This document shows positions 1 through 64,000 of a DNA stretch of 64,000 nucleotides, in pieces. Position 1 is the stretch's first letter. The number at the start of each line of letters is the position of its first letter. The stretch lies in NCBI GenBank assembly GCA_963813155.1, contig CAWEYG010000001.1, positions 79,058-143,057 on the forward strand, in the 5' to 3' direction. The stretch comes from an uncultured Acidobacteriota bacterium. GTDB lineage: Bacteria > Acidobacteriota > Thermoanaerobaculia > UBA5066 > DATFVB01. Under the pieces are notes generated by a model, which did not search any database, had not been told where the DNA came from, and was given only the letters and a program-made list of their open reading frames with translations. The position numbers and the translations under genes were made by a program.

Positions 1-685
1 AATCTCGTGCGCGAGCCCCGCCGCGACCTCGCCGAGCTCGCGGAATTTCCGATCGTCCGCTCGCGCGAGCTCGAGCTTCCGATTCCGCTCGAGAAGCCTC
101 CAGAGAAACACGTCCGTCGCCGCCAGGGCCGCGAGGCGCGATGAGCCCGCAGAAAGCGGTCTTCCTCACGAGGTCGGATCGCAGGGACTTCAGCCGCGCT
201 TCGACGGCGTCCTTGGACACCCCGACGTGGACGAATCCGATGTTCTCGATCGGGACCGCGATGTCGTAGTCGCGCGAGGTCTCCGTCGATCGGCGGCCGG
301 TGCCGTCGGGCAGATCCAGCGAAGGGGTCGGACGCTCGTCGAAGAACTCCCGCCTTCCCTCCGCGCGCCCCTCGTAGAGGCGGCGGCCGTCGCGGTCCGT
401 GACGGCGATGTACTCCACCGTTCGCTTCTCCTGCAGCACCGAATGCAGGTAGAGCTCCGTTTCCTTCGTTCTTTCGCTCACCCGCAGCGCGGCGGACGGC
501 GACGCGAGCTTCCGGGCGATCGACTCGGCGTCCGCCCGCGACTCCTCGAGCGCCGACGCGACGAACCGGGACGAAAGCGAGCGAAAAATGAGAATGGAAA
601 AGGCGGCGAGAACGAGCAGGAAGAGCAGGCCCGACGCGATCGAGACGGCGAGAAGGCGACGTTCGAAACGGCGGGCCGCGTCCAC
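1..685 (-). CDS. sensor histidine kinase, 5' part (runs off window); apparent +1 frameshift near 136-139
   Basis: Reverse-strand translation gives TM helix, about 150-aa periplasmic region, second TM helix (AFCGLIA.LAALAATDVFLW), then an H-box ADDRKFRELGEVAAGLAHEI at the window edge. The two halves lie in different frames, joined at the run CGCGCC. The GTG start at about 685 lies 9 nt after the upstream FHA regulator stop. Confidence 0.6.
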   Translation of the reverse strand, partial: MDAARRFERRLLAVSIASGLLFLLVLAAFSILIFRSLSSRFVASALEESRADAESIARKLASPSAALRVSERTKETELYLHSVLQEKRTVEYIAVTDRDGRRLYEGRAEGRREFFDERPTPSLDLPDGTGRRSTETSRDYDIAVPIENIGFVHVGVSKDAVEARLKSLRSDLVRKTAFCGLIAPRGPGGDGRVSLEASRAESEARARASGRSEIPRARRGRGGARARD

Positions 686-694
686 GCGATTATT

Positions 695-2611
695 CTATTC
701 CGCCGCGCCCTTCTTCCTTTCGCGTCGCAGGTAACGATAGTCGCGAATCCCGAATTCCGACATCTTCGCGATCAGCGAGCCCCGGGAGATGTTGAGCAGC
801 TCCGCGCCTTTGCTCTGATTGCCTTCCACTTTCCTCATCACGCGATCGATGACCTGGCGCTCGACCGATTCCACGATTTTCTTCAAGTCGTCGACCTCGT
901 GCAGCACCAGCCCGGCTTCCGCCTCGCGAAACTTCGGATCCAGCCGGTCGAGACCGACGGGTTCGGAAGGCGTGCAGACGGCCGCGAGACGCACGACCTC
1001 GTTTTCCAGCTCCCGCGCGTTTCCGGGATAGCGATAGGTGAGAAGCGCGTTCAGAGCGTCCGGTTCGAGCGGACCGAGTCCGGAGGGGGCATGGCGGCGG
1101 ACGAAATGCTCGAACAGCGCCGGGATGTCCTCGCGCCGCTCGGCAAGCGAGGGCAGACGCACCGTGAGCACGGCGAGGCGAAAATAGAGGTCGCGGCGAA
1201 AGCTGCCAGTCTCGACCGCGGGCAGGAGGTTCGTCGAGGTCGTGGCGATCCATCGGATCCGGCTGCGGTCGCCTTCGCCCGAGAGTCCGCCCATCCACTC
1301 GAGCAGCCGGGCTTGCGACGCCTGCGGCAAATAGCCGACTTCGCTGAGGACGAGCGTTCCCCCGGTCGCTTCGTCCACCTTCCCGGAGCGGCGGCGATCG
1401 CCCCGGCCCGCCGGAGCGGGGCGCCCGAAGAGCTCTTCCTCAAGGCGGCTCATGGAAGAACAGTCCACGACGACGTAGGGTCCCGAGGCCAAGTCGCTCT
1501 GCCGGTGCAGCGCGATCGCGATCAGGTCCTTCCCGGTGCCGACCTCGCCCGAAACCAGAACCGGCGCGCGCGACCTCGCGATTCGCGGAAGATCCAGAAC
1601 GAGCCGGCGCATCCCGTCGGACGCGGCGACGATCTCCGTTTCCCGCAGCGGTTCGGGCACGGAAACGGCGTCCGGCGGCGTTCCCGGCTCGGCGTCGGGC
1701 GACGAGATCAACGTCCACGCGAGGTCCGCCATCTGGGCGGCCTCTTCCACGAAGGCGGCGGCCCGTGCCGGAAAACGCTGGCTCTCGCGAGCGGCGAGCA
1801 CGACCCTTCGCTCGCCGACGCGGGCGGGCGAGGAGAAAAGAACGAGGGGACGGTCGCCGTCGAGGTGAATGGGGCCCATGGCCCTTTTCAAGTCGTCCGC
1901 GATGCGAACGGGGAAATCGAAGGGCTCCCGGAACGTGCTCGCCAGCTCCCGGAAATTTCCGGCCGTGTCGAACAGGCCGACGGCCCACTCGTCCGGGCCG
2001 AGCTGTTCCGAGAGAAAGCGGCCGAGCTCGCGGGCCGAGGCCGAAGAGTCCGACTCGCGCTTCAGCCGCCGAAAGAGGTCCAGCCGCAGGCCGCGATATT
2101 CCGCCTCGGACAGCCCCGCGGCTGCCGCCGGCACGGGCGAGGGAGGCGGCGAAACGTGGCCGGGCGTCGCCGAGTCGTCCGCCGCATCGACGCCGGCCAC
2201 GGGCGTGACGCGGCCCGAGGGCCTGCCGTTGAGCAACGTGATCGCCGCCTCCCCGATCGTGATCCGGTCTCCGATTCCGAGCGGCCCTCCCAGGGTCTCC
2301 TTCCCGTTCACGAAGACCGGCTCGACGCCCCGAAAAACGTCCAGAAAATAGCCGCCGTCTTTTTCGACAATTCTCGCGTGCCGGCCCGACACTCCCCGGG
2401 CCCGGACCACCACCTGGTTCCCGGAAGATGCTCCAATTGTGACCAGAGGTCCCGTAACGCGACGGACTTCGGCATCGCCCGATTTCTTACGAACTTCCAA
2501 ACTCAGCATTCGCTCGACTCTCCAGTAGTTTCTCGTGCGGTTGATCTTGAGCCGCGCCCCGGTGCTCGTTTTTTGAGTCTCGAACATAGAACAAAGATCG
2601 CCCGAGATCAA
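695..2611 (-). CDS. FHA-domain sigma54-activator-like transcriptional regulator (FHA + central domain + AAA+ + Fis-type HTH) with degenerate GAFTGA and Walker B
   Basis: N-terminal FHA motifs (TIGASSGNQVVV..GVSGRHARI). Walker A GEVGTGKD. ELFG followed by RPAPAG where GAFTGA is expected. GGTLVLSEV where Walker B DE is expected. C-terminal HTH LLNISRGSLIAKMSEFGI. Start is uncertain (TTG at about 2611 or ATG at about 2587). Confidence 0.75.
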   Translation of the reverse strand: MISGDLCSMFETQKTSTGARLKINRTRNYWRVERMLSLEVRKKSGDAEVRRVTGPLVTIGASSGNQVVVRARGVSGRHARIVEKDGGYFLDVFRGVEPVFVNGKETLGGPLGIGDRITIGEAAITLLNGRPSGRVTPVAGVDAADDSATPGHVSPPPSPVPAAAAGLSEAEYRGLRLDLFRRLKRESDSSASARELGRFLSEQLGPDEWAVGLFDTAGNFRELASTFREPFDFPVRIADDLKRAMGPIHLDGDRPLVLFSSPARVGERRVVLAARESQRFPARAAAFVEEAAQMADLAWTLISSPDAEPGTPPDAVSVPEPLRETEIVAASDGMRRLVLDLPRIARSRAPVLVSGEVGTGKDLIAIALHRQSDLASGPYVVVDCSSMSRLEEELFGRPAPAGRGDRRRSGKVDEATGGTLVLSEVGYLPQASQARLLEWMGGLSGEGDRSRIRWIATTSTNLLPAVETGSFRRDLYFRLAVLTVRLPSLAERREDIPALFEHFVRRHAPSGLGPLEPDALNALLTYRYPGNARELENEVVRLAAVCTPSEPVGLDRLDPKFREAEAGLVLHEVDDLKKIVESVERQVIDRVMRKVEGNQSKGAELLNISRGSLIAKMSEFGIRDYRYLRRERKKGAAE

Positions 2612-2725
2612 CGGATCGGCGGCGAATTGGCGAGAATCCCAAAAAACACCGGAACTTGTGTGCGGCGCGGCCGGACCCCCAACATATCGTGGATTTCACC
2701 GAAACTGTCTGGTACTCTCCCGGGA

Positions 2726-5700
2726 ATGTTTCACCTCGAGAGCCTGAGCATTTCCGGCTTCAAGTCGTTCTCGGAATCTGCGCAACTCGCGTTTCCCGGG
2801 GCCATCACGGCGGTCATCGGGCCGAACGGTTGCGGCAAATCGAACATCTGCGACGCGGTCGCCTGGGCGCTGGGCGAGCAGAGCGCGCGCATCCTCCGGG
2901 GCGAAAAGATGGATGACGTCATCTTCAACGGATCGGGCAAGCGCCGGCCGCTGGGAATGGCGGAGGTCACCCTCACACTGCGCTCGAGCAACGGCGATTT
3001 TCCGGAAAACGAAGGCCGCGTCGCGATCGGCCGCCGCGTCTATCGCGAGGGCGAGGGCGAGTACTACCTGAACGGCAAGAAGGTGAGGCTCAAGGACGTC
3101 CAGGACGTGCTGTTCGGCACGGGGCTCGGCGTCCGCGCGTACTCGATCATCGAGCAGGGAAAGATCGACCAGGTGCTCTCCTCGAAGCCGCTCGATCGCC
3201 GCAAGCTCATCGAGGAGGCGGCGGGAATCACGAAGTACAAGATCAAGAAACGGTCGGCCGAGCTCAAGCTCGAAGAAACCCGGGCGAACCTGACCCGCCT
3301 CTCCGACATCCTCGCCGAAGTCGAGCGCTCCTGCGCCTCGCTGAAACGCCAGGCCTCCAAGGCGGAGCGGTACACGGAGAAGACGGCGGCCCTTCGAGCG
3401 AAGCGAACCCAGATCGCGCGGCTTCGCTACGACGCCCTCGAGCTCGCGCTCCGCCAGGCCGAGGCCGCGCTCGGCGCTTCGCGAGACGAGGAAGCCGGCC
3501 GATCGGCGGACCTCTCGGCCTGCGAAGCGGCCGAGGCCGAATCCCGGCGACTGGCCCTGGACGGGCGCGCGCGGAGAGACGCGGCTCGCGAGGAGCTTTC
3601 CGCCCGGACTTCGGCCGTCGAGCGCGACGACTCGGCGATCGAGGCCGCCCGCCGGGCGGAAGTGGAGATCGCCGCGAGGCAGCACGCGCTGACCCGCGAT
3701 TCGGACGAGCTCGCCCGGGAAACGGAGCTCCGCCGCGAGGCCCGAGCGGCGGTCGAAGGAACCTGCGCGCGGCGGAAGGCCGAGCTCGACGGCGCCCTGG
3801 CGACGAAGAGCCGGGCGACGGACACCAAGAGACTCACGGAAGAGCGGATCGGCCGGATCGAGGAAGGCCTGGAGGCCGTTCGCCTCGCGATCGCGTCGCT
3901 CGCGGGCGATCGAGCCCGGGCGCGCAACGAACGGCACGAGACCGACCTCGGGCTGGAGCGGATCGCGGCGGCGAGGTCCCGAATTGCGGAAGCGAACGGA
4001 CGGTTCGAGCTCTCGATCGCGGCGATCGAAATCGAGGTTGCGGAGTCGGAAGCGGAGAACGGGCGTCGCCGGGACCAGGCGGCCGAGTGCGCCGCCGCCG
4101 CCCAGGGGAACGAGACCCGGCTTCAGGACGCCGTCCGGGAAGTCTCCGACCTCGAGATCGAGCGCGGAGGCTTGCGAGAGGGCCTGGCCGCCGAAGAACA
4201 GCGGCGGCGCGCGCTCGAAGAGATGAAGGGTTCGCGCGAGAAGGGCGCCCAGCGCGTCCTCGACCACCTCCACGCGCGGGGCGAGAGCTCCGACGGCACG
4301 GTCGCGTCGAAGCTGGTGCCGAAAGCGGGATGGGAGGGCATTCTCGACCGGCTCGCCTCGGAAGAGCTGGATGCCGTCGTCGTCGAGGGCGAGGGGTTCG
4401 AAGCCGCTTCCCGCCTGCGGGAGGCGGGCGTGGGGGGAACGGTCCTGGGATCCGGATCGCAGACGCCGTCGGAACCGACCGCGTGGGAGGGCGTTCTGGA
4501 GAATTTCCGCGATCTCTCCCCCGCGCTCGTTTCGATCCTTCCGCCGGTTCTCTTCGTGGAAGACGCTTCCTCGGCCCGCGACGCGGCACGCGCGCACCCC
4601 GGCATGCTCGTCGCGAGCCGGTCGGGAGAGATCGTCCGCGGCGACCTGTGGCGCGTTCCGGGATCGCAGCCCGAAGCCGCGGGCCCTCTCTCGCTGCGGC
4701 GCGAGATCGAAGAACGCCGGGCGAGCATCGAAGGCCTCGGAAGCCGGCTCGCGGAATGCGAGACCCGCCTCGCGGCCGCCCGCGCGAGACGGGCCGAATA
4801 CGAAGCCCGGGCGGTCCCGCTCGCCAACGAGCGCCGCGAGGCCGAAACGGCCGCCGCCGCGCACGCGGCGCGTCTCGCCGAGCGCACCGCCGAACGCGAG
4901 CGCCAGCGCCGCGAGCACGAAACCCTTCGAGCGGAAGACGAAATGCTCGAGCAGGACGTCGAGCGCCTGTCCTCGACCCGGGCGGAAACGCTCGCCCGCG
5001 AAGCCGACCTCGAGCGCGCCGAGCTCGAACAGCGCGGCGCCTCCGAAACGCACCTGCGGGAGCTCGGAGAGCTGCGTCCCCGCCTCGCGACGGAGCTGGA
5101 GAGCGAAGCCGGTGCGCGCGAGACCCTGGAAGGAGCGCGGGAAAGGCTCGCCTCCGCCGAGCGCGAGCTCTTTGCGCTCTCTTCCCAGGACGAGGCGGCC
5201 ACGAAAAAAAAGGCCGAGTGGGAAAAGGAGACCGGCGCCCTGCGGGAACGCCTCGCCACGGCAACCCGCGAGGCGGAGGAGGCCCGGCGCCGCCGCGACG
5301 AGAACGTGATCGCCCGGGACACGGCGGCGCGAGCCTTCGAAGGCCTCTCGGCGGAATCGGAGAATCGCGCGCTCGAAGCGGCGGAAACCGAAGATGCCGT
5401 CAAGCGGGTCCGCGTCCTCTTCGACGCCGCTCGCCAGAAGCGGTTCGACGCCGAAATTCTCCATGCCCGTGTCGCGTCCGATCTCGCGCATGCCGAGGAA
5501 GACGCCCGGCGCGAGTTCGGCGTCCCGCCTTCCGAGCTTCCGGCGGCGGAGGCCCTGTCCGACGAGGAGCGCGAGCGGATCGAGCAGGAAGCGCGGGAGC
5601 TCGCCGACCAGATCGAGCGGATGGGGCCCGTCAACGTCCTCGCCTTCGAGGAGTACAAGGAGCAGAGCGAGCGCTTCGAATTCCTGACGGCGCAGCGCCT

Positions 5701-6214
5701 CGACATCGACACCGCGATCTCGTCGCTCCTCGACACGATCCGAAAGATCAACGCGACGTCCTCGGAACGCTTCGCGGAGGCGTTCGCTGCGATCAACAAG
5801 AATTTCTCGGAGCTCTTCCAGCGGCTGTTCCGGGGCGGGTCGGCGGAGATGAAGCTTCTCGACGAGAACGACCTTCTCGACTCCGGAATCGAGATCACCG
5901 CGCAGCCGCCCGGAAAGCGCAACCAGTCGATCCTCCTCCTGTCGGGCGGCGAAAAGGCGATGACCGCGATCGCCCTCCTGATGGGGATTTTCCGCTACAA
6001 GCCGTCGCCCTTCTGCATCCTCGATGAAGTCGACGCGCCGCTCGACGACGCGAACATCGACCGGTTCGCGCAGCTCATCCGCGAAATGAGCGAGGAGACG
6101 CAATTCATCGCGATCACGCACAACAAGCGAACGATGGAAGCGGCCGACGCGCTCTACGGCGTGACGATGGAAGAGCCGGGCTGCTCGAAGATCGTGTCCG
6201 TCAAGTTCGATTGA
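2726..6214 (+). CDS. smc: chromosome segregation protein SMC (1162 aa)
   Basis: N-terminus MFHLESLSISGFKSF with Walker A GPNGCGKSN. Long coiled coils and hinge. C-terminal LSGGEKAMTAIALLMGIF...ILDEVDAPLDDAN...ITHNKRTME...VSVKFD. The upstream part of the 1995-aa track ORF is antisense read-through. Confidence 0.95.
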   Translation: MFHLESLSISGFKSFSESAQLAFPGAITAVIGPNGCGKSNICDAVAWALGEQSARILRGEKMDDVIFNGSGKRRPLGMAEVTLTLRSSNGDFPENEGRVAIGRRVYREGEGEYYLNGKKVRLKDVQDVLFGTGLGVRAYSIIEQGKIDQVLSSKPLDRRKLIEEAAGITKYKIKKRSAELKLEETRANLTRLSDILAEVERSCASLKRQASKAERYTEKTAALRAKRTQIARLRYDALELALRQAEAALGASRDEEAGRSADLSACEAAEAESRRLALDGRARRDAAREELSARTSAVERDDSAIEAARRAEVEIAARQHALTRDSDELARETELRREARAAVEGTCARRKAELDGALATKSRATDTKRLTEERIGRIEEGLEAVRLAIASLAGDRARARNERHETDLGLERIAAARSRIAEANGRFELSIAAIEIEVAESEAENGRRRDQAAECAAAAQGNETRLQDAVREVSDLEIERGGLREGLAAEEQRRRALEEMKGSREKGAQRVLDHLHARGESSDGTVASKLVPKAGWEGILDRLASEELDAVVVEGEGFEAASRLREAGVGGTVLGSGSQTPSEPTAWEGVLENFRDLSPALVSILPPVLFVEDASSARDAARAHPGMLVASRSGEIVRGDLWRVPGSQPEAAGPLSLRREIEERRASIEGLGSRLAECETRLAAARARRAEYEARAVPLANERREAETAAAAHAARLAERTAERERQRREHETLRAEDEMLEQDVERLSSTRAETLAREADLERAELEQRGASETHLRELGELRPRLATELESEAGARETLEGARERLASAERELFALSSQDEAATKKKAEWEKETGALRERLATATREAEEARRRRDENVIARDTAARAFEGLSAESENRALEAAETEDAVKRVRVLFDAARQKRFDAEILHARVASDLAHAEEDARREFGVPPSELPAAEALSDEERERIEQEARELADQIERMGPVNVLAFEEYKEQSERFEFLTAQRLDIDTAISSLLDTIRKINATSSERFAEAFAAINKNFSELFQRLFRGGSAEMKLLDENDLLDSGIEITAQPPGKRNQSILLLSGGEKAMTAIALLMGIFRYKPSPFCILDEVDAPLDDANIDRFAQLIREMSEETQFIAITHNKRTMEAADALYGVTMEEPGCSKIVSVKFD

Positions 6215-6302
6215 GAGTTTCGCGGCATCCTGCCGCGTAGCAGCGCGACCTCTCCCGGCGGGAGAGGATGGCCGCCGAAGGCGGTCAGGTGAGGGGTCGA
6301 CC

Positions 6303-6331
6303 TTGCCGACATTTCGCAGCGCTGCTATGAT
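6303..6331 (+). promoter_or_regulatory. sigma70-type promoter for tRNA-Thr (TTGCCG-17nt-TATGAT)
   Basis: -35 TTGCCG (6303-6308), 17-nt spacer, -10 TATGAT (6326-6331). This lies 12 nt before the mature tRNA 5' end. Confidence 0.45.
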
Positions 6332-6343
6332 CGCCGCTCTTTT

Positions 6344-6420
6344 GGGCCGATGTAGCTCAGTTGGTAGAGCAGCGGTTTCGTAAACCGCAGGTCACCGGTT
6401 CAAGTCCGGTCATCGGCTCC
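6344..6420 (+). tRNA. tRNA-Thr (anticodon CGT)
   Basis: Cloverleaf: acceptor GGGCCGA/TCGGCTC, D-arm TGTAGCTCAGTTGGTAGAGCA, anticodon stem GCGGT/ACCGC with loop TTCGTAA, T-arm GGTTCAAGTCC. CCA is not encoded. Confidence 0.9.
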
Positions 6421-6497
6421 AACCTATTCCAGAGTCAGGCATCGCTCTTGCAATCTCCCCCGACGACTGCCTCGGAAGGGGCGAAAGGAGCGCTGCA

Positions 6498-6644
6498 ATG
6501 TTGTGGACCATCTTCGTGATCCTCCTGATCCTCTGGCTCCTCGGAATGATCACCTCGTACACCCTGGGCGGGTTCATCCACATCCTTCTCGTGATCGCGC
6601 TCGTGGTCCTCGTGATCCGGTTGATTCAGGGCCGCGGAGTCTGA
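6498..6644 (+). CDS. lmo0937-family small membrane protein (48 aa)
   Basis: MLWTIFVILLILWLLGMITSYTLGGFIHILLVIALVVLVIRLIQGRGV, two TM helices. RBS AAAGGAG sits 8 nt upstream. Below the ORF-track size cutoff. Confidence 0.7.
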   Translation: MLWTIFVILLILWLLGMITSYTLGGFIHILLVIALVVLVIRLIQGRGV

Positions 6645-6666
6645 AGGGATCGTAGCGCCGGAAGGC

Positions 6667-7934
<1,268 letters not shown>

Positions 7935-7938
<4 letters not shown>

Positions 7939-8651
7939 GACTCTTTCCTCCGGAACCGCAAGATGGCGCACACTTCTTCGCCCTCCTGCCGCAGTTCGAG
8001 CTCCGCGCCGCTGCCCTGCGCGGCGCGTCGCGCTCGAAGAAGACCGAACCCTCGTCCCGGGCTCGCCTCTCTCTTCGCGACGCCGAAGAGATGCTCGGGG
8101 TCGCCCGCCGGGATCCGGCCGGACGACCGGCATGTCAGAACGATTTCCGAAGACCGATCCTCGATGGACCAGCGGATCGACCCGGGAGCGGAAGAATGCT
8201 CGACCGCGTTTCGGGTGAGCTCGCCGACGGCGAGCCCGACATCTCGCGGCGACGCGAACCAGCGCGGGTCCGGCCCGGGAGCCGGGAGCTCGAGCAGAAG
8301 GCCGCGGGCCATCGCGTCGGCGCGAAGGGGCTCGGAGGCTTCCGCGATCGCCGCGGCCAGCGAAAACTCGGCCGGCTCCTCGATCTCCTCGTGCGAAGCT
8401 TCGGCGATCAAATCGAGCATTCCCGCCGCGCTCTCGAGCGATTGCTGGCACGTCCGGAGGTTCTCGACAACGGCGGCCAAATCGAATCCGCCGGGCCTCT
8501 GCATACGCCGGAGAGCGACCTCCAGGTGCAGGTTCGCCCCCGAGAGAGGGGTAGAAATCTCGTGCCGGAAGCGCCGCAGGAAGCTCTTCAAGGCTTCTCC
8601 CCGGTCTCGCTCGTACAGCGTTTCGCGCGGGATCCGCCCGGTCTCCTGCAT
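7935..8651 (-). CDS. cytoplasmic histidine kinase (HisKA + HATPase, no sensor domain)
   Basis: H-box FLRRFRHEISTPL. GxGxG ATP-lid motifs near the C-terminus. No TM segment. In an operon with the downstream NtrC-type regulator. Confidence 0.8.
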
Positions 8652-8698
8652 CGCGAAAACGAGTCTAACATAGGGTCGCTGCTAAGATCCCCGGAGCG

Positions 8699-9448
8699 AT
8701 GTCGCGCATTCTCCTGATCGACGATTCCACGGAAACGGATGCCGTGATCCGGGGGTTCCTTCCTCCCGACGGGCCGCAACTCGAGACCGCCCGGGAAGCC
8801 GGTGAGGGGCTGGACGTCGCGAGGTCGATCCAGCCCGAACTGATCTTCATCAACCTCGCCCTGCCCGGAATTCCCTCGTGGCGCGCGATACGGGAAATCA
8901 AGCGGGACCTCTTCCTCTCGGCGGTCCCGGTGGTCGCGCTCTCGAGCGCCACCCAGGGCGGCGAGCGCGAGCGGGCGCTCGCGGCGGGGTGCGACGATTT
9001 CCTCGCCAAGCCGATTTCCCGCGAAGCCGTCGAGCGCGTTCTCTCGACCCACCTCGCGCCCGCGGACCTGGAACGGACCCGGCCCCTCGCGATCTCGACG
9101 CCGGCGGTTCGCGGCGTCCTTCGCGCTCGAATCCTGCTCGCGTCGGCCGATGCCGACTTTCTCCACCTCTACTCGCCCGCGCTGCAATTCGCCCGCTACC
9201 GGATCGAAACGGTCGCCTCCGGGCACGAGCTGTTCGAGAAGGTCGAGTCGACGCGGCCGCACATCGTGATCCTCGACTCGCGGCTTTCCGACCGCACGGG
9301 CGCCGAGGCGGCGGCCCAGATCAAGGCTCGCCAGAGAGATCCCTTCCTGCCGATCCTCCTGCTGACCGACGGCCGGCCGGAATCCGACGCGGGCTGGAAC
9401 GCGCCGGCCGACGACTTCCTGGCCGGCCGTTTCCGGAGCCGGAACTGA
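8699..9448 (+). CDS. tandem-receiver protein (REC1 has Asn at the phosphoacceptor position, REC2 canonical); probably the N-terminal part of a hybrid kinase cut by a 1-nt deletion at about 9423-9427
   Basis: REC1 MSRILLIDD...IFINLALPG (N where D is expected). REC2 HIVILDSRLSD...PADDFLAGRFRSRN stop. The REC alpha5 motif continues in the adjacent frame as RPFPEPELRFRVRKLLLL. Confidence 0.7.
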   Translation: MSRILLIDDSTETDAVIRGFLPPDGPQLETAREAGEGLDVARSIQPELIFINLALPGIPSWRAIREIKRDLFLSAVPVVALSSATQGGERERALAAGCDDFLAKPISREAVERVLSTHLAPADLERTRPLAISTPAVRGVLRARILLASADADFLHLYSPALQFARYRIETVASGHELFEKVESTRPHIVILDSRLSDRTGAEAAAQIKARQRDPFLPILLLTDGRPESDAGWNAPADDFLAGRFRSRN

Positions 9449-9486
9449 GGTTTCGCGTCCGCAAGCTCCTTCTGCTCTCGAGCGCG

Positions 9487-11064
9487 ATGCAAAGCGAACG
9501 GGACCGATCGCGGCAGCTCGCGACGGTCGCCCGCCACATGACGCGGGGACTGCTGCTCGTCGACGGCGAAGGGCGAATCACCCTGATGAACCGCCCCTGC
9601 GCCGAAATCCTCGGGAGCAAGGCCGATCCGAGAGGCCGCGCCGCGCGCCATCTGCTTCGCTCGGCCGGACTTCGCGACTCGGAAGGCCGCGAGCTGGGCG
9701 CGGACTTCAACCCCGTCGCGAAACTCCGCAAACTTCGCGTTCCGTCCCTGCGCGAGATCTACACGGTGGAGACGGAACCCGGCCAGAGAACGAAGATCGA
9801 GATCGTCTCGACGGCGATCGCCGACAAGGGCAAGCGCGCGCGAGGCGCCGTCCTGCTCCTTCGACGAATCGGCGAGGACGCGGAAGCGCAACGCGAGCTC
9901 CACGAGGCGTACGAAAGGCTGATGGAAGTCGATCAGCTCAAGTCCCAATTCCTGTCGACCGTCTCGCACGAGCTCCGCACGCCGCTCAACACGATCATCC
10001 TGCTGTCGCACGTTCTCACCCGCGAGCCCGGCGAGCGACTCCCGACCGGGAAGAAGGAACACGATCTCCAGGTGATCCAGCAGAGCGCGACGACCTTGCT
10101 CCACATGATCAACAACCTGCTCGACCTCGCGAGAATCGAGGCCGGACAGGCCGAGGTCAGGCCGGAGAGCCTCGCGATCGAGCCGTTCCTGAAGGAGACC
10201 CTGGAAATCCTCTCCCCCCAGGCGGAAAGCCGGGGCCTGCGGTTGCGCCTCGCGGCCTCTCCCGCGCTTCCCGAGCGGGCCGCGTTCGACCGCGAAAAGG
10301 TCCGGCAGATCCTCCTGAACCTGATTTCCAACGCAATCAAGTTCACGCCCCGCGGCTCGGTCGAGCTCGCCGTGGCGCCGGCGGGAGCGGGCAACGTCCT
10401 GTCGTTTTCCGTCCGCGACGAGGGGCTCGGGATCCCGCCGGACAAGCTGTCTTTCATCTTCGAGCCGTTCCGCCGGATTTCGCCCGAAGAAGGAGCGACC
10501 GCCGGCTCGGGCCTGGGTCTCTCGATCGTGAAGGAGCTCGTCCGGCTTATGGGCGGAGAGATTTCGGTCGAAAGCCAGCCGGGCAGCGGCTCGACGTTTC
10601 GCGTCCTGCTGCCGATCCTGCCCGCCGCCGAAGACCCTCACGACTCGACCCGCCCGGCGCGCGCCCCCCGGTCGCGTACCCGGGTCCTGGTTGTGGAAGA
10701 CGACGAAAGCTCGCGTTACGCGCTGACCTCCGTGCTCGCGCTCGAGGGGTACGGGGCCGATTCCGCGCGGAACGGGAAAGAGGCCTTTTCGAAGGCGCAA
10801 TCCGGCGGTTACGACGCGATCTTCATGGACATCAGCCTTCCGGACGAGGACGGAACATCGGTCATCGAGAATCTCCGGCGGCGTCCGGAGACGCGGGCCG
10901 TTCCCATCATCGCCCTGACGGGGAAGACCTCCGACGCCGACCGGCGGAAGATCGAGGCCTCCGGCGCCTCCGCCTACCTTTCCAAACCGGTCAACGTCAA
11001 ACGCCTGCTGAAGACCCTTTCCCAGCTCCTGGACGCTCCCCGCGCAGCCGCGAAGCAGGGTTAA
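9487..11064 (+). CDS. PAS-sensor hybrid histidine kinase (PAS + HisKA + HATPase + C-terminal REC)
   Basis: PAS region LLLVDGEGRITLMNRPCAEILG. H-box STVSHELRTPLN. N-box LLNLISNAIKFT. G-boxes DEGLGIP and GSGLGLSIV. C-terminal receiver RVLVVEDDE...IFMDISLPDEDG...KP. Likely continuous with 8699..9448 once the frameshift is corrected. Confidence 0.85.
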   Translation: MQSERDRSRQLATVARHMTRGLLLVDGEGRITLMNRPCAEILGSKADPRGRAARHLLRSAGLRDSEGRELGADFNPVAKLRKLRVPSLREIYTVETEPGQRTKIEIVSTAIADKGKRARGAVLLLRRIGEDAEAQRELHEAYERLMEVDQLKSQFLSTVSHELRTPLNTIILLSHVLTREPGERLPTGKKEHDLQVIQQSATTLLHMINNLLDLARIEAGQAEVRPESLAIEPFLKETLEILSPQAESRGLRLRLAASPALPERAAFDREKVRQILLNLISNAIKFTPRGSVELAVAPAGAGNVLSFSVRDEGLGIPPDKLSFIFEPFRRISPEEGATAGSGLGLSIVKELVRLMGGEISVESQPGSGSTFRVLLPILPAAEDPHDSTRPARAPRSRTRVLVVEDDESSRYALTSVLALEGYGADSARNGKEAFSKAQSGGYDAIFMDISLPDEDGTSVIENLRRRPETRAVPIIALTGKTSDADRRKIEASGASAYLSKPVNVKRLLKTLSQLLDAPRAAAKQG

Positions 11065-11076
11065 AATGACCCCCCA

Positions 11077-11100
11077 GAACATTTTGACAGGGATTCCGTT
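11077..11100 (+). promoter_or_regulatory. ECF-type promoter (GAAC-16nt-CGTT) upstream of the ECF sigma gene
   Basis: aGAACattttgacagggattcCGTTtc ends 16 nt before the ATG. Typical autoregulatory ECF promoter architecture. Confidence 0.4.
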
Positions 11101-11115
11101 TCTGATTGCGAGGAC

Positions 11116-11742
11116 ATGATGAACGAGACGCCCGACCAGACACTCGCCGCCGCCTGCCGCGAAGGGGACGAAAAGGCGTGGGACGCGCTGCTCGATCGGT
11201 ACGGGCGCCGGGTGTACGGGATCGCGTACCATTTCACCCTTCGAAAAGAGGACGCCGAGGAGCTCTCCCAGGAGATCTTCCTGAAAGTCTTCGAGAATCT
11301 CCACCGGTTCGACGGCAACTTTTCCTTCGGGGCCTGGATCGTGTCCCTCGCGCGCAACCTCTGCATCGATCACTACCGCCGGCGAAAGAGGGAAAAATCG
11401 TTCGTGCACGTGTCGGACGAAGCCGTGTTTCCCCTTCTCACCGCGACGGACGACCCCGCGCGCAATGCGCTCCAGAAAGAGCGCACGAAACTGCTCTTCG
11501 AGGCGATCGCGGAGCTTCCGGAGGACCTGTCGGAAATCCTGATCCTCCGCGACCTCGACGGGCTCGCCTATGAGGAAATCGGCGCCGCGCTGGACCTGCC
11601 GGAAGGCACGGTCAAGTCGCGCCTCTTCCGCGCCCGGGCGGAGGCCGCCCGGATCATTCGGGTCAAGACCGAGCGCCGGCCGCGCAACGGCGGATGGAAA
11701 CCGGTCACTCTCGCGCTCGCGCTGACGGCGGTGGCGTCGTGA
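11116..11742 (+). CDS. ECF (sigma-70 family, group 4) RNA polymerase sigma factor
   Basis: Region 2 YGRRVYGIAYHFTLRKEDAEELSQEIFLKVF...FSFGAWIVSLARNLCIDHYRRR. Region 4 ILILRDLDGLAYEEIGAALDLPEGTVKSRLFRARAE. Confidence 0.9.
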   Translation: MMNETPDQTLAAACREGDEKAWDALLDRYGRRVYGIAYHFTLRKEDAEELSQEIFLKVFENLHRFDGNFSFGAWIVSLARNLCIDHYRRRKREKSFVHVSDEAVFPLLTATDDPARNALQKERTKLLFEAIAELPEDLSEILILRDLDGLAYEEIGAALDLPEGTVKSRLFRARAEAARIIRVKTERRPRNGGWKPVTLALALTAVAS

Positions 11743-12512
11743 GCTGCGAATTCTTCGAAAAGCATTTCGTCGCGTCCGGCGAGCCCCGGGACCTCGAGGC
11801 TCACGTCGGCGCCTGCGCCGAGTGCCGCTCGCGGTCGGCCGATTTCATCCGGCTCTCCGCGACGATCACGCGCCTCGGCCTGCCGCGCGTCCCGGAGGAG
11901 ACCCGGAATCTCTGGAAAGGCATCCCGTCGGAGACGACGAATTGCGAGCGCGCCTCCGAGCTGTCCGCCCGGCAAGTCGGGGAACCCCTGTCCGAGACGG
12001 ACCGGCGAAAGCTCGACTTCCATCTTTCCCGGTGCGAAGCGTGCCGCGAAACCGCGGCCGTGCTCGGAGTCGCTTCGGAGCTCCAGGCGCCCGCGCCGCC
12101 GGCGGGTTGGACGGTTCGTCCTCCCGCGCCGGTCGTCTCGCTGTCGGACGAGCGCCAGAAACGGGCTTCGCGGCGTTCGGGATGGTCGGACCCCCGGCTC
12201 TACGCGGCCGCCGCCTGTTTCCTCGCCGGTTTCTTCGCCTTCTTCGCGAACAGCCTGCAGGCCCCTCCGGCCGCGGGAGCCGCGCTGTCGGTGACCGGAG
12301 AGATCCGGAACAGCGTTCGCGTGCGGTGGGCCGAGGCCACCGACCGAATTCAGATTTGGCAGGAAGGGATCTCGCGCCACTGGGTGGCCACCCGCGAGAC
12401 CTTGACCGGCTATACCCGGGCCGCGGGAGCGATCGCCCTGTCGGCAGCGGGACGCGCCACGGAAGGATTCCTCCGCAACGAAACGAAAACAGAGAAAGGA
12501 AACAAGTCATGA
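11739..12512 (+). CDS. ZAS-type anti-sigma factor (zinc-binding HxxxCxxC) with TM segment
   Basis: GTG start overlaps the sigma stop (GTGA). Motif EAHVGACAECRSR. Second Cys pair HLSRCEACRE. Hydrophobic stretch LYAAAACFLAGFFAFFA. Confidence 0.7.
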   Translation: MSCEFFEKHFVASGEPRDLEAHVGACAECRSRSADFIRLSATITRLGLPRVPEETRNLWKGIPSETTNCERASELSARQVGEPLSETDRRKLDFHLSRCEACRETAAVLGVASELQAPAPPAGWTVRPPAPVVSLSDERQKRASRRSGWSDPRLYAAAACFLAGFFAFFANSLQAPPAAGAALSVTGEIRNSVRVRWAEATDRIQIWQEGISRHWVATRETLTGYTRAAGAIALSAAGRATEGFLRNETKTEKGNKS

Positions 12513-13213
12513 AATGCCATCTCCATCCGGACCGGGACGCGGTCGGGTATTGCACCACCTGCGGGACGGGGGTCTGCGCGGAATGCCGGCGGGAAGTGCT
12601 CGGAACGATTCGCTGCCCCGCCCACGCGACGGCGACGGTGCCGGTCGCTCCGCGCCCCACGAAATCGGGGTTCCTCAGCGGATTCTTCTCGCTCATGTTC
12701 CCGGGGCTGGGACATCTCTATCTCGGCGTCTACCAGCGAGGGCTCAAATTCGGCGGCATCGCGGTCGCGCTCATCGTCGTGCTCTCCATGGAGCCGGGCC
12801 GCATGTCCGTCCTCTTCGGCGTCTCGCTCTTCTTCCTGTACGCCTTCGCGTTCTTCGACGCGCTCCATGTCTGCCATCAAATCAACGAGGGAACCTGGAG
12901 CGGAAGCTCTTTGATGCCGATGGAGAGCCGGCAGGTCGCCCGGCCAAAGTCCGGCTCCGCGACGCTCACGTGGGGCGTGATCCTCTTTGGAATCGGGTGT
13001 CTGTTCGTGGCCGACCGCTACCTCGACCTCGATCGGTTCTTCGACTGGACGCGGGACAACATCGGATTCGTCTTCCTCGCCCTCGGCGCCGTGCTGCTCG
13101 TCGCGTACGCCCGCCGGCGGAGCCGCGAGAAAGACCGCGAGCTCGAGAATTCCGCGTCATCTCTTTCCCCGGTCCCCTCCGACTCCCCCGACCGCAACTC
13201 CTTCGTCAAGTGA
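12509..13213 (+). CDS. zinc-ribbon (B-box-like) membrane protein, function unknown
   Basis: MKCHLHPDRDAVGYCTTCGTGVCAECR...IRCPAHA followed by 3-4 TM helices. ATG overlaps the anti-sigma stop (ATGA). Confidence 0.65.
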   Translation: MKCHLHPDRDAVGYCTTCGTGVCAECRREVLGTIRCPAHATATVPVAPRPTKSGFLSGFFSLMFPGLGHLYLGVYQRGLKFGGIAVALIVVLSMEPGRMSVLFGVSLFFLYAFAFFDALHVCHQINEGTWSGSSLMPMESRQVARPKSGSATLTWGVILFGIGCLFVADRYLDLDRFFDWTRDNIGFVFLALGAVLLVAYARRRSREKDRELENSASSLSPVPSDSPDRNSFVK

Positions 13214-13300
13214 CCGCCCGGCGGGCCCGAAAGGGTCCGCCCGGGCCGGCCCTTCCCCCAGCCCCAGCGACTCGCAGCCCGCCATCCGAATGGCGAATCG

Positions 13301-15022
13301 CTATCGGCGCTTGAAAAAAGTCAGCAGGTCGGAATCGGAGAGCGAGAGCACGACCGGACGGCCGTGGGGACAGGTGAAGCGATCCTCACACTTGATCCAG
13401 TCCCCGAGCAACCGCTCGATCTCCGCGTGCGCGAGGCGGTGGCGGATCGTGATCGCGGACCGGCACGCCACCGTCGCGGCGACGCGGTCCCGGCGCCCCT
13501 CGATCTCTTTCGAGCCCTTGAGGAGCTCCGCGAGAACGTCGCGCAGAAACGGCGCGGGGTCCCGGCCCGAGGCTTCCGACGGCACTCCGGCGATCGCGTA
13601 CGCGCGGCCCGACATGGGCTCGATCTCGAATCCCGCGGCCGCGAGCAGATCGCGGCCCTCCTCGAGAATGAGAGCCTCCTCGGGCGAGGCCTCGAACACC
13701 GCGCCGGTCAGGAGCGCCTGAGAGAAGGCACGTCCCTGGCGAATCCGGTCGCGGAATTTCTCGTACAGGATCCGCTCGTGCGCGGCGTGCTGGTCCAGGA
13801 CGAGGAGTCCGGCGGCCCCTTCCGCGACGAGAAACGATTCGTCGTACTGGCCGATTGCGCGAATCGGCTCGGGCTTCTCGATCTCGACCTGAACGCTCGC
13901 CGGCGCCGGTCCGGGCTTCTCGATCCGGAGCTTGCGCTCCGAAGACGGCTGCTCGGGGGCTGCCGCGTAGACTTCCGCCGCTTCCGCCACCGAAAAGTCC
14001 GTCGACGGCACGGGCACGAGACGCCGCTCCTGCTTGCCGGCGGTCAGGGCGGAGAGGACGCCGTGAAAGACGAGACGATAGACCTCCGAGGGCTGCGCGA
14101 ACCGCACCTCCGTCTTCGCGGGCGAGACGTTAACGTCGACGGTTCCCTCCGGGGCCGTCAGGAAGAGGAACACTCCCGGGTGGCGATCCGTTCGAATCGC
14201 CTCCTTGGCCGCCTGCTGGATCGCGCGCGACACGCCCCGGTCCTCGACGGCCCGCGAGTTGACGAAAAGAAACTGGAGACGGCGCGATGCGAATGTGATC
14301 GATCCTCTCGTCGCGAGCCCCGAAAGCCGCAGCTGCCCGGCGCGGGCCTCGAACGGGAGAAGGTCCCCGAGCGCGTCACGGCCGAAGAGCTGCAGGCCGC
14401 GCTCCGCGCAGTCCGCCGCACGCGCAACGTCGAACAGCTCCCGGCCGTTCGACCGGAGCGCGAACCGCACGCCGGGGTGGGCCAGCGCGAGCCGGGTCGC
14501 GACTTTCGAGATCTCCCTCGCCTCGGCTTCGGGGGTTTTCAGAAACTTCCGGCGCGCGGGGGTCTTCCGAAAGAGGTCTTCGACGAGAACGTCGGTGCCC
14601 CTCGGCCGGGCGGCCGGCTCCTCGCGGCGCGGGCCGCCAAAGTCGATCCGAATCCGCGTTCCGCCCGGGCCCGTTCCATCGGAGGTCGTCAGCGTGAATT
14701 TCGAGACCGACGCGATCGAGGGAAGGGCCTCGCCGCGAAACCCGTACGACATCACGCGGACGAGGTCTTCCTCCGTTCGAATCTTCGAGGTGGCGTGCCG
14801 TTCGACGGAGAGGAGCGCGTCTTCGCGGGACATCCCGCTGCCGTCGTCGCGAACCCGGAGAGATCCGATCCCGCCCTCCCCGACGTCGATCTCGATCCAG
14901 CTCGCGCCCGCGTCGAGAGAATTCTCGATCAGCTCCTTGGCGAGCGACGCGGGCCTCTCGACGACCTCGCCGGCCGCGATCCGATCGATCGTCCGGGAGT
15001 CCAGCGCGCGGATCTTCGGCAT
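13301..15022 (-). CDS. mutL: DNA mismatch repair protein MutL
   Basis: N-terminal GHKL ATPase motifs RIAAGEVVERPASLAKELIENSLDAGA and VRDDGSGM. FRGEALPSIASVS. C-terminal dimerisation region with CPHGRP. Confidence 0.95.
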   Translation of the reverse strand: MPKIRALDSRTIDRIAAGEVVERPASLAKELIENSLDAGASWIEIDVGEGGIGSLRVRDDGSGMSREDALLSVERHATSKIRTEEDLVRVMSYGFRGEALPSIASVSKFTLTTSDGTGPGGTRIRIDFGGPRREEPAARPRGTDVLVEDLFRKTPARRKFLKTPEAEAREISKVATRLALAHPGVRFALRSNGRELFDVARAADCAERGLQLFGRDALGDLLPFEARAGQLRLSGLATRGSITFASRRLQFLFVNSRAVEDRGVSRAIQQAAKEAIRTDRHPGVFLFLTAPEGTVDVNVSPAKTEVRFAQPSEVYRLVFHGVLSALTAGKQERRLVPVPSTDFSVAEAAEVYAAAPEQPSSERKLRIEKPGPAPASVQVEIEKPEPIRAIGQYDESFLVAEGAAGLLVLDQHAAHERILYEKFRDRIRQGRAFSQALLTGAVFEASPEEALILEEGRDLLAAAGFEIEPMSGRAYAIAGVPSEASGRDPAPFLRDVLAELLKGSKEIEGRRDRVAATVACRSAITIRHRLAHAEIERLLGDWIKCEDRFTCPHGRPVVLSLSDSDLLTFFKRR

Positions 15023-15032
15023 CTCGGTCGGC

Positions 15033-17777
15033 TCAGGCGGTCGACGAAATCGCGCCCGCCGAAAGCGCGGCGCGGGCCGCCGCGAGCCGCGCGATCGGAA
15101 CGCGATACGGAGAGCAGGAGACGTAGTCGAGTCCCGTCTGGTGGAAGAACGTGATCGAGGCGGGATCGCCGCCGTGTTCGCCGCAGACTCCGACCTTGAG
15201 CTTCGCGCGCGCCGAACGGCCGCGCGCGGTCCCGAGCGAGACGAGCTGCCCGACCCCGGCCGCGTCGATCGAGGCGAACGGGTCGCTCGGAAGAATTCCC
15301 GCCTCCAGGTAATGGGGCAGGAACGACCCGATGTCGTCCCGCGAGTATCCGAAAGTCATCTGCGTGAGGTCGTTCGTGCCGAAGGAGAAGAATTCCGCCT
15401 CCGCCGCGATCTCCGCCGCCAGCAGCGCGGCACGCGGGATTTCGATCATCGTCCCGACGAGGTAGGGCACGCGGCGGCCCTTCTCACGGAAGACGTCGCG
15501 CGCGATCCGGTCCGTCATGTCGCGCAGGACCGTGAATTCCGCGACCGTTCCGACGAGGGGAATCATGATTTCGGGAATGGGCCGAATGCCGCTTCGCGCG
15601 ACGTCGACCGCCGCTTCCAGAATCGCCCTCACCTGGATCTCATAGATCTCGGGGTGCGTCAGCCCCAGCCGGCAGCCCCGGTGACCGAGCATCGGATTCG
15701 CCTCCGAAAGGCCTTCGACCTTTCCCTTGAGCACTTCGACCGAGACGCCCATCTCCTTCGCGGTTGCGGCGAGCGCCTTCGGTTCGCGCGGAAGGAATTC
15801 GTGGAGCGGCGGATCGAGCAATCGGATCGTCACCGGGAGATCGCGCATCTCGCGGAAGATCCCGGCGAAATCGCCCCTCTGCATGGGAAGGATTTTCGTG
15901 AGGGCCTTTTTTCTCTCCTCCGGCGTTTCCGAGAGGATCATCTCGCGCACTGCCGTGATTCGCTCTTCCTCGAAGAACATGTGCTCCGTGCGGCAGAGCC
16001 CGATCCCCTCCGCGCCGAAGGCTCGCGCCACGTGCGCGTCGCGAGGAGTGTCGGCATTGGCGCGGACGCCGAGCGTTCTCACCTCGTCGGCCCAGCCGAG
16101 AAGGCGCGCGAACTGGCGATAGATCTTCGAATCGGAGGGCTTGATCTTTCCCTCGACGGCCACCTGGATGACCTCCGACGGCCGCGTCGAGAGCTTTCCC
16201 GAGAGCACTTCGCCCGTCGTCCCGTCGACGGAGAGAAAATCGCCCTCGGAGACCGTCTGGCCCCGCGACATGAGGCGCGCGTAGCGGGAGTCGATCGTGA
16301 GCTCCCCGCAGCCGACGACGCAGCACTTTCCCATTCCCCGCGCGACGACGGCGGCATGGGAGGTCATTCCGCCCCGCGAGGTCAGGATCCCTTTCGACGC
16401 CGCCATGCCGAGGATGTCCTCGGGCGACGTCTCCGCCCGGACCAGAATCACCGGATCGCCGCGTTGCGCCATCTCGACGGCGCGTTCGGCCGAAAACGCC
16501 GCTCGCCCGCACGCGGCGCCCGGCCCCGCCGGAAGGCCACGGGCGAGAAGCCGGCCCTCGGCGACCGCCTCCTCCTTCTCCGCGAGGGGAAAAACGGGCG
16601 CCAGCAGCTGCGAGAGCTGCTCCGGGTCGACCCGCGTCAGCGCCTCTTTCTTCGAGATCCGCTTCTCGTCGACCAGGTCGCAGGCGATCTTCACGGCCGC
16701 AAAGCCGGTTCGTTTTCCGTTTCGCGTCTGCAGGATGTAGAGCCTGCCGCTCTCGATCGTGAACTCGATGTCCTGCATGTCGCGGAAGTTCTTCTCGAGA
16801 GCCTGCCGCACGCGCAGGAGCCTTCCGTAGACCGAGGGCATCGTCTCCTCGAGGGAGTCGCCCCGGCCCGTCGCCGAGATCGGGTGGGGCGTGCGGATTC
16901 CGGCGACGACGTCCTCGCCCTGGGCGTTCGGGAGGAACTCGCCGTAAAGGCTCCTTTCCCCCGTCGCGGGATTGCGGGTGAACGCGACGCCGGTCGCGCA
17001 GTCGTCTCCGAGATTGCCGAAGACCATCGCCTGCACCGTCACGGCCGTTCCCCAGGACTCGGGAATGTGGTTGAGCTTGCGGTACGCCCTCGCCCGCTCG
17101 TTGTCCCACGACTGAAAAACGGCTCCGATCGCGCCCCAGAGCTGCTTGCGCGGATCCTCCGGAAACCGCTTGCCCTGCTTGCGGATGATTTCGAGGTACT
17201 TCGTCGAGAGAGCCCGAAGGTCCTGCGCCGAGAGCTCCGCGTCGGTCGCGACGCCGGCGCGCTTGCGCGCAGCCGCGATCGCGTCCTCGAACTTGTTCTT
17301 CGGCACTTTCAGCACGACGTCCCCGTACATCGAGATCAGCCGCCGGCGGCAATCGCGCGCGAAGCGCTCCCCCGCCGCGTGTCCGAAGCCGGCCTTCGCC
17401 TCGTGCGTGAGCCCGAGGTTCAGGATCGTGTCCATCATTCCGGGCATCGAAGCCGGAGCGCCCGAACGCACCGACACGAGAAGAGGGTTGTCGCCGTCCC
17501 CGAAGACTTTGCCGGTCACCTTCTCGAGGCGCGAGAGATGCGCTTCGACCTCGGCTTCGAGCCCGGCCGGATATTTCCCCGTCTTCGAGTACTTCGCGCA
17601 GACCGCGGTCGAAATGACGAAGCCCGGAGGCACCGGCACCCCCATGGAAGTCATCTGGACGAGGCCGTATCCCTTTCCGCCGAGAGTCTCGCGGCCGAGC
17701 TTGCGGCCTTCGGTCCCGCCGTCGCCGAAAAAGAAGACCCGCTTTTCCTTCCTCTCCCGCGCCGCCTTTTTCTTCAT
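15033..17777 (-). CDS. ppdK: pyruvate, phosphate dikinase
   Basis: 914 aa. ATP-grasp N-domain (GGKGYGL, MPGMMDTILNLGL). Phospho-His region GGMTSHAAVVARGMG. PEP-utilizing TIM barrel (GLCRTEHMF, NDLTQ). Confidence 0.95.
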   Translation of the reverse strand: MKKKAARERKEKRVFFFGDGGTEGRKLGRETLGGKGYGLVQMTSMGVPVPPGFVISTAVCAKYSKTGKYPAGLEAEVEAHLSRLEKVTGKVFGDGDNPLLVSVRSGAPASMPGMMDTILNLGLTHEAKAGFGHAAGERFARDCRRRLISMYGDVVLKVPKNKFEDAIAAARKRAGVATDAELSAQDLRALSTKYLEIIRKQGKRFPEDPRKQLWGAIGAVFQSWDNERARAYRKLNHIPESWGTAVTVQAMVFGNLGDDCATGVAFTRNPATGERSLYGEFLPNAQGEDVVAGIRTPHPISATGRGDSLEETMPSVYGRLLRVRQALEKNFRDMQDIEFTIESGRLYILQTRNGKRTGFAAVKIACDLVDEKRISKKEALTRVDPEQLSQLLAPVFPLAEKEEAVAEGRLLARGLPAGPGAACGRAAFSAERAVEMAQRGDPVILVRAETSPEDILGMAASKGILTSRGGMTSHAAVVARGMGKCCVVGCGELTIDSRYARLMSRGQTVSEGDFLSVDGTTGEVLSGKLSTRPSEVIQVAVEGKIKPSDSKIYRQFARLLGWADEVRTLGVRANADTPRDAHVARAFGAEGIGLCRTEHMFFEEERITAVREMILSETPEERKKALTKILPMQRGDFAGIFREMRDLPVTIRLLDPPLHEFLPREPKALAATAKEMGVSVEVLKGKVEGLSEANPMLGHRGCRLGLTHPEIYEIQVRAILEAAVDVARSGIRPIPEIMIPLVGTVAEFTVLRDMTDRIARDVFREKGRRVPYLVGTMIEIPRAALLAAEIAAEAEFFSFGTNDLTQMTFGYSRDDIGSFLPHYLEAGILPSDPFASIDAAGVGQLVSLGTARGRSARAKLKVGVCGEHGGDPASITFFHQTGLDYVSCSPYRVPIARLAAARAALSAGAISSTA

Positions 17778-17823
17778 CTGTCGTTCCCGTTTCCCGGCCG
17801 AATCGGCCGTCGCCGTGCCCGTT

Positions 17824-19908
17824 CTATTTCTCGACCACGATCTCCGAGATGTCCGCGAAGTTCCGGAATTCCGTCTGGACCGCGGACAGCAGCGCGTGGC
17901 GATTGTTCCTCAGCTCCGCTTCCGGCGCGTTGACGAGTACGTCGGTGAAAAAACGGTCGAGCGCCGGAGCGAGAGAGGTCATGGCGGCGAGCACTTCCAC
18001 GTAGCGGCAGGATGCCATCAGGCCGCGAACGGACGCCGAGAGCTGAGCGAAGTCGGCCGCGAGGTTCCGTTCCGCGGGCTCGCGATAGAGAGCCGCATCG
18101 GGGTCGCCGAGCGATCCCTTCTCGAGGATCTTGCGAATCCGCTTGACGGAAAGGGAGAGCGACCGGAAGTCTTCCCGCCGCCGGGCGTCCGCCAGGGCCC
18201 GGGCCCGGTCGGAGAGATCTGCGAAATCCCAGGAGCCCCCCGCGAGCACGGCCGTGACGACGTCGGCGGAAAGGCCGCGCTTCTCGAACAGGAAATGTAC
18301 GCGGTCGGCCAGGAACTCGAAGAGCTGCCGGAGCGCCTCGTCGGATTGCGACGTCATCGCGGCCCCGTAAAGCCCGAGGGCCTTCCGAAAGATCAGCTTC
18401 CAGTCGGCGCGCCACCCGCGCGAGATCGCGATCGACACGAGACCCTGCGCCGCCCGCCGGAGGCCATACGGATCCTTGCTGCCGGTCGGGATCAGGCCGA
18501 TCCCGAAGAAACCCGCGAGCGTGTCCACCCGGTCGGCGAGCGAAAGGATCGCCCCGGTCTCGGTGCGCGGGGGCTCGTCGTCGGCGGAAACGGGCTTGTA
18601 CTGGTCGTAGATCCCCTTCCAGACTTCTTCGGCAGCGCCCTCCCGCCGGGCATACAGTCCGCCGACGATCCCCTGCAGGTCGGTGAACTCTCGCACCATC
18701 GCGGTCGTGAGATCGACCTTGGAGAGTCTCGTGGCTTCGAGCGCCGTTCGAACCCGTTCCGGCCGGGTCACGAGCGCGCCGATCGCCTCGGAAAGCTCCT
18801 GCAGCCGGCCGGTCTTCTGGAGGTAGTCCCCAAGCCGGTCGTGAAACGAGAGACGCGCGAGCTTTCCGACCTTCGAAGCGAACGGCTCGCGCGTGTCCTC
18901 CTGGAAGAAAAATCGAGCGTCGGAAAGGCGCGCGTTCACGACCCACTCGTTTCCCTTCGCGATCAGGCCCTTCCGGTCCTCCGCCTGGTCCATGACGGCG
19001 AGGAAATGCGGCGTCAATCCTTCCCGCCCCCGCACCGGAAGGTACTTCTGGTGGACCCGCATCGTCGTGACGAGGACTTCTTCGGGGAGCTCGAGGAACT
19101 TCGGATCGAACGTCCCGGAAACCAGGCCCGGCGACTCCACGAGATCGGAAAGCGTCGCAATGAGATCCGCGTCCGCCTCGATCGATCCGCCGAGGCCGGT
19201 CGCGAGAGCGCGCGCCCGCTCGAGAAGAACCGCGGCCCGCTCGCCGCCGTCCGGCTCGACACCGGCCGCGCGCAACTTCGCGAGATAGTCGGAAAACGAC
19301 CCGACCTCGATTTCCCCTTCCGAGAACGCCCGATGGCCGAGCGTTCGCGATCCCGAGCGAACGCCGAAAATCTCGAACGGCACGACGTCTCCGCCGAAGA
19401 GGGCCACGATCCGATGGAGAGGCCGGACGAAAGAATAGGCTCCCGCGCCCCATCGCATCATTTTCGGAAAGGCGAGAGACGCGACGATCCGGGGAACGAG
19501 CTCGCCGAGAATCTCCGGCGTCGATCGGCCGGCGACGGTCTTGCGCGCGAGGAGCACGTCTCCCTTCGGGCCGCGAACGCGGCGCAGTTCCGACAGGGCG
19601 ACGCCCTGCGCGCGCGCGAACCCTTCCGCCATCTTCGTGGGCTTTCCGTCCGGATCGACGGCTTTTTCGGCCGGAGGCCCCATGACTTCGACCGTCCTGT
19701 CCTCCTGCCGCCTCGGGAGATTCTCGACGACGACGATGAGACGGCGCGGCGTCGCGATCGCCTCGATCGAGGACGACGACAGGTTCGCTTCGGCCAGCTC
19801 GTCGGAGAACTTCCGGGCCAGGTCCGCGCGAGCGCCGGGAATCGCGCCCGCCGGCATCTCTTCGACGAGCAGCTCGAGAAAAAAGTCCGAGTGGGAGTCG
19901 CGGCTCAT
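17824..19908 (-). CDS. glyS: glycine--tRNA ligase beta subunit
   Basis: Starts [21 protein letters not shown]. 695 aa. Collinear with GlyS. Upstream residues in the 821-aa track ORF are read-through. Confidence 0.9.
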
Positions 19909-20795
19909 GCCGCGCCGACGGGCTCGGGTTGGGCGAGGGGAAATCCCTGCTCCTCCCTCGACGCGAGATGAGCCCTCGCGACGGCACACGCGAGATCCCG
20001 GACCCTGCGGATCGCGGTGACGCGTTCGGTTGCCGAGATCGCGCCGCGCGCGTCGAGAAGGTTGAACTGGTGCGAGCAGAGGAGCGCGGCCTCGTACGCG
20101 GGAATCACGAGCCCGGCCGCGAGAGCGAGCTTCGCCTCGCGCTCCGAGCGGTCGAACATCGTCTGAGCCCACTCCGTGTCGGCGATCTCGAAGGCGTACT
20201 TCGAAAGCTCGACTTCTTCGTGCCGCCGGATCTGCCCGTACGTGAGGCGGTCGTTCCAGAGGACGTCGAAGATGGAGCTCGCCTTGCACAGGAACATCGC
20301 GATCCGCTCGACGCCGTAGGTGATCTCGGCGGAAACCGGCGCGAGATCGATCCCGCCGGCCTGCTGGAAATACGTGAACTGGGAAATCTCCATTCCGTCC
20401 ATGAGGACCTGCCAGCCGACGCCCCAGGCGCCGAGCGTGGGAGATTCCCAGTTGTCCTCCTCGAATCGAATGTCATGGTCGGCGAGGTCGACGCCGAGCC
20501 GCTGCAGGCTCCTGAGGTAGACGTCCTGCACGTCCTCCGGCGAGGGCTTGAGAACCACCTGATACTGGAAGTACTTGCCGAGGCGAAAAGGGTTCTCGCC
20601 GTAGCGGCCGTCGGCCGGACGGCGCGAGGGCTGGGCATACGCGCAACGCCACGGTTCGGGCCCGAGAACCCGGAGAAACGTGTCGGGGTGCATCGTCCCC
20701 GCGCCCATCGGAAGATCAAACGGCTGCTGGATCAGGCACCCTTCGGCCTCCCAGAAAGTCTGGAGACCGGAGAGAACTTTTTGAAGCGTGATCAC
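19905..20795 (-). CDS. glyQ: glycine--tRNA ligase alpha subunit
   Basis: [27 protein letters not shown]...[22 protein letters not shown], highly conserved GlyQ. Overlaps glyS by 4 nt. Confidence 0.95.
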
Positions 20796-20846
20796 GCTTC
20801 AAAATATAGCATGTCGCCCCCGCGCGCCGGCGTCGCCGCGGGTTCC

Positions 20847-21581
20847 TCACCACAACTGCGAGAGCACGCGCTGCGACTTGAGCTCGTGGCCGAGAAAGTG
20901 GCGCCGCACCCGCCCGAGAATGTCGCCGATCTCGGGAAGGGACGGCCCGCCGATCGCGAGCGCGTCGAGCGGCCGCGAGAGAATCGCCGAAATTCCTTCC
21001 GAGGCGGCGCGAGTGAGCTTCCGCGACCCGGGCCGCGCGCATTCGCCGCCGAGAAATCCGGGGAGCGACTCGTCGAAGTAAAACGGCGCCGCGAGATCGG
21101 GCCTCCCGCACTGGGCGCACGCCGAGGGCGGAGGAAGCACTCCCGAAAGGCGCAGCACCCACGCGTCGAAATACACCGCGACGACGCGGGGCGGCAGGCC
21201 GCCGAACAGCGCGTCCATCGCGTGGCGGGCGAGGCGAAAGAACTTCTCCGACGGATCCGAATCCGAAACGAACGTGATCAGCGATTCCGCGAGGGCCGAG
21301 AGGAGGAGTCCCGTGCGCAGGTCCGAGGCGAGCGGAAACGACGAGCGCACGAGCTCGAGCGAATCGAGTCGGTGGAGGTCGCGGCCCTCCTTCTCGAAGG
21401 AAATCACCTCCGCCTCGCTCATGGGCTCGAGAGCGCCGGAGAACGCGCTCTGCAGCCGGCGCGCGCCCCGCGCGACGACGCGCTTCTTTCCGGCTTCTTC
21501 CGTCAGCAGCGTCACGATGCGGTCCTTCTCGCGCAGCGGGACCGCGCTCAGGACGAAGGCTTTGTGGCGGACGAGGGGCAC
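20847..21581 (-). CDS. recO: DNA repair protein RecO
   Basis: 244 aa. N-terminal OB fold (KAFVLSAVPLREKDRIVTLLT). C-terminal zinc motif CAQCGRP...GGECARPG. Confidence 0.85.
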   Translation of the reverse strand: MPLVRHKAFVLSAVPLREKDRIVTLLTEEAGKKRVVARGARRLQSAFSGALEPMSEAEVISFEKEGRDLHRLDSLELVRSSFPLASDLRTGLLLSALAESLITFVSDSDPSEKFFRLARHAMDALFGGLPPRVVAVYFDAWVLRLSGVLPPPSACAQCGRPDLAAPFYFDESLPGFLGGECARPGSRKLTRAASEGISAILSRPLDALAIGGPSLPEIGDILGRVRRHFLGHELKSQRVLSQLW

Positions 21582-21617
21582 GAGCTCATGCTATCTCGCG
21601 GTGATAGCCTGCCCGTC

Positions 21618-22811
21618 ATGGCCGCGACGCGCCGGCGCTTCCTCGATCTCGACGCGATCGTCATTTCGCTCGGGTTCGTTTCGCTCTTCAACGACATCGC
21701 CTCCGAGATGATCTATCCCCTCCTGCCGTCGTTTCTCGCGGTGACGCTCGGGGCCGGCCCCGCCGCGATCGGAATCGTCGAGGGCGTCGCCGAATCCACC
21801 GCGTCCCTGGGAAAGGGGCTCTTCGGGTGGCTCTCCGACCGCAGGGGCCGCCGCAAGCCGTTCGTCGCGGCGGGGTACGCGGCGTCGGTCTTCGCGCGTC
21901 CCCTCCTTTCCGCCGCCCCCGGCTGGGGAGCGGTTCTCGGAATCCGTTTCCTGGATCGCGTCGGAAAGGGCGTCCGGACCGCGCCGCGGGACTCGATGAT
22001 CGCCGCGGCGGTCGAACCGGGACGGCGCGGCCTCGCTTACGGATTCGACCGCGCGATGGACAACGCCGGGGCCATGATCGGACCGCTCGTCGCGGCCCTG
22101 CTGCTGCGATTCGCGTTCAAGAGCGTCCGGCCGGTCTTCGCGCTTTCGATCGTCCCCGGGCTGATCGCCCTCGGATTTCTCCAGTTCGGCGCGAAGGAGA
22201 AACATTCGCCTCCGCCGGCCGTGAACGCTCCACGGCCGCCCGGGGACGGGGCTCTGTCGAGACGCTTTCTCTTCCTGATCGCGATCTTCGCCTTCTTCGG
22301 GCTCGCGAGCTCCACCGACGCGTTCCTGCTTCTCCGGGCGCAGCAGTGCGGAGTTCCCCTCTGGGCGGTGCCCCTGCTGTGGGCCGCTTTCAACGGAGTG
22401 AAGGCCGCGGCGAGCACGCCGCTCGGCTCCCTGGCGGATCGAATCGGGAGGACTCCCTCGATTCTGCTCGGCTGGGGAGTCTACGCGGGGAGCTATTTCG
22501 GCTTCGCCCTCGCGCGCTCGCCGCAGGCGGCCTGGGCGCTTTTTTTGACTTATGCACTTTTTTACGCCCTGACGGAAGGCCCCGAACGGGCGCTCGTCGC
22601 CGGGATGGCCGGGGAGAGCTCCCGAGGGCGGGCATTCGGCCTGTTCCACATGACGCAGGGAATCGTGGCCCTTCCGGCCTCGGTAGTATTCGGGCTCCTC
22701 TGGCGAAAGTTCGGCCCGGCGGTCGCGTTCGAGACGGGCGCGGCGGTCGCGGCCGCGGCGGCCCTGCTTCTGGCTGTCTTCGCAATCGGACAGTCCCGGG
22801 GCAAGAAATGA
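21618..22811 (+). CDS. MFS transporter (12 TM helices)
   Basis: 398 aa. MFS signature regions GWLSDRRGRRKP and GLASSTDAFLLLRAQQ. The N-terminal part of the 960-aa track ORF is antisense read-through of glyQ/recO. Confidence 0.85.
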   Translation: MAATRRRFLDLDAIVISLGFVSLFNDIASEMIYPLLPSFLAVTLGAGPAAIGIVEGVAESTASLGKGLFGWLSDRRGRRKPFVAAGYAASVFARPLLSAAPGWGAVLGIRFLDRVGKGVRTAPRDSMIAAAVEPGRRGLAYGFDRAMDNAGAMIGPLVAALLLRFAFKSVRPVFALSIVPGLIALGFLQFGAKEKHSPPPAVNAPRPPGDGALSRRFLFLIAIFAFFGLASSTDAFLLLRAQQCGVPLWAVPLLWAAFNGVKAAASTPLGSLADRIGRTPSILLGWGVYAGSYFGFALARSPQAAWALFLTYALFYALTEGPERALVAGMAGESSRGRAFGLFHMTQGIVALPASVVFGLLWRKFGPAVAFETGAAVAAAAALLLAVFAIGQSRGKK

Positions 22812-22837
22812 GGAACCTTTTGCGTCCCTCCTCCGTA
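22812..22837 (+). promoter_or_regulatory. candidate ECF-type promoter (GGAAC-17nt-CGTA) plus hairpin that can sequester the RBS
   Basis: aGGAACcttttgcgtccctcctcCGTAtc lies about 20 nt upstream of ATG 22857. CCCTCCT...AGGAGGG can pair across the Shine-Dalgarno. Confidence 0.3.
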
Positions 22838-22856
22838 TCAAGGAGGGGGCAAGGAT

Positions 22857-23372
22857 ATGAAACGTCGCGAGCTCGAAAAAGCGCTGCTAGTCCTGGAAAC
22901 GACGCCTCTTCTCCTGAAGCAGGTCGAGGGGTTTTCGACCGCTCGGGCGGCCCGCGACCGCGGGGACGGGGTATCGGCGCGCGACCGGATCTGGGCCCTG
23001 GCGCTCCTCGAAAAGGACCTCTGGAACCGGAGCATCCGCCTTCTCCTCTCGGAGGATTCGCCGCGCCTCCTCGAGGTCTGCGAGCCCGAGATCTTCTTGA
23101 GGGCGGCCCGAATGCCGGGAGACCACCGGGAAGCACTGCGCGCTTTCGGGGTCTTCCGGGGACAAAACGTCCGCCTTCTGAGACAGGTCTCGGGACGCGA
23201 ATGGGATCGCCGCGGTTTCTTTGAAACGGACCGTCCCTTGATCCTCCGGGACGTGCCGGCCTCGATGGTGAAAACGGACGAACGACATCAATCGAAGCTC
23301 CTCCAGGCCCTCCCGGACGCCGAAAGCCGGCGGGAATCCCGTTCGACGGCCCTGGCCGGCTTCTGCGCCTGA
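22857..23372 (+). CDS. hypothetical protein (171 aa), possibly DinB/YfiT-like helical bundle
   Basis: Strong RBS AGGAGGGGG 8 nt upstream of the ATG. No recognisable catalytic motifs. The overlapping minus-strand ORFs 22887..23555 and 23288..26434 (5' part) are read-through artefacts. Confidence 0.55.
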   Translation: MKRRELEKALLVLETTPLLLKQVEGFSTARAARDRGDGVSARDRIWALALLEKDLWNRSIRLLLSEDSPRLLEVCEPEIFLRAARMPGDHREALRAFGVFRGQNVRLLRQVSGREWDRRGFFETDRPLILRDVPASMVKTDERHQSKLLQALPDAESRRESRSTALAGFCA

Positions 23373-23426
23373 AAAGAGATCGATTCCGCGGTCCGTTCCC
23401 CCCACCCCTTCACCCTTTCTTCGAAT

Positions 23427-23441
23427 AGGCATAAGCTTTGC
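23427..23441 (+). promoter_or_regulatory. possible sigma54 -24/-12 element (AGGCAT-N5-TTGC)
   Basis: aGGCATaagctTTGCT with GG/GC at the canonical 12-nt register, 57 nt upstream of ATG 23498. Confidence 0.3.
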
Positions 23442-23497
23442 TCGGGACTGGCCGTAGGATTTCGTGATTGGATGATGAGAGTACGAAAGGACGCTGC

Positions 23498-24502
23498 ATG
23501 AAAAAGACGATTCTTGCCGGAGTCTGTGCCCTGGCCTCGCTTCCCCTGCTCGCAACGGAGCTCAATCCTTCCCCCAAGACCGTGCGCCCCGCCCAACTGA
23601 TCGGCGTGCACCGCACGGACGCCGGGCGAGTCCGGCACGCGCTGGACCCCTCGCAGAACGAGGGAGTCAACGTCGACGTCATCGGCCGCCTGGCGGGCGG
23701 CGGAGGCATCCTGTTCAAGACTTCGCTCGACGTCTCGAACAACACGACCGATGCGACGCGAGTGGACTTTTTTGCCGAGCTGAAAGATTCGGCGAACGGA
23801 AATTTCTTCGAGGTCACGGGAAGCATCGCGAATTCCGGAGTCACCTCTCCGGGCGGCGGCCAGCTCCTGGACCTCTCGGTTGCGCATTTCGACGACTTCA
23901 TCGACGCGCTTCGGGTATCCGGCGGGGTGAGCGCGCAGGAGGAGGCGGACGGCCTGCTCGGGTCGCTCGTCCTGGAGTTTTTCGGGTTCTCTCCGGCTCT
24001 GGGCAAGGCCTCGGCGGAGGCTCGCTTCTACAGCACGGTCCCCGCGGGCAATGGATCCTTCTCGGGAGGAACGATCGGCGTCTCGGCGAACGGCCACGAG
24101 TTCACCGACTCGGAGCCCACTAGCCTCGTCGGCATCGTCCGCAACTCGCTTGGAGAGGCGAACACGCCGCAGATCTACACGAACTTCTTCATCTGCAACG
24201 AGGGGTTCGTCGATCCTGTCAACGGCCTCACGGGAAACACGGTCACGCTCCGACTGACGGGATATTCGAACAAGGACGGCAGCGTCACGGGAACGCTCAC
24301 GCTTCCCCCGGTCGCGTGGGGCCAGACGACGGTCGTCTCCGACGTCTTCACGGCGCTCGGCGGGAATCACGCGAAGGACGACACGCTGCTCGTCTTCGTC
24401 GACATCACGAGCGGAAACTCGGCAATCTCCGGTCTCGCTTCGAAGAACGATAACCTGACGAAGGACCCCTCGGCCGCGCAACTGCGCCCCGCGAATTTCT
24501 AG
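23498..24502 (+). CDS. secreted hypothetical protein (334 aa), Gly/Ser/Thr/Asn-rich, no recognisable homology
   Basis: Signal peptide MKKTILAGVCALASLPLLA. RBS GAAAGGA. Followed by an intrinsic terminator. Confidence 0.6.
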   Translation: MKKTILAGVCALASLPLLATELNPSPKTVRPAQLIGVHRTDAGRVRHALDPSQNEGVNVDVIGRLAGGGGILFKTSLDVSNNTTDATRVDFFAELKDSANGNFFEVTGSIANSGVTSPGGGQLLDLSVAHFDDFIDALRVSGGVSAQEEADGLLGSLVLEFFGFSPALGKASAEARFYSTVPAGNGSFSGGTIGVSANGHEFTDSEPTSLVGIVRNSLGEANTPQIYTNFFICNEGFVDPVNGLTGNTVTLRLTGYSNKDGSVTGTLTLPPVAWGQTTVVSDVFTALGGNHAKDDTLLVFVDITSGNSAISGLASKNDNLTKDPSAAQLRPANF

Positions 24503-24525
24503 AAGCTCGGCCTCCGAGATTCTCA

Positions 24526-24553
24526 GGGCCCGCGAGAGCGGGCCCTTTTTCTT
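24526..24553. terminator. bidirectional intrinsic terminator (GGGCCCGC-GAGA-GCGGGCCC + TTTTTCTT) between convergent genes
   Basis: Perfect 8-bp GC stem with GAGA tetraloop and a U-tract on the + strand. Serves the 23498 gene (+) and probably cstA (-). Confidence 0.6.
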
Positions 24554-24555
24554 CG

Positions 24556-26424
24556 CTAGCAGCAGCCGTCCGGCATTTGCGGCGTCCCGACCGCCCCGGA
24601 AGACGAGGCCGCTTCTTCCAGAGGCGGCGGCCCGGTCGCCGCGCCGGGATTCCGCAACAGGCGGCGCCAGACGCGCGCGGACGAGACGAGGATCGAGACG
24701 ACGCAGACAATCAGCACGGCGGTCAGGGTCGAGTCGAGCCATCCCGTGAACGCCTTGCCGGGGATCGCCGCCATCGGGAGAAAATTGTCGCGAATCGACA
24801 GGATTCCGGCATCGATCGTCGTGAACGAAACGAAAGCGAGGGGAACGAGAGTCACGAGGGCAGCGCGAGTCCGGCCGCTCTTCAGGATCACGGTCGTTCC
24901 GATCGAGAGCGCGATTGCGGCGAGGAGCTGGTTCGCGATCCCGAACATCGGCCAGATCTGCGAGATCGATCCCGTCAGAATGAAGTAGGTCCAACCTCCC
25001 ACGACGAGAAGGGTCGCGACGAGAGTCCCGGGAAGCCAGTCGGTCTTCTCGAATTTCGGAAACGCAAGTCCGAGGAATTCCTGGACCAGGAAGCGTCCCA
25101 CGCGGGTCCCCGTGTCGATCGTCGTGAGGATGAACAGCGCCTCGAACATGATCGCGAAGTGGTACCAGTACGACATCAGGCCCTTCAGGAAGGGAAGCCC
25201 CGAAAAGATCCGGGCGAACCCGATCGCGAGCGAAACGGCCCCTCCCGCGCGCCCGGCGACGGATTCCCCGACCTGCCGGGAGAGCTCCGGCAGGTCGACC
25301 GGCGTCATCCCGAGCGTCGCGAATTTCGCGGGCGCCACGTTGATCGCGAAATAGTCCGCCGGGTGCAGGGAGCACACGGCGACGAGCGCGACGACGCCGA
25401 CGAGGCCTTCCATCAGCATCGCGCCGTAGCCGATCATCCGCGCGTCGGATTCGCGGTCGAGCATCTTCGGCGTCGTGCCGGAAGCGACGAGGGCGTGGAA
25501 CCCCGAGATCGCTCCGCACGCGATCGTGATGAAGACGAACGGAAAGACCTTTCCGGGGATGATCGGCCCGCCTCCGTGAACGAAAGCCGAGATCGCGGGC
25601 GCCTGAATCTTCGGCGCGACGACGAACGCGCCGGCAACGAGGACCGCGATCGTCCCGAGCTTCATGTAGCTCGACAGGTAATCGCGCGGACATAGCAGCA
25701 TCCAGACGGGAAGGACCGACGCGATGAAACCGTACGCGGCCATGCCGAAGGTGATCTGCGTGCGCGTCAGGGTGAACGCGGCTTCCATCGGCGAACCGGG
25801 GATGAAGCGGCCGAGCACGACGGCCGCGAGCGTGAGGACCACGCCGATCGCCGAGCCGGAGCGAAGCGCGCCTTTTCTCCAGCGGTACATGTAGAAGCCC
25901 ACGAAGATCGCGATCGGAATCGTCGCGGCAATCGTGAAGGTCCCCCAGGGAGACTCCGCGAGCGCGTTGACGACCGCGACGCCGAGGCCTGCGAGCGCGA
26001 TGACGATGATCGCGAGGATCGCGATCGCCGCCGTCACTCCGGCCGCTGGCCCGATTTCGCTCCGCGTGATCTCCGCCAGGGACTTTCCCTTCCGGCGAAC
26101 CGACGCGACGAGAATCACGAAGTCCTGGGTGGCGCCGGCGAAAACGACGCCGAACAGGAGCCACAGAAACCCGGGAAGGTAGCCGAACTGCGCCGCGAGG
26201 ACGGGGCCGATCAAGGGGCCCGCGCCGGCGATTGCGGCGAAATGGTGGCCGAAGAGCACGTACTTGTTCGTCGCGACGTAGTTCTTGCCGTCCGCCATCG
26301 CGTGCGCCGGGGTCGGCCGCGCGTCCGAAAGTGCGAGAACGCGCGCCGCCAGGAACGCCGAGTAGTAGCGATACGCGATCGCGAGGACGGCGAGCGCCGC
26401 GAGCATCAGCCAGAGCGCGTTCAT
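24556..26424 (-). CDS. cstA: carbon starvation protein A (CstA family peptide/pyruvate transporter)
   Basis: 622 aa polytopic membrane protein. [29 protein letters not shown]...[27 protein letters not shown], characteristic CstA N-terminus. Confidence 0.9.
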
Positions 26425-26465
26425 GGCGCGGCATTATGGCGCAGAAGGAGCGCTAAGATTCCCTC

Positions 26466-26840
26466 ATGGTTCAGCCTCGCGAATTCCGGTATTCCGACAT
26501 CCCCTCTGACCCGCGCGAACTTGCGAAGGACTGCGAGATCTCGTTCTTTCGCGCGTCCGGGCCGGGCGGGCAGCATCGAAACAAGACGGAAACGGCTGTC
26601 CGGGTCGTGCACCTGCCCACCGGCGTCATCGCGGCCGCGGTCGAGGAACGCAGCCAGTCTCGCAACCGCGAGCGGGCATTCGAGCGCCTTCGGGAGAAGC
26701 TCATCCGAAAATTGAAGCCGCGAAAGCCGCGCCGGGAAACGAAAGTCCCGCGGTCGGCGAAGGAAAAACGGCTCGAAGCGAAGATCCGGCGGAGCCGGAC
26801 GAAAGAATTGAGGTCTATTCCCCGAGCTTCTCTCGATTGA
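26466..26840 (+). CDS. arfB: alternative ribosome-rescue factor ArfB (peptidyl-tRNA hydrolase, GGQ motif)
   Basis: GPGGQHRNKTETAVRVVHLPTG followed by a basic C-terminal tail (KLKPRKPRRETKVPRSAKEKRLEAKIRRSR). Confidence 0.85.
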   Translation: MVQPREFRYSDIPSDPRELAKDCEISFFRASGPGGQHRNKTETAVRVVHLPTGVIAAAVEERSQSRNRERAFERLREKLIRKLKPRKPRRETKVPRSAKEKRLEAKIRRSRTKELRSIPRASLD

Positions 26841-28176
26841 GCCCGTAGTGCTCGAGCTTCTTGTAGAGGTTCGACCGCGGCGTTTGAATCGTCTCGGCCG
26901 TCCGGGAAACGTTCCAGTTGTTCTCGCGGAGTTTTGCGAGAAGAAATTCGCGCTCCGTGTATTCCTTGAAGTCCGCGAGCGTCGACATGCGCGACGCCTG
27001 CCCGGCGAGCTCCCTCGGCGAAAACTGGGATTCGGAAGGAATTTCCGCGGCCGTGACGGGATCGGCCTCCGTCATGATCAGAACGCGCTCCACGAGATTC
27101 CGGAGCTCGCGCACATTTCCCGGCCAGGATCGCCCGGCCAGGGCGTCGAGCGCGCTCTTGTGGAACGTACGCCGGCGAACGCCGTTGCGCTCCGCGTACA
27201 CGGCGGCGAAATGCTCGACGAGCGGCACCGCGTCCTCCGGCCGTTCGCGCAGGGGGGCGATGTGCAGCGGCACGACGTTCAGGCGAAAATAGAGATCTTC
27301 CCGAAACGATCCCTTTCGGATCTCGTCAACGAGGTTCTTGTTCGTGGCCGCGATCACGCGGACCTTCACTTTCTGAGTCTTCGATTGGCCGACGGGCTCG
27401 ACCTCGCCCTCCTGCAGCACCCTCAGGACTTTCGCCTGGGCGCGAGCCGACATGTCGCCGACCTCGTCCAGAAAGATCGTCCCTCCGTCGGCCTCGACGA
27501 ACTTCCCGATCTGCTTGCGGACCGCTCCCGTGAACGACCCCTTCTCGTGGCCGAACAACTCGGATTCGATGAGCTCCTCGGGAATCGCCGCGCAGTTCAC
27601 CGTCACGAACGGCCCCTGGGACAGCCGCGAGAGCCGCTGGACCTGGCGCGCGAGGAGCTCCTTGCCGGTTCCCGACTCCCCCGTGACGAGAACGGTCGCG
27701 TCGGACGGGGCCGCCCGCGCGACCTGCTCGTTGAGCCTGCGCACGGAGTCGCTCGCCCCGACGAAAGAATCTTCGATCTCGACTCGGCGCTTGAGCCGGA
27801 CGTTCTCGCGGGCCAGATGGTCGCGCGACACCGCGTTCCGAAGAGAGACGAGCAGGCGCTCGCGCTGAAGGGGCTTCTCGAGGAAATCCACCGCGCCTCG
27901 CTTCGTGCACTCGACAGCCGTCGCGATATCTCCGTGCCCGGAGATCATCAGAACCGGTGGAGGATTCTCGAGCCGCTGGATCTCGTCGAGGGCCTCCATC
28001 CCGTCCTTTCCGGGCATCTTGATGTCGAGCAGCACCGCGTCGGGCCGCCGGGCGTCGATTTCCGAAAGCCCGGAGACGGCGTCCGGAGCGGACGCCGTCT
28101 CGTAGCCGTCGTATTCCAGGATCATCTTGATCGCCTGACGCACCGACGCGTCGTCGTCGACGATGAGAACCCGCAT
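26815..28176 (-). CDS. sigma54-dependent response regulator, NtrC/ZraR family (REC + AAA+ + Fis HTH)
   Basis: MRVLIVDDD...LLDIKMPGKDG. GESGTGKE. ESELFGHEKGSFTGA. GGTIFLDEV. C-terminal HTH TAETIQTPRSNLYKKL. The 3' end overlaps arfB convergently by 26 nt. Confidence 0.9.
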   Translation of the reverse strand: MRVLIVDDDASVRQAIKMILEYDGYETASAPDAVSGLSEIDARRPDAVLLDIKMPGKDGMEALDEIQRLENPPPVLMISGHGDIATAVECTKRGAVDFLEKPLQRERLLVSLRNAVSRDHLARENVRLKRRVEIEDSFVGASDSVRRLNEQVARAAPSDATVLVTGESGTGKELLARQVQRLSRLSQGPFVTVNCAAIPEELIESELFGHEKGSFTGAVRKQIGKFVEADGGTIFLDEVGDMSARAQAKVLRVLQEGEVEPVGQSKTQKVKVRVIAATNKNLVDEIRKGSFREDLYFRLNVVPLHIAPLRERPEDAVPLVEHFAAVYAERNGVRRRTFHKSALDALAGRSWPGNVRELRNLVERVLIMTEADPVTAAEIPSESQFSPRELAGQASRMSTLADFKEYTEREFLLAKLRENNWNVSRTAETIQTPRSNLYKKLEHYGLNREKLGE

Positions 28177-28196
28177 CGGCCGGCTGATCCCGGGCC

Positions 28197-29744
28197 CTAC
28201 TCGCCGACTTTGACGATCGCGAAGAACGAGAACGGACGCTGGCCGAAGCGCCGCACGTAAAAACGCAGGTAATCGCCCTTCTTCGCGTCGCGGACGACCC
28301 GCGAGAGCTCTTCGGCGGAAGCGACCTTGTGGCCGTTGACTTCGGTGATCACGTCGCCTTCCGCCAGCCCGGCATCGTTCGCCGCCGACACTTCGGAGAC
28401 TCCCGTGACGAGGACGCCCGCGACGCTCGGCTCGATCCGGTAGTACTGGCGCCCCTGCGGCGTCAGGTCCTGGACGGAGAGGCCGATTTTTTCCTTCGCG
28501 CCGCCCTCGTTCTCGGGAGCAGCCGTGTCGTTGGATGCCTGGTCGCCCCGGCGCTCCCCGAGCTCGACGGTGAGGTCCTGCATCCTCCCTCCGCGGTTGA
28601 CGGCGAGGCGCACCCGGGCGCCCGGAGGCCTGCCCGACACGTACGAGATGAGGTCCTGCGTCGTGACGACCTCGCGGTCGTCGACCTTCAGGATGACGTC
28701 GCCGTGCTGAACGCCCGCCTTGTCGGCCGGCTGGCCCGGCTCGACCGACTCCACGAGAGCGCCGTTCATGTCCTTGAGGCCGAACGCTTTCATGTTGTCT
28801 TCGTCGAGGTTGCGGATGTTCACTCCCAGGAAGCCGCGCGTGACCTTGCCCTTCGTCTTGAGCTGGTCGAGGATCGACCGGGCCGTGTTGATCGGCACCG
28901 CGAACCCGATGTTCTGGGCCGGACGGTAAATCGCGGTGTTGATGCCGATGACTTCGCCCTCGAGATCGATGAGCGGCCCGCCCGAGTTGCCGAAGTTGAT
29001 CGCGGCGTCGGTCTGGATGAAATTTTCGAACGAGTTCGTGTTCGGATCCAGCGTCAGGTTGTGCCGGCCTTTGGCCGAGACGACGCCGACGGTCACCGTC
29101 TTGTCGAATGCCCAGGGATCGCCGATCGCCATCACCCAGTCGCCGACGCGAATCTTGTCGGAATCCCCGAGCGAAATCGGCGTGAGGCGCTCCTTCGCGT
29201 CGATCTTGATGAGCGCGATGTCGGTCGCGGGATCGGTGCCCACGACCTTCGCCCGATAGGTGTGCTGGTCGCCGACTTTGACCTCGATTTTCTGACCGCT
29301 CTCGACGACGTGGTTGTTCGTCAGGATGTACCCGTCCTGCGAAATGATGAAGCCGGACCCTCCGGCCTCTTCCTTGTGCTCCTGTTGCTGGTCCTGGCCC
29401 TGCCCCGGACCGCCCTGGCCCGGATGCGGAAATCCGAAGAAGAATTCGAACGGATCCTGTCCGTCTCCTCCTCCAAACGGGTTCTGGCCCCCGGAACGGC
29501 GGCGAGGCCCCTTCACGATGTCGGTCGAAGTGATCGAAACGACCGACGGCAGGGCTTCGGCGGCCACGTCGGAAAAAGATGGCAGGTTCCCGGCCGAGGT
29601 CGCCCGTGTCGGCGCGCTGTGCGGCGACTTCTGAGCCAGCGTCTCCGGGGTCCAGTTCGTCGAACTGGCCAGCACGACTCCGAAAATGATCGCCCCCGCG
29701 ATGAGGGCAAAAAAGGAGAGTTGTCTTTTCGCACTCGCGTTCAT
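28197..29744 (-). CDS. degP: Do/DegP/HtrA-family periplasmic serine endoprotease (trypsin domain + 2 PDZ)
   Basis: Catalytic triad context TNNHVV, DIALIK, GNSGGPL. Two PDZ domains. Signal/TM at the N-terminus. ATG 29744 with GGGGG RBS. The track TTG at 29768 is probably not the start. Confidence 0.9.
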   Translation of the reverse strand: MNASAKRQLSFFALIAGAIIFGVVLASSTNWTPETLAQKSPHSAPTRATSAGNLPSFSDVAAEALPSVVSITSTDIVKGPRRRSGGQNPFGGGDGQDPFEFFFGFPHPGQGGPGQGQDQQQEHKEEAGGSGFIISQDGYILTNNHVVESGQKIEVKVGDQHTYRAKVVGTDPATDIALIKIDAKERLTPISLGDSDKIRVGDWVMAIGDPWAFDKTVTVGVVSAKGRHNLTLDPNTNSFENFIQTDAAINFGNSGGPLIDLEGEVIGINTAIYRPAQNIGFAVPINTARSILDQLKTKGKVTRGFLGVNIRNLDEDNMKAFGLKDMNGALVESVEPGQPADKAGVQHGDVILKVDDREVVTTQDLISYVSGRPPGARVRLAVNRGGRMQDLTVELGERRGDQASNDTAAPENEGGAKEKIGLSVQDLTPQGRQYYRIEPSVAGVLVTGVSEVSAANDAGLAEGDVITEVNGHKVASAEELSRVVRDAKKGDYLRFYVRRFGQRPFSFFAIVKVGE

Positions 29745-29816
29745 CAAGTTTTTCCCCCTACCTTTCAACGGCGCTCAATTCTAGCCCAGCGACTCCGCCG
29801 GCTCGCGCTCTGGAGT

Positions 29817-29832
29817 AGCAACGCCGATGCCA
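29817..29832 (-). promoter_or_regulatory. sigma54 promoter (TGGCAT-N5-TTGCT) upstream of degP and the NtrC-like regulator
   Basis: On the minus strand ggaTGGCATcggcgTTGCTact, about 72 nt upstream of the degP ATG. GG and GC lie at the canonical 12-nt spacing. Confidence 0.55.
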
Positions 29833-29890
29833 TCCTAAATCATTCCAGGAAATGGAAGTTGTCGAGCGGGCACGTCAAATCGGCGTACTT

Positions 29891-30301
29891 TCAGCGGATT
29901 TGACGGACTCGATCTTTCATGATGCACCGGTCCATGGCGACGCCGACGCCGGCGGCCTCCAGCCGGCGAGCCGCCTCCGGATCGACGACGCCTTCCTGCA
30001 TCCAGAAGAATCGAGCCTTCCGCTCGATCGCCGGCTCGACGAGAGCGGCGACCGCCGCGGAATTGCGAAAGACGTCCACGATGTCGATGCCGACGCCGGC
30101 TGGAATCTCCAGCAGGGACCCGTAGCAGCGGCGGCCGAGGACCTCCGGATGATTCGGGTTGACGGGGATCACGTCGTAACCGCTTTCGATCAGGAACTGC
30201 ATGATCGAGTGGGAAGCTCGAAACGGGTTCGTCGACGCGCCCACGACGGCGATCGTGCGGGCGCTCGCGAGGATCTCGTGAATCTTGCCCGGCTCGTTCA
30301 C
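29891..30301 (-). CDS. CoA-binding domain protein (YccU-like)
   Basis: TIAVVGASTNPFRASHSIMQFLIESGYDVIPVNP...EIPAGVGIDIVDVFR. GTG start overlaps the tonB stop by 4 nt. Confidence 0.75.
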   Translation of the reverse strand: MNEPGKIHEILASARTIAVVGASTNPFRASHSIMQFLIESGYDVIPVNPNHPEVLGRRCYGSLLEIPAGVGIDIVDVFRNSAAVAALVEPAIERKARFFWMQEGVVDPEAARRLEAAGVGVAMDRCIMKDRVRQIR

Positions 30302-31384
30302 TTGAATTTCCCTTCTTCCCCCGGCCGGATGTTGTAGAAGAACGTGATCGTCACTCCCTCGCGATCCTCGTGCAGGTCCTTCGGCAACGGGCGAAACGGG
30401 CTCGAGGTCGCGATCGCCTGGAACGCGGCGTGGTCGTACGGCGGGATCGTCGAATCGCGCAGGATCTTCTCCGCCTCGACGCTGCCGTCCGCCCGAATGT
30501 AGAAGCGGATCGACAGCTTCCCCTTGACCCCCATTCTCGCCAGGTCCGGCACTTCCCAGTGCAGCTTGATCCGGCGAATCATCTCCTCCGCGTAGTCGCC
30601 CCAGTCGTACCATTGGGTGTCGAAGGAAATCGGCCCCGAGTCGACGAAGCCGCCCGACTCGTTCGGGTTCGGCGACCCGCCCTCTCCGGAGAACGGATTG
30701 CCCGCCGCGGCCTTGATCGCCCGGTTCAGGTTCGGCAGCCGCTGCGCAGCGCCCGGCGTGACCGAGACCCCGGACGGTGCCGTTCCCGCCGGTGACGGCG
30801 TCGTCGAAGACGAGGCCGCCGCGGACTGGGGCGAGGCCTGCGCCGGCGTCGGAGCCGAAGTCGCGGCCGAAGCGCGGCTGCCTTCCTTCCCGCGGGGTCC
30901 CGGGCGAAGGCCCTCGATGCCCGATTTCTGCGCGACGAACGGCGTCTCGGAGGGAGGCTTCGATTTGTCGCCCCCCCCGGCGCGGCGGGTCTTGTCCGAG
31001 GGCGCCGCGTTCCGGTTCGCGTTCTGGCGCGAGGGGCCGGGCGACTCGGCGAAGAACTTCACCGGAACGCGAAATTCCGCCTCGCGGGCTTCCCGGGCGG
31101 CGCGCATTTCCGCCGTCTCCCTGGGCGGCAGCGCGCCCATCGGGTGGAGGACCATGAAAATGACGAGAAGAAGGTGCAGGATGATCGAGATCAGGATCGC
31201 CCGCTCGACCGGGAATCGACGCTGGGGGTGCTCGATCCGTCTCGACGATTTCGTCGATCCGGGGCGCGGGAACGTCCTCGGGCCCCGGACGGCGCGAAAC
31301 GCCCGGCCTCGCCGCGGCCGCCCGCAGCCCGGGCAGGAGCCGGCCCACCTCGGCCTGTTCTTCTTCCTCTTCGACGCCGAACAC
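30298..31384 (-). CDS. tonB: TonB family energy transducer; 1-nt frameshift at a G5/C5 run (31224-31228) separates the N-terminal/TM part from the rest
   Basis: C-terminal TonB domain KLSIRFYIRADGSVEAEKILRDSTIPPYDHAAFQAIATSSPFRPLP. Pro/Ala/Ser-rich spacer. TM helix AILISIILHLLLVIFMVLHP preceded by PQRRFPVER lies in-frame upstream of the track ATG (31155) but has no in-frame start. Removing one C restores a continuous ORF from GTG 31384 (VFGVEEEEEQAEV...). Confidence 0.7.
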
Positions 31385-31441
31385 TTCTTCTTCTAACTCC
31401 AGCAGATCCTATTTTGTTTCCGGATGCCCCCGACTCGCGCC

Positions 31442-31471
31442 TTGCAAGCCCCGCAACACTTCTGATATAAA
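31442..31471 (+). promoter_or_regulatory. sigma70-type promoter (TTGCAA-17/18nt-ATATAA/TATAAA) at the head of the rimP-nusA-infB cluster
   Basis: cTTGCAAgccccgcaacacttctgATATAAAtg. The -10 element abuts or overlaps the first in-frame ATG (31471). Confidence 0.45.
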
Positions 31472-32034
31472 TGCCCAGCGCTTTGGAAAAGCGGGCTTTT
31501 CGCCCGCTTTTTTGTTCGGCGCTTTCGGAGGCGGAGACGAACGGTCTCAGCGAAAAAATTCGGGAAGAGATCCGGAAAATCGCCGCAGAGAGCGGGTGTG
31601 AGCTCGTCGCGATCGAATCGACCGGAACCGGCCGGTTCCAATCGCTGCGCCTGGTCCTGGACAAGCCCGAGGGCGGCGTGACCCTCGAGGACTGCGAACG
31701 GGTTTCGCGGGATGTTTCTCCCCTGCTCGACGCGGAATCGGGAATCCCGCACGCATACACCCTCGAGGTGAGCTCCCCCGGCCTGGACCGCAAGCTCTAT
31801 TCGATCGAAGACGCGAAGAAATTCGTCGGCCGGAGGGTCCGGGTGAAAACGGCGCTTCCCGTCGAAGGCTCCCGGAATTTCCGGGGAAAACTGGACTCCG
31901 TGGAGGGGGACGGACGGCTTCGGATCGTGGACGAAGAGAGCGGAAGAATCTATAATTTCAGTTTTCGTGAGGTTCAGGTCGCCCGCCTCGAGGTGGATTG
32001 GCCGGACTCGGGCGAGAGGCGAAAGAAGAAATGA
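31471..32034 (+). CDS. rimP: ribosome maturation factor RimP (start uncertain)
   Basis: LSEKIREEIRKIAAESGCELVAIES...LEDCERVSRDVSPLLD...YTLEVSSPGLDR matches RimP. The only in-frame starts upstream of the conserved N-terminus are ATG 31471 and TTG 31483. Both overlap the promoter/hairpin. Confidence 0.75.
   Translation: MPSALEKRAFRPLFCSALSEAETNGLSEKIREEIRKIAAESGCELVAIESTGTGRFQSLRLVLDKPEGGVTLEDCERVSRDVSPLLDAESGIPHAYTLEVSSPGLDRKLYSIEDAKKFVGRRVRVKTALPVEGSRNFRGKLDSVEGDGRLRIVDEESGRIYNFSFREVQVARLEVDWPDSGERRKKK
31487..31516 (+). terminator. terminator-like hairpin with U-tract in the rimP 5' region (candidate leader attenuator)
   Basis: aaaaGCGGGCttttcGCCCGCtttttTGTT lies 15-20 nt after the promoter -10 and before the conserved RimP N-terminus. 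Confidence 0.4.
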
Positions 32035-33530
32035 CAATGATCAACGATCTGGGTTCGGTGATCCGACAGGTATCCCGCGAGAAGGACATCGACGCGGAGA
32101 AGATGTTTTCCGCGCTGGAAGAAGCGATGGCCGCGGCAGCGCGACGTTTCTACAAGGTCAAGGAGATCGTCGCCCGGATCGACCGCGAAACGGGCGAAAT
32201 CACCGCCTACACGCCTCGGCGGGTCGTCGACACGATGCCGGAGCCGCTTCCCGAACCGGTCGAGCCGGCGGAGCCTCTCCCCGAGGGAGTCGAACCGCCG
32301 CCGGACCCGGCGACGCTCGTCCTGCTCGACGACGCGAAATCCATCGTGCGCGAGGCCGGCGCCGGCGGCACGGTGCGAGTCCTTCGCCCGGGTCAGGATG
32401 GCGGCGAAGCGTACGAGGTCGAGGAGCCGGAGCTCGGAGACGAGCTGCGGATCTACCGCTCGACGGAAGGTCTCGGCCGAATCGCGGCGCAGAACGCGAA
32501 GCAGGTCCTTTACCAGAAGGTCCGCGAGGCCGAGCGCGAGCGCATCTACAACGAGTACATGCCGAAAGTCGGCGAGCTCATCAACGGCACCGTCAAGCGG
32601 TTCGAGCGCGGCGACATCGTCGTCGACCTCGGCCGGCTCGAAGCCGCGATCCCGCGCGACCAGCAGTCCCGCGCGGAGCGATACGGCCAGGGAGAGCGCG
32701 TCCGCGCCGTCATCGCCGACGTGCACAAGAACCCGAAGGGCCCGCAGATCGTCCTGTCGCGGACCGACCCCCGCCTGCTCATCCGGCTCTTCGAGATGGA
32801 AGTTCCGGAAATCTACGACGGTACGGTCGTCATCAAGGGCGCCGTCCGGCAGCCGGGAGAGCGCGCGAAAGTGGCCGTGCTCTCGCGGGAGCGCGACGTC
32901 GACCCGGTCGGCGCGTGCGTCGGAATGCGCGGCAGCCGCGTTCAGGCGATCATGCGCGAGCTCCACGGGGAGAAAATCGACGTCATCCAGTACAGCGACG
33001 ACCTCATCACGTTCGCGCAGAACGCCCTGTCTCCGGCGAAGATCACGCGGGTTTCCCCGATTCACCACGAGGACGCCCCCCTGACGCTGGATTGCGTGGT
33101 CGAGGACGAGCAGCTCTCGCTCGCGATCGGCAAGAAGGGTCAGAACGTCCGCCTTGCTTCCGCCCTCATCGGCGCGAAGATCGAAATCAAGAGCGAGGCC
33201 GAGGTCAAGGGCGAAGTCGCGGAAGCCCTCGGCCGAATGATTCGGGCGTCGCAGCGGCAGCAGACCCCGGTCGCCGACGTCCCGGGAATCGACGAAGAAA
33301 CCGCCGCGAGTCTCCGGGAAGCGGGGATCGAGAACCTCGACCAGCTGCTTTCGCAATCGACCGAGTCGCTCGCTCCCGTCGGCGACATGGGCGCGGAGAG
33401 GGCGCAGGAAATTTTGAACGCGGCTCAGGAGCTCGACAACCCGACTCCGGAGGAGGAGCCGGCGGACGAAGAGCAGGGCTCCGCCGAAGGCGAGCCCTTC
33501 GAAGAGCCCGCCGGCAAAGAAAAGGCGTAA
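32031..33530 (+). CDS. nusA: transcription termination/antitermination factor NusA
   Basis: N-terminal domain, S1, two KH domains, and one C-terminal acidic HhH repeat (GIENLDQLL). ATG overlaps the rimP stop (ATGA). Confidence 0.95.
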   Translation: MTMINDLGSVIRQVSREKDIDAEKMFSALEEAMAAAARRFYKVKEIVARIDRETGEITAYTPRRVVDTMPEPLPEPVEPAEPLPEGVEPPPDPATLVLLDDAKSIVREAGAGGTVRVLRPGQDGGEAYEVEEPELGDELRIYRSTEGLGRIAAQNAKQVLYQKVREAERERIYNEYMPKVGELINGTVKRFERGDIVVDLGRLEAAIPRDQQSRAERYGQGERVRAVIADVHKNPKGPQIVLSRTDPRLLIRLFEMEVPEIYDGTVVIKGAVRQPGERAKVAVLSRERDVDPVGACVGMRGSRVQAIMRELHGEKIDVIQYSDDLITFAQNALSPAKITRVSPIHHEDAPLTLDCVVEDEQLSLAIGKKGQNVRLASALIGAKIEIKSEAEVKGEVAEALGRMIRASQRQQTPVADVPGIDEETAASLREAGIENLDQLLSQSTESLAPVGDMGAERAQEILNAAQELDNPTPEEEPADEEQGSAEGEPFEEPAGKEKA

Positions 33531-36286
33531 ATGGCGAAGATTCAGGTACACGAACTGGCCCGGCAGATGGGCGTCGGCGACCGCGAGCTGATGTTCCTTC
33601 TGCAATCGATCGGCGTTCAAGTCAGCTCCGCTCAGGCGGACCTGGACGAATCGACGGTGCTCGCGATTCTCCAGGGCAAGACCCACGCCCCGAAATCGTT
33701 GATCGTCCGCGAGGAGAGCAACCGCCCCAAGACGGCGCAGATTCCGAAGAGTGCGCTCTCGCGAATCAAGATCGTCGACAAGCCCGCGGCCCCGGCCAAG
33801 AAGACCGACGCGCCTCCGCCGAGAAGCGGCGAAGCCCGTCCGCGTCCGCCGGCCGAACCGGCGAGGACGGCCGTCGTCACGTCCGAGCCCGAGGAACCTC
33901 AAAAGCCGGAAGCTCCGGTTCCTCCGGTGCCCCGCAGGATCGTTCTCCCCCCGAAGAGGCCCATCGTTCGCCCCCCCGTGCGAACCCAGGGAGCGCCGCC
34001 GCCCCGGCCCGCGGGGCCGCCGGGAGCTCCGCTCCGCCCGCCGCTTCCCCCGGGCCGCCCCGGAGTCTCGGCTCAAAGCGGCCGGCCGGCCCCCTCGGTC
34101 TATCGACCCGCGCCCGGAGCGCCCGGAGCGCGCATCCCGGGGGCCCGCGTGCCGGTTGGAGCGCCTCCCCGCCCGGGCGGCCGCCCGCTGCGGCCGGGAG
34201 AGGTCCCGACGCCGGTGCCCGAGGACGTCAAGTCGGCCCGGCGTAAGAAGGAAGAAGAGTCGAAAAAGGCCGCGGCGAAGAAAACCGGCGCGCGCCCGAA
34301 GATCAACGCGGCGGACGAGGTGGATCTGCGCGACTACGTCGGCGAGTACCGGGAAGACACCTACTCCGACATCACGCTGCCCCTGATCGACAAGAACGCG
34401 ACGCTCGAAGAGCCCGCCGGACCGAAGACTCTCTCGAAGTCCGCCCTGCGGCGGGCCGGAAAAGAGACCCGGCACGACGACACGGGCAAGATCGTGGAAT
34501 TCAAGAAAGCCGCTTCCGACCGGGCCGGTCTTCCTGTCCGAAGGCGTCACCGTCAAAGAGCTCTCCGAAAAGCTCGGGGTCCTCGGGCGCGACCTCGTTC
34601 AGAAGCTCCTTCGCCGGGGAATGATGGTCACGATCAATCAGACGCTGCCGGCGCAGATCGCCGTCGAGATCGCCCGAGGAGATCGGCGTCGAAGCCGCCG
34701 TCGTCTCGTTCGAAGAAGAGATGGAGCTCGCCCGGGAAGAGAAGTCCGACGCGAACTCGCCCGAAAGCATGAAACCGCGCGCTCCCGTGGTGACCGTCAT
34801 GGGCCACGTCGACCACGGCAAGACGTCTCTCCTCGACGCGATCCGCGAGACCAAGGTCGCGGCGAGCGAGGCGGGAGGGATCACCCAGCACATCGGCGCC
34901 TACCGCGTCGAGTCGAAGGGAAGCCCGATCGTCTTTCTCGACACTCCCGGCCACGAAGCGTTCACGCTCATGCGCGCGCGCGGCGCCGCCGCGACGGACA
35001 TCGTCGTGCTCGTCGTCGCCGCCGACGACGGAGTCATGCCGCAGACCGTGGAGGCGATCGACCACGCCCGGGCGGCGAAGGTGCCGCTCGTCGTCGCGAT
35101 CAACAAGATCGACAAGGCCAACGCCAACGTCGAGCGCGTCAAGAAGGAGCTCGCCGACCGCGGCGTTCTTCTCGAATCCTGGGGTGGAGACGTGCCTTCG
35201 GTGGAGGTCTCCGCGCTCAAGAAGGTCGGCATCGACCAGCTCCTCGAGATCATCCGGCTCGTCGCCGAGCTGCTGGAGTTGAAAGCCAACCCCGAAGGCT
35301 ACGCCCGCGGCGTCGTCATCGAGGCGCGCCGGGAAGCCGGACGCGGCAACGTCGCGACGATCCTCGTGCAGAGCGGAACGCTGAAGGTCGGCGACGTCTT
35401 TTACGCCGGCTCCGCATCCGGCCGGCTGAGAGCGATGACCGACGAGACGGGCAAGCGCCTCCAGACGGCAGGGCCGTCGACCCCCGCCGAAATCATGGGG
35501 TTCGAAGAGCTCCCGGCCGCCGGCGATCTCTTCCAGGCCGTCGAGAGCGAGATTCGCGCGCGGCAGATCGTCTCCTTCCGGAAGGAGAAGACCCGCGAGA
35601 AGTCGATGGTTTCGTCTTCGAAGACCTCGCTCGAAGCGCTCTTTTCCCGGATCCAGGAGGGCGCCGTCAAGGACCTCCCGCTCGTCGTGAAGACCGACGT
35701 CGCCGGTTCGGCGGAAGTCGTCACGGGAGCGCTCCGAAAGATGTCGAGCGACCAGGTAAAGGTCTCCGTGCTGCATTCCGGCGTGGGAGCGATCAACATC
35801 AACGACGTTCTCCTCGCCTCCGCTTCCGGCGCGACGATCATCGGATTCAACGTGAGGCCGGAAAAGAAAGCGGAAACCGAGGCGGAGAAGGCGGGCGTCG
35901 ACATCCGCCTCTACACCGTGATCTACAACATCACCGACGACATCCGAAAAGCGATGGAGGGCCTCCTCGAGCCGACGCTCAGGGAAGTGGCGCGCGGCCG
36001 GGCGGAGGTTCGGAACACGTTCAACGTCCCGAAGGTCGGCGTCGTCGCGGGCTGCTACGTCACCGAGGGCACGATCCCGCGATCGGCCCAGGTTCGGCTG
36101 CTTCGCGACAATCGCGTCATCTACGAGGGAAAGATCGGCTCGCTGCGGCGCTTCAAGGACGACGTCTCGGAAGTGAAGACCGGCTTCGAGTGCGGAATCG
36201 GCCTGGATCGCTACCAGGACGTCAAGGTCGGCGACATCATCGAAGCGTTCGCGACCGAGAAGGTCGCCGGCGTCCTGTCGGCGTAG
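33531..36286 (+). CDS. infB: translation initiation factor IF-2; two apparent +1 frameshifts (about 34522-34528 and 34676-34682)
   Basis: IF2 N-domain [15 protein letters not shown]. Pro-rich linker. Then in shifted frames [18 protein letters not shown]...[20 protein letters not shown] and [21 protein letters not shown]...[25 protein letters not shown]-domain through C2 domain to VAGVLSA. Both shifts lie at short G runs. Confidence 0.9.
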
Positions 36287-36296
36287 CGGTTCTTCT

Positions 36297-36584
36297 TTGG
36301 TCCTCGCGTACTCGGTCTTCGACCTGAACCTTCCGGGGTGCCGGGGGCTGAAGGAAAAGCGAATGGTCATTCGAAGCCTGAAGAGCCGCATCCGGAACAA
36401 GTTCGAGGTCTCGGTCGCCGAAACGAACCACCAGGACCGTCACCAGCGCGCGCAGCTCTCGGTCGCGGTGATCGGGCCGGACCAGCCGCCCCTCGACGCG
36501 CTGCTGCAGGAGATCCTTTCGTTCGTCGAGTCGAACTTCGACGGGCCGATCCTCGACTACAAGAACGAGTTCATCCATGTGTAG
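36297..36584 (+). CDS. DUF503 family protein (YlxP-like)
   Basis: TTG start. SVFDLNLPGCRGLKEKRMVIRSLKSRIRNKFEVSVAE aligns with the YlxP/DUF503 core. Sits between infB and rbfA as in Firmicutes. Confidence 0.7.
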   Translation: MVLAYSVFDLNLPGCRGLKEKRMVIRSLKSRIRNKFEVSVAETNHQDRHQRAQLSVAVIGPDQPPLDALLQEILSFVESNFDGPILDYKNEFIHV

Positions 36585-36590
36585 CGAGCG

Positions 36591-36968
36591 ATGAGACGTT
36601 GCATGACCACCGCCCGTCCGCAGCGCGTCGGCGAGCTCATCCGCGCCGAGATCGCGAACATGGTGCGAACCGATCTGCACGATCCCGCGATCGGGTTCGT
36701 CACGATCACGCAGGTCAACATGTCGCACGACCTGCGCACGGCGCGCGTCTACTTCTCCTGCCTCGGCGGCGAAGAGGAGTTCGAGCGCATCCGCGAAGGC
36801 TTCGACCGGGCTGCGGGATTTCTGCGCCGGGAGATCGGGCGCCGCTGCAAGCTGCGGTACGCGCCGGAGCTGCATTTCTTTCCCGACCATTCCGCCGAAA
36901 CCGGGGCGCGCATCGAGAGGATCCTCCGGGATAACCTGAGCGACGAGCCGCCGGACTCCGGCTCGTGA
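36591..36968 (+). CDS. rbfA: ribosome-binding factor A
   Basis: RVGELIRAEIANMVRTDLHDPAIGFVTITQVNMSHDLRTARVYFS, KH-like RbfA fold motifs. Confidence 0.9.
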   Translation: MRRCMTTARPQRVGELIRAEIANMVRTDLHDPAIGFVTITQVNMSHDLRTARVYFSCLGGEEEFERIREGFDRAAGFLRREIGRRCKLRYAPELHFFPDHSAETGARIERILRDNLSDEPPDSGS

Positions 36969-37894
36969 GCGGGGCGCTCTTCTCCAACGGAGCCCTCCTT
37001 CTCCTCGACAAGCCGGAAGGAATCACCTCGCACGACGCCGTCGAACGGGCGCGGCGCGCGACGGGCGTCAAGAAGATCGGCCACACGGGAACGCTCGACC
37101 CGATGGCGACCGGCCTGCTCGTGCTCTGCTGCGGCCGCGCCGCGCGGCTCCAGGGCTTCTTCACCGGCCTGCCGAAGACCTACGAGGGAACGATCACGCT
37201 GGGCCGCGCGACGACGACCTACGACGCGGCGGGCGAGACGACGGCCGAGCTCGCGTCGCCGCCGGCATTCTCGAAGGAACAGATCGAACGCGCCGCGTCG
37301 GAATTCCGCGGGGAGTTCGAACAATCGCCGCCGCCGTACTCGGCCAAGAAGGTCGGCGGCCGAAAGTTCTACGAGATGGCGCGGAAGGGCGAGGCCGTTC
37401 CGTCGGCGCCGAAGCGGGTCGTCGTCACCCGCTTCGACCTCGAGGACGGCGGCGGCAACGACCGGAAGTTCGTTCTCTCGTGCTCTTCGGGCACCTACGT
37501 CCGCTCGATCGCGCACGAGCTCGGGGCCCGGCTCGGCTGCGGGGGCCACCTGTCGGCGCTTCGCCGGTCGAGGGTCGGGGACTTCGCGATCGAGGACGCC
37601 GTCCGGCTCGACGCGTTCGAGGAAATGGACGAGACGGCGCGAATCGCGGCGCCCCACGCGATTCCGCTCGCGGGCATCCCGTTCCCGTTCCCCCGGATGA
37701 CCGTCGCCTCGCTCGAGGCCTGGAAAATCCGGCGCGGACAGTCGGTCCCCGCCCGTGTCGAGGGACCCGACGGCGGCTGGGTCAGCCTCCTCTCGGCGGA
37801 CGGCGAACTGCTGGCCCTGGGGCAGATAGCCCCGATCGGGACGGGTCGGATCGCCATGATCCGGCCCCGGATCGTGCTGGCGGAAGAGGGCTGA
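36965..37894 (+). CDS. truB: tRNA pseudouridine(55) synthase TruB
   Basis: LLLDKPEGITSHDAVERARR...KIGHTGTLDPMATGLLVLCCG, catalytic Asp in the HTGTLDP context. PUA-like C-terminus. GTG overlaps the rbfA stop. Confidence 0.9.
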   Translation: MSGALFSNGALLLLDKPEGITSHDAVERARRATGVKKIGHTGTLDPMATGLLVLCCGRAARLQGFFTGLPKTYEGTITLGRATTTYDAAGETTAELASPPAFSKEQIERAASEFRGEFEQSPPPYSAKKVGGRKFYEMARKGEAVPSAPKRVVVTRFDLEDGGGNDRKFVLSCSSGTYVRSIAHELGARLGCGGHLSALRRSRVGDFAIEDAVRLDAFEEMDETARIAAPHAIPLAGIPFPFPRMTVASLEAWKIRRGQSVPARVEGPDGGWVSLLSADGELLALGQIAPIGTGRIAMIRPRIVLAEEG

Positions 37895-37971
37895 ATCTGA
37901 TACGCTTTCTGGCTGTTGAAAAGTGAGAGTTTGAGTATAGAGAGGCTCCTGAAAGAGCCACGGAGGAACCG

Positions 37972-38247
37972 TTGAGCGTCACGGCATATCGGGAAACGAA
38001 ACCCGAGATCATTCACGATTATCGAACCCACGAACAGGACACCGGATCGCCCGAAGTTCAGATCGCCCTGCTCTCGAATCGAATCGCCTACCTGACCGAC
38101 CATTTCAAGTCCCACGCCAAGGATCACCATTCGCGGCGCGGGTTGCTGATGCTGGTCGGGCGGAGGCGGCGCCTTCTCGAGTACCTGAAGAAGAAGGACG
38201 GCGAGCGGTACCACCGTCTGATCGATCGTCTCGGTCTCCGAAAGTAA
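37972..38247 (+). CDS. rpsO: 30S ribosomal protein S15
   Basis: [78 protein letters not shown] start. Confidence 0.9.
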
Positions 38248-38327
38248 GAACGTTCCGGCCAGCACTCCCCGCGCCGTTTCGGCGGAGGGCGCACGTGTCT
38301 GCCGACAGAGAGATGAAGGAATGAACA

Positions 38328-40517
<2,190 letters not shown>

Positions 40518-40547
40518 TCGAACCACCGCGTCTTCTTCAATTTACAC

Positions 40548-40578
40548 GCCGGGCGAGAGCCCGGCGTTTTTCTTTGGA
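40548..40578 (+). terminator. intrinsic terminator after pnp (GCCGGGC-GAGA-GCCCGGC + TTTTTCTTT)
   Basis: 7-bp GC stem with GAGA tetraloop and U-tract 30 nt after the pnp stop. Confidence 0.6.
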
Positions 40579-40588
40579 TGCCGCGACT

Positions 40589-40603
40589 TGGCACGCGCCG
40601 TGC
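40589..40603 (+). promoter_or_regulatory. sigma54 promoter (TGGCAC-N5-gTGCT) upstream of the DUF4398 lipoprotein/OmpA gene pair
   Basis: cTTGGCACgcgccGTGCTc. Perfect -24 element and conserved -12 GC. Lies 37 nt upstream of ATG 40641. Confidence 0.5.
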
Positions 40604-40640
40604 TCATCCCATGGATTGGATTCGAAAGAAGGAGATCTCC

Positions 40641-41018
40641 ATGAAACTCATCCCGACTTCGCTCGTCGGCTCGCTCGCGATCTTCGCATGCGCCTGCGCC
40701 TCCAGCGGCCCTCCGGTCAGCAATACCGAGATTGCGCAGGCGGAAACGGACATCCGGTCCGCCGAAAACGCGACCGCCACCCAGCACGCGAGAGACCTTC
40801 TGGACCGCGCCCGCGGCGATCTCGCGGCCGCGCAGCGCGAATGGCAGGATCGCCACTGGAACGAGGCCCGGCTGCGCATCGCCGAGGCCCGAGCCGCGGC
40901 GGGCGCCGCGGAATCCAAAGCGCGCGCGACTGCCCTTGAACAACAGGCCAACGACGTCCGCCGCGAATGCGACGACATCGAGCGGCGCACCCGCGAGCTG
41001 GCGCAACAGCCCCGGTAA
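40641..41018 (+). CDS. DUF4398-like lipoprotein (125 aa)
   Basis: Lipobox LAIFAC. Ala/Arg/Glu-rich helical repeats typical of DUF4398 proteins found next to OmpA-family genes. RBS AAGGAGA. Confidence 0.65.
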   Translation: MKLIPTSLVGSLAIFACACASSGPPVSNTEIAQAETDIRSAENATATQHARDLLDRARGDLAAAQREWQDRHWNEARLRIAEARAAAGAAESKARATALEQQANDVRRECDDIERRTRELAQQPR

Positions 41019-41042
41019 AAGACGAAAGCAAAAGAGGAAATC

Positions 41043-42203
41043 ATGACGATCAAGAACATCGGTCTCGCAGGGCTCTTCGCCGCGACGCTCTTCTATGCGG
41101 CCGGCTGCGCGAGCACCCGGGGGGAATCGCCGGTTCTCCGCGACGCGAGGTTGGCGCTTCAGGACGCGCGCGACGCGGGCGCAGCCCAGGCCTCCCCCGA
41201 CCTGTTCAATCGGGCGTCGAGCGATCTCGCCTCCGCCCAGAGGGAATGGAACTCGGGCCACGAAGATCTGGCGATGCACTACGCTCAGCTTGCCGACAGC
41301 GAAGCGCGCAACGCCGAATTCCGAGCGAAGGGACTTCGCGCGCAGGCGGCCCTGGACGAACAGAGGAGCCGCCGCGCCCAGCTCGAGGCGTCCCTGCACG
41401 AGACCGAACAGCGCCTGATCGCGCAGCGCGCGCGGTCCGAAGAGGAGCGTCACCGGCTGGAAGCCGAGCTGCAGGCGCGCGAAGACCAGGCGCGACTGCA
41501 ATCGGAGGCGCAGGCCCGCGAGGCAGCCCAGAGGGCGGCCGAAGAGCGCCAGAAGGTCCTTCAGGCCCAGCTCGAAGCCGAACGGGCCCGGTCGGCGGAG
41601 CAGCAGCGACAGGCCGAGATTGACTCGCTGAAGGCGCAGCTCGACGAGCAGACGCAGGCCGCGGAAGCGGCGCGAAAAGCGGCCGCGGACCAGAATGCGA
41701 GACTCGAAGACGCCCGGCGGCAGGAGGAAGAACGGCGAAAGACGGCCGAAGAAGCGACCCGGAGACAGGCCTCGACCCAGAAAGGCCTTCTTGCCCGGCT
41801 TCAGGAGCTCGAGAAATCCACCCGCGTTGAGGCGCGAGGAATCGTCGTCACGCTCCCGGGCAGCATCTACTTCGCGACGAATCGAGCCGACTTGCAGCCG
41901 GCCGTCCGGGAGCGGCTGGCCGACATTGGAAGGGCGCTTGCGGCCGCGTCCGACCGTCACATCCTGATCGAAGGACACACCGACTCGACCGGCCGTGCCG
42001 CCTACAACCTCCAGCTCTCCGCGCTGCGCGCCGAATCCGTCAAGGCGGTCCTCGTCGGCAACGGGGTAACTCCCGAGCGCATCGAAACCCACGGGTACGG
42101 TTCGACGAAGCCCGTGACGGACAACGCGACGGCCTCCGGCCGGAGCCAGAACCGGCGCGTCGAAATCGTCGTCCAGGGGGAATCGGCAGCCGCGCGTCCG
42201 TAA
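41043..42203 (+). CDS. OmpA-family lipoprotein with DUF4398-like N-terminal region and long coiled coil
   Basis: Lipobox FYAAGC. About 200-aa Q/E/R/A-rich coiled coil. C-terminal OmpA/MotB peptidoglycan-binding domain (ILIEGHTDSTGRAAYNLQLSALRAESVKAVL..NRRVEIVV). Confidence 0.85.
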   Translation: MTIKNIGLAGLFAATLFYAAGCASTRGESPVLRDARLALQDARDAGAAQASPDLFNRASSDLASAQREWNSGHEDLAMHYAQLADSEARNAEFRAKGLRAQAALDEQRSRRAQLEASLHETEQRLIAQRARSEEERHRLEAELQAREDQARLQSEAQAREAAQRAAEERQKVLQAQLEAERARSAEQQRQAEIDSLKAQLDEQTQAAEAARKAAADQNARLEDARRQEEERRKTAEEATRRQASTQKGLLARLQELEKSTRVEARGIVVTLPGSIYFATNRADLQPAVRERLADIGRALAAASDRHILIEGHTDSTGRAAYNLQLSALRAESVKAVLVGNGVTPERIETHGYGSTKPVTDNATASGRSQNRRVEIVVQGESAAARP

Positions 42204-42233
42204 ACGGCCCTCGTTCTCCCGCGCGCCCGAGAA

Positions 42234-43265
42234 ATGCGACAATCGAGCGTGTTCTCAGCCCCGCTCGCCGAGACGGCCCGCTCGAACCTGAAATCCGTGA
42301 TTCGGGACGCCGTACGGCATCCCCCCGATTGCCCGGCGCTCCTCGTCTTCGATCGCGATTCGCCGCTGGCAAGGCTCCTGGCGACGGCCTACGAGACCGC
42401 CCTGCCGGAAGCGCGGGCCATCGAGTTCTCCGAAACGAAGAGCGACGAGGTTCTCGGAGCGGCGGCCGCGCTCTCCCCCGGCGACCTCGTCGTTCTCGTG
42501 GAGTCTTCCCGATTCCCGCTCGCCGCCCACCGCTTTCGGGTGGAACTGTTCGAGAAGGGCCTGAAAGTCATCGAGCATCCGCACCTGGGCCGAATCCAGG
42601 ACTCCGAGCTCGCCGCTTACGTCGATTCGCTGGCCTACGACGCGACATACTATCGGGCTGTCGGGCCCGAATTGAAAAGGCGCATCGACCGCGCGACGGG
42701 CGCGAAGCTCGTGGGGGCCTCGGGTCCGCTCGTCTACGACGGCCCGCTGGAAGCCGCGAAGCTCAACATCGGCGACTACACCGGCCAGGTCAATATCGGC
42801 GGCCAGTTCCCGATCGGAGAGGTTTTCACGGAGTCCCGGGACCTCGCGAGCGTCTCCGGAACGGTCGAGCTCTTCGCGTTCGGCGCGGCCGACTTCTCGG
42901 TTGTCGCGCCCGAATCGCCCATCCGGCTGCGGATCGAGGCCGGAAGAATCGCGGCCGCGGAAAGTGCTCCTCGGGATTTCGATTCGATTCTAGCCGAGAT
43001 CCGTGACAGTGAAGGCGAGGTCTGGCTGCGCGAGCTCGGCTTCGGGATGAACCGGGCGTTCACGCGGGAGCGGCGCGTCTCGGACGTCGGCTCGTACGAG
43101 AGGATGTGCGGCATCCACCTCTCGCTCGGGGCCAAGCATGCGATCTACGCGAAACCCGGCTTCTCGAAACGTCGCGTGAAGTACCACGTCGACGTCTTCG
43201 CGGCCGTGGAGCGCGCGGAGATCGATGGCGAGACTGTATACGCGGACGGGAAGTACGTGGTCTGA
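42234..43265 (+). CDS. hypothetical protein (343 aa); weak resemblance to M29-family aminopeptidase C-terminal region
   Basis: Complete ORF with no TM or signal peptide. C-terminal IHLSLGAKH...YHVDVF is reminiscent of the metal-binding motifs of thermophilic aminopeptidases. Low certainty. Confidence 0.45.
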   Translation: MRQSSVFSAPLAETARSNLKSVIRDAVRHPPDCPALLVFDRDSPLARLLATAYETALPEARAIEFSETKSDEVLGAAAALSPGDLVVLVESSRFPLAAHRFRVELFEKGLKVIEHPHLGRIQDSELAAYVDSLAYDATYYRAVGPELKRRIDRATGAKLVGASGPLVYDGPLEAAKLNIGDYTGQVNIGGQFPIGEVFTESRDLASVSGTVELFAFGAADFSVVAPESPIRLRIEAGRIAAAESAPRDFDSILAEIRDSEGEVWLRELGFGMNRAFTRERRVSDVGSYERMCGIHLSLGAKHAIYAKPGFSKRRVKYHVDVFAAVERAEIDGETVYADGKYVV

Positions 43266-43277
43266 AGCTCTCGCTCG

Positions 43278-43410
43278 GTCCGCGAGAGCGCGGGTGGCCC
43301 GGGGCGAGACTCCCTTTTGCCGCTCGCGACGCGGGTATAGCAAAGTCTTCAGGCTCGCGGCGAGCGGAAAAGAGGAGCGAGTCCCGCGACAGGACCCGCG
43401 CTCGAGCGGA
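43278..43410 (+). repeat. palindromic intergenic repeat, copy 1 of 3 (about 130 bp, REP/MITE-like)
   Basis: Shares about 85-90% identity over about 125 nt with 44681..44812 (same orientation) and 63702..63828 (inverted). Conserved core GGGTGGCCCGGG..GGAGA.CCCTTTTGCCGCTCGCG.CGCGG...TAGCAAAGTC...CGC.GCGAGCGGAAAAG.GG.CGAGTCCCG.GACAGGACCCGC. Arms are mutually complementary (long imperfect hairpin). Confidence 0.8.
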
Positions 43411-43425
43411 TATGATTTCGGTCGT

Positions 43426-44136
43426 ATGCGCCTCTTCGTCGGCACGAGCGGGTACAGTTACAAACCGTGGAAGGGCAAGTTCTACCCGGAAGACCTTCCG
43501 GCCAGCGAGTGGCTCTCCTATTACGCCGCGCGTTTCTCGACGGTCGAGATCAACAACACGTTCTATCGCGTTCCCAAACCCGAGGTCTTCGAGGGATGGG
43601 CCAAGCAGGTGCCCGAGGATTTCCGATTCGCGGTGAAGGCGACTCGCCGGATCACCCACATCAAGCGGCTCAAGAACGTGGAGGAAGAGACCGCCTTCTT
43701 CCTTCGCGCCGCCGCCTCGCTCGGCGACCGGCTCGGCATCGTCCTGTTTCAGCTTCCCCCGAACCTGAAGAAGGACATGGACCGTCTTCGCGCCTTCCTC
43801 GCGCTGCTGCCTCCCACGGGCCGGTTCGCGCTCGAATTCCGGGAGCCATCCTGGTTCGACGAGGAGGTCTATTCGGAGCTTCGCGATCGCCGGTGCGCGC
43901 TCTGCGCGGCGGACACCGACGAGCTTCCGCTCGAAGAAATCGTCTCGACCGCGCCGTTCGGATACCTGCGCCTTCGCCGCGCCGAATACGGCGACGCCGA
44001 TTTGAAGAAGTGGGCCGACCGGATCCGCGCCCAGAACTGGGACCCGGCGTGGCTCTTCTTCAAGCACGAGGACGAGGGCCTGGGACCGAAATTCGCGCTG
44101 CGCCTGCTGGAGCTGTCCGGGGCGAAACCCGCCTGA
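43426..44136 (+). CDS. DUF72 family protein (YecE-like)
   Basis: [21 protein letters not shown]...[17 protein letters not shown]...VLFQLPPN, canonical DUF72 motifs. The track start at 43225 lies inside the repeat. ATG 43426 is more likely. Confidence 0.8.
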
Positions 44137-44203
44137 CGCGCGCGGCATCGAATCCCGCGTCGCGGTGTGGCATCATCGCGGAGGATTCGGAGGAGGACGA
44201 GCC

Positions 44204-44674
44204 ATGGAAAAAGCGACTTTTGCGGCCGGGTGCTTCTGGGGCGTCGAAGCCGCGTTTCGGCAGGTCGAAGGCGTCGCGGCGACGGCGGTCGGATATTCGG
44301 GCGGCCACGTTCCGAACGCGACGTACAAACAGGTGTGTTCCGGAGACACCGGCCACGCCGAGGTCGTGCAGGTCGAATTCGACCCGGCGAAGGTCTCCTA
44401 CGACCAGCTCCTGAACGTCTTCTGGGAGAACCACGATCCCACGACGCTGAACCGCCAGGGACCGGACGTCGGCGAGCAATACCGTTCTGCAATCTTCTTC
44501 CACACTCCGGAGCAGCAGGCGGCCGCGATCGCGTCGAAAGAGAAGCTGCAGGCGAGCGGGAAGCTCAAACGCCCGATCGTCACGGAGATCACGCCGGCGT
44601 CGGACTTCTTCAAGGCCGAGGACTACCACCAGCAATACCTGGAGAAGCGCGGCCTCGCGCACTGCAGGATCTAG
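44204..44674 (+). CDS. msrA: peptide-methionine (S)-S-oxide reductase MsrA
   Basis: [15 protein letters not shown] active site. GYSGG. RSAIFFH. DYHQQYL. RBS AGGAGGA. Confidence 0.95.
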
Positions 44675-44680
44675 GGCTGA

Positions 44681-44812
44681 CCCGGCGAAGCGGGCGGGTG
44701 GCCCGGGAGGAGACCCCTTTTGCCGCTCGCGGCGCGGAGTCGTAGCAAAGTCCTCAATCGCAGCGAGCGGAAAAGTGGGTCGAGTCCCGTGACAGGACCC
44801 GCCCGCTCGACC
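44681..44812 (+). repeat. palindromic intergenic repeat, copy 2 of 3
   Basis: Between the convergent msrA and cysK 3' ends. See copy 1. Confidence 0.8.
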
Positions 44813-44816
44813 TCGA

Positions 44817-45767
44817 CTACCCCAGCGCTTCGTTCTCTTCCTTGAAAAGGTCCGTCGAGATGTAGCGCTCCGAGGTCGACGCGAGGATGCAGACGATCAG
44901 CTTGCCCTTGTTTTCCGGCTTCTTCGCGAGCTCGACCGCCGCGTGCGCCGCCGCGCCGGAGGAGATTCCTCCGAGGATTCCCTCCTCGCGCGCGAGGCGC
45001 CTCGCCATCACCATCGCCTGGTCGGAGGACACCGCGAAAGTCCCATCGACGTATTTCATGTCGAGGTTCTTCGGAATCATGCCCGTCCCGATGCCCTGAA
45101 TCTTGTGTTTGGTGTGCGTTCCGCCCGCGATGACGGGAGATTCGGCGGGCTCCACGGCGATCATTTTCACCGTCGGGCGCCATTCCTTCCAGACGCGGCC
45201 AACGCCGGTGAACGTCCCGCCCGTGCCCACGCCGGCCACGAAGATGTCCATCTGGCCGTCCGTATCGTTCCAGAGCTCCATCGCGGTCGTCCGCTCGTGA
45301 ATCTCCGGATTGGCCGGGTTCTCGAACTGCTGGGGAATGACGCCGCCGCGCTCCTTCGCGATCTCTTCCGCCTTCGCGATCGCGGCCTTGATGCCCTCGG
45401 CGCCCGGAGTCAGGACGACCTCCGCCCCGAGGAATTTCAGGACCTTGATTCGCTCTTTCGACATCGTGTCCGGCATGATCAGAACGCAGCTGTACCCGCG
45501 CTGCGCCGCGACCATCGCGAGCGAGATTCCCGTGTTCCCGCTCGTCGGCTCGACGATCGTGCTCCTGGAGGCGTTGCGGGGATCGAGTTTCCCCTGCCGC
45601 TCGAGAGCGCGGACCATCGCGACCCCGATCCGGTCCTTCACCGAGTTGGCCGGGTTGAAGAACTCGAGCTTCGCGGCCACTGTCGCTTCCGCGCCCGCGG
45701 TAACCCGGTTGAGCCGGACGAGCGGGGTGTTCCCGATCAACTTCGTGATGTCGCTGGCGATTCTCAT
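44817..45767 (-). CDS. cysK: cysteine synthase A (O-acetylserine sulfhydrylase)
   Basis: PLP lysine motif [30 protein letters not shown]. 316 aa. Confidence 0.9.
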
Positions 45768-45839
45768 TCTGCTTCTCCCATGAAACCGAGCATAAGGGAC
45801 GCTCGACGATTGTCAAGCCGCGTATACTCGGCCCCGAAG

Positions 45840-47495
45840 ATGGCGAGAAAACTCGATCGGCGATCGCTTCTTCGGTATGGCGCTCTGGGAGGCGCGCTCG
45901 CCGCCGTGGCTCCGGCGCTGTCGCGCGCCGAACGCCCGGGAACGGCCGCGGAGAGTCCGGCTCCCCCGTTCGAGCTCGAAGAGGCGACGATCGACGAGCT
46001 TCAGAGACGGATGCAGGCCGGCCAGTCCTCGGCTCGATCGATCGCCCAGGATTACCTGACGCGCATCGATTCCCTCGACCGGCGGGGCCCTTCCCTTCGC
46101 TCCGTTCTGGAGATGAACCCGGAAGCCGTCTCGATCGCCGAATCTCTCGACGCGGAGCGAAAGGCGGGGAACGTTCGCGGCCCCCTGCACGGAATCCCGA
46201 TTCTCCTGAAAGACAACGTCGCGACGGCCGATCAGATGTCGAGCGCGGCCGGTTCGCTCGCGCTCGACGGCGTTCGCGCCCCGCGCGACTCCTTCGTCGC
46301 GAGACGCCTCCGCGAGGCCGGCGCCGTCCTCCTGGGAAAGACGAACCTGTCGGAATGGGCGAACTTCCGTTCGACGCACTCCTCGAGCGGTTGGAGCGGC
46401 CGGGGAGGCCAGTGCCTCAACCCGTACGCGCTCGACCGGACGCCCTCGGGCTCCAGCTCCGGTTCGGGAGCGGCCATCGCGGCGAACCTCGCGGCCGCCG
46501 CGGTCGGCACCGAAACGGACGGCTCGATCGTTTCTCCCTCGAACAACAACGCTCTCGTCGGCGTGAAACCGACGGTCGGTCTTCTCTCCCGAGCGGGGAT
46601 CGTCCCGATCTCCCACAGCCAGGACACTCCGGGGCCCATGTGCCGAACCGTCCGGGATGCCGCAATTCTCCTGACGGCCCTTGCCGGCATCGATCCCGAC
46701 GATTCCGCCACGGCTCAAAGCGCCGGAAAATCCATTCCGGACTATGCGGCCGGCCTCGACGAGAACGGGCTGAAGGGCGCGCGAATCGGGATCGCCCGGA
46801 AATCGCTGTACGGCTACAGCCCCGCGGCGGACCGGCTCGCGGAAGCGGCGATCGACGTCCTCAAGGGCCTCGGCGCAGTCGTCGTGGACCCCGCGGACAT
46901 CGAGACGGTCGACGACTTCGGGAAGAGCGAGTTCGAGGTCCTCCTCTACGAGTTCAAGGCGGACCTGAACGCCTACCTCGCCGCCCTCGGATCCGGCGCG
47001 CCGGTCCATTCGTTGAAGGAGGTCATCGCGTTCAACGAGAAGAATCGGGCCCGGGAGATGCCGTTCTTCGGCCAGGAAATCTTCGAGAAGGCGGAGGCGA
47101 AAGGGCCCCTGACCGACAAGGCCTATCGAAAGGCGCTCGAAAGCGACACGAAGGGCGCGCGGCAGAAAGGCATCGACGCGGTGATGGACAAGCATCGCCT
47201 CGACGCGCTCGTCGCGCCCACGGGCGCCCCCGCTTCCCTCATCGACCTCGTGAACGGAGACTACGGCTCCGGGGGGAGCTCGACGGTCCCGGCCGTCGCG
47301 GGGTACCCGCACGTGACCGTTCCGATGGGCTTCGCGTACGGCCTGCCGGTCGGGCTCTCGTTCTTCGGAAGAGCGTGGAGCGAAGCGAAGCTCCTGAAAT
47401 TCGCCTACGCCTTCGAGCAGGCCACGAAACACCGGAAGCCTCCGAAGTTCTTGACGACAGCGGACCTGACACTGGTCTCGAAAGGAGTCTCATGA
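45840..47495 (+). CDS. amidase-signature family amidase with Tat signal peptide
   Basis: RRSLLRYGALGGALAAVAPALS twin-arginine leader. AS signature GGSSSGSGAAIAANLAAAAVGTETDGSIVSPS with the Ser-cisSer-Lys context (LLKDN). Confidence 0.85.
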   Translation: MARKLDRRSLLRYGALGGALAAVAPALSRAERPGTAAESPAPPFELEEATIDELQRRMQAGQSSARSIAQDYLTRIDSLDRRGPSLRSVLEMNPEAVSIAESLDAERKAGNVRGPLHGIPILLKDNVATADQMSSAAGSLALDGVRAPRDSFVARRLREAGAVLLGKTNLSEWANFRSTHSSSGWSGRGGQCLNPYALDRTPSGSSSGSGAAIAANLAAAAVGTETDGSIVSPSNNNALVGVKPTVGLLSRAGIVPISHSQDTPGPMCRTVRDAAILLTALAGIDPDDSATAQSAGKSIPDYAAGLDENGLKGARIGIARKSLYGYSPAADRLAEAAIDVLKGLGAVVVDPADIETVDDFGKSEFEVLLYEFKADLNAYLAALGSGAPVHSLKEVIAFNEKNRAREMPFFGQEIFEKAEAKGPLTDKAYRKALESDTKGARQKGIDAVMDKHRLDALVAPTGAPASLIDLVNGDYGSGGSSTVPAVAGYPHVTVPMGFAYGLPVGLSFFGRAWSEAKLLKFAYAFEQATKHRKPPKFLTTADLTLVSKGVS

Positions 47496-47977
47496 ACACC
47501 CGCGAGTACTACGCCCAATGCTTCAAGGCGGAGAAGCCGAAATTCCTCCGCGTTCTCCAGGCCATTCCGCCGGACAAAGCCTCCTACCGCCCCCATCCGA
47601 AGAACAACGGCGCCGGCGACATCGCGTGGCTGCTCGCGAGCGAGCTCGCGGACGCCTGCGAGGTCGTCGACCATGGCCAGGTCGACTTCGTCCTGAAGCC
47701 GACTCCCGCGACGGTCGCCGAATCGGTCGCGGCCTTCGAGAAAAACGCGAACGAGCTCGAACGCCGCCTCCCGAAACTCGACGACGCCGCCTGGGAAAAG
47801 AAGGCGAAATTCCTCGTGGACGGAAACGTCGCGTGGGAAACGACGCTCGGAGACATGCTGTTCGGATTTCTCTTCGACGCGATCCACCACCGCGGCCAGC
47901 TCTCGGCGTACCTGAGGCCGATGGGCGCGAAGGTGCCCTCGATCTACGGGCCGTCCGCCGACGACCCGGGGGCGTGA
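47492..47977 (+). CDS. DinB-family (DinB_2/DUF664-like) protein
   Basis: 161 aa. His-containing four-helix bundle motifs (AWLLASELAD...DAIHHRGQLSAYLR). ATG overlaps the amidase stop. Confidence 0.6.
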   Translation: MNTREYYAQCFKAEKPKFLRVLQAIPPDKASYRPHPKNNGAGDIAWLLASELADACEVVDHGQVDFVLKPTPATVAESVAAFEKNANELERRLPKLDDAAWEKKAKFLVDGNVAWETTLGDMLFGFLFDAIHHRGQLSAYLRPMGAKVPSIYGPSADDPGA

Positions 47978-47984
47978 TCGCGCC

Positions 47985-48422
47985 CTAGTTGTTCGAGATA
48001 TTCGACTTCGACTTGACGATCGCCACGCTGACCGGCTGCGCGCCGTCGGAGTCGAATGAGATGTTCTCCGACGTCCGGCCGCTCCACTCCCGCGTGATCC
48101 GTCCTCCTGCCGTGCCGGTCACGGTGACGGTACACGCCTCGCCGGCTTTGGCGTCGCGAGGCGTGAGCGTAATCGTGTACGAGCCCTTTTCGATTTTGCC
48201 GAAATCGGCCTTTCCCTTGTCGTCGGTGGTGCGCGTGTCGGCAGTCGTGCGCGCGGCGGCCCCTCCGCCGGAGCCTTTTCCGAGCTTCACGTCCACTCCC
48301 TTGAGCGGCGCGCCGGCAAAGGCAACGGAAGCAGCCAGTGCCGTGACGCCGACGGCGAACCTCGCCAGATTTCCGAACGAATTCTTCCCCGGGAGACTCG
48401 TCATCCTCATCGCGTTCCTCAT
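47985..48422 (-). CDS. secreted protein with transthyretin/carboxypeptidase-regulatory-like beta-sandwich domain
   Basis: Signal peptide MRNAMRMTSLPGKNSFGNLARFAVGVTALAASVAFA. VDVKLGKG...TTDDKGKADFGKIEKGSYTITLTP. RBS GGAG 5 nt upstream of ATG 48422. Confidence 0.6.
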   Translation of the reverse strand: MRNAMRMTSLPGKNSFGNLARFAVGVTALAASVAFAGAPLKGVDVKLGKGSGGGAAARTTADTRTTDDKGKADFGKIEKGSYTITLTPRDAKAGEACTVTVTGTAGGRITREWSGRTSENISFDSDGAQPVSVAIVKSKSNISNN

Positions 48423-48604
48423 GTCACTCCTCTCTGGAATCGCATGAACAATAACTCCCGCTAGCGCGCGGATCAACAACGCGCGGGAGAAACCGCGACG
48501 TCTACGAGCTGTGGCCGTCAGCATTTGCGGCGAGTCGCTCAACTCTGGATTTTACCCGAGCGGTCTCGCGTCGCGCCCCGATCTGGCCGAGCTTTTGCTG
48601 TAAG

Positions 48605-51600
48605 GTGAACAGGGAAAACATGCCTTTTTCGAGACGCGCGAAACTCTGGAGCCACCTGGGGAAGGAACAGCCGATCCGGGCGGAGCTGTACGGACGCGAG
48701 CGTCTGGACGCCGAAGCGGCTCGACTGGCGTCCGCCCACCTCGGCAGCCTTCGGGCGGGGGGGAGAGGCCCGATGCGGGGCCGCCTCGAGGAGAACGACC
48801 GCCAGCTCCGGATGATTCACGCGTCGATCGTCGCGGGGGCCAAGCGCGGCGAGACCATCTCTCCGGCTGCCGAATGGTTCCTCGACAATTTCCATCTCGT
48901 CCTCGACCAGGTCCGCGAAGTCCGTCAGGACTTTCCCGCGCACTACGAGCGGGAGCTTCCGCACCTTACCCGGGGAGAGCTCGGCGGTTACCCGCGCGTC
49001 TACTCGATCGCCACAACGCTCGTCGCCCACACCGACAGCAGCCCCGACATGGAGACGCTCAAGAATTTCCTCGACGCGTACCAGGCGGTCTCTCCGCTGT
49101 CGATCGGCGAGCTGTGGGCGATTGCCGTCGCGCTCCGCGTCGCGCTGATCGAGAACCTCAGGCGCCTCGCCGGCCGCATGGAAGTCGCGCGGCGCGAGCG
49201 CGCAAAGGCCGACGCCCTCACCGAACGGGTGCTGTCGGCGCTCGAAACGGCGACCGGCCTTCCGGAGCGGGAGGCGATCGCCGAAGCCGTGTTGAAGGCT
49301 CCCGAACGGCGAGAGTTGAGAATCAATCAAACGTTTGCCGTGCGCCTCATTCAGCGCCTCCGAGACGTCGATCCGTCGCTCTCGACGGTACACCGGTGGA
49401 TCGAAGAAGGCCTCGCGGCCCAGGGACTCACGGTCGAAAGCGCGGTGCTGGCCGAGCACCAGAGGCAGACGACCGCGCAGGCGACGATCGCGAACATCAT
49501 TTCGAGCATGCGGCTCTTCTCGCAGGCCGCATGGCCGGATTTCGTGGAGTCTGTCAGCGCCGCCGAGCGGGTGCTCGAGGAGGACCCGGCGGGAGCCTAT
49601 CCGCACCAGGATTTCGAGACCCGGGACCGCTACCGGCACGTCCTCGAAGCGCTCGGGAACAGGGATGGCGCGCGCGAGCTGGCCGCCGCGCGCCGCGCCG
49701 TGGAGCTGGCGAGCGAGGGAGCCGCGCCCCGCGAACGCCACGTCGGCCACTACCTCGTGGACGCCGGCCGTCCGATCCTCGAGCGCGAGCTGGGCGTGCG
49801 CCCCGGGCTCGCGGCTGCCACCCGCCGTCTCGTCCTTCGCTCCCCTGCGGCGTTCTACATCGGGTCGATTCTCCTGATCACCGCGGCGATGGAGGCGATT
49901 GCAGGCGCCTACGTCCGGGCCCACGGAGCGGGCTGGACGATGCTCGCCGTGTCTCTCCTCCTGTCCCTGATCCCGGGAACGGAGCTCGCGCTCTCGATCG
50001 TGAATTTTTCCGTCAACTTCCTGATTCCTCCCCGCCGGCTTCCGAAGCTCAAATGGCGCGACGGCATCCCGGAGGACTTCCAGACGCTCGTCGCGGTCCC
50101 GTCTTTTCTCGGCGACGAGGAGGAAATCCGCGAGCTTCTGTCTTCACTCGAAATCCGCTCCTACGCCAACCCCGACCCGAACCTCCGCTTTGCTCTCCTG
50201 ACCGACTTCGGGGACGCGGACACGGAGACACTGCCGGACGAAGACCGGCGTCTTCAGCTGGCCGAGGACGGAATCCGGGATCTCAACTCCCGGGCCTCAT
50301 CGCCCGGGCGATTCTGGCTTCTCCACCGAAAGCGGCTGTGGAACGCGGCGGAGGGGAAGTGGATGGGGTGGGAGCGAAAACGCGGAAAACTGACGGAGCT
50401 CAACCGCCTCCTTCGCGGCCGCGGACCCACGAGTTTCGAGGTCGTGACCGCCGAACCGGCTGCCCTGGCGAAAATCCGGTTCGTTCTCACGCTCGACGCC
50501 GACACGCGGCTTCCCCGGGAGTCCGCGAGCGCGCTCGTGGGGACCCTCGCGCACCCGCTGAACCTTCCGCGGTCGGATGCGAAGACCGGGCGCGTCGTCG
50601 CGGGCTGCTCGATCGTCCAACCGCGCGTCTCCATCACTCCGGAAAGCGCGAATCGCTCTCCGTTCGCCCAGATCTCCTCCGGCCACGCGGGGATCGACCC
50701 CTACACGACCGCCGTCTCCAACGTCTACCAGGACCTCTTCGGCGAGGGCAGCTTCACCGGAAAAGCAATTTACGACGTGGACGCGTTCGAGTCCGCGCTC
50801 GCCGGGCGAATCCCGGAAAACGCGATCCTCTCGCACGACCTGCTCGAGGGCTGTCTCGCCGGCTCGGCTCTCGCAACCGACATCGAGATCTTCGAAGACC
50901 ATCCCTCGTCCTACGACGTCTACACGCGCCGGCAGCACCGCTGGATCCGCGGAGACTGGCAGATCGCCCGGTGGCTCGGCCGCAGTGTGCCGATGGAAAG
51001 AGGAATCGAGGCGAACCCGCTTTCGGCAATTTCCCGATGGAAGATCCTCGACAACTTGAGGCGGAGCCTCCTCGCACCGGCCCTTTTCCTCTGGCTCGCC
51101 GCCGCCTGGCTCTTCCTCCCGGGCTCTCCCTTTTTCTGGACGACTCTCGCGATGTCCGCGATCGCTTTCCCGATCATCTTTCATCTCGCCGAAGGCCTCA
51201 CCATCCACGCCCGGGGCGTTCCCTGGACGAGCCAGTTCTGGAGCGTCTGGGGAGATCTGCTGGACAATTGCGCGCAGTTCGCGCTTCGCGTCGCCTTCCT
51301 TCCCCACCTTGCGGAGGTTTCGATCGACGCCGCCAGCCGGGCCCTTTTCCGGCAGCTGATCTCCCACCGGCGACTCCTGGAGTGGACGACGGCGGCCGCC
51401 GCCGAAAAGGACCGCGTCTCCTCGGTCGCCGGCTACGCAAGGCGAATGGGGAGAAGCTGGGTGGTGTCCGCAGCGCTCGCCGGGGCGATCGTGGCGATCG
51501 CCCCGCGCCACCTGCCGGCCGCCGCCGGGTTCCTCCTCCTCTGGCTGATCTCGCCGGCGCTCGCCGCGGGCGTGAGCCGGCCGATTCGCCGGGAGCGACG

Positions 51601-54600
51601 CGAGCTGTCCGCCGAGGACGTGCTCGAGCTTCGCGAAACCGCTCGCCTGACGTGGAGATTCTTCGAGAAGTTCGCGAACGCGGAAGAGCACGATCTCCCC
51701 CCCGATAACTATCAGGAGGACCCCGAGCCGCGTGTCGCGCACCGGACCTCTCCGACGAACATCGGGTTCTCTCTTTTGTCGGCCGTCGCGGCCTTCGATT
51801 TCGGGTACGTGGGGATACGCGACCTCGTCGAACGCCTCGAACGGACGCTCGGCGTCGTGGAATCGCTCCCGCGGCTTCGCGGGCATCTCTACAACTGGTA
51901 CGACACGACGACCCTCGCACCCCTTCCGCCTCGCTACGTCTCGTCGGTCGACAGCGGAAACCTCGCGGCAAGTCTCATCGCGCTCAAGCAGAGCTGCCTC
52001 GAGCTGGCCGAGAGCTCGCCCCGACCTCCCTGGAGGGACGGGCTCGCCGATCTGATCCGTCTCGTTCAGAAGGAGGTCGATGCGATCCCCGCCTCGGGCG
52101 TTCGGACGGAGGCGATCCCGCTGCGCCAGCTCCGAAATCAGGTGCTCGCGCTCGGAGCGCTGCCCGCCTCGCCGAATGCGCTCGAAAGCGAAGTTCTCGC
52201 CGAAATCGAACAGAGCGGCTCGGCCCTCGAAGACGCCGTGCGGGCGCTCGCCCAGGAGCACGCGGAGATCCCGCTCGCCCAGCTGCTCGGCCTCCTCGGC
52301 GACGTGGCGCGGCAGGCCCGGTCTCTCGCGCGCGATTCCGAAGGCCCCGCCGACGCGCCGGCGATCGAACAGCGGCTCCGGGGGATCGCGAATCGCGCGC
52401 AAAAATTCGTGGACGAGACAGACTTCTCGTTTCTCTTCGACGGGGAAAGAAAGGTCTTTTCGATCGGCTGGAACGCGCAGATGGAGCGTCTGGACAAGTC
52501 GTACTACGACCTCCTGATCTCCGAGGCTCGGCTGACGAGCTTCTGCGCGATCGCCAAGGGCGACGTGCCGACGGAGCACTGGTTTCGCCTGCAGAGGCCG
52601 TTCGCCGTTTCTTTCAAGCGTCCGGTCCTTCTGTCCTGGTCGGGAAGCATGTTCGAGTACCTGATGCCCCTGATCCTCCTCCGGTCGTATCCCGACACGC
52701 TGCTGCACGAGACGTGCACAGCGGCGGTCGAGGCGCAGGTGCAGTACGTCCGGGGAAAGAAGATTCCCTGGGGCGCGTCGGAATCCGCCTACAACGCCCG
52801 GGACCTGCACCTCAACTACCAGTACGGCCCGTTCGGCGTGCCGGAGCTCGGCCTTCGCCGCGTTGCGCCGGACGAGCTCGTGATCTCTCCCTACTCGACA
52901 TTCCTCGCGCTGCTCGCGGACCCTTCGGGAGCGCCGGAAAACCTTCGTCGGCTCGCGGCCGAGGGAGCGCGCGGAGACTTCGGCTTCTACGAGTCGATCG
53001 ACTACACGCCGAGGCGCCTGCCCCCCGGCTCGACACGCTCCGTCGTCAAAGCGTTCATGGCCCACCACCAGGGGATGATCCTTCTCTCGATCCACAACGC
53101 CGTCCTCGCGGATCGCATGCGAAACCGGTTTCACTCGGACCCGGCAGTCCAGGCCACCGAGCTGCTGCTGCAGGAGCGGATCCCGCGCAACACGTCCGCG
53201 CTCGCCGGTTCGATCGTCGCCCAGGTGGCGGCTGGCCGGGTCGTCCGCGAGGAAATCGCGATCCCGACCCGGCGGTTCGATTCGCCCGATTCCTCGACGC
53301 CGCGCAGCCAGATTCTCTCGAACGGTTCCTACTCCGTGCTCGTGACGGTGGCCGGTTCCGGATTTTCCCAACGGGGCGGCCTGGCGGTTACCCGGTGGCG
53401 TGACGACCCCACGTCCGATTCCTGGGGCTCCTGGATCTACCTGCGCGACGTGAGAAGCGGCCAGCGATGGTCGGCAGGGCATCAGCCGACGCTCCGGCGC
53501 GCGAAGAGATACGAGGCGAAGTTCTCCGAGCACAAGGCTGAATTCCTGCGCATCGACGAGGGCATCGAAACGCGCATGGAGGTGATCGTCTCCGCGCAGG
53601 CGGACGTGGAGATCCGGCGAGTCACGCTGACGAACACCTCGACGAGGGCGCGCGACGAGCGGGACATCGAAGTGACGAGCTACGCCGAAATCGTCCTCGC
53701 GCCGCAGGCTGCCGACATCGCCCATCCCGCCTTTTCGAAGATGTTCCTCGAGACGGAGTGGACTGGCGGGAGGCTGCTCTGCAGCCGCCGGCCGCGCTCG
53801 CCGGAGGACAAGCCGGCGTTCGCCGCGCACGCGATGGCGGTGTCGGGCACGAGCCTCGGGGGCGTGCAGCACGAGACCGACCGCGCCCGCTTCCTCGGCC
53901 GCGGGCGGTCTCCCCGCGCCCCGGCCGTGCTCGTCGAGGATCGCCCGCTCTCCGACACGACGGGCGCAGTTCTCGACCCGATCTTCTCCCTGCGCCATCG
54001 CGTTCGCGTGCCGGCGGGCCACAGCGTCCAGATCGCGTTCGTGACCTCGGCGGCCGACACGAGGGAAGATGCGCTCGCCCTCGTCGACCGATTCAAGGAC
54101 CCCGCGCTGTTTGACCGCGAATCCTCTCTCGCGTGGATGCGGTCGCAGGTGCTGTTGAGGCACCTGAACATCACGAGCGACGAGGCCCAGCTGTTCCAGC
54201 GCCTCGCGACCCGCGCCTTCTACAACGACCCGAGCCTGCGGCCCGCCTCGGAGCTCCTGGCCCGCAACACGGGCTCGGCCCGAGCGCTCTGGGCCCACGG
54301 CATCTCCGGGGACCTTCCGATCGTGCTCGTCCGAATCGCCGACATGGAGGAGATCGATCTCGCGCGGCAGCTCCTGCGGGCGCACGAATACTGGAGCCTC
54401 AAGGGGATCACGGTCGATCTCGCGATCGTCAACGAGAGCGGGTCCGCGTATCTTCAGCCGCTCCAGGACCAGCTCAATGCGATCCTGGCGGCGTCTCCTT
54501 CGCGCCTCTTCGCGGGCAAGGCCGGGAGGAATCTTTCTTCGCAGCGCGGACCAGATTCCCGAGCAGGAGCGAATCGTGCTGGAGACGGCCGCCCGGGCGG

Positions 54601-57149
54601 TCCTCGTCGGGTCGAAGGGAACTCTCTCCGATCAGGTCCAGCGGATTCCTTCGAGCGAGATCCTGCCGGCCGCATTCGCGTCGACCGCACCGATCACGCC
54701 GCCGGCCGGCAACCCTCCCCTCGAGACCGGCAAGCTCTCGTTCTTCAATGGAATCGGCGGCTTCTCCGCGGACAGGCGCGAATACGTGATCGTTCTCCTC
54801 GAGAATCAGTACACCCCTTCGCCGTGGTCCAACGTGGTGTCGAACCCGTCTTTCGGCTTTCTCGTCACCGAATCCGGCTCGGGCTGCACCTGGGCGGAAA
54901 ACAGCCACGAAAACCGCCTCACGCCCTGGTCCAACGACCCCGTGACGGATCCGTCCGGCGAGGCAATCTACCTGCGCGACGAAGAGAGCGGCGAAGTGTG
55001 GACGCCGACGCCCCTTCCGATTCGGGACGCCGATCCGTATGTCTGCCGCCACGGCCAGGGCTATTCTCGATTCCTCCACCGGAGAAGCGACATCGAAAGC
55101 GACCTCACGATGTTCGTCCCGGTCGCCGACCCCGTGAAGGTCCTCCGTCTTCGCCTGACGAACCGGTCGGCGTCGCCCCGCAAGATTTCGGCGACGTTCT
55201 ACGCCGAGTGGGTTCTCGGGTCGGAACGGTCCGCGAGCGCGAGATTCGTCGTGACGGAGCCCGACGCGGACCTGCAGGCGATCTTCGCCCGAAACTCCTT
55301 CAACGCCGATTTCGCCTCGCGCACGGCATTCGCGCGAGCGAGCGGAGCGCTGATGTCCTGGACCGCCGATCGCCGCGAGTTTCTGGGGCGAAACGGCCAC
55401 CTGTCGGACCCCGCCGGGCTCCGGCGCGCAAGCCTGTCCGGCCGGAGCGGAGCGGCGCTCGATCCGTGCGCGGCCCTCCAGACCGCCGTCGATCTCGCTC
55501 CGGGAGAGTCGCGCGACGTCGTTTTCCTGCTCGGGGAAACGGACGGCCGCCCGGCCGCGGCCGGGCTGATCCGCCGCTACGGCGAGCCGGGCGGAGCGGA
55601 GACGGCGCTGCGCGAGAGCACCGCGGCGTGGGACAGGCTGCTCGGCGCGGTCCAGGTGCGGACCCCCGACCTCGCCCTCGACCTGATGGTCAATCGCTGG
55701 CTCCTCTATCAAACGCTGTCGAGCCGGGTCTGGGGACGGACCGGCTTCTACCAGTCGAGCGGCGGGTTCGGCTTCCGGGACCAGCTCCAGGACGTCACGG
55801 CGCTGCTGGCGTGTGCGCCGGAGCAGGCGCGCGAGCAGATCGAACGGGCGGCGTCCCGCCAGTTCCCGGAGGGGGACGTGCAGCACTGGTGGCACCCGCC
55901 GTCCGGGCGCGGCATCCGCTCCCGATGTTCCGACGATCTTCTCTGGCTCCCGTTCGTCGCGGCGCATTTCGCCGAGGTCACCGGCGATTCGACGATCTGG
56001 GATGCGGACGCGCCGTTTCTGGACGCGGCGAAGCTCGGCTCGGACGAGGTCGAGGCCTATCAGGAGCCGCGCGTGTCCGCCGAGCACGCGACGATCTTCG
56101 AGCACTGCGCGCGCGCGATCGACCGCAGCCTCGTCGTCGGAGAGCACGGCCTCCCGCTGATCGGCAGCGGGGACTGGAATGACGGCTACAACCATGTCGG
56201 GATCGGCGGCAAGGGCGAGAGCGTCTGGCTCGGATGGTTCCTCCTCGCCGTCCTCCAGAGCTTCCAGCCTCTCTGCGAGGCTCGGGGCGACAAAGGCCGA
56301 GCCGACCGGTATCGCAAGCACGCCGCCCGGCTCAAGTCCGCGATCGAAGCCCACGGATGGGACGGCGACTGGTATCGCCGGGCCTATTTCGACGACGGCG
56401 CGACGCTCGGCTCCGCCGCCGACGCCGAGTGCCGCATCGATTCGTTGTCGCAGACGTGGGCCGTCCTCTCCGGAGCGGGAGACAAGACGCGCACGGCGCG
56501 CGCGATGGTGGCCGTCCACGAATACCTCGTGCGCCGGGAGGACGGGCTCGTGCTGCTGCTGGCGCCGCCGTTCGACCGTTCGCCCCGCTATCCCGGATAC
56601 ATCCAGGGCTATCCCCCCGGAGTCCGGGAGAACGGGGGCCAGTACACCCACGCCGCGGCCTGGGCGGTGATGGCGTTCGCCCAGCTCGGCGACGGCGACC
56701 TCGCCTCCGAGCTCTTCTCGTACCTGAACCCGATCTCTCCGACGAGCACCCGGGCGGGCCTTCACAAATACAAGGTCGAGCCCTATGTGACCGCGGGCGA
56801 CGTCTACTCCGTACCGCCGCTGACGGGCCGCGGGGGATGGACCTGGTACACCGGATCGTCCGGATGGCTGTACCGGGCCGGCGTCGAATCGATCCTCGGC
56901 TTCCGGATCGAGGGAAAGCACTTCACGATCGACCCCTGCATCCCGCGGAGATGGCCCGGCTTCGAGATGGAATACCGCGACGGCGACACGCTGTACAAGA
57001 TCCGCGTCGAGAACCCGAAGGGCGTCTGCCGCGGCGTCGAGAGCGTCGAGGTGGACGGAGTCGCCGTTCCCGCGAAGCGGGTCTGCCGCGAGCACGACGC
57101 GAAGACCCACGAAGTCGTCGTGAGGCTGGGGTCCGGGTCCGCCTCTTGA
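48605..57149 (+). CDS. cyclic beta-1,2-glucan synthase-like giant glycosyltransferase/glycoside phosphorylase (about 2,850 aa; NdvB/ChvB/Cgs architecture); +1 frameshift at about 54524-54529
   Basis: N-terminal cytoplasmic region. GT domain with DxD-like TLDADTRLPRES and QHRWIRGDWQ. Multiple TM segments. Two GH94-like (cellobiose phosphorylase-like) alpha/alpha-toroid regions (GWDGDWYRRAYFDDG, GGWTWYTGSSGWLYR). The frames 48605..56182 and 54477..57149 join at LFAGKAG/GIFLRSADQ. Start is GTG 48605 or ATG 48620. Confidence 0.8.
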
Positions 57150-57152
57150 TCT

Positions 57153-57174
57153 AACGTACGTTATAGCGTACGCT
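57153..57174 (+). promoter_or_regulatory. twin palindromic operator sites (AACGTACGTT and AGCGTACGCT) immediately upstream of yefM
   Basis: Two 10-bp perfect palindromes sharing the CGTACG core, centres 12 bp apart, ending at the yefM ATG. This resembles the long/short palindrome operator bound by YefM-YoeB. Confidence 0.5.
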
Positions 57175-57423
57175 ATGGAAATGACGACGATCAGCGCGAC
57201 GAAGGCGAGGGCCGAGCTCTATCGGCTGCTCGACGAAGCCGCGGAAAGCCACGAACCAATAGAGATCACCGGCAAGCGCCACAACGGGGTCCTCGTCTCG
57301 GAGGAAGACTGGCGCGCGATCCAGGAGACGCTCTATCTCGTCTCGATTCCCGGGATGCGCGCGTCGATCCGCAGGGGCTTGAAAGCTCCGCTCTCGAAGA
57401 CCTCCGAGAAGCCCGGTTGGTAG
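57175..57423 (+). CDS. yefM: type II antitoxin, Phd/YefM family
   Basis: MEMTTISATKARAELYRLLDEAAESHEPIEITGKRHNGVLVSEEDWRAIQETLYL, canonical YefM N-domain. Confidence 0.9.
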   Translation: MEMTTISATKARAELYRLLDEAAESHEPIEITGKRHNGVLVSEEDWRAIQETLYLVSIPGMRASIRRGLKAPLSKTSEKPGW

Positions 57424-57689
57424 AGGGGCCCTGGCGGGTCGTCTTCACGAGTCAGGCTCAGAAGGACGCCCGAAAAATCGCCCAATCGGGACTTCGCTCG
57501 AAAGCCGAAGGACTGATCGAGATTCTCCGGAAGAATCCCCGACAGACCCCTCCCCCGTTCGAGAAGCTCGTTGGAGACCTCGCCGGCGCCTGCTCGCGCC
57601 GAATCAACCTCCAGCACCGGCTCGTCTACCAAATCCTCGACAAACAGAGGACCGTGAAGGTGATCCGCATGTGGACGCACTACGAGTAG
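57417..57689 (+). CDS. yoeB: type II toxin YoeB/Txe (RelE/ParE superfamily mRNA interferase)
   Basis: RINLQHRLVYQILDKQRTVKVIRMWTHYE C-terminus typical of YoeB. TTG start overlaps the yefM stop. Confidence 0.85.
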   Translation: MVEGPWRVVFTSQAQKDARKIAQSGLRSKAEGLIEILRKNPRQTPPPFEKLVGDLAGACSRRINLQHRLVYQILDKQRTVKVIRMWTHYE

Positions 57690-57782
57690 GTCGGCGGACG
57701 CATGCTATCCTCCCGCCCGATGCAGCCCACAGCGCGCGGTGGCAACCGCGCCGCCACATTCCCCTCGCCCTCTGGGAGAGGG

Positions 57783-58863
57783 ATGAGCGCCGAAGGCGCG
57801 AAGGGTGAGGGTGCCCTGCGAATCGCGGTCGTTCCGGGCGACGGCATCGGCGTCGACGTCACGAAAGAGGCGCTGAAAGTCCTGAACGCCGCCGCGAAAG
57901 CCGGGAAGCTCGACGTCGCGACGACCGAGTTCCCGTGGAGCGCCGATCACTACCTGAAGACCGGCGAATCGCTGCCGAAAGGCGCGTTCGACGACCTGCG
58001 CGCGAACTACGACGCGATCTTCATGGGCGCCTTCGGAGACCCGCGGGTCCCCGACATGGCCCACGCGCGCGACATCCTGCTCGGCGCCCGGTTCGTTCTC
58101 GACCTGTACGTCAACGCGCGTCCGATCCGGTGCCTCGACGATCGCCTCAACCCGCTGAAGGGCTTTCGGGCCGCCGACATCGACTTCGTGATCTTCCGCG
58201 AGAACACGGAGGGCTCCTACGCGGGGACGGGCGGCAACTTCAAGAAGGGGACGCCCGACGAGGTCGCGCTCCAGGAGGACATCTCCACGCGCAAAGGCGT
58301 CGAGCGGATCGTCCGCCACGCCTTCGAGTTCGCGAAGACCCGCGGCAAGAAGAAAGTCTGCATGTCGGACAAGAGCAACGCGATGCGCTTCGTCGGAGAC
58401 CTCTGGCAGCGGACGTTCTGGGAAATCGCGAAGGAGTACCCCACGATCGAGGCGTCGCACCTCTACGTCGACGCGCTCGTCATGCAGATGGTCAAGGACC
58501 CGACGCAGTTCGAGGTCGTCGTCACGAACAACATGTTCGGAGACATCACGACGGACCTCGGCGCCGCTCTCCAGGGCGGCCTCGGAATGGCGGCCTCCGG
58601 AAATCTCCATCCGGGGCAAGATCTCCATGTTCGAACCCGTCCACGGCTCCGCGCCGAAATACGCGGGCACGGGAAAGGCGAACCCGTTCGGAGCGATCCT
58701 GACCGTGGCAATGATGCTCGAGCACCTCGGAGCCGCGGAGTCCGCGCGAGCGATCGAATCGGCCGTCCAGACGTGCGTCGAACAGAAACGGTGCACGGCG
58801 GACATCGGAGGCTCCCGAACGACTTCCCAGGCCGGCGACGCCGTCGTTTCGCTGCTCGGTTGA
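57783..58863 (+). CDS. isocitrate/isopropylmalate dehydrogenase family protein (LeuB/tartrate dehydrogenase-like); +1 frameshift at G4 run 58613-58616
   Basis: LRIAVVPGDGIG. NLFGDITTDLGAALQGGLGMAASGNL, then in the next frame ISMFEPVHGSAPKYAGTGKANPFGAILTVAMMLEHLG. The frame-0 tail after 58616 is Arg-rich nonsense. Confidence 0.8.
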
Positions 58864-58905
58864 ATGCCGCGCCCCTTCCTTAACGGTTCTTAAGCAAGTA
58901 CCAAT

Positions 58906-58922
58906 CCGGCACCTCCCTTGCA
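58906..58922 (+). promoter_or_regulatory. sigma54 promoter (cGGCAC-N5-TTGCA)
   Basis: ccGGCACctcccTTGCAcc, near-consensus -24/-12, 53 nt upstream of ATG 58976. Confidence 0.5.
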
Positions 58923-58975
58923 CCGCCCCCGGGACTTTCAACCCCGGGTCCGCCCCGGAGAAAGGGAGCAGAAAG

Positions 58976-60100
58976 ATGAACCGGACATTAACGAGAACGC
59001 GCCATCGAGGAGCGGGGATCGCTTTCGCCGCGCTGCTGACGCTCGCGGCCGGGACGGCGTCCGCGCAGCGTTACATCCAGCACAACCTCGTCTCGGACGT
59101 GCCGTCGCTCGCGCCTCGCACGGATCCGAATCTCGTCAACGCGTGGGGAATCGCGCACAGCCCCACCGGCCCGATCTGGATCGCGAACAACGGCAGCGGG
59201 ACTTCGACCGTCTACGACGAGAACGGACTCCCCGTTCCGAACAAGACCGCGCCGCTCGTCGTCGCGATTCCCGAAGGGACGGCCAACACGGAGGGCGGCG
59301 TCCCGACCGGAACGGTTTTCAACGGGACCGGGCAGTTCGTCGTTTCGGCGAATGGAAAGAGCGGCTCGGCCGTTTTCCTCTTCGCCGGCGAGGACGGGAC
59401 GATCTCCGGCTGGAACCCGGGGGTGAACCCGACGCAGGCGATTCTCGGGGTCGACAACTCGACGAGCGGAGCGGTGCACAAGGGAATTGCCCTCGGAGCG
59501 ATGGGCTCGAACAATCTCGTGTACGTGACGAACTTCAATTCCGGTAATGTCGATGCGTACGATTCGAGCTTCGCGTTCGCGTTCTCTTTCACGGATTCGT
59601 CCCTCACGGCCCTGGGTTACGCGCCATTCGGCATCGCGAACATCAACGGAAACCTGTTCGTGAGCTTTGCCCAGCAGGACGCCGACAAACACGACGATGT
59701 GGCCGGCCCGGGTCACGGCTATGTCGACGAGTTCGACACGAGCGGAACACTGATCAAGCAGTTCGCCGCGCAGGGAACTCTCAATTCGCCGTGGGGAATG
59801 ACGCTCGCGCCGGACAACTTCGGCCATTTCTCCGGGGCGTTGCTCGTCGGAAACTTCGGGGACGGCCGGATCAACTCTTTCGACCCGTCGACCGGGGCAT
59901 TCCTCGGGCAGATGGCAAATCCGAACGGCTCGCCGCTCGCGATCGACGGGCTCTGGGGCCTCGCGTTCGGGAACGGTACGCAAGGAGGAGGCGCGGCCAA
60001 CCAGCTCTACTTCACGGCCGGGCCCGAGGGCGAAAGCCACGGCCTCTTCGGAAGAATTCAGGCGATTCCGGGACTCGCGCAGATGAACGGACGCAACTGA
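58976..60100 (+). CDS. secreted repeat-containing hypothetical protein (possibly TIGR03118-like beta-propeller family)
   Basis: Signal peptide MNRTLTRTRHRGAGIAFAALLTLAAGTASA. Repeated Gly/Asn-rich beta-strand motifs (NAWGIA, GSGTSTVYDENG, NSPWGMTLAP, GLWGLAFGNG). RBS GGAGAAAGGGAG. Confidence 0.6.
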   Translation: MNRTLTRTRHRGAGIAFAALLTLAAGTASAQRYIQHNLVSDVPSLAPRTDPNLVNAWGIAHSPTGPIWIANNGSGTSTVYDENGLPVPNKTAPLVVAIPEGTANTEGGVPTGTVFNGTGQFVVSANGKSGSAVFLFAGEDGTISGWNPGVNPTQAILGVDNSTSGAVHKGIALGAMGSNNLVYVTNFNSGNVDAYDSSFAFAFSFTDSSLTALGYAPFGIANINGNLFVSFAQQDADKHDDVAGPGHGYVDEFDTSGTLIKQFAAQGTLNSPWGMTLAPDNFGHFSGALLVGNFGDGRINSFDPSTGAFLGQMANPNGSPLAIDGLWGLAFGNGTQGGGAANQLYFTAGPEGESHGLFGRIQAIPGLAQMNGRN

Positions 60101-60169
60101 AGATCCTCACCCCGTCCTCACGGACACCCCTCTCCACAAGTTGTGGAGAGGGGCCGGGGGTGAGGAAAA

Positions 60170-62233
60170 TCAGTTCACGTCTTCCGGGGCTTCCTGGTTC
60201 TCGTCTTCCGGCTGAAACGCCCGGGCCGGACTCGGCTTTTCTTCCGGCTCGAGCTCGACGACCCATTTCTCGTAGGTCTCCCCCGGCAGCTCGGAGACGA
60301 ACCTCGACGATTCCAGGAGAACGTCCATCGAATAGCGGTCGCGCGCCAGCATCGGGTACGTGAGCGCGAGCTCGTTTTTCGCGCGAGTGCAGGCGACGTA
60401 GAACAGCCGCCGTTCCTCCTCGAGCCCCTCGGCGGTCGCGGCCGCGCGGAAATTCGGGAACCGGCCGTCGGACAGGCCGATCACGGCGACCCGGCTCCAT
60501 TCGAGGCCCTTCGCCTGGTGGATCGAGGAGAGGACGACTTTCTCGTCCTCCGGCAGTCCCGCGACCGTGTCCTCGCCCGAGAGCTCGTTGTAGAGGGAAA
60601 CCTCGTCGAGGAACTTCGGGAGCGAGTCGTACCCGCCCGCGAACTGGGCGAGCTGCTCCAGGTCGTCCAGCCGCGCGTCGCCGTTTGGAAATTTCGCCCG
60701 CGCGAAATCGCGGTAGACCTGCTCGACGATCAGGCGAATCGATTCTGCCGGCGAATTGCGAACCGACGGCGTGTCCAGCTTCGCGAAGAGGGAGCGGCAT
60801 GGCTCGAGCGCCGCTTCCACGCCGCGCCCGTTGATGGATCGCCCGCCGCGCTGGAAGGCTTCGAGCGGATGCGCCGTGCCGCCGATCGCTTCCCAGATCT
60901 GCGTCGCGGTCCGCTCGCCGATCCGGGGAAACACCTTCAAGGCCCGTTTCCAGGAGATCTCGTCTTTCGGGTTCGCGAGGACGCGGAGGAACGCGAGGAC
61001 GTCCTTGACGTGGCGCTGCTCGAAGAACCGCATGCCCGAGCGGATCTCGTACGGGATTCCCCGCCGCGTGAGCTCCAGCTGGAGCTCCATCGCCTGGTAG
61101 TGGGAGCGGTACAGCACCGCGCAGTCGGAAAGGCGGTCTCCTTCGTCCCGCCATTCCAGCAGGCGCTGAGCAACGAACCGGGCCTGGTCGAACGCGTCGG
61201 GCAGCGGGACGACGGCCGGGAGCACGCCGCTGTCCCGGACGGCCGAGAGCTCTTTCGGAAACTGCCTTTCGTTCTTCGCGATGGACGCGTTCGCGAGGCG
61301 GAGGATCTCGGGGGTCGAGCGGTAGTTCGTCGTCAGGCGAAACACCCGGGCCTCGGGATGGCGCTCCGGAAAGCCGATGATGTTGTCGAACGAAGCTCCC
61401 CGAAACGCGTAGATCGATTGCGCGTCGTCTCCGACGACCGAGATGTTCCCGTGGCCCCTCGCCATTCCGTCGACGATCTCCCCCTGGAGCCGGTTCGTGT
61501 CCTGGTATTCGTCCACGAGGACGTGGGCAAACCGCTTCGAGAGGGCCTCGCCCGAGGGGGTCGAGAGCAGCACCTTCCAGTGCAGGAGAAGATCGTCGTA
61601 GTCGCACGCCCTCGCCGCCTTTTTGCGCTCGAGGTACCGCTGAAAAACCGAAACGATCTCCTCCTGGAGCGGAAGGAAGTGGGGGGCGCGCTCGGCGAGG
61701 ACCTCCGACAGCTTGCGCTCCGTGTTGATCGTGAAGGAGTACAGGTCGAGGAGCACGTCCCCTTTCGGAAAGCGCTTTTCGAGCGTCGGGATCTTCAGGT
61801 CGGAGGTCGCCGTCTCCAGCATCTCTCGGGCGTCCTCCGCGTCGAGGATCGAGAAATTCGGAGGGAGCCCGATCTGCTCGCCGTACTGGCGCAGCAGCCG
61901 GTTTCCGACCGAATGGAACGTGCCGCCCGCCATCTTGCGCGTGTCGATCGTCAGCAGCGCTTCGACGCGGCGCATCATTTCCCGCGCGGCCTTGTTCGTA
62001 AATGTCAGGAGGAGGATTTTCGCCGGGTCGACTCCCGATTCGATGAGCCTCGACACCCGGTACACGAGAGTCCGGGTCTTTCCCGATCCCGCCCCCGCGA
62101 TCACGAGGACCGGGCCGTTTCCCGCGAAGACGACCTCCTTCTGCTCCGCGTTGAGCTCCCGGTCGTAATCGATCCGGTAGTTCACGGAGGGGACCGGAGT
62201 CCGAAGGACGTACTTCTTCATGCGACCGGCCAT
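60170..62233 (-). CDS. UvrD/PcrA/Rep-family ATP-dependent DNA helicase with acidic C-terminal tail
   Basis: Motif I GAGSGKTRTLVYRV. Motif II VLVDEYQDTN. Motif IV TNYRS. Motif VI VACTRAKNELALTYP. Start is ATG 62233 or 62221. Confidence 0.9.
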   Translation of the reverse strand: MAGRMKKYVLRTPVPSVNYRIDYDRELNAEQKEVVFAGNGPVLVIAGAGSGKTRTLVYRVSRLIESGVDPAKILLLTFTNKAAREMMRRVEALLTIDTRKMAGGTFHSVGNRLLRQYGEQIGLPPNFSILDAEDAREMLETATSDLKIPTLEKRFPKGDVLLDLYSFTINTERKLSEVLAERAPHFLPLQEEIVSVFQRYLERKKAARACDYDDLLLHWKVLLSTPSGEALSKRFAHVLVDEYQDTNRLQGEIVDGMARGHGNISVVGDDAQSIYAFRGASFDNIIGFPERHPEARVFRLTTNYRSTPEILRLANASIAKNERQFPKELSAVRDSGVLPAVVPLPDAFDQARFVAQRLLEWRDEGDRLSDCAVLYRSHYQAMELQLELTRRGIPYEIRSGMRFFEQRHVKDVLAFLRVLANPKDEISWKRALKVFPRIGERTATQIWEAIGGTAHPLEAFQRGGRSINGRGVEAALEPCRSLFAKLDTPSVRNSPAESIRLIVEQVYRDFARAKFPNGDARLDDLEQLAQFAGGYDSLPKFLDEVSLYNELSGEDTVAGLPEDEKVVLSSIHQAKGLEWSRVAVIGLSDGRFPNFRAAATAEGLEEERRLFYVACTRAKNELALTYPMLARDRYSMDVLLESSRFVSELPGETYEKWVVELEPEEKPSPARAFQPEDENQEAPEDVN

Positions 62234-62287
62234 TATCGCAGATGAGGTCGACGCCCCGATTCCGACAGGAACATCACCGGTCCGGCT

Positions 62288-63700
62288 ATGCTCTATCCGT
62301 CGAAAGGAGATCTCGTGACGATCGGCCCCGACGCCTCACGCAAGCGCTGGATCCTCGCGGCGACGATCCTCGGCTCGACGATGGCGTTCCTGGACGGGAC
62401 CGTCGTCAACGTCGCGCTCCCCGTCATTCAGCGAAAACTCCACGCACCCCTGTCCCGCGTTCAGTGGGTCGTCGAGGCGTATCTGCTCTTCATTTCCGCG
62501 CTGCTGCTCCTGGGGGGCTCGCTCGGCGACCGGTTCGGGCGAAAGCGCGTCTTCGTCGCGGGCACCGCGATCTTCGCTTTTGCCTCCGCCGCCTGCGGCG
62601 CAGCGCCCTCGACCGGAGCGCTGATCGCTGCAAGGGCGATTCAGGGGATCGGCGGGGCGCTCCTCGTTCCAGGCAGCCTCGCGCTCATCACGGCAAACTT
62701 TCCCCCGGGAGAGCGCGGGCGCGCGATCGGGACCTGGTCGGGAGCGACGGCGCTCACGACCGCGCTCGGGCCGCTCGCGGGAGGATTTCTTGTCGACGCG
62801 GTCTCGTGGCGCGCGATTTTCTACCTGAACGTTCCCATCGCCGCCGGGGTGATCGGGATCACGCTCCTTCGCGTTCCCGAGAGCCGGGACCCGGATTGCA
62901 AGCCGCTCGACCTCGCGGGCGCGGCCCTCGCGGCCGGCTCGCTGGCGGGAATCACCTTCGGCCTGACCGAGGCGTCGCGCGGCCCGTTCGGCTCGCCGGC
63001 CGTGCTCGTTCCCCTTCTCGCCGGCCTTCTCCTGGGCGCCCTGTTCGTCGTCCATGAATCGAGGAGCCGCCATCCCATGCTCCCCCTTGCGCTTTTTCGG
63101 TCGCGAGCGTTCACCGCGACGAATGCCGTCACCCTCTTCCTCTACGGATCGGTCGGCGCGATGTTCTTCTTCCTTCCCTTCGAGCTGATCCAGGCCCGTC
63201 GGTACACCCCCACTCAGGCCGGAGCAGCGCTGCTGCCGTTGATCGCCGTGATCTCGACCCTGTCCCGCTGGACGGGAAAGCTCGGCGAGCGCGTCGGCCC
63301 CCGCCTGCCCCTGACTGCCGGACCGCTGCTCTCCGCCGCGGGCCTCCTTCTGTTTCTGATTCTCCCGCCGGGCTCCTACTGGACATCCGTGTTCCTGCCG
63401 ATTCTCGTCGTCGGCTTCGGGATGGCGCTCGCCGTACCCCCGCTGACGACGACGGTCATGAGCTCCGAGAAGGAAAAATACGCGGGCATCGTGTCCGCCT
63501 TCAACAACACGGTCTCGAGGATCGGGAGCCTCTTCGCGATCGCGGGGCTCGCGATCGCGGTCGCCGCAACGAGCGGCGCGTTCGCCTCGCCCGTCTCGGC
63601 GGCATTCCGAATCGCGATGGGAGGCTCGGTCACGCTCGCGATCGCGGCGGCGGTCATCGCGGCACTGTTCCTGCGACCCACGGGCTCCATCAGCCGGTAA
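62288..63700 (+). CDS. MFS transporter, DHA2 (EmrB/QacA-like, 14 TM) family
   Basis: 470 aa. Motif A GGSLGDRFGRKRVF. 14 predicted TM helices. Confidence 0.85.
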   Translation: MLYPSKGDLVTIGPDASRKRWILAATILGSTMAFLDGTVVNVALPVIQRKLHAPLSRVQWVVEAYLLFISALLLLGGSLGDRFGRKRVFVAGTAIFAFASAACGAAPSTGALIAARAIQGIGGALLVPGSLALITANFPPGERGRAIGTWSGATALTTALGPLAGGFLVDAVSWRAIFYLNVPIAAGVIGITLLRVPESRDPDCKPLDLAGAALAAGSLAGITFGLTEASRGPFGSPAVLVPLLAGLLLGALFVVHESRSRHPMLPLALFRSRAFTATNAVTLFLYGSVGAMFFFLPFELIQARRYTPTQAGAALLPLIAVISTLSRWTGKLGERVGPRLPLTAGPLLSAAGLLLFLILPPGSYWTSVFLPILVVGFGMALAVPPLTTTVMSSEKEKYAGIVSAFNNTVSRIGSLFAIAGLAIAVAATSGAFASPVSAAFRIAMGGSVTLAIAAAVIAALFLRPTGSISR

Positions 63701-63701
63701 C

Positions 63702-63828
63702 CGCGCCCGAGCGGGTCCTGTCACGGGACTCGATCCACTTTTCCGCTCGCTGCGATTTTTGGACTTTGCTACGTCTCCGCGCCGCGAGCGGCAAAAGGGA
63801 TCTCCTCCCGGGCCACCCGCTCGGGCGA
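63702..63828 (-). repeat. palindromic intergenic repeat, copy 3 of 3 (inverted orientation)
   Basis: Reverse complement matches copies 1 and 2, including the GCGAGCGGCAAAAGGGATCTCCTCCCGGGCCACCCGCTCGGGCG arm. Confidence 0.8.
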
Positions 63829-63861
63829 ACTCCACCGACTCACGTTTGGTAGGATTGAGGC

Positions 63862-64000
63862 ATGATGGTCATTCGGAAACGCCACGAAACCGTCGGGGTG
63901 AAGGTTGGCCGCGTGCTGGTCGGCGGTGGCGCGCCAGTCGTCGTTCAGTCGATGACGAACACCGACACGGCCGACGCGCCCGGGACGGCGCGGCAGTGCG
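63862..64000 (+). CDS. ispG: 4-hydroxy-3-methylbut-2-en-1-yl diphosphate synthase IspG, 5' part (runs off window)
   Basis: [38 protein letters not shown], conserved IspG N-terminus. RBS AGGATTGAGG. Confidence 0.8.

Follow-up and report, generated by a model that had tools for sequence, protein, structure and literature searches.

A Thermoanaerobaculia FHA-GAF regulator with a degenerate AAA+ domain is probably a sigma54-independent atypical EBP

The 64,000-nucleotide stretch of Acidobacteriota DNA analysed here (the window) carries near its start a regulator gene that raises a simple question: does a protein with an AAA+ domain of the sigma54-interaction type still act on sigma54 polymerase when the motifs for doing so are degenerate, and how does the histidine kinase encoded beside it fit in? 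Pipeline annotations of the regulator and its relatives read 'sigma 54-interacting transcriptional regulator' or 'NtrC family response regulator'. Both names are misleading because the protein lacks a GAFTGA motif as well as a receiver domain (no Pfam Response_reg match at E values up to 1). The locus is organized as follows:

1..685, minus strand: sensor histidine kinase, 5' part (TM1, sCache-like periplasmic domain, TM2 and start of HisKA), GTG at 685.
695..2509, minus strand: regulator coding sequence, 604 aa (FHA-like, GAF, degenerate AAA+, lid and HTH_8), ATG at 2509, TAG at 695-697.
2510..2725, no strand: divergent regulator-smc intergenic region.
2726..6214, plus strand: smc, 1162 aa, Pfam SMC_N 227.7 bits, divergent from the regulator as previously described.

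The true start of the regulator is almost certainly the ATG at 2509. It is preceded by GGAGAG 9 nt upstream, N-terminal conservation opens at Met1, with all relatives starting MLS(L/F)EVRK at residue 1, and P0001, 97% identical to the regulator, also has 604 aa and an identical N-terminus. The coordinates 695-2611 of the earlier note correspond to the maximal TTG open reading frame of 638 aa, which is overextended, as the relatives begin at Met1 of the 604-aa form. The domains of the protein are:

2222..2509, minus strand: FHA-like domain (residues 1-96), signature IGA...VSGRHA...VNG versus the canonical IGR...SxxH...NG.
1700..2110, minus strand: GAF domain (about residues 134-270), not detected by Pfam.
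950..1633, minus strand: AAA+ domain of the sigma54-interaction type with its lid (residues 293-520), Pfam Sigma54_activat 107.5 bits, dN/dS 0.09-0.17.
752..874, minus strand: Fis-type HTH_8 DNA-binding domain, Pfam HTH_8 36.5 bits, dN/dS 0.01-0.04.

The Pfam matches to FHA (PF00498, 34.2 bits versus a cut-off of 20.7), Sigma54_activat (PF00158, 107.5 bits, E 7e-31, versus a cut-off of 20.2, which places the domain in this AAA+ type), AAA_lid_14 and HTH_8 share a single frame, confirming that an FHA domain, a sigma54-interaction domain and a Fis HTH reside in one protein. The layout proposed before, FHA, a central region, AAA+ and HTH, thus holds for its named domains but had overlooked that the centre is a GAF domain. 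The GAF fold was recognized for this segment, in which no metal- or cofactor-binding Cys or His is conserved, so the N-terminus of the regulator consists of an FHA-like and a GAF domain. The HTH_8 is nearly invariant throughout the family in the alignment columns.

We then compared the AAA+ domain with known bEBPs. Its PF00158 score is less than half that of two canonical bEBPs encoded in the same window (230-234 bits), which retain GSFTGA and DE. Three motifs define its state:

1526..1549, minus strand: Walker A GEVGTGKD, intact, with the Lys invariant in 102/102 family members.
1397..1423, minus strand: RPAPAGRGD in place of the H/E-KGAFTGA L1 loop, directly after ELFG.
1340..1354, minus strand: Walker B LVLSE, with Asp changed to Ser389 and Glu390 kept.

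Where ZraR, NtrC1 and the canonical bEBPs of the window continue after ELFG with (E/H)KGAFTGA, the regulator has RPAPAGRGD. Alignment with ZraR and NtrC1 therefore bears out the loss of GAFTGA that had been read from the sequence, and the motif is found in 0/102 aligned family members. The degenerate motif states are common to 25/25 full-length orthologues, which share 59-97% identity and come from independent Thermoanaerobaculia metagenome assemblies. At the L1 position the orthologues carry a Pro/Ala/Gly/Arg-rich stretch of variable length; because this replacement differs in length and sequence and shows the highest dN/dS inside the AAA+ domain, no alternative sigma54-contact motif is conserved. 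Compared with ZraR, NtrC1 and NtrX, the regulator is 5-7 residues short in the region of the pre-sensor I insertion (L2 loop), which is intact in tier 2, P0024 and P0025. The N64 equivalent in the regulator is Asp.

For Walker B the same alignment leads to a different assignment. The earlier note was right that the segment reads GGTLVLSEV and is non-canonical, but the catalytic acid that it took to be lost is present: the Glu is invariant in 102/102 members, and it is the Mg-coordinating Asp that is missing, its position being Ser in the regulator, Asn, Ser, Lys or Ala in the orthologues (16, 5, 3 and 2, respectively) and Glu in tier 2. The two arginine fingers and the Arg of sensor II, present in the regulator in the segments FRRDLYFRL and PGNARELEN, are likewise invariant in 102/102. 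This invariance of key residues, together with the dN/dS of 0.09-0.17, argues that the AAA+ domain still has a function, though not that of a sigma54 motor; the strong purifying selection implies an important role, which we name here only generically. Slow ATP hydrolysis is possible, given the retained Walker B Glu and arginine fingers. A FleQ-type c-di-GMP site in the AAA+ domain was considered and set aside, as the regulator has Ile-Ala (KDLIAIALH) after Walker A at what we take to be the counterpart of the Arg-Asn pair of the FleQ structure.

Sequencing error and gene decay have to be considered for any such loss, and two observations point in this direction: the adjoining kinase gene carries a 1-nt insertion near 137-139 that breaks its frame in the window compared with a 97%-identical relative, and related long-read assemblies contain broken open reading frames (L014; smc of L001). 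The regulator frame, however, is uninterrupted, and dN/dS lies far below 1 for each of its domains. An indel that merely shifts GAFTGA and DE out of register, envisaged earlier as a way in which the motif loss might be spurious, is refuted by the other two frames, neither of which holds GAFTGA, and by the agreement of the orthologues. Because 25/25 independent orthologues share the changes and the AAA+ domain has a dN/dS of about 0.1, the regulator is neither an assembly artefact nor a decaying pseudogene; this reading is effectively refuted.

The relatives form a series in which the AAA+ domain is degenerate, then dead, then deleted. In the tier of P0137, P0139 and P0145 the domain is dead, with the Walker A Lys changed to Arg and without DE, arginine fingers or sensor II Arg, while in T3 and P0146 the smc-adjacent positional orthologues are FHA-GAF-HTH proteins that have no AAA+ domain at all. 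The smc gene adjoins the regulator in nearly every related locus of tiers T1-T3. The AAA+ domain is thus dispensable in relatives, which places the conserved core function in the FHA, GAF and HTH domains.

Based on these sequence comparisons we consider the regulator to be, with good probability, a sigma54-independent atypical EBP whose HTH binds DNA and whose AAA+ domain is kept as a nucleotide-binding oligomerisation module. It would contact DNA through the Fis-type HTH and repress or activate ordinary (sigma70/ECF-type) promoters, while its AAA+ domain would no longer remodel sigma54 polymerase and would instead bind nucleotide and oligomerise through the arginine fingers with little or no ATP hydrolysis. 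Signals may enter through the N-terminal GAF domain, by a ligand, and through the highly conserved FHA-like domain, and the co-transcribed membrane histidine kinase would belong to the same circuit without normal phosphotransfer to the regulator. The previous suggestion of a protein that cannot remodel the sigma54 holoenzyme and serves as a classical DNA-binding regulator or scaffold appears to be the best reading, considering the conserved loss of GAFTGA and of an intact Walker B and the positional orthologues from which the AAA+ domain has been deleted. That the regulator remains a sigma54 activator, using a non-canonical L1 loop and hydrolysing ATP with the retained Glu and arginine fingers, is very improbable. 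In its favour, the organism very probably has sigma54, because canonical bEBPs are present, and Walker A, the Glu, the arginine fingers and sensor II are all conserved. Yet the L1 replacement varies among orthologues with the highest dN/dS of the domain, L2 is truncated, the Walker B Asp position varies among Asn, Ser, Lys and Ala, and sister lineages have dropped the AAA+ domain entirely. In addition, sigma54-type promoters are not above chance, with 10 consensus matches in the window versus 9.7 expected and none at the regulator locus.

What the regulator senses would depend on its N-terminal half and possibly on the kinase. The FHA-like domain aligns with FHA-1 of Rv1747 (E 2e-4), is modelled as a beta-sandwich of about 10 strands and evolves with a dN/dS of 0-0.02. 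The earlier note had proposed a phosphothreonine input of the STK type, in which a Hanks-type kinase would phosphorylate a partner or the regulator itself and the FHA domain would read the phosphothreonine, switching DNA binding. The Pfam match, the extreme conservation of the domain with its invariant signature His and Asn-Gly, and the invariant Arg36 and Arg38 beside the FHA loop, which could replace the canonical Arg as phosphate ligands, are in line with this proposal. Nevertheless we regard it as doubtful and improbable overall. The canonical phosphothreonine-binding Arg is absent, GR being changed to GA in 119/119 relatives; in Rad53 FHA1, as in further FHA domains, phosphopeptide binding is abolished when this Arg is mutated. 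The signature Ser is present in the regulator (VSGRHA) but varies in the family, with Ser in 19 and Ala in 7 orthologues, Leu in tier 2 and Ala or Tyr in tier 3, whereas canonical outgroup FHA-EBPs retain both GR and SRxH. Furthermore, the domain has a second match, to the FHA-like family Yop-YscD_cpl, and no Hanks-kinase motif was found within the 64 kb window. The FHA-like domain is probably a site of protein-protein contact that lacks the canonical phosphothreonine pocket.

In gene order, the kinase is linked to the regulator. The regulator TAG lies 9 nt upstream of the kinase GTG on the same strand, and coordinates and domain matches agree with the stop-to-start gap and the TM-periplasmic-TM-HisKA organization given before. 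The gene runs past the window edge, where the H-box AGLAHEI is visible; a full-length orthologue (L002:5745-7058) contains sCache_3_2, HisKA and HATPase_c. In 49/49 orthologues the kinase has intact H, N and G1 boxes, and three family kinases checked individually have the G2 box too. The pair is co-conserved in relatives, namely at 8/8 close orthologue loci and, where 8 kb of flank or more is available, at 40/40 loci whose regulator bears the AAA+ domain, in contrast to 0/17 T3 loci. A two-component output, on the other hand, is not borne out: because the regulator has no receiver domain, normal phosphotransfer from the kinase to it is ruled out. A partner switch resembling NifL-NifA, in which the kinase would contact the AAA+ or GAF domain of the regulator directly and in a nucleotide-dependent manner without phosphotransfer, would suit the NifA-like GAF-AAA+-HTH core that lacks REC, the distribution of the kinase between AAA+-bearing and AAA-less loci, and a T4 locus where the AAA+ domain is dead and the kinase is also missing. 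We nonetheless consider this switch unlikely. The kinase loss in T3 is probably one evolutionary event, and the intact catalytic boxes suggest that the kinase phosphorylates some receiver protein. Moreover, a strict rule that equates the presence of the AAA+ domain with that of the kinase is undermined by a second AAA-less lineage (P0146, locus L089), in which a related kinase, 40-44% identical in its core, persists 3 kb downstream.

The intergenic region was analysed for promoters and regulator sites. Alignment of 9 upstream regions shows conserved blocks shared by close orthologues, one of them a weak TTGATC-N17-TATGTT element upstream of the regulator, and a consensus scan of this region gave no strong sigma70 match. 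In the aligned upstream regions of close orthologues we found tier-specific promoter-like blocks but no regulator DNA site, and 8-mer enrichment over 77 upstream regions again returned such blocks, with no motif shared across tiers. Exosortase H (XrtH) with its associated membrane protein follows the regulator in tier 3 and in 14/40 tier 2 loci; as a regulated target it was rejected and is kept as a lead only, since both proteins are absent from all close-orthologue loci, the type found in the window. The literature on XrtH yielded nothing useful. In L001 the kinase is followed by a 289-aa protein with a signal-peptide-like N-terminus, which was also rejected, having no family match and not being conserved in all orthologue loci.

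Recognizing the regulator as an atypical EBP averts wrong predictions of sigma54 regulons in Acidobacteriota. The graded degeneration of the AAA+ domain, against a conserved FHA-GAF-HTH core and chromosomal context, could help to separate the requirements of oligomerisation and DNA regulation from those of sigma54 remodelling. Two features can now be tested: a catalytically intact histidine kinase conserved beside a receiver-less regulator, and an FHA domain with a dN/dS of at most 0.02 that has no canonical phosphate ligand. More speculatively, and with little weight given to it as a whole, the living lineages may record the conversion of an EBP into a one-component regulator, from a canonical AAA+ domain through loss of GAFTGA (with GKT/EE) and then of the Walker B Asp and L2 to a dead and finally a deleted domain, with the FHA domain devoid of a phosphothreonine pocket and the orphan kinase acting by contact without phosphotransfer. 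If true, this would represent a new wiring of a histidine kinase to a receiver-less transcription factor.

Comparison with known systems places the regulator as follows. Co-transcription of kinase and regulator recalls AtoS/AtoC and ZraS/ZraR, and indeed in NCBIfam the AAA+-HTH part is best matched by AtoC and NtrC, the best PDB sequence match is ZraR and the best kinase matches are AtoS and ZraS. Scores for the AtoC, NtrC, AtoS and ZraS types fall far short of the family cut-offs (187 versus 714 bits for AtoC, for example), and the regulator lacks the REC domain of AtoC and ZraR, by which the phosphotransfer link is defined. NifA, NorR, FhlA, Aquifex Nlh1/Nlh2 and Myxococcus PexR retain GAFTGA as well as DE and act as activators at sigma54 promoters, while the regulator keeps neither motif; compared with the NifA-type GAF-AAA+-HTH architecture it has an extra FHA-like domain and a GAF domain without conserved metal- or cofactor-binding Cys or His. 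Compatibility with NifL-NifA extends to architecture and gene linkage only, with L089 as a counter-example.

FHA-domain EBPs, in which FHA precedes a sigma54-type AAA+ domain and an HTH as in the regulator, have been described in Myxococcus xanthus. Our searches recovered two canonical FHA-AAA+-HTH proteins, P0183 and P0232, which keep GR, SRxH, a near-GAFTGA motif (GVATGV and GISGA), DE and a full L2, in contrast to the regulator family, which has GA and lacks both GAFTGA and the Walker B Asp.

The closest agreement is with the atypical EBPs. The regulator shows the class feature, an EBP-type AAA+ domain with HTH from which GAFTGA has been lost, and among solved structures Foldseek places it nearest to NtrX (5m7n), a GAFTGA-less EBP; Brucella NtrX is the top match by structure and second by sequence. 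EBPs without GAFTGA and with altered Walker B form a described class comprising TyrR, HupR, HsfA, PhhR, NtrX, VpsR and the NtrC of Caulobacter and Rhodobacter, and they work at sigma70 promoters, in some cases without hydrolysis (PMC6158489; 10.1101/2023.06.06.543975); the Walker B of VpsR, for instance, has N-D (PMC6158489). The combination found here had been called unusual, which is overstated in view of this class and of canonical FHA-AAA+-HTH proteins. NtrX, TyrR, PhhR, VpsR, HupR, HsfA and the Rhodobacter capsulatus and Caulobacter NtrC likewise combine a PF00158-type AAA+ domain lacking GAFTGA with a Fis-type HTH, and Walker B is altered in some of them, as in the regulator. It differs from them in its N-terminal module, FHA-like plus GAF instead of the REC of NtrX, VpsR, HupR and NtrC or the ACT-PAS of TyrR, in an additionally shortened L2, and in being paired with a histidine kinase despite having no receiver domain.

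The regulator's frame appears in the ORF listing as a 638-aa ORF opening with TTG (695-2611, minus strand). The earlier note was right about the frame but not about the start, which is almost certainly the ATG at 2509, with GGAGAG 9 nt 5' of it. The nearest relative (P0001, 97% identity) has 604 aa, and all relatives read MLS(L/F)EVRK from residue 1 onward. Within this single frame Pfam finds FHA (34.2 bits), Sigma54_activat (107.5 bits, E 7e-31), AAA_lid_14 and HTH_8. GC content is ~67%, and the nearest relatives all come from Thermoanaerobaculia/Acidobacteriota metagenome-assembled genomes. The GTG (685) of a membrane histidine kinase gene lies 9 nt beyond the stop codon (TAG, 695-697); that gene encodes TM1, a periplasmic domain, TM2 and, at the window edge, the H-box AGLAHEI; a full-length orthologue carries sCache_3_2, HisKA and HATPase_c. 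This spacing and the divergent smc are as previously described.

Genes of the window discussed here
1..685, minus: histidine kinase, running off the window
695-2509, minus: regulator
2726-6214, plus: smc, divergent from the regulator
6667-7887, minus: canonical REC-AAA+ enhancer-binding protein (EBP; GSFTGA, DE, 230 bits) without HTH domain
7935-8651, minus: small 238-aa HATPase_c protein, preceding the HTH-less EBP
26815-28176 and 28197-29768, minus: pair in which a second canonical activator (REC-AAA+-HTH_8, GSFTGA, 234 bits) lies directly 3' of an HtrA/DegP-like Trypsin_2-PDZ protease gene

Signalling genes are densely clustered near the regulator, including an ORF with two receiver-domain matches (8699-9448, plus) that overlaps a hybrid histidine kinase ORF (HisKA-HATPase_c-REC; 8878-11064, plus; putative starts). 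The HATPase_c/HTH-less EBP pair recurs beyond smc in locus L001 (HATPase protein 64% identical). The kinase gene has one additional base at 137-139 compared with the 97%-identical locus L002 (catcgcGcctc vs catcgc-cctc), shifting the frame within TM2; this reflects an indel of the assembly or else a genuine inactivating mutation. For smc of the window and of the close-orthologue loci (L001-L005) Pfam reports SMC_N and AAA_23 and no SMC_hinge, which is matched in the tier 2 locus L006; the hinge may just be divergent. A 1995-aa open frame (227-6214, plus) fusing the regulator antisense to smc is no gene, having arisen as an artefact when ORFs were listed mechanically in high-GC sequence.

We aligned the AAA+ domain with ZraR (1ojl), Aquifex NtrC1 (4l4u), Brucella NtrX (5m7n) and one canonical bacterial EBP from the window. 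Walker A (GEVGTGKD) is preserved, and so are the Arg of sensor II (PGNARELEN) and the two arginine fingers (FRRDLYFRL). After ELFG the regulator reads RPAPAGRGD, whereas canonical proteins have (H/E)KGAFTGA, so that the reported loss of the sigma54-contacting motif is borne out. Walker B (LVLSE) is likewise altered, but the catalytic acid thought to be missing is present: Ser389 replaces the Asp and the catalytic Glu390 is kept. The equivalent of N64, the Asn partnering Glu in PspF, is Asp, and the L2/pre-sensor-I stretch is 5-7 residues shorter. The motif loss is no indel effect, as GAFTGA occurs in neither alternative frame of the gene and is absent from all 102 AAA+-bearing family members. 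In contrast, GSFTGA and DE are retained in the two canonical REC-AAA+ proteins of the window, whose PF00158 scores are 230-234 bits, compared with 107.5 bits for the regulator, which lacks both motifs. The organism thus very likely uses sigma54, a system that this paralogue has probably left, as a specific case; the motif states argue for the earlier interpretation that sigma54 function is lost.

The protein search yielded 25 full-length orthologues of the window's own type (T1; 59-97% identity, ~600 aa) and two more distant tiers, T2 (~75 proteins, ~640 aa, 40-50% identity) and T3 (17 proteins, ~355-370 aa). The sequence replacing L1 varies in length and composition among orthologues.

Alignment columns over the 102 AAA+-bearing members
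Walker A Lys: invariant, 102/102
Walker B Glu: invariant, 102/102
Both R-fingers: invariant, 102/102
Sensor II Arg: invariant, 102/102
Walker B Asp position: N16/S5/K3/A2 in T1; E76 in T2
GAFTGA: absent, 102/102

Nei-Gojobori dN/dS, window regulator gene against the L001, L009, L008 and L003 orthologues
FHA: 0-0.02
HTH: 0.01-0.04
AAA+: 0.09-0.17
Lid: 0.03-0.13
GAF: 0.14-0.24
Linkers: 0.3-0.9

The AAA+ values indicate purifying selection on a domain that is altered, not decaying. Broken ORFs occur in related long-read metagenome assemblies (regulator cut to 486 aa in L014, 10001-11814; smc in two parts of 121 and 987 aa in L001:6296-9786), which fits indel errors of those assemblies.

The family is compact: of 1.84 billion representatives searched, no more than 27 matched a profile of the FHA-GAF-HTH core with an E-value of 1e-30 or below. 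Across the whole series of AAA+ states HTH and FHA hardly vary, which places the conserved function in DNA binding controlled by FHA and GAF.

States of FHA and AAA+ across the family
Outgroup FHA-EBPs (P0183, P0232): FHA GR, SRxH; AAA+ GK-E, near-GAFTGA (GVATGV/GISGA), DE, full L2
T2: FHA GA; AAA+ GKT, GAFTGA gone, EE, L2 intact
T1 (window regulator): FHA GA; AAA+ GKD, GAFTGA gone, [N/S/K/A]E, L2 shortened
T4 (P0137, P0139, P0145): FHA GA/GS; AAA+ with Arg for the Walker A Lys, DE absent, sensor II Arg and R-fingers lost
T3 and P0146: FHA GA in T3, GG in P0146; AAA+ absent

The T4 relatives have 603-610 aa, with Walker B hhhhR[G/D] in the dead AAA+.

In FHA domains Arg and Ser are direct phosphate ligands, and mutation of the Arg abolishes phosphopeptide binding. 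A gapless alignment sets IGA...VSGRHA of the regulator against IGR...VSRRHA of canonical domains; 119/119 family members have Ala for the Arg of Gly-Arg, and at the position of the signature Ser T1 has S/A, T2 Leu and T3 A/Y, while His and Asn-Gly are invariant. With the ligand Arg replaced and the Ser not kept, canonical phosphothreonine reading is doubtful. The Ser/Thr-kinase input proposed from the FHA domain finds no support here, nor was a Hanks-kinase signature found within the 64 kb window. FHA is nevertheless under stronger constraint than any other part of the regulator and so must make an important contact.

At 8/8 T1 loci smc is divergent and the kinase directly 3' of the regulator, mostly after 9 nt. 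We surveyed 87 loci, drawn from species-representative genomes as well as metagenomes, and counted those whose downstream flank measured 8 kb or more: an orthologous kinase lies within 7.7 kb in 40/40 AAA+-bearing loci (within 150 nt in 14), confirming the co-conservation of the pair. Of the kinases, 49/49 retain intact H, N and G1 boxes, and three family kinases checked one by one also have G2. T3 regulators (L007, L065-L087; P0103-P0120; ~350-370 aa, FHA, GAF and HTH_8, entire AAA+ and lid gone) occupy the same chromosomal position as T1, with smc upstream and 4HBT, KS, KS, deaminase, REC-PilZ and SDR genes downstream, and the kinase is found at 0/17 such loci with the same flank. The T1 GAF shares 33-39% identity with the T3 domain but 8-18% with its T2 counterpart, a closeness of T1 and T3 that suggests secondary loss of AAA+ and kinase in T3. 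A strict coupling of AAA+ to kinase is not absolute, given P0146 (L089), a second AAA-less lineage whose kinase, 3 kb downstream, shares 40-44% identity with the family kinase core (27-30% for an unrelated window kinase). No kinase was found within 8 kb in L093 (P0137, dead AAA+); neither this T4 locus nor L088 (P0139) shows a linked kinase or smc. Exosortase H (XrtH; TIGR04177, 125-127 bits) and an associated membrane protein follow the regulator directly, on the opposite strand, in 15/17 T3 loci; XrtH is also present in about a third of T2 loci (14/40) and absent from T1 loci. A ~260-290 aa protein that matches no family and has a signal-peptide-like N-terminus lies 3' of the kinase in L001 (13129-13998), L005 (10034-10822), L009 and L014, and is absent from L003, L004 and L008.

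We consider it fairly probable that the regulator is a sigma54-independent atypical EBP. It would bind DNA through HTH_8 and regulate ordinary promoters, its presumed targets, while the AAA+ domain, probably without hydrolysing ATP, would serve nucleotide-dependent oligomerisation instead of remodelling. Since the regulator has no REC domain, normal phosphotransfer from the kinase is ruled out; the kinase would either have an unlinked response regulator as its partner or act by direct contact with the regulator, as in the NifL-NifA pair.

In an AlphaFold2 model of the full-length regulator (pLDDT 80) the top solved structure by Foldseek is NtrX, itself a GAFTGA-less EBP, a predicted likeness that agrees with a known class. 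Atypical EBPs include TyrR, HupR, HsfA, PhhR, NtrX and VpsR, the last with an altered Walker B too (PMC6158489), and the R. capsulatus and Caulobacter NtrC proteins also belong to them (10.1101/2023.06.06.543975). The regulator matches this described class and is thus less unusual than the earlier note had supposed. What is new is the FHA without phosphothreonine pocket and the cryptic GAF as N-terminal module of an atypical EBP, to which are added the conservation of an orphan kinase as partner and a naturally occurring series in which AAA+ is lost; all of this is restricted to Thermoanaerobaculia.

Follow-up and report, generated by a model that had tools for sequence, protein, structure and literature searches.

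A conserved, predicted sigma-54 promoter precedes a degP-activator operon in an uncultured Acidobacteriota bacterium

The window analysed here, a 64-kb stretch of DNA from an uncultured Thermoanaerobaculia bacterium (Acidobacteriota), carries on its minus strand a degP/htrA gene followed by the gene for a sigma-54-dependent response regulator. A TonB-like and a CoA-binding gene lie upstream of the pair, and a convergent arfB-like gene closes it off downstream. The genes and elements of the locus are as follows:

26466..26840, plus strand: arfB-like gene (GGQ peptidyl-tRNA hydrolase; SGPGGQHRNKTETAV motif in the translation)
26815..28176, minus strand: sigma-54-dependent response regulator (bacterial enhancer-binding protein), 453 aa
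28197..29744, minus strand: degP/htrA, Do-family periplasmic serine endopeptidase, 515 aa
29745..29806, minus strand: predicted degP 5' untranslated leader, ~62 nt, with a GGGGGA ribosome-binding site; extent deduced from the -12 element
29817..29832, minus strand: predicted sigma-54 (-24/-12) promoter TGGCATCGGCGTTGCT, read as TGGCAT-cggcg-TTGCT
29836..29847, minus strand: conserved AT-rich block TGGAATGATTTA, just 5' of the -24 element
29873..29905, minus strand: inverted repeat CGTCAAATC-N15-GATTTGACG, found by repeat search, with its centre at ~-83 from the predicted start
29891..30301, minus strand: CoA_binding_2 gene (Pfam), 146 nt from degP
30298-31155, minus strand: TonB-like gene, upstream of CoA_binding_2

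The degP product scores 477.6 bits against NCBIfam model TIGR02037 (cutoff 416.2), which places it in that family, and Pfam recognises a Trypsin_2 domain (5e-35) and two copies of PDZ_2. Its catalytic residues H145, D175 and S254 are all present, hydrophobic residues 11-26 form an N-terminal membrane anchor or signal, and the start codon at 29744 is preceded by a GGGGGA Shine-Dalgarno sequence. The regulator encoded behind it features the full NtrC-type set that defines its class, namely a receiver domain with its phospho-acceptor aspartate (D51), an AAA+ module with Walker A (GESGTGKE, 166-173), a GAFTGA-type loop (GSFTGA, 213-218) and Walker B (IFLDEV, 234-239), and a Fis-type HTH, with Pfam matches to Response_reg (1.5e-30), Sigma54_activat (8.6e-70), AAA_lid_14 and HTH_8 (4.1e-6). 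Its best NCBIfam model is NtrX (NF051870), and relatives of the protein, which occur in Thermoanaerobaculia MAGs, are labelled NtrX by JGI; as the score of 420.4 bits is under the equivalog cutoff of 600, we file the protein only as an NtrX-like orphan activator.

The degP stop codon (28199-28197) and the activator ATG (28176) are separated by 20 nt, in which no terminator was found, and the two genes are likely co-transcribed. At the distal end the 3' ends of the activator and arfB genes converge and overlap by 26 nt (26815-26840), so that the operon comprises degP and the activator only; cstA (24556-26424) was considered as a further member and rejected, as the convergent arfB gene intervenes. 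This cstA gene, for carbon starvation protein A, is found between arfB and the gene for a secreted protein and is absent from that position in the 95%-identical locus L005, which suggests a recent insertion or deletion. On the proximal side the CoA_binding_2 start codon (GTG) and the TonB-like stop codon (TGA) share bases (GTGA, 30301-30298), and these two genes form an upstream unit of their own, separate from degP. No histidine kinase adjoins the operon, whose neighbours are the TonB-like and CoA_binding_2 genes on one side and those for ArfB and CstA on the other; the nearest kinases (7935-8651 and 8878-11064) lie more than 15 kb off, beside another response regulator.

The predicted promoter sits inside the 146-nt gap between the stop of the CoA_binding_2 gene (29891) and degP, in the minus-strand context ...ttagga TGGCAT cggcg TTGCT actcc.... 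Its GG (29831-29830) and GC (29819-29818) are spaced by exactly 10 nt, the sequence departs from TGGCAC-N5-TTGCW by a single mismatch (C to T at -21), and 72 nt separate the end of the motif at 29817 from the degP ATG at 29744. The site is the sole exact match to TGGCAY-N5-TTGCW on either strand of the 64-kb window, and dinucleotide-preserving shuffles of the window yielded no match at all (0/100). We infer that sigma-54 would bind here and that transcription would start at about 29806, as counted from the -12 element; an Rfam search of the resulting leader matched no family. Promoter prediction across 24000-31500 found no sigma-70 consensus promoter with both hexamers. The GG/GC spacing and context, the non-coding location on the same strand as degP and the conservation at orthologous positions described below are those of a sigma-54 promoter, and on these sequence features we consider the element very probably functional.

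Two further elements are found upstream. The columns of the AT-rich block TGGAATGATTTA are invariant in an alignment of the five closest loci, and the block might serve as an upstream or architectural element, or else as an overlapping promoter for sigma-A of the extended -10-like kind (TGnAATGAT). The inverted repeat runs across the stop codon of the CoA_binding_2 gene, and its centre at -83 is at about the usual position of an activator site; as RNA it is predicted to fold into a hairpin of -20.1 kcal/mol (z = -3.1). It may either bind the activator, as a candidate UAS, or form the hairpin at which the upstream transcript ends. In L001 a paired T>C / A>G change spans both arms; the left arm is not preserved in L002 and L113, and conservation of the repeat is confined to the nearest relatives. 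A TTGACG half-site scan of six candidate promoters of the window, listed further below, located the repeat at degP only, and neither k-mer enrichment nor TTGACG scans recovered a shared upstream activator site across clades, the enriched k-mers being all coding-derived. Finally, a TAGAAT hexamer is positioned ~35 nt before the degP ATG, and no strong terminator with a T-run was found between the CoA-binding gene and degP.

Relatives were gathered by a DegP-based scan with one genome per species, which returned Thermoanaerobaculia/Acidobacteriota MAGs, and were complemented by metagenome matches to the activator. DegP identity to the window reaches 95% in L005, 89% in L001 and 77% in L002, the last of which is a complete 3.8-Mb chromosome (OY970224.1). 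Sorted by synteny, the loci fall into five groups:

Group A1: the window, L001, L002, L005 and L113; (TonB-CoAb-)DegP-activator, with a 10-20-nt gap
Group A2 (sister clade): L003, L004 and L135-L138; gene order as in A1, with a gap of 70-160 nt
Group B: L006-L010, L013-L017 and L045; TonB-(CoAb)-DegP, with no activator within 6 kb
Group C: L018-L023; DegP-activator without TonB
Group D: ~30 of the 80 best metagenome matches to the activator, at 51-58% identity; DegP immediately upstream

DegP of group B, whose genomes include for example CAWCSP010000004.1 and CAWDEX010000001.1, is 48-53% identical to that of the window, and the genes that follow it, where examined, are unrelated (in L006 and L013 a radical-SAM gene in convergent orientation, in L017 a gene for outer-membrane efflux). 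A search for activator homologs on long contigs, aimed at locating the group B activator, returned the TonB-CoAb-DegP-activator layout again in four of four cases. The typical order in group D is LigA-DegP-activator-epimerase, with an NAD-dependent DNA ligase and an NAD-dependent epimerase at its ends (soil metagenomes; for instance L058, L077, L080 and L083). A histidine kinase was considered as the conserved gene upstream of DegP in these metagenome loci and rejected, the gene in question being the NAD-dependent DNA ligase. Overall, taking Thermoanaerobaculia and the soil-metagenome lineages together, the DegP-activator pair has at least four different synteny contexts. As a separate observation, the degP match of L005 (6001-7540) is broken into three tblastn pieces, which suggests frameshifts, possibly stemming from long-read assembly errors rather than from a pseudogene.

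In all five A1 loci TGGCAYCnnnGTTGCW is found 87-107 nt ahead of the degP start (DegP of the relatives being 77-95% identical), and the longest invariant run in a MAFFT alignment of the A1 intergenic sequences, at 70% mean column identity, is TGGAAT-ATTTA...TGGCA-C...GTTGC. In group B, CGGCACG-N4-TTGC is found 65-106 nt before the start in 11 of 11 loci (as TGGCAAG-N4-TTGC in L016) and constitutes the only invariant block in an alignment of 10 of the 11, the AT-rich block being absent from this group. The -24/-12 element was thus seen in 16 of ~22 orthologous degP loci, against a background of ~0.007 such matches per 120-nt single-strand window, as estimated from these same loci with the real sites included. 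Conservation in both A1 and B is strong phylogenetic-footprint evidence for a functional promoter that predates the clade of the window. Group B loci also conserve CTATCATCT / GTATCAT just before the degP start (L006-L010 and L045, ~10-25 nt before it, and L013-L015), possibly a second, sigma-A-type -10 element that would give a very short leader.

The remaining groups present a different picture. In the sister clade A2 the promoter is weak in L004 (GGGCAAGAATGTTGCG) and L135 (AGGCCGAAACGTTGCT) and destroyed in L003 and L136-L138, and four of these loci feature an intrinsic terminator, a GC-rich hairpin with a T-run, between degP and the activator gene:

L003, ~7540-7590: terminator hairpin
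L004, ~7555-7590: terminator hairpin
L136, ~6870-6910: terminator hairpin
L138, ~4870-4910: terminator hairpin

The tight, terminator-free operon is specific to A1, the clade of the window. The promoter element is variable in group C, and within 350 nt upstream of degP no site with up to two mismatches (<=2) was found in the 18 LigA-DegP-activator loci of group D. A -24/-12-like site downstream of the activator is present in L078 (3864), L083 (5943), where it precedes the epimerase gene, L090, L091 and L092 (4404). With respect to the locus itself, the sequence-only reading that preceded this work had described a near-consensus sigma-54 promoter about 72 nt before degP, a complete sigma-54 activator 20 nt behind it and no adjacent cognate kinase. 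This description holds throughout: the promoter has exact spacing, is unique in the window and is conserved in relatives, the regulator has its domains, GSFTGA loop and Walker A/B motifs intact, and the nearest kinase is more than 15 kb away.

To place the degP promoter in its genomic setting, we turn to other traces of sigma-54 in the window, which comprise five further candidate promoters and a second activator:

6437-6452, plus strand: site AGGCATCGCTCTTGCA, 45 nt before a gene for a 48-aa DUF5670 membrane protein (6498-6644) and ~18 nt downstream of a tRNA gene (6346-6418)
6667-7932, minus strand: second sigma-54 activator, REC and AAA+ with GSFTGA, no HTH_8
23427-23442, plus strand: site AGGCATAAGCTTTGCT, 55 nt ahead of a gene for a secreted 334-aa protein (ATG at 23498)
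40589-40604, plus strand: site TGGCACGCGCCGTGCT, between the pnp terminator and a gene pair, DUF4398 lipoprotein and DUF4398-OmpA
48584-48599, plus strand: site TGGCCGAGCTTTTGCT, ~20 nt before a gene for a 2520-aa GH94/Glycoamylase/GT2 protein (48620-56182)
58907-58922, plus strand: site CGGCACCTCCCTTGCA, 53 nt before a gene for a secreted 374-aa protein

Together with the degP promoter, the five further candidates bring the window's 6 kb of intergenic DNA to six GG/GC-anchored sites (<=2 mismatches), each oriented toward the start codon of a gene downstream. Only 0.55 such sites are predicted by a Markov model of this same intergenic sequence, and none of 1000 simulations reached six; the enrichment of ~11-fold points to active use of sigma-54 by the organism. 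A search for the RpoN box in all six reading frames of the window and of the 138 relatives' loci gave no match; the presence of rpoN is implied by the six -24/-12 sites and by the occurrence of two activators with GAFTGA-type loops within 64 kb. Among the relatives' loci, all 87 related activators (87/87) carry GSFTGA or GAFTGA. The second activator of the window is directly preceded by the gene for a 238-aa HATPase_c protein (7935-8651, minus strand), and a hybrid kinase (8878-11064) adjoins the two.

The AGGCATAAGCTTTGCT site is identical in L005 (~10746, minus strand) and lies ~3.4 kb from the activator gene in the window and ~1.8 kb from it in L005, where cstA is absent; the secreted 334-aa protein behind it matches no Pfam or NCBIfam family. 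The TGGCCGAGCTTTTGCT site is doubtful because the leader would be very short (~20 nt to the ATG), and the 2520-aa GH94/GT2 protein that follows is read as a cyclic beta-1,2-glucan-synthase-like enzyme. The genes behind the six candidate sites all have envelope or secretome functions, in keeping with the general role in control of the bacterial exterior that has been proposed for sigma-54 (Francke et al. 2011, PMC3162934).

These data are compatible with a model where a sigma-54 promoter drives a bicistronic degP-activator operon, and as a whole we regard this mechanism as reasonably probable. RNA polymerase-sigma-54 would occupy the GG (-24) and GC (-12) elements in a closed complex unable to open unaided, an unlinked histidine kinase would phosphorylate the receiver aspartate of an NtrC-family activator, and the phosphorylated activator would oligomerise on upstream DNA, for which CGTCAAATC-N15-GATTTGACG at ~-83 is the candidate site. 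Its GSFTGA loop would then touch sigma-54 and ATP hydrolysis would open the promoter, with transcription running from ~29806 through degP and the activator gene and ending at the convergent arfB, to yield the periplasmic protease/chaperone together with the activator. The co-transcribed protein would most likely be the activator in question, closing a positive feedback loop. The inducing signal would presumably be envelope protein-folding stress, and the acting activator and the identity of the kinase are likewise presumed.

The comparison of relatives bears directly on the feedback step. Promoter and activator adjacency are separable in evolution, the promoter being found without an adjacent activator at 11 loci (group B), the activator with a decayed or absent promoter at six (A2) and the DegP-activator pair without a degP promoter at 18 metagenome loci (group D), and we therefore only infer that the co-transcribed protein is the PdegP activator. 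An alternative, which strikes us as unlikely though worth serious attention, is that an unlinked enhancer-binding protein fires the degP promoter while the co-transcribed regulator is cargo that acts on other promoters in a cascade. Such an arrangement would accommodate group B, which retains the degP promoter with no activator within 6 kb, although the orthologous activator may sit elsewhere in those genomes; it is also consistent with the 18 metagenome pairs and with the several metagenome loci that place a -24/-12-like site behind the activator (L078, L083, L090, L091, L092). In the window itself at least four or five other candidate sigma-54 promoters need activators, and the one at 23427-23442 is within a few kilobases of the regulator gene (~3.4 kb, or ~1.8 kb in L005). 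On the other hand, five of five A1 loci pair a strong promoter with a 10-20-nt degP-activator gap, and the TTGACG inverted repeat accompanies the degP promoter and none of the other candidates. A promoter and its own activator in one operon also constitute the classic autoregulated layout, and we judge autoregulation of degP by its co-transcribed activator to be plausible, with the balance tilting slightly in its favour.

A more radical departure from the sigma-54 model is that the -24/-12 site goes unused and that degP is read by the housekeeping sigma factor, from the extended -10-like TGGAATGAT or from TAGAAT, or by read-through from the tonB-CoA-binding unit, in which case the conserved block would reflect another DNA-binding factor. 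We find this highly improbable. The TGGAATRATTTA sequence directly upstream is indeed as conserved as the motif itself in the five closest loci, the conserved TGGAATRAT immediately before the motif could act as a sigma-A promoter of the extended -10 type, and the TAGAAT hexamer ~35 nt before the ATG, the lack of a strong T-run terminator behind the CoA-binding gene and the ability of sister clade A2 to manage without a good -24/-12 site all go in the same direction. However, no two-hexamer sigma-70-type promoter is predicted, and group B, which lacks the AT-rich block, has GGCACG-N4-TTGC as its sole invariant sequence, exactly spaced. By chance ~0.007 matches per locus would be expected, against 16 of ~22 orthologous loci observed, and -24/-12 sites are enriched ~11-fold in the window's intergenic sequence. 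Basal transcription from a sigma-A promoter could nevertheless accompany that from the sigma-54 promoter at degP.

The sequence-only reading had further proposed that degP is co-transcribed with, and possibly autoregulated by, its neighbour, in a circuit run by sigma-54 rather than by sigma-E. Co-transcription is likely, given the 20-nt gap and the lack of a terminator in it, while autoregulation is only plausible, as promoter and activator also occur independently across relatives. The opposition to sigma-E was over-stated: the window encodes an ECF sigma factor and its partner, and the organism therefore also has sigma-E-type regulators.

11116-12512, plus strand: ECF sigma factor (Sigma70_r2/r4_2) followed by a zf-HC2 anti-sigma-like protein

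Overall, degP is an unusual target under a familiar type of regulation, and the mechanism is not a new one. The conserved -24/-12 promoter would wire periplasmic proteostasis to sigma-54 and an AAA+ activator in a deep-branching, uncultured class of Acidobacteriota, and provides a concrete, testable target for the idea that sigma-54 governs the bacterial exterior; the comparison also flags a widespread DegP/NtrX-like gene pair. As the organism is uncultured, the practical impact is modest, and the significance would be greater if the DegP/NtrX-like pair and a dense envelope-directed sigma-54 regulon were general for Acidobacteriota. A bolder and quite doubtful extension is that DegP and the orphan NtrX-like activator form an ancient envelope-surveillance module in which the protease signals to the regulator, with sigma-54, not an ECF sigma factor, as the main envelope and secretome controller in Thermoanaerobaculia. 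The latter role is suggested by the genes behind the six -24/-12 promoters of the 64 kb, all of which belong to the membrane, lipoprotein, secreted or periplasmic-glucan categories; if the extension were true, DegP would take part in signalling to a regulator that has no kinase.

DegP/HtrA is a textbook output of the sigma-E and Cpx envelope stress pathways. The literature that we searched contains no description of a direct sigma-54 promoter for degP/htrA, with indirect mentions only, and two broad surveys of sigma-54 regulons are silent on DegP, HtrA and Acidobacteria. Two-component control of HtrA-family proteases is known from CpxRA-degP in E. coli (with sigma-E), CssRS-htrA in Bacillus and MprAB-pepD in mycobacteria, and these systems resemble the present locus in tying a response regulator to an HtrA-family protease and to secretion or envelope stress. 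Their regulators are of the OmpR type and work with sigma-70 or an ECF sigma factor, whereas the window combines a -24/-12 promoter with an AAA+ enhancer-binding protein. The Psp system, a sigma-54-dependent response to inner-membrane stress, shares with it a sigma-54-driven reaction to envelope damage and is an example of an envelope stress circuit under sigma-54. In contrast to the activator described here, PspF has no receiver domain and is controlled by the binding of PspA; the psp target genes are unrelated to DegP, and the activator scores under the cutoff of the PspF model.

Alphaproteobacterial NtrX proteins are not known to carry the GAFTGA loop or to act with sigma-54. The activator of the window differs from NtrX in retaining a GAFTGA-type loop (GSFTGA), in scoring below 600 and in lacking an adjacent NtrY kinase, and resembles it in that NtrX is its best-scoring NCBIfam model. 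In Rhodobacter sphaeroides, the cell envelope is reported to be under NtrYX control (PMC7240162).

Against the NCBIfam ZraR model the activator reaches 349.5 bits, well under the cutoff of 760, and it is closer to NtrX than to ZraR, so that the locus does not classify as a ZraPSR system. In E. coli and Salmonella, the sigma-54-dependent ZraR of ZraPSR activates both zraP and zraSR in envelope stress. The target there is the ZraP chaperone and here a Do-family protease, and the operon has neither a kinase corresponding to ZraS nor a zraP gene beside it, and no divergent promoter pair. What the two have in common is an NtrC-family regulator with REC, AAA+ and HTH domains, a sigma-54 promoter on a periplasmic protein-quality-control factor, and a regulator gene placed within the unit that it regulates, or, in the present case, would regulate through positive feedback.

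Follow-up and report, generated by a model that had tools for sequence, protein, structure and literature searches.

Two questions are raised by the short region in front of rimP in an uncultured bacterium of the lineage Acidobacteriota/Thermoanaerobaculia, namely how transcription of the rimP-nusA-infB operon is controlled ahead of its first gene, and from which codon that gene is read. Here we refer to the whole 64,000-nt stretch of DNA that was analysed as the window. On our reading, positions 31442-31545 are likely to hold the promoter and the 5′ leader of this operon, the latter with the transcription attenuator known as rimP-leader, and rimP most likely starts from an ACG codon following a deletion. 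The genes around the site are given below.

30298..31384, − strand: divergent TonB-like gene with a TonB_C domain and a GTG start at 31384, frameshifted in the window
31537..32034, + strand: rimP coding region from its putative start, with RimP_N and RimP C-terminal Pfam domains (E = 5.8e-24 and 2.6e-10, respectively) and the stop codon TGA at 32032-34
32031..33530, + strand: nusA, with NusA_N, S1, KH and HHH domains, its ATG overlapping the rimP stop (ATGA, 32031-32034)
33531..36286, + strand: infB (IF2), in two frames in the window (ORFs 33531-34772 and 34721-36286)

The TonB-like gene and rimP share a divergent intergenic region of ~150 nt, which would therefore hold two promoters. Upstream of the hairpin described below, neither a gene on the + strand nor a tRNA was found that could own it as a terminator. 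The ATGA overlap at the rimP stop and nusA start implies translational coupling; thus, a weak rimP start could affect the translation of nusA too. The promoter assigned to the operon has the following parts.

31442..31447, + strand: −35 hexamer TTGCAA of the rimP operon promoter, its TTG kept in 12 relatives
31463..31471, + strand: extended −10 element TG-A-TATAAA (TG at 31463-64, TATAAA at 31466-71), with a spacer of 18 nt to the −35
31477..31478, + strand: predicted transcription start (A/G), placed by promoter geometry 6-7 nt past the −10 box

The initial annotation of this DNA had proposed a sigma70-type promoter here (TTGCAA-17/18-ATATAA), and its elements were indeed found, with a −10 that is TG-extended; the 17-nt spacer applies if the −10 is read as ATATAA (31465-70), as was chosen there. 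The TCTGnTATA box showed no variation in the 12 relatives (68–98% RimP identity) and the spacer was variable among them. Compared with the consensus, TTGCAA agrees at 5/6 positions and TATAAA at 5/6, the TG is present, the spacer is 18 nt and the final T is missing. A strict sigma-70 scan did not call the promoter at 31442-31471, because the last base of the −10 is A rather than T. The −10 region sequence TGNTATAA is present in a single copy in the 64 kb, where 0.10 would be expected. Among sister strains, conservation starts at the −35 box, and the sequence farther upstream diverges, with an insertion of ~65 nt in one of them (the metagenome-assembled genome L001). With transcription predicted to start at 31477-31478, the ATG at 31471 would therefore fall outside the transcript.

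Directly after the promoter lies the hairpin, with the following features.

31485..31513, + strand: rimP-leader terminator hairpin, GGAAAAGCGGGC / UUUUC / GCCCGCUUUUUU, assigned from the fold, the consensus structure and the published motif
31497..31500, + strand: T run of the loop, with four T, one more than in the sister assemblies L001, L081 and L163 (TTTC loop)
31508..31516, + strand: U-tract TTTTTTGTT, with the tail U6GUU
31514..31522, + strand: post-terminator block GTTCGGCGC, nearly invariant in the 12 relatives and outside any conserved pairing

The core stem, GCGGGC (31491-96) and GCCCGC (31502-07) around a TTTTC loop, folds by itself with −11.5 kcal/mol (z = −3.7). Via the upstream A-tract the stem is lengthened, with 31485-96 pairing with 31502-13, and reaches −18.4 kcal/mol. 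The hairpin GCGGGC-TTTTC-GCCCGC with a nine-residue U-tract was thus located at 31491-31516 as it had been described; its placement 15 nt after the ATG at 31471 had to be corrected, as the core begins 17 nt past that codon. The motif GGGC-N3-8-GCCCNCTTTTT occurs once in the 64-kb window against 0.01 expected. The U-tract sequence TTTTTGTTC is without variation throughout the clade (12 relatives), and the hairpin loops elsewhere in the clade are 3-4 nt. Other pairings seen around the site did not hold up. An outer stem (AGCGCU/GGCGCU) and a small hairpin around the ACG, both from the single-sequence fold, were not conserved in the clade alignment, and the hairpin at 31531-51 around the ACG gave a z of −1.7 only. 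A candidate antiterminator, in which GCUUU of the 5′ segment pairs with AAAGC, was marginal at 5 bp and was not recovered by RNAalifold.

Elsewhere in the window, ordinary gene-end terminators are probable on the + strand at 24526-24545 and 40547-40566, each an 8-bp all-GC hairpin with a GAGA loop and a T5 tail. They lie 24-30 nt past the ends of + strand ORFs (23468-24502 and 38328-40517), from which it follows that the organism employs terminators of the hairpin-plus-T-tract kind.

For the conservation of the leader, we collected loci with the RimP protein alone as query and searched the 250 nt upstream of rimP. A terminator-like hairpin was present within this zone in 153 of the 157 loci, against 18 of the 2268 control windows taken from the same loci (0.8%), and the motif GGG[CT]..[GA]CC[CT]..T4+ was present in 131/156 leaders against 6/2268 controls. 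Within the 12 relatives (68–98% RimP identity) the hairpin is invariant, and the loop and the pre-start region are variable. RNAalifold of these 12 leaders returned the terminator stem, with one compensatory pair, as the only consensus structure, and no conserved antiterminator or larger sensing structure. The stems vary by clade (GCGGGC, CGCGGGC, GCGGCC, GTGGGC, GAGGGC), and other Acidobacteriota clades keep the arrangement. In the alignment of rimP upstream regions, which the initial annotation had named as the check on its proposed attenuator, the hairpin was kept in orthologous loci; an N-terminal extension from the ATG, which it had set against the attenuator, was not conserved.

Two clades showed peculiarities of their own. 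Another Thermoanaerobaculia clade (L030, L033, L036, L037, L044 and others, at ~2861-2924) carries an extra invariant 5′ hairpin, CUUUCAAG-GGGN-CUUGAAAG, whose 3′ arm overlaps the A-tract of the terminator 5′ arm. This hairpin could be an antiterminator; its sequence shows no variation from which covariation could be read. In L006, L007, L009, L012 and L089-L098, the rimP ATG lies 6 nt past the U-tract (GGCCGCTTTTTTTGTTCTATG) and ~17 nt before the rimP core, with no Shine-Dalgarno sequence, and the stem in this L006-type clade is GCGGCC/GGCCGC, without the GGGC/GCCC motif.

The hairpin is an ordinary member of the described rimP-leader (Naville & Gautheret 2010), in its general form. Called "the most ubiquitous transcription attenuator" (Naville & Gautheret 2010, Genome Biol 11:R97, Fig. 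2b; PMC2965389), rimP-leader precedes rimP-nusA-infB in most bacteria. It consists of a short GGGc...gCCC stem and a U-stretch that together form an intrinsic terminator in the 5′ leader, located 4-130 nt from the rimP start and without an antiterminator, for which NusA feedback was proposed (PMC2965389). Each of these traits has its counterpart in the window. The leader lies directly upstream of rimP-nusA-infB, as assigned by Pfam and ORF order, with the hairpin 20-30 nt before the RimP core. The GGGc(...)gCCC stem motif is present as GCGGGC...GCCCGC, is unique in the window and is followed by the U-stretch (U6GUU) in Rho-independent form. As for distance, the last base of the U-tract is 31516 and the candidate start follows at 31537; in clade relatives the ATG lies about 12-55 nt past the U-tract. 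The lack of a conserved antiterminator among the 12 leaders (RNAalifold) agrees as well. The suggestion of a possible leader attenuator of the nusA-infB operon is thus supported, since it agrees with a published pan-bacterial class and conservation speaks strongly for it here. In form, GGAAAAGCGGGCTTTTCGCCCGCTTTTTTGTT of the window is nearly the same as the published leaders of Myxococcus, GAAAAGTGGGCCGCGTGCCCGCTTTT, and Syntrophobacter, GAGAAGTGGGTTTACCGGCCCGCTTTTTTTGTT, with which it shares a short G-rich 5′ arm, a C-rich 3′ arm, a U-stretch and a short distance to the start. The window differs in its stem, GCGGGC/GCCCGC rather than the common GUGGGC/GCCCAC (U-A pair to C-G), and in that its promoter abuts the hairpin. 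The published list of rimP-leaders has no Acidobacteria entries, though two Acidobacteria genomes were analysed (PMC2965389). In the present sample, rimP-leader is extended to Acidobacteriota (Thermoanaerobaculia, Terriglobia and relatives) and to Nitrospirota.

The corresponding Rfam family, RF01770, is a 102-nt covariance model with a gathering threshold of 47 bits. A scan of the whole window at gathering thresholds returned only a tRNA-Thr and no match to RF01770, and a scan of 31380-31600 at E ≤ 10 gave no RF01770 either, only sub-threshold matches, all of them to terminator ends of sRNAs. RF01770 concerns the same operon and the same idea of a downstream terminator; it differs in describing a gammaproteobacterial tandem-terminator form located downstream of a tRNA. 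The second upstream terminator, with its inverse motif CCCg..cGGG, and the antiterminator of that type are absent from the window leader, which has a single hairpin. The only locus matched by RF01770 was that of Aliidiomarina (L015, 52.9 bits). Five Gammaproteobacteria loci (L004, L005, L010, L015 and L020) have a tRNA gene upstream of rimP, as with metY in E. coli, and among these five the threshold was reached in L015 only. RF01770 thus misses the general rimP-leader form, and annotation pipelines therefore leave such leaders unlabelled.

Leader termination in this operon has been studied in two model bacteria. In B. subtilis, NusA-stimulated termination in the nusA leader serves as autoregulation, as Mondal 2016 is cited in PMC12288461; in E. 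coli, the terminators t1/t2 lie upstream of rimP in metY-rimP-nusA-infB, and NusA regulates itself and the operon (PMC6511841). Going by these accounts, both the B. subtilis nusA operon (ylxS/rimP) and that of E. coli resemble the window in having one or more intrinsic terminators between the promoter and rimP; leader termination is described in them as experimentally shown, whereas the leader of the window is known from its sequence. With ~60 nt and a single hairpin, the latter also differs from the B. subtilis leader of ~180 nt (PMC2965389) and from that of E. coli, where a tRNA gene and RNase III sites are present.

Taken together, we infer the transcription start, the termination, the NusA dependence and the ACG start to operate as follows. 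An extended −10 promoter of the sigma-70 type would fire at about 31477. After ~8 nt, the RNA would form the rimP-leader hairpin (31485-31513), followed by U6GUU, and this intrinsic terminator would stop a fraction of the transcripts at about +36 to +40, leaving RimP, NusA and IF2 to be expressed from read-through transcripts only. If the leader works as it does in B. subtilis and E. coli, a trans factor would determine what share of the transcripts is terminated. NusA is the most probable candidate, as it stimulates hairpin-dependent termination and would in this way limit its own synthesis. Finally, rimP would be translated at low efficiency from the ACG at 31537, 5 nt past GGAGG. One feature fits this scheme less well. 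Judged by its hairpin and U-tract, the terminator looks strong and not of the weak factor-dependent kind; hence, it is hard to explain how there would be enough read-through for abundant NusA and IF2.

Given the position of the stem, ~8 nt from the predicted 5′ end, it could be asked whether the hairpin is a 5′-terminal stabilising stem-loop instead of a terminator, with the U-tract as a site for ribosomal protein S1 or a translation enhancer. The relatives of the L006 type, whose ATG lies 6 nt past the U-tract with no Shine-Dalgarno sequence, lend this some weight, as the U-tract may aid ribosome binding on their read-through mRNA. We nevertheless consider it unlikely. A GC stem with an adjoining run of T6-T8 was seen in 97% of loci across phyla, the same architecture stands at gene ends in the window, the published class consists of terminators, and for B. 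subtilis and E. coli the sources cited above document leader termination. Moreover, a stabilising role is compatible with that of a terminator, and both are possible together.

Slightly less likely still is that promoter and terminator form a gene of their own for a small RNA of ~37 nt, the operon being expressed by incidental read-through. The promoter is indeed followed directly by a strong terminator, and the weak, sub-threshold Rfam matches were all to sRNA terminator ends. However, no Rfam family was found at threshold, the place directly upstream of rimP is kept across phyla, the hairpin sequence alone is conserved, and the 150-nt divergent intergenic region shows no second promoter that could serve the operon. 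An attenuator of the rimP-leader class thus remains the preferred reading of the hairpin.

The start of rimP is the more unusual part of the locus, and the elements that bear on it are the following.

31527..31531, + strand: GGAGG, Shine-Dalgarno-like, 5 nt before the ACG at 31537
31536..31543, + strand: GACGAACG, the single remaining copy of an 8-nt direct repeat, at the deletion junction placed by alignment with L161
31537..31539, + strand: ACG, candidate rimP initiation codon, which would be the ancestral codon 2

The GGAGG noted initially at 31527-31531 before the conserved RimP N-terminus is present, and it also holds that no canonical start lies between the hairpin and the conserved region: from 31516 to the RimP core there is no in-frame ATG, GTG or TTG. 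Upstream, the in-frame start-like codons are ATG (31471-73) and TTG (31483), and a TTG at 31512 inside the U-tract is out of frame. The ATG at 31471 had been called the only upstream in-frame ATG, which is right as far as ATG goes; the in-frame TTG at 31483 exists too, and the frame itself is due to an extra T. Between the terminator and the RimP core, just one in-frame codon is near-cognate, the ACG at 31537. Among the 157 loci, this species alone has no canonical start in frame close to the conserved Leu; L152, also flagged as having no start, proved to be an unrelated anomaly with no leader.

Two explanations for the missing start had been offered. One, that an indel hides it, fails as an assembly artefact, the same start-less sequence being shared by four independent assemblies (the window, MAG L001, JGI contig L081 and Logan contig L163), and stands in an evolutionary sense, as a 22-nt deletion common to all four. 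The agreement of the four assemblies and purifying selection favour the other, by which RimP is started from a non-AUG codon past the terminator. The four start-less strains differ with pS of 0.09-0.15 and have a pN/pS of 0.06-0.15 (P between 5e-5 and 4e-7), values that cover the four strains of equal length, with L002 left out because of an unaligned internal indel. Such low pN/pS ratios indicate that rimP is still under selection and translated. Accordingly, it is improbable, more so than either alternative reading of the hairpin, that this species carries rimP as a decaying pseudogene or that the missing start is an assembly error. A canonical start is absent and the window demonstrably has indel errors, as such a reading would have it, but the same start-less sequence recurs in the window, L001, L081 and L163, constraint persists in spite of the synonymous divergence between strains, and the rimP ORF is intact, with its stop overlapping the nusA start.

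The origin of this arrangement could be traced in relatives. Those with 79–91% identity begin with M-x-x-x-L (MTNGLSEK in L002 and L161), and the DNA of L161 (91%) reads ...GGAGGCGAA-GACGAACG-TCCGCCGGGGAAAT-GACGAACG-GTCTC, with GACGAACG as the repeat. If the 22 nt delimited by the 8-nt repeats are taken out, the L161 form becomes exactly that of the window species. L164, L165 and L166 have leaders about 22-24 nt longer, with their own ATG, and L166 shares the repeat layout; in the long-leader relatives, at 80–91% identity, a GGAGG box lies ~30 nt upstream of the ATG. The alignment with L161 and the long ATG leaders of L164, L165 and L166 thus identify, at the sequence level, a 22-nt deletion between the GACGAACG repeats, which removed the ancestral Shine-Dalgarno sequence and ATG and left GGAGG-N5-ACG. 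The direction of the indel is given by parsimony over few relatives, and one outgroup, L162, carries a short form together with a GTG. We rejected a simple tandem duplication in L161, because the two copies have nothing beyond the 8-10-nt repeat in common and differ over the remainder of the unit.

The long-leader relatives L161 (255-300), L166 and L164 (~250-300) retain a GGAGG/GGAGA box together with a conserved pseudo-start, in which the opening rimP codons are repeated as a decoy (AAGACGAA[A/C]G) some 22 nt ahead of the genuine ATGACGAA[A/C]G.

It is most likely, from these comparisons, that rimP is translated from the ACG at 31537. ACG is no accepted start in table 11; in E. coli it supports Met-initiated translation at roughly 0.1–1% of AUG (Hecht et al., bioRxiv 10.1101/063800). 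Alternatively, an in-frame ATT at 31558, which has no Shine-Dalgarno sequence, or GAG at 31534 may be used instead. That rimP was kept for a substantial time (pS up to 0.15) by Shine-Dalgarno-driven initiation at the ACG, its former codon 2, is plausible, though we would give it somewhat less than an even chance. If true, this would be a natural and selected bacterial ACG start at the head of an operon that also encodes IF2, and the output of RimP would be lowered relative to NusA and IF2. The loss of the start codon may then be seen as a small natural experiment on how far a strong Shine-Dalgarno sequence sustains a conserved gene on a non-canonical codon. The nearest likeness is infC with its AUU start, again a gene of translation or ribosome biogenesis without AUG, GUG or UUG. 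The AUU start of infC has a regulatory role, is conserved and is sensed by IF3, whereas the loss of the rimP start goes back to a recent deletion in a single species.

The window assembly carries small insertions, of which one bears on the reading frame of the leader. The extra T in the loop run (31497-31500) is probably a +1 insertion error, since the window has further +1 insertions in comparison with L001, and it is this T that brings ATG 31471 and TTG 31483 into frame with rimP. At ~31239, an extra G relative to L001 (GATCCGTCTCG against GATCC-TCTCG) shifts the frame of the TonB-like gene, so that its N-terminus (MFGVEEEE...RIDEIVE) and its TonB_C part stand in separate frames in the window; the gene is intact in L001, L003, L083 and L087. 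In infB, two net +1 insertions were found relative to L001 (~34509 and ~34673-77), where the gene is a single ORF. The splitting of infB, an essential gene, points to indel errors in the window assembly. As a practical warning, the window thus carries +1 indel errors, one of which creates a misleading in-frame ATG.

The least probable alternative is that RimP starts from ATG 31471 or from TTG 31483 and that the hairpin codes for an N-terminal extension of 22-25 residues. In its favour, the ATG-ORF (31471-32034) is open and in frame in the window, and automatic calling produced a comparably long gene on a sister contig (P0001). Against it, the ATG overlaps the conserved −10 box, and in L001, L081 and L163 the loop lacks 1 nt, which puts both codons out of frame. 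Other +1 insertions are present in the window, relatives begin 4 codons before the conserved Leu, strains have unrelated sequence above the −35 box, most changes in the promoter spacer would be non-synonymous in the ATG frame, and the Pfam domain RimP_N begins only at residue 34 of the ATG-ORF.

Two automatic gene calls, P0001 (L163:401-1009) and P0006 (L162:352-894), stretch rimP upstream through the terminator to spurious ATGs; the former runs through the promoter too, and the latter starts upstream of the terminator 3′ arm and the U-tract. Judging from such calls, rimP-leader would appear to cause a systematic N-terminal over-extension of rimP in annotations, and annotation pipelines may call false N-terminal extensions through leaders elsewhere as they did in P0001 and P0006.

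Follow-up and report, generated by a model that had tools for sequence, protein, structure and literature searches.

The closest described relative of the gene pair studied here is PA3691-PA3692 (lptF, lipotoxin F) of Pseudomonas aeruginosa, which has the same layout: a small DUF4398-type gene followed by a gene for a lipoprotein made of a DUF4398 head, a helix and an OmpA-like domain. Both envelope proteins, PA3691 and LptF, are induced together (PMC7685553, PMC4153424), and the expression of their genes depends on AlgU, a sigma factor of the sigma-22/sigma-E type, as part of the cell-wall stress stimulon and the lipoprotein-transport stress response (PMC3372973, PMC7685553). PMC4153424, citing Damron et al. 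2009, places LptF in the outer membrane. Judging from the gene numbering and from the gene order in two Pseudomonas loci (L005 and L007), PA3691 would be the small upstream gene. The sequences fit this published dependence on AlgU: in five Pseudomonas lptF-type loci (L005, L007, L008, L020 and L029), the region some 130-170 nt ahead of the small gene holds a conserved AlgU/sigma-E-type element, cTGAAC-N19-TC, and a sigma-54 motif was absent upstream in all five.

Other envelope-protecting proteins are produced from sigma-54 promoters, as in the enterobacterial PspF/pspA-E and ZraSR/zraP systems, which respond to envelope damage (PMC4987338). More generally, sigma-54 has been tied to the genes of the cell exterior, and almost all diderm bacteria that have an LPS outer membrane possess it (PMC3162934). 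In the Psp and Zra systems the activator gene lies beside its target and the enhancers are known, whereas neither was found close to the gene pair described here, and the proteins are unrelated. As for the larger protein of the pair, its C-terminal domain closely resembles that of Pal, YiaD, YfiB, PA0833 and PA1041; these proteins, however, have short or glycine-zipper linkers in place of a DUF4398 head and a helix of about 180 residues. Braun's lipoprotein Lpp offers a different likeness, as both it and, by prediction, the larger protein of the pair are lipid-anchored helical rods that reach from a membrane to the peptidoglycan. The rod length of Lpp sets the spacing of the envelope. Lpp is a trimeric coiled coil of 58 residues that is covalently attached to peptidoglycan, whereas the helix considered here is about three times longer and leads into a predicted non-covalent OmpA-like binder.

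The Thermoanaerobaculia, a class of Acidobacteriota, are widespread in soil and sediment and mostly uncultured, and to our knowledge almost nothing is known about their transcriptional control. Our literature search returned no report of sigma-54 promoters in Thermoanaerobaculia or for DUF4398 genes, and DUF4398 itself was mentioned in passing only, in three papers. We analysed a 64-kb stretch of DNA, referred to as the window, in which the following features surround the proposed promoter:

38328-40517, + strand: pnp (polynucleotide phosphorylase), with two Pfam RNase_PH domains, KH, S1 and PNPase
40546-40577, + strand: intrinsic terminator of pnp, consisting of the hairpin ACGCCGGGC-GAGA-GCCCGGCGT (40546-40567) and then TTTTTCTTTG
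40589-40594, + strand: -24 element TGGCAC of the putative promoter, with its GG at 40590-91
40600-40604, + strand: -12 element GTGCT of the putative promoter, with its GC at 40602-03
40615-40640, + strand: predicted 5' untranslated leader, placed by standard sigma-54 promoter geometry
40641-41018, + strand: gene for a 125-aa DUF4398 lipoprotein (signal peptide, lipobox, Pfam DUF4398 at 28.5 bits)
41043-42203, + strand: gene for a 386-aa OmpA lipoprotein (lipobox Cys22, DUF4398 at residues 32-106, helix 74-256, OmpA-like domain 260-378)
42234-43265, + strand: 343-aa ORF with no Pfam or NCBIfam match, 30 nt past the OmpA gene

The window gene pair shows the LptF-type architecture, with lipobox, DUF4398, OmpA-like domain and a small DUF4398 lipoprotein gene ahead. 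A protein search with the Pseudomonas homologue gave no match named LptF, and the link was made through NCBIfam, where the Pseudomonas homologues from L005 and L007 score 480-484 bits on the LptF equivalog model NF053613 (cutoff 400). Their alignment with the 386-aa protein spans the whole of the latter and shows 29% identity. On the same model the window protein reaches 111.4 bits and its orthologues in L001 and L002 reach 106 and 129 bits, all below 400, so that the window protein is a distant relative of LptF and not a member of that family; it falls below the cutoff on every NCBIfam equivalog model. Compared with LptF it is about 125 residues longer, all of them in the helix. The two modules also differ in promoter class, as the homologous window module is preceded by a sigma-54 motif instead of an AlgU-type element.

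Both window proteins have a signal peptide ending at the lipobox cysteine (...FACAC|ASSG and ...YAAGC|ASTR), which aligns with the L-A-G-C of homologues, and both score above the gathering cutoff of 27.9 bits for DUF4398 (PF14346), the 386-aa protein with 34.9 bits and the 125-aa protein, marginally, with 28.5 bits. The 386-aa protein also matches OmpA (PF00691) with 87.3 bits (cutoff 27.2). The preliminary description of this DNA had assigned lipoboxes and DUF4398-like repeats to both proteins and an OmpA domain to the second, all of which held. It had further placed a coiled coil of about 200 aa before the OmpA domain; the long helix is indeed there, but the length was slightly generous, as AlphaFold2 (17 homologues, mean pLDDT 81) predicts an unbroken helix of 183 aa (residues 74-256), the first 30 or so residues of which belong to DUF4398. 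In the same model, short helices (30-44, 47-50 and 52-70) precede the long helix and the OmpA-like domain follows it. Foldseek and PDB matches of the 386-aa protein covered the OmpA-like domain only (PA0833, YfiB and YiaD), with PDB E-values of 1e-21 and target-normalised TM-scores of 0.82-0.86, and a PDB sequence search with the 125-aa protein gave no match. The residues GHTDS...LS.LRA...NRRVE are invariant in the family of the 386-aa protein, and D314, R329 and N370-R372 of the predicted OmpA-like binding site are invariant in the 17 homologues. A total of 1669 homologues of the 386-aa protein were found, mostly from Thermoanaerobaculia; source names such as 'Thermoanaerobaculia bacterium' among them assign the window to this class. 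The 125-aa protein aligns with the first 130 or so residues of the 386-aa protein at 32% identity (E 1e-9), and by this alignment it is a paralogue of that part of the larger protein.

The gene pair follows pnp, the last gene of a rimP-nusA-infB-rbfA-truB-rpsO-pnp cluster, on the same strand and after a gap of 123 nt. The pnp hairpin has a 9-bp stem with 8 GC pairs, is followed by the T-run TTTTTCTTT, and is the sole terminator-like site with a strong stem on the + strand in 37800-43400. The putative sigma-54 promoter core, TGGCACgcgccGTGCT (40589-40604, + strand), begins 21 nt past this terminator; its context in the window is cTTGGCACgcgccGTGCTc, and a longer stretch reads ...cacgccgggcgagagcccggcgtttttctttggatgccgcgacTTGGCACgcgccGTGCTcatcccatggattggattcgaaagaAGGAGatctccATG. 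The GG and GC are exactly 10 nt apart, which is the canonical sigma-54 spacing. The flanks of TGGCAC, a T before and a G after, agree with YTGGCACG, and against the extended consensus YTGGCACG-N4-TTGCW the sequence cTTGGCACGcgccGTGCT has a single mismatch, the G that opens the -12 element in place of the first consensus T of TTGC. The pattern TGGCAC-N5-KTGCW has this one exact match on both strands of the 64 kb, where shuffled sequences lead one to expect 0.01. With up to one mismatch to TGGCAC-N5-TTGCW, the window contains three sites including the core (0.33 expected), and none of 100 shuffles gave three. The core is intergenic, has the orientation of the downstream gene and ends 36-37 nt before the ATG at 40641. 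The sequence thus bears out what had been described of this site, namely a perfect -24 TGGCAC and a conserved -12 GC, 37 nt before the first lipoprotein gene and directly past the pnp terminator, and it supports the interpretation as a sigma-54 promoter.

If the C in the GC of the -12 element is numbered -12, transcription would start near 40615. A Shine-Dalgarno sequence, AGGAG, lies at 40630-40634, 6 nt before the ATG. A search of 40300-40800 against Rfam returned nothing significant, and no sigma-70-like promoter was seen in 37800-43400. The space between terminator and start codon is filled by the sigma-54 motif and lacks a GAAC-N16-19-TC element.

Orthologous loci were collected by a metagenome scan in which the alignment was limited to the family-specific N-terminus, giving 80 loci; three loci from genomes and three long contigs supplement this set. 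A scan of genome contigs with full-length alignments drew generic OmpA peptides, and the true orthologues among the matches listed were L001-L003. The small genes were detected by tblastn with the small proteins already found. Wherever the upstream sequence of a locus was long enough, a small DUF4398 lipoprotein gene stands directly 5' of the OmpA gene; the gene pair is thus conserved. We then searched the 150 nt before the small gene for GG-N10-GC with at most two mismatches to TGGCAC-N5-TTGCW. Conservation at orthologous loci, on which the preliminary description had let its proposal depend, was evident: 47 of 60 non-identical upstream regions contain such a site, compared with a background of 0.006 per region (23 sites in 515,548 positions) when both strands of the rest of these loci were searched. 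Positions that the search had left free are nearly invariant in the 47 sites, with C after GG in 45, A next in 45 and T before GC in 46.

The motif occurs in 9 of 12 protein clusters, defined by at least 70% identity of the small protein, with a family consensus of [T/G]GGCA[C/T]-N5-[A/T/G]TGC[A/T] that ends 13-120 nt before the start codon. In orthologues with a TGGCA- or GGGCA-type site this distance is 26-120 nt; in one of the nine clusters (L088/089, L093-096) the sole match is TGGTCC-N5-TTGCA, which ends 13 nt short of an uncertain start codon that lacks a ribosome-binding site. Spacer, flanks and upstream neighbour all vary around the conserved motif. Only the window, L081 and L161 have pnp upstream; in L001 and L163 the neighbour is a trmFO-like gene and in L002 a methyltransferase-like gene, both of them divergent. 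This variation implies that the pair needs a promoter of its own.

The three syntenic loci (window, L081 and L161) provide a phylogenetic footprint. TTGGCAC/T-N5-GTGCT, the terminator stem and the ribosome-binding site are kept in all three, whereas the leader and the DNA from the pnp stop codon to the hairpin have diverged. L161 has gccct as its spacer in place of gcgcc, and its motif lies 10 nt farther from the terminator. Within the otherwise diverged leaders, the three loci have a GATTCGA(A/C)A block (window 40618-40640) in common, just 5' of the ribosome-binding site.

Three of the 12 clusters do not have the motif, so sigma-54 control is not universal for the gene pair. They are a lower-GC clade of six loci (L137, L145, L153, L156, L159 and L160; 55-57% GC), the related single locus L150, and L092, which has an extra small ORF upstream. 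A few loci (L082/083, L115/118, L128 and L146) have a homologous but degenerate site. The lower-GC clade and L150 have another conserved block, GAATGTTTGG ... GAGTGCGGTTTGGG, about 140 nt before the small gene.

The lower-GC clade could be taken to mean that the match in the window is fortuitous or vestigial, and that the lipoprotein genes are expressed by read-through from pnp or from an unrecognised promoter of the sigma-70 or ECF type. Such a reading can draw on the shared strand and short gap between pnp and the lipoprotein genes, as intrinsic terminators are often leaky, and on the control of PA3691-lptF by the ECF sigma factor AlgU (PMC3372973, PMC7685553) through GAAC-N19-TC and without a sigma-54 motif. 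However, the pnp terminator is strong, neither a sigma-70-like site nor a GAAC-type element was detected in the ranges given above, and a fortuitous match does not account for an exact GG-N10-GC register that recurs far above background in front of the pair whatever gene lies upstream. Because the register is conserved where the pair is oriented divergently from its neighbour, read-through or another sigma factor is an inadequate explanation, and we regard it as very improbable.

We also considered that the element is a palindromic site for a conventional transcription factor (GCACG-CGC-CGTGC) and not a sigma-54 promoter. The window core is in fact a perfect 5+3+5 inverted repeat that is paired in the RNA fold too, and several orthologues read GCAT-N5-ATGC, which is likewise palindromic. 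Yet TGGCACtcttgATGCA, TGGCACcgtgaATGCA and GGGCACgacgaTTGCT have at most three complementary positions, and the invariant part, GGCA(C/T) followed at a constant distance by TGC, is the sigma-54 consensus, of which a partial dyad is an inherent feature. As the dyad is not conserved but GGCA and TGC are kept, this explanation fails, and we give it very little credence. Hardly any weight attaches to a sigma-54 promoter that mainly serves a regulatory leader, a small RNA or downstream metabolic genes, since, even though the lack of a terminator-like site after the OmpA gene means that transcription could run into the 343-aa ORF and the DUF72 and msrA genes, the two lipoprotein genes alone are conserved after the motif, later genes vary among loci, and the predicted leader is just about 26 nt long and has no Rfam match.

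The sigma-54 promoter reading is thus retained, and its downstream boundary is a separate matter. On the + strand no terminator-like site was found between the OmpA gene and the 343-aa ORF, and this ORF may be co-transcribed with the lipoprotein pair. This ORF does not belong to the conserved module, since L001 and L162/L163 have other genes downstream.

We next examined the window for sigma-54 machinery and for further sites of the same type. A gene for sigma-54 itself (rpoN) is not in the 64 kb, and no ORF with an RpoN box was seen in the window or in the related loci gathered. Indirectly, the two activator genes listed below and the wide occurrence of sigma-54 among LPS-diderm bacteria (PMC3162934) speak for its presence in this organism. 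The relevant features are as follows:

26815-28176, - strand: NtrX-like activator, REC-AAA+(GSFTGA)-HTH, with the sigma-54-contact motif GSFTGA
about 6667-7900, - strand: second REC-AAA+(GSFTGA)-HTH activator, with the sigma-54-contact motif GSFTGA
6437-6452, + strand: sigma-54-like site with 2 mismatches, preceding a small hydrophobic peptide (MLWTIFVILLILWLLG...)
23427-23442, + strand: sigma-54-like site with 2 mismatches, preceding an exported 344-aa protein without family match
29832-29817, - strand: sigma-54-like site TGGCATcggcgTTGCT, preceding the HtrA/DegP-type protease gene
28197-29744, - strand: HtrA/DegP-type protease gene (TIGR02037, 478 bits), with the NtrX-like activator gene 20 nt after it
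48584-48599, + strand: sigma-54-like site with 2 mismatches and a weak -24 element, TGGCCG, preceding a cyclic-glucan-synthase-like gene
58907-58922, + strand: sigma-54-like site CGGCACctcccTTGCA, 53 nt before the gene for a secreted TIGR03118 protein
58976-60100, + strand: gene for the secreted TIGR03118 family protein (381 bits; NCBIfam model name PEPCTERM_chp_1)

A scan of the window with up to two mismatches gave eight sites, six of which fall between genes, in the orientation of the gene that follows and some 20-75 nt ahead of its start codon. Taking some 50 genes with 120 nt upstream of each, such zones would occupy roughly 5% of strand positions, and by this rough estimate it is very unlikely that six of eight sites lie there by chance. 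Besides the core, the other five precede genes for small hydrophobic-peptide, exported or envelope proteins, including htrA/degP. The regulator of the PEP-CTERM system is a sigma-54 activator. The glucan-synthase-like gene (GT2, glucoamylase-like, GH94) appears as two frames, 48455-56182 and 54168-57149 (+), which overlap by about 2 kb and may reflect a frameshift or an assembly error in one gene of about 2900 aa. The second activator gene adjoins a histidine-kinase-like gene (7935-8651, - strand), beyond which lie a hybrid kinase gene and an ECF sigma factor gene (11065-11742). A third regulator, FHA-AAA+-HTH (695-2695, - strand), matches Sigma54_activat with 107 bits; it was dropped as evidence for sigma-54, as it has APAGRG where the GAFTGA loop belongs and may not act through sigma-54.

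The htrA gene and the NtrX-like activator gene could form a self-regulated sigma-54 envelope module. The same pair lies next to rimP-nusA in other Thermoanaerobaculia (L165-L167); before htrA, L165 has a perfect sigma-54 site, L166 a weak one and L167 none. The NtrX-like activator is a candidate regulator of the lipoprotein operon as well. No motif was found to be shared between the lipoprotein promoter and the htrA or TIGR03118 promoters, and a search of 84 related loci turned up no activator gene within 3-4 kb of the lipoprotein pair. Within 300 nt upstream of the window promoter the only inverted repeat is the terminator hairpin, and no enhancer-like repeat was found; terminator and -24 element are only 21 nt apart.

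Two types of upstream element were observed in orthologous loci. One subgroup only (L129, L139, L141, L143, L148, L115 and L118) has a near-perfect 17-bp palindrome, CAGGTCC-GCG-GGACCTG, with a variable central base. It sits 20-45 nt ahead of the -24 element, in the gap that separates the sigma-54 site from the divergent gene, and could be a regulator-binding site. In several groups AT-rich boxes, GATTATCC and GAATAAGAG, occur upstream; they look like -10 regions of the divergent neighbour genes.

Overall, comparative sequence analysis makes it, in our view, highly probable that 40589-40604 is a genuine promoter of the sigma-54 (RpoN)-dependent type, and that it serves an operon of two genes or possibly more. 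According to our working model, the pnp terminator would stop transcription coming from the ribosome and RNA-processing cluster, and sigma-54 RNA polymerase would bind the -24 TGGCAC and -12 GTGC just past it to form a closed complex. This complex would stay silent until remodelled by an ATP-hydrolysing enhancer-binding protein, presumably encoded elsewhere in the genome. Transcription would then begin near the predicted start and yield a leader of about 26 nt with a strong ribosome-binding site, and the predicted products would be two paralogous lipoproteins sharing the DUF4398 helical head. In the larger one, a helix of about 180 residues, which would measure about 27 nm if straight, would lead into the OmpA-like, non-covalent peptidoglycan binder. 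With its lipid anchor, long helix and OmpA-like domain, the 386-aa lipoprotein would link a membrane to the wall at a fixed distance. The small lipoprotein probably pairs with the large one through the helical head. A tethering role of both proteins, as proposed in the preliminary description, is suggested by their domain content, and the inducing signal of the promoter is probably related to the envelope.

ECF sigma factors such as RpoE and AlgU serve in the envelope-stress response of Proteobacteria. Two classic types of sigma-E regulon member, the LptF-like pair and HtrA/DegP, are preceded by sigma-54 promoter motifs here, and on this basis one may speculate that sigma-54 has replaced the ECF sigma factor in the envelope stress response of Thermoanaerobaculia, with the strongly conserved NtrX-like regulator directly after htrA as master activator of this envelope regulon. 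We think this broader scenario rather improbable.

The lipoprotein promoter adds a new example to a familiar type of element, and the mechanism itself is ordinary and not new. Its value lies in where it is found. As a conserved and highly probable sigma-54 promoter, it would give a firm regulatory anchor across many lineages of Thermoanaerobaculia and place a widespread, uncharacterised lipoprotein pair (DUF4398; DUF4398-helix-OmpA) in the sigma-54 regulon. It would also document a sigma-factor switch for a homologous envelope module, with sigma-54 here and AlgU in Pseudomonas. Together with the putative sites before htrA, the TIGR03118 gene and genes for other exported proteins, the lipoprotein promoter would support the published idea that sigma-54 controls the cell exterior.

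Follow-up and report, generated by a model that had tools for sequence, protein, structure and literature searches.

A hairpin-forming intergenic repeat family with covarying stems and conserved loops in uncultured Thermoanaerobaculia (Acidobacteriota)

The whole stretch of 64,000 nucleotides analysed here, referred to as the window, contains three copies of an imperfectly palindromic repeat. They are found at the places given by the initial annotation of this DNA, where both the sequence and a covariance model built from 85 members of the family support them. The genes and features at these places are:

43282..43407, + strand: copy 1, subfamily A (covariance model 128.6 bits; opposite strand 32.9 bits), with its core GGGT...ACCC at 43292-43397 and its hairpin, including the copy-specific basal stem GAGCGCGGGT/ACCCGCGCTC, at 43286-43403
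43426..44136, + strand: DUF72 gene with the corrected start ATG 43426 (Pfam PF01904, E 9e-67, match from residue 20)
44165..44674, + strand: msrA (PMSR; Pfam PF01625, E 1e-67), with its stop 16 nt ahead of the copy 2 hairpin
44686..44810, + strand: copy 2, subfamily B (covariance model 123.3 bits), with its core at 44696-44800 and its hairpin, including the basal stem GCGGGCGGGT/ACCCGCCCGC, at 44690-44806
44817..45767, - strand: PALP (cysK-like) gene, convergent with msrA (Pfam PF00291, E 4e-75), with its stop 10 nt past the copy 2 hairpin
62288..63700, + strand: MFS transporter gene (Pfam PF07690, E 2e-57), whose stop is 3 nt before copy 3
63703..63828, - strand: copy 3, subfamily B, inverted (covariance model 120.7 bits), with its core at 63713-63818 and its hairpin, including the 13-bp basal stem CGCCCGAGCGGGT/ACCCGCTCGGGCG, at 63704-63827

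The three copies are located strictly between genes and show no overlap with coding sequence. Copy 1 is bounded by the stop codon of the upstream gene (43265) and the start of the DUF72 gene (43426), copy 2 occupies the 142 nt that separate msrA (stop 44674) from the convergent PALP/cysK-like gene (stop 44817), and copy 3 is between the MFS stop (63700) and the start of a Pfam-confirmed GcpE/ispG gene (63862). A longer DUF72 open reading frame, which starts at 43225, reads across copy 1. The suspicion that this start was wrong proves right, since ATG 43426 fits the position of the Pfam match and gives a protein of 236 amino acids, the closest homologues having mostly 231-240. The gene upstream of copy 1 encodes 343 amino acids and shows no Pfam match even at E values up to 1, which leaves its earlier label, M29-like, unconfirmed.

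The cores of the window copies are 105-106 nt long and 82-91% identical in pairwise comparisons, the first estimate having been about 85-90% over about 125 nt. The 16-mer CCTTTTGCCGCTCGCG is found exactly three times with zero mismatches, and the covariance model shows nothing beyond the three copies above 22 bits in the 64 kb. Compared with dinucleotide shuffles, the predicted folds are very stable: -67.2 kcal/mol (z -4.4) for copy 1, -67.8 kcal/mol (z -5.6) for copy 2 and -63.9 kcal/mol (z -5.7) for copy 3. The inner arms are paired with one bulged G, the outer arms show GCGGGT/ACCCGC pairing plus copy-specific extensions, and the apical TAGCAAAGTC is kept in all three copies, so that the complementary arms and conserved apex described from the sequence alone are seen in the fold of each copy.

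A genome scan with one genome per species (185,579 species), in which the pattern consisted of the two inner arms and had to match exactly, gave 59 exact-arm matches in 58 DNA stretches. All of them belong to two Thermoanaerobaculia/Acidobacteriota MAGs: CAVZCI01, an uncultured Acidobacteriota bin with long contigs, and JBOGJO01, a Thermoanaerobaculia bin. Several short contigs of JBOGJO01 end inside the element, which would be expected of a repeat that interrupts the assembly of short reads. A second scan, anchored only on the unpaired loop motifs and leaving the stems free, gave 38 soil and rhizosphere metagenome contigs, with divergent subfamilies among them, and no match in viral contigs. 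Both collection scans fixed a part of the sequence, and the invariance of the fixed parts is uninformative. Four full copies within 20 kb were also found in a syntenic contig of 883 kb (ERZ26871208 contig_109645), reached through its DUF72 homologue. The genome-wide family predicted from the three window copies is thus present in the two MAGs, in metagenome contigs and in the syntenic contig; it is clearly neither limited to three copies nor a part of duplicated genes, and its hairpin covaries. The covariance model applied to 388 kb of MAG sequence gave 59 strong and about five degraded or interrupted copies, which suggests about 30-40 copies per genome, so the window, with three copies in 64 kb, is a dense stretch. 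Since the window and the MAG loci share 85-94% nucleotide identity over long syntenic blocks, the window comes from a close relative of both MAGs.

The repeated unit has a core of about 106 nt (GGGTGG...GACAGGACCC) and measures 115-126 nt with the basal stem, which is variable in sequence. Single arms of the element consist of GCGGGTCCTGTCGCGGGACTCGC (or its complement) or GGGTGGCGCGGGGCGAGAC, and most fragments are right ends: by hand reading, about nine right ends stand alone, compared with about two left ends. Both main subfamilies are present in every genome. Within-genome identity has a median of about 87%, with a few near-identical pairs at 97-99% in each MAG, which points to an old family with low recent activity.

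The structure was tested on 85 distinct aligned copies, with 44 pairs in four helices. Standard pairs are found in 88.3% of the cells, compared with 39-51% when the 3' partners are slid by one to three columns, and changes on both sides are present in 25 of the 44 pairs, compared with 12.8 +/- 1.9 in shuffles. Of 500 shuffles, not one attains any of the five pairing measures; as the copies are related, these counts are not probabilities. The slid controls together with the multiple independent compensations make the structure secure despite the kinship among copies, and the covariation of the hairpin is real by both the slid-partner and the shuffle controls. In the arm-anchored set, columns 25/117 of the stems show G-C, A-U and G-U, and columns 37/106 show C-G and U-A in 26 copies each. 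In the loop-anchored set, subfamilies C, D and E have rewritten stems with the pairing retained; subfamily C shows TGGGA-G-CCGCGCGC/GCGCGCGG-TCCCA, still paired, in place of TTTT-G-CCGCTCGC/GCGAGCGG-AAAA. The tandem G.A/A.G of the common types is replaced by two Watson-Crick pairs in divergent subfamilies. In the arm-anchored set, where the loops are free, GG, ACAGG and GGGTGG are invariant or nearly so and the stems vary, and the apical TAGCAAAGTC, most of which is also free to vary there, is nearly invariant. The near-invariant unpaired motifs include GG/ACAGG near the base and GTAGCAAAGTC at the apex. Together, the two sets depict a single strand that folds on itself, with pairing required of the stems and fixed bases required at particular loop positions. 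A pseudoknot between GUCC of the apical loop and the basal GGAC was considered and rejected: both segments are invariant and the loop variants are uncompensated.

The two strands are not equivalent. The top strand, which is the + strand of copies 1 and 2, folds better in 67 of the 85 copies with RNA parameters and in 81 of the 85 with DNA parameters, and the covariance model gives the three window copies 120-129 bits on this strand against 27-33 bits on the opposite one, a difference of about fourfold. Two consensus pairs are G.T on the top strand, in 50/85 and 52/85 copies. The two main helices contain 68 further G.T/T.G against 29 A.C/C.A (hand sum from the table), but when the doubtful apical pairs are included the values are 73 and 93 and the excess is gone. 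The tally of G.T against A.C was rejected as a strand test, its overall count not being significant once the apical pairs are counted, and the strand claim rests on the folding energy and the asymmetry of the model scores. Strong covariation with near-invariant unpaired bases, and a top strand that folds better with RNA parameters in most copies, would also suit a structured RNA functional for the host, whose conserved loops bind a protein or RNase and which acts as mRNA 3'-end stabiliser, processing site or protein sponge. Selection on the RNA, and not mobility, would then be behind the covariation and the invariant loops.

Gene context was evaluated with crude, codon-usage-based gene calls on the loci. 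Among the 43 copies with both neighbours called, 15 are between convergent, 26 between tandem and two between divergent genes, against a background of 38 convergent, 82 tandem and 27 divergent spacers longer than 100 nt; by a binomial estimate, the probability of two or fewer divergent cases is about 0.01. By the same crude calls, at least one gene 3' end faces the copy in 41 of the 43, and about half of the facing stop codons are at most 56 nt from it. The early observation that the copies are intergenic, free of coding overlap and at gene 3' ends thus holds for the gene context of the window and, as a bias, for the family. Such closeness to stop codons is compatible with a structured RNA acting at mRNA 3' ends. 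The orientation of the copies relative to the gene with the facing 3' end is random (19 same, 20 opposite), and it shows no significant link with local GC skew or gene-strand majority, which are weak proxies for replication direction. This randomness argues against the structured RNA, since the strand that folds better coincides with the sense strand of the upstream gene in no more than 19 of 39 copies, so that transcription of half of the copies would yield the weaker strand if they lacked a promoter of their own. The neighbouring genes are unrelated housekeeping genes, such as tig/clpP, sucC, ispG, msrA and tRNA-Thr, which also argues against a gene-specific regulator.

Signals for transcription were sought beside the copies. 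A consensus scan shows no promoter-like site at the window copies, and its sole terminator-like site is inside copy 1, on the opposite strand. Conservation of the sequence ends at the basal stem. With Rfam 15, only tRNA reaches the gathering score in the window, and in the region 43200-44900, searched with E up to 10, the best matches are eukaryotic families far below their thresholds; like the missing promoter-like site and the end of conservation at the basal stem, the absence of an Rfam match at the element speaks against a host-functional RNA. T accounts for a mean fraction of 0.14 of the 25 nt that follow the copies on the top strand and of 0.16 on the bottom strand, with a background of 0.17, and four or more consecutive T are found in one of 91 copies on the top strand and in four of 91 on the bottom strand. 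GC-rich, very stable hairpins right after stop codons, including a position between convergent genes, could be taken for plain duplicates of an intrinsic terminator or of a small-RNA gene with its own transcription. This is very improbable: unlike an intrinsic terminator, the GC-rich hairpin is followed by no T/U run on either strand, the only terminator-like site and the lack of a promoter-like site are those given above, and a 50-bp interrupted stem with invariant loops goes far beyond what a terminator needs. The terminator module in the canonical sense and the independent small RNA, both among the identities first suggested, are not supported, the former for the lack of a T run and the latter for the lack of a promoter-like site, conserved upstream sequence or Rfam match.

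Comparison of orthologous spacers shows that sites with and without the element alternate between genomes. Two sites of the window lack it:

6227..6297, no strand assigned: site without element, with two short GC-rich hairpins upstream of tRNA-Thr
36585..36600, no strand assigned: empty site, with 16 nt between conserved flanks

In CAVZCI01, the spacer orthologous to the first site (locus L002, 4117-4244), between a gene end and tRNA-Thr, carries a copy, and the window from 2115 to 10034 is 90% identical to this locus. Around the second site, the window from 32475 to 40163 is 92-94% identical to locus L022, which shows at this place a repeat mosaic of about 320 nt including a type-B copy in + orientation. 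Locus L009, which belongs to the other MAG, shows at the same place a type-A copy in - orientation, inside a larger mosaic. The two copies differ in type and orientation and represent two independent insertions, at a place where the window is empty. The msrA/cysK spacer contains type B in the window, type A in L097 and, in L098, only a 38-nt perfect hairpin, GGGTCCTGTC-GCGG-GACAGGACCC, which consists of the right end of the element and its complement. Orthologous sites may thus lack the element, carry it or have received it independently, which means that it moves or undergoes replacement. The comparison leaves out an alignment of L083 with L014, whose ranges were ill-suited.

Further copies are common to different species at orthologous sites: window copy 3 and L035, L003 and L055, L023 and L046, L030 and L088, and L013 and L071. 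The members of each pair keep their subfamily and are 89-97% identical, compared with 77-90% for their mostly coding flanks. The core of copy 3 is 88.7% identical to that of L035 (CAVZCI01), with 85.6 and 89.9% in the flanks, and the basal stems of the shared copies show compensatory differences. Copies once present are inherited vertically and are conserved as well as the neighbouring genes. Orthologous copies conserved like coding flanks, and other GC-rich hairpins in the same place at empty orthologous sites, would again be in line with a structured RNA of the host. Some mechanism of copying is needed whatever the function, because different subfamilies have inserted independently at one site, and these insertions, together with the random orientation and the unrelated neighbours, make an RNA function as the whole explanation, the main rival of the reading proposed below, rather unlikely.

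The ends of the element bear on the way in which it is copied. GC is found on both sides of GGGT...ACCC in 67 of 84 copies. ERIC/IRU, Correia, RUP and similar MITE-like elements, imperfect palindromes with a length of 100-170 nt, are found in both orientations in intergenic regions that are transcribed, and form RNA hairpins; their terminal inverted repeats are clear, they duplicate TA or another target, and DDE partners are known for some of them. The present element resembles them in size (about 110-125 nt), palindromic build, intergenic location and presence in either orientation, and its sites are polymorphic between genomes. It could therefore be read as a classical MITE moved by a DDE transposase, with the hairpin arms as terminal inverted repeats and the GC dinucleotide as target duplication. 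GC is self-complementary, and equally a stem extension; variant flanks (TC...GA, AT...AT) are complementary and not directly repeated; and no direct repeats of 3-8 nt were found at any offset, except those derived from a palindromic outer frame. The search for a target-site duplication thus gave nothing beyond the ambiguous GC and, unlike in ERIC, Correia and RUP, one strand is favoured. Recognition of double-stranded terminal repeats needs neither compensation along the whole hairpin nor a better-folding strand, and among the fetched loci no DDE transposase with these ends was seen, the open reading frames examined beside copies not being transposases. A DDE-mobilised MITE is hence improbable. 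As for the identity initially proposed, REP/BIME-like element or MITE, an element of this broad kind is the best fit to the presence/absence polymorphism, the independent insertions and the mosaics; the classical marks of REPs and a target duplication of DDE type are lacking.

Insertion into the apex of pre-existing target hairpins was also considered and rejected as a general rule. Window copy 1 and a copy in L097 (11433), which are at different sites, share a 13-nt extended basal stem, TCCGCGAGAGCGCGGGT, and the left flank of copy 1, TCCGCGAGAGCGCGGGTGG, is identical to the flank of this L097 copy, so the variable stem is a part of the repeated unit and not a target hairpin. This mode of insertion is further disfavoured because orthologous copies differ by compensatory changes in the basal stem, and the excess of pairing beyond GC is modest (mean run 3.9, compared with 2.5 for shuffled partners). 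CTCGCTCGG, a candidate boundary or target motif, was discarded because it is not enriched in the window (five matches, six expected).

Many copies belong to larger arrangements. In the MAGs and the metagenomes, many are enclosed in a larger repeated outer frame (...GGGGCCAACGCGCCGGC... / ...GCCGGCGCTGGGGCT...CCGAGCGAG around many MAG copies), bounded by CTCGCTCG.../...CGAGCGAG, which is also found with another centre. Two copies contain a nested mini-hairpin about 36 nt long. The frame and the nested hairpins indicate a BIME-like mosaic of several palindromic modules in this lineage. The three window copies show the plain form, without outer frame. As in the BIMEs of enterobacteria, a hairpin module is found within a frame of other palindromic motifs and the frame may have a different centre, but here the component modules have unrelated sequences and far exceed REPs in length. 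Integron attC sites contain R''/R' boxes (RYYYAAC ... GTTRRRY), one per cassette and in a single orientation, whereas the element has no GTT/AAC end boxes, is surrounded by housekeeping genes and is found in both orientations.

REPs are palindromes of 20-40 bp tagged GTAG or CGTC (Di Nocera et al. 2013, PMC3733652). Like them, the element is extragenic and mostly downstream of coding regions, but it is too long (105-106 nt core; 115-126 nt with the stem) and has no GTAG/CGTC end tag: nearly all of the 85 copies end in (GC)GGGT... and ...ACCC(GC), GTAG being confined to the apical loop. REPINs, formed by two inverted REPs, are hairpins with a length of about 100 nt and compensatory changes, and are tied to RAYT genes (Bertels and Rainey 2011, PMC3116915). 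The element agrees with them in being an extragenic long hairpin of about 100 nt in single-stranded DNA or RNA whose fold is kept by compensatory changes, in its singlet remnants, and in the vertical inheritance of copies that persist at orthologous sites. It differs in several respects. Each arm of a REPIN is a palindromic REP, whereas in the element only the right end shows a small hairpin of its own (23 nt, GCGAGTCC/GGACCCGC), which has the size of a REP but is weak (z -1.7), the variation at columns 108-111 tracking the long hairpin and not the local one. The left end, GGGTGGCGCGGGG, has no equivalent small hairpin, so the alternative clover fold of REPINs has no counterpart. The spacer is the least conserved part of a REPIN, whereas the apex is among the best-conserved parts of the element and the basal and second stems vary. 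REPINs reach tens to hundreds of copies, compared with a modest 30-40 or so here, and have a cognate single-copy RAYT gene flanked by the repeat, whereas no such gene was found in about 570 kb around copies of the element.

A gene of Y1/HUH, IS200/IS605 or RAYT type was sought in about 570 kb of sequence around copies, by tblastn with three approximate queries, a scan for the HUH...Y...NP motif and Pfam searches on the open reading frames beside copies, and none was found in this sequence, a single-copy gene being about 0.01% of a genome. The open reading frames between or beside copies encode SucC, Tig/ClpP or other housekeeping proteins, or show no Pfam match, and are not transposases. RAYT-like TIRYT genes, which include an Acidobacteria-specific group, are flanked by long terminal inverted repeats with a GGGGWSAS motif, and these repeats of the TIRtrons can form moderately abundant repeat families arranged as dimers (PMC3733652). 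The element belongs to the same phylum and shares with them long arms unrelated to the GTAG REPs, moderate abundance and foldable dimers, and GGGGCGAG, contained in its left arm, matches the motif at 7 of 8 positions, a comparison made with the published motif only. No TIRYT gene was found beside any copy in the fetched loci, and the resemblance may serve as a lead, not as a test. The element is filed here as a new family among the palindromic intergenic repeats already known in bacteria; it comes nearest to REPINs and TIR dimers but is not a proven member of any such group.

The element is probably a non-autonomous repeat, recognised through its folded top strand, most plausibly by a Y1/HUH enzyme acting on single-stranded DNA. 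On this reading it is a module of a lineage-specific, non-autonomous family of hairpin-forming intergenic repeats, of the REP/REPIN, ERIC and long-TIR dimer class, whose copies appear, disappear and are replaced between genes, for the most part within a few tens of bases downstream of a stop codon. The top strand would be read as a folded single strand by a protein contacting the GG/ACAGG internal loop and the GTAGCAAAGTC apex and needing the stems only to pair. For this protein, the best candidate is a RAYT/TIRYT-like HUH tyrosine transposase (IS200/IS605 type) with single-stranded DNA as its substrate. Recognition of the folded strand would explain the invariant loops, the stems that are free to change but stay paired, the favoured strand and the indifference to the direction of transcription. 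When transcribed in the 3' end of the neighbouring gene, the element would form a very stable hairpin in either orientation, and this hairpin may replace the small GC-rich hairpins of empty sites. A role at the mRNA 3' end fits the position just after stop codons and the small hairpins at empty sites. Action as an RNA hairpin is known for REP and ERIC repeats, a precedent that is shared by the purely host-functional RNA discussed above (PMC3733652). It is also conceivable, if somewhat doubtful, that the element is a domesticated structure-specific module, whose loops are read by a dedicated host or symbiont protein, as a long-arm REPIN-RAYT-like system or an RNA 3'-end element, and whose copies at orthologous sites are maintained under selection equal in strength to that on coding sequence.

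The family provides a clean, well-bounded structured repeat in uncultured soil Thermoanaerobaculia, a lineage about which very little is known, and the covariation, the invariant loops and the better-folding strand together predict a protein that reads a folded single strand. If this partner were an enzyme of RAYT/TIRYT type, the vertically inherited partnerships known from REPINs would extend to Acidobacteriota, with a different architecture. In practice, the repeat misleads ORF callers, as at the DUF72 start, and fragments short-read assemblies, and the covariance model can be used for masking it or as a lineage marker in soil metagenomes.

Many copies of the element are enclosed in a larger repeated frame, whose left side reads ...CTCGCTCG..GAGCGAAGGCCCGCGAGGGTGGGGCCAACGCGCCGGC... 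and whose right side reads ...GAGCCGGCGCTGGGGCT..CCGAGCGAG. Among the compared loci (numbered with L), which come from the MAGs CAVZCI01 and JBOGJO01, soil metagenome contigs and syntenic relatives, this frame surrounds the element in L001, L003, L004, L013, L016, L026, L028, L031, L036, L042, L051, L053, L056 and many metagenome loci. Three loci (L025, L037 and L041) show a different centre of 66 nt inside the same frame. This arrangement is a BIME-like mosaic; the copies of the element in the window show no frame.

Several short JBOGJO01 contigs terminate within the element or immediately beside it (L010, L011, L017, L025, L029, L032, L047 and L048), which shows that the element disrupts short-read assemblies.

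Two smaller types of palindrome were also found. One is a mini-hairpin of approximately 36 nt, with the pattern CTGCG(nn)GCCGAAGC(nn)CTACGGCG(nn)GCGAAGGC, nested within two copies of the element and located beside one solo right end, and it appears to be another mobile palindrome, smaller than the element itself. The other, a short perfect palindrome composed of the right end of the element plus the complement of the right end, is present in the syntenic relatives L098 and L097, and could be an excision footprint, a REP-like doublet or a precursor. Their locations are:

L038 ~250-290, mini-hairpin
L054 ~4480-4515, mini-hairpin
L007 ~6190-6215, mini-hairpin
L098 1391-1418, right-end palindrome, at the msrA/cysK site, where the window has copy 2
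L097 16437-16493, right-end palindrome

Upstream of the DUF72 gene, L098 shows another palindromic repeat, GTCATTCTGAGGAGCGAAGCGACGAAGAATC...GATCCTTCGCTTCGCTCAGGATGAC (40-115), where the window has copy 1.

The window genes considered here are:

2-6214, + strand, open frame with an SMC_N/AAA match
6346-6421, + strand, tRNA-Thr (CGT)
42234-43265, + strand, ORF of 343 aa upstream of copy 1
48605-56182, + strand, protein of 2525 aa with GT2, glucoamylase-like and GH94 domains

The 343-aa ORF has a coding-like codon-usage score of 98.4 from a crude gene caller. The initial annotation called it M29-like, a label that finds no support in Pfam, where a search with E up to 1 gave zero matches; the L097 gene at the syntenic position also has no Pfam hit on record. 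The 2525-aa protein resembles a cyclic beta-1,2-glucan synthase. Since the SMC_N/AAA match begins only around residue 912, the open frame at 2-6214 is probably over-extended, and the true SMC-like gene is likely to be shorter. MAG CAVZCI01 carries a copy of the element between tRNA-Thr and its upstream gene.
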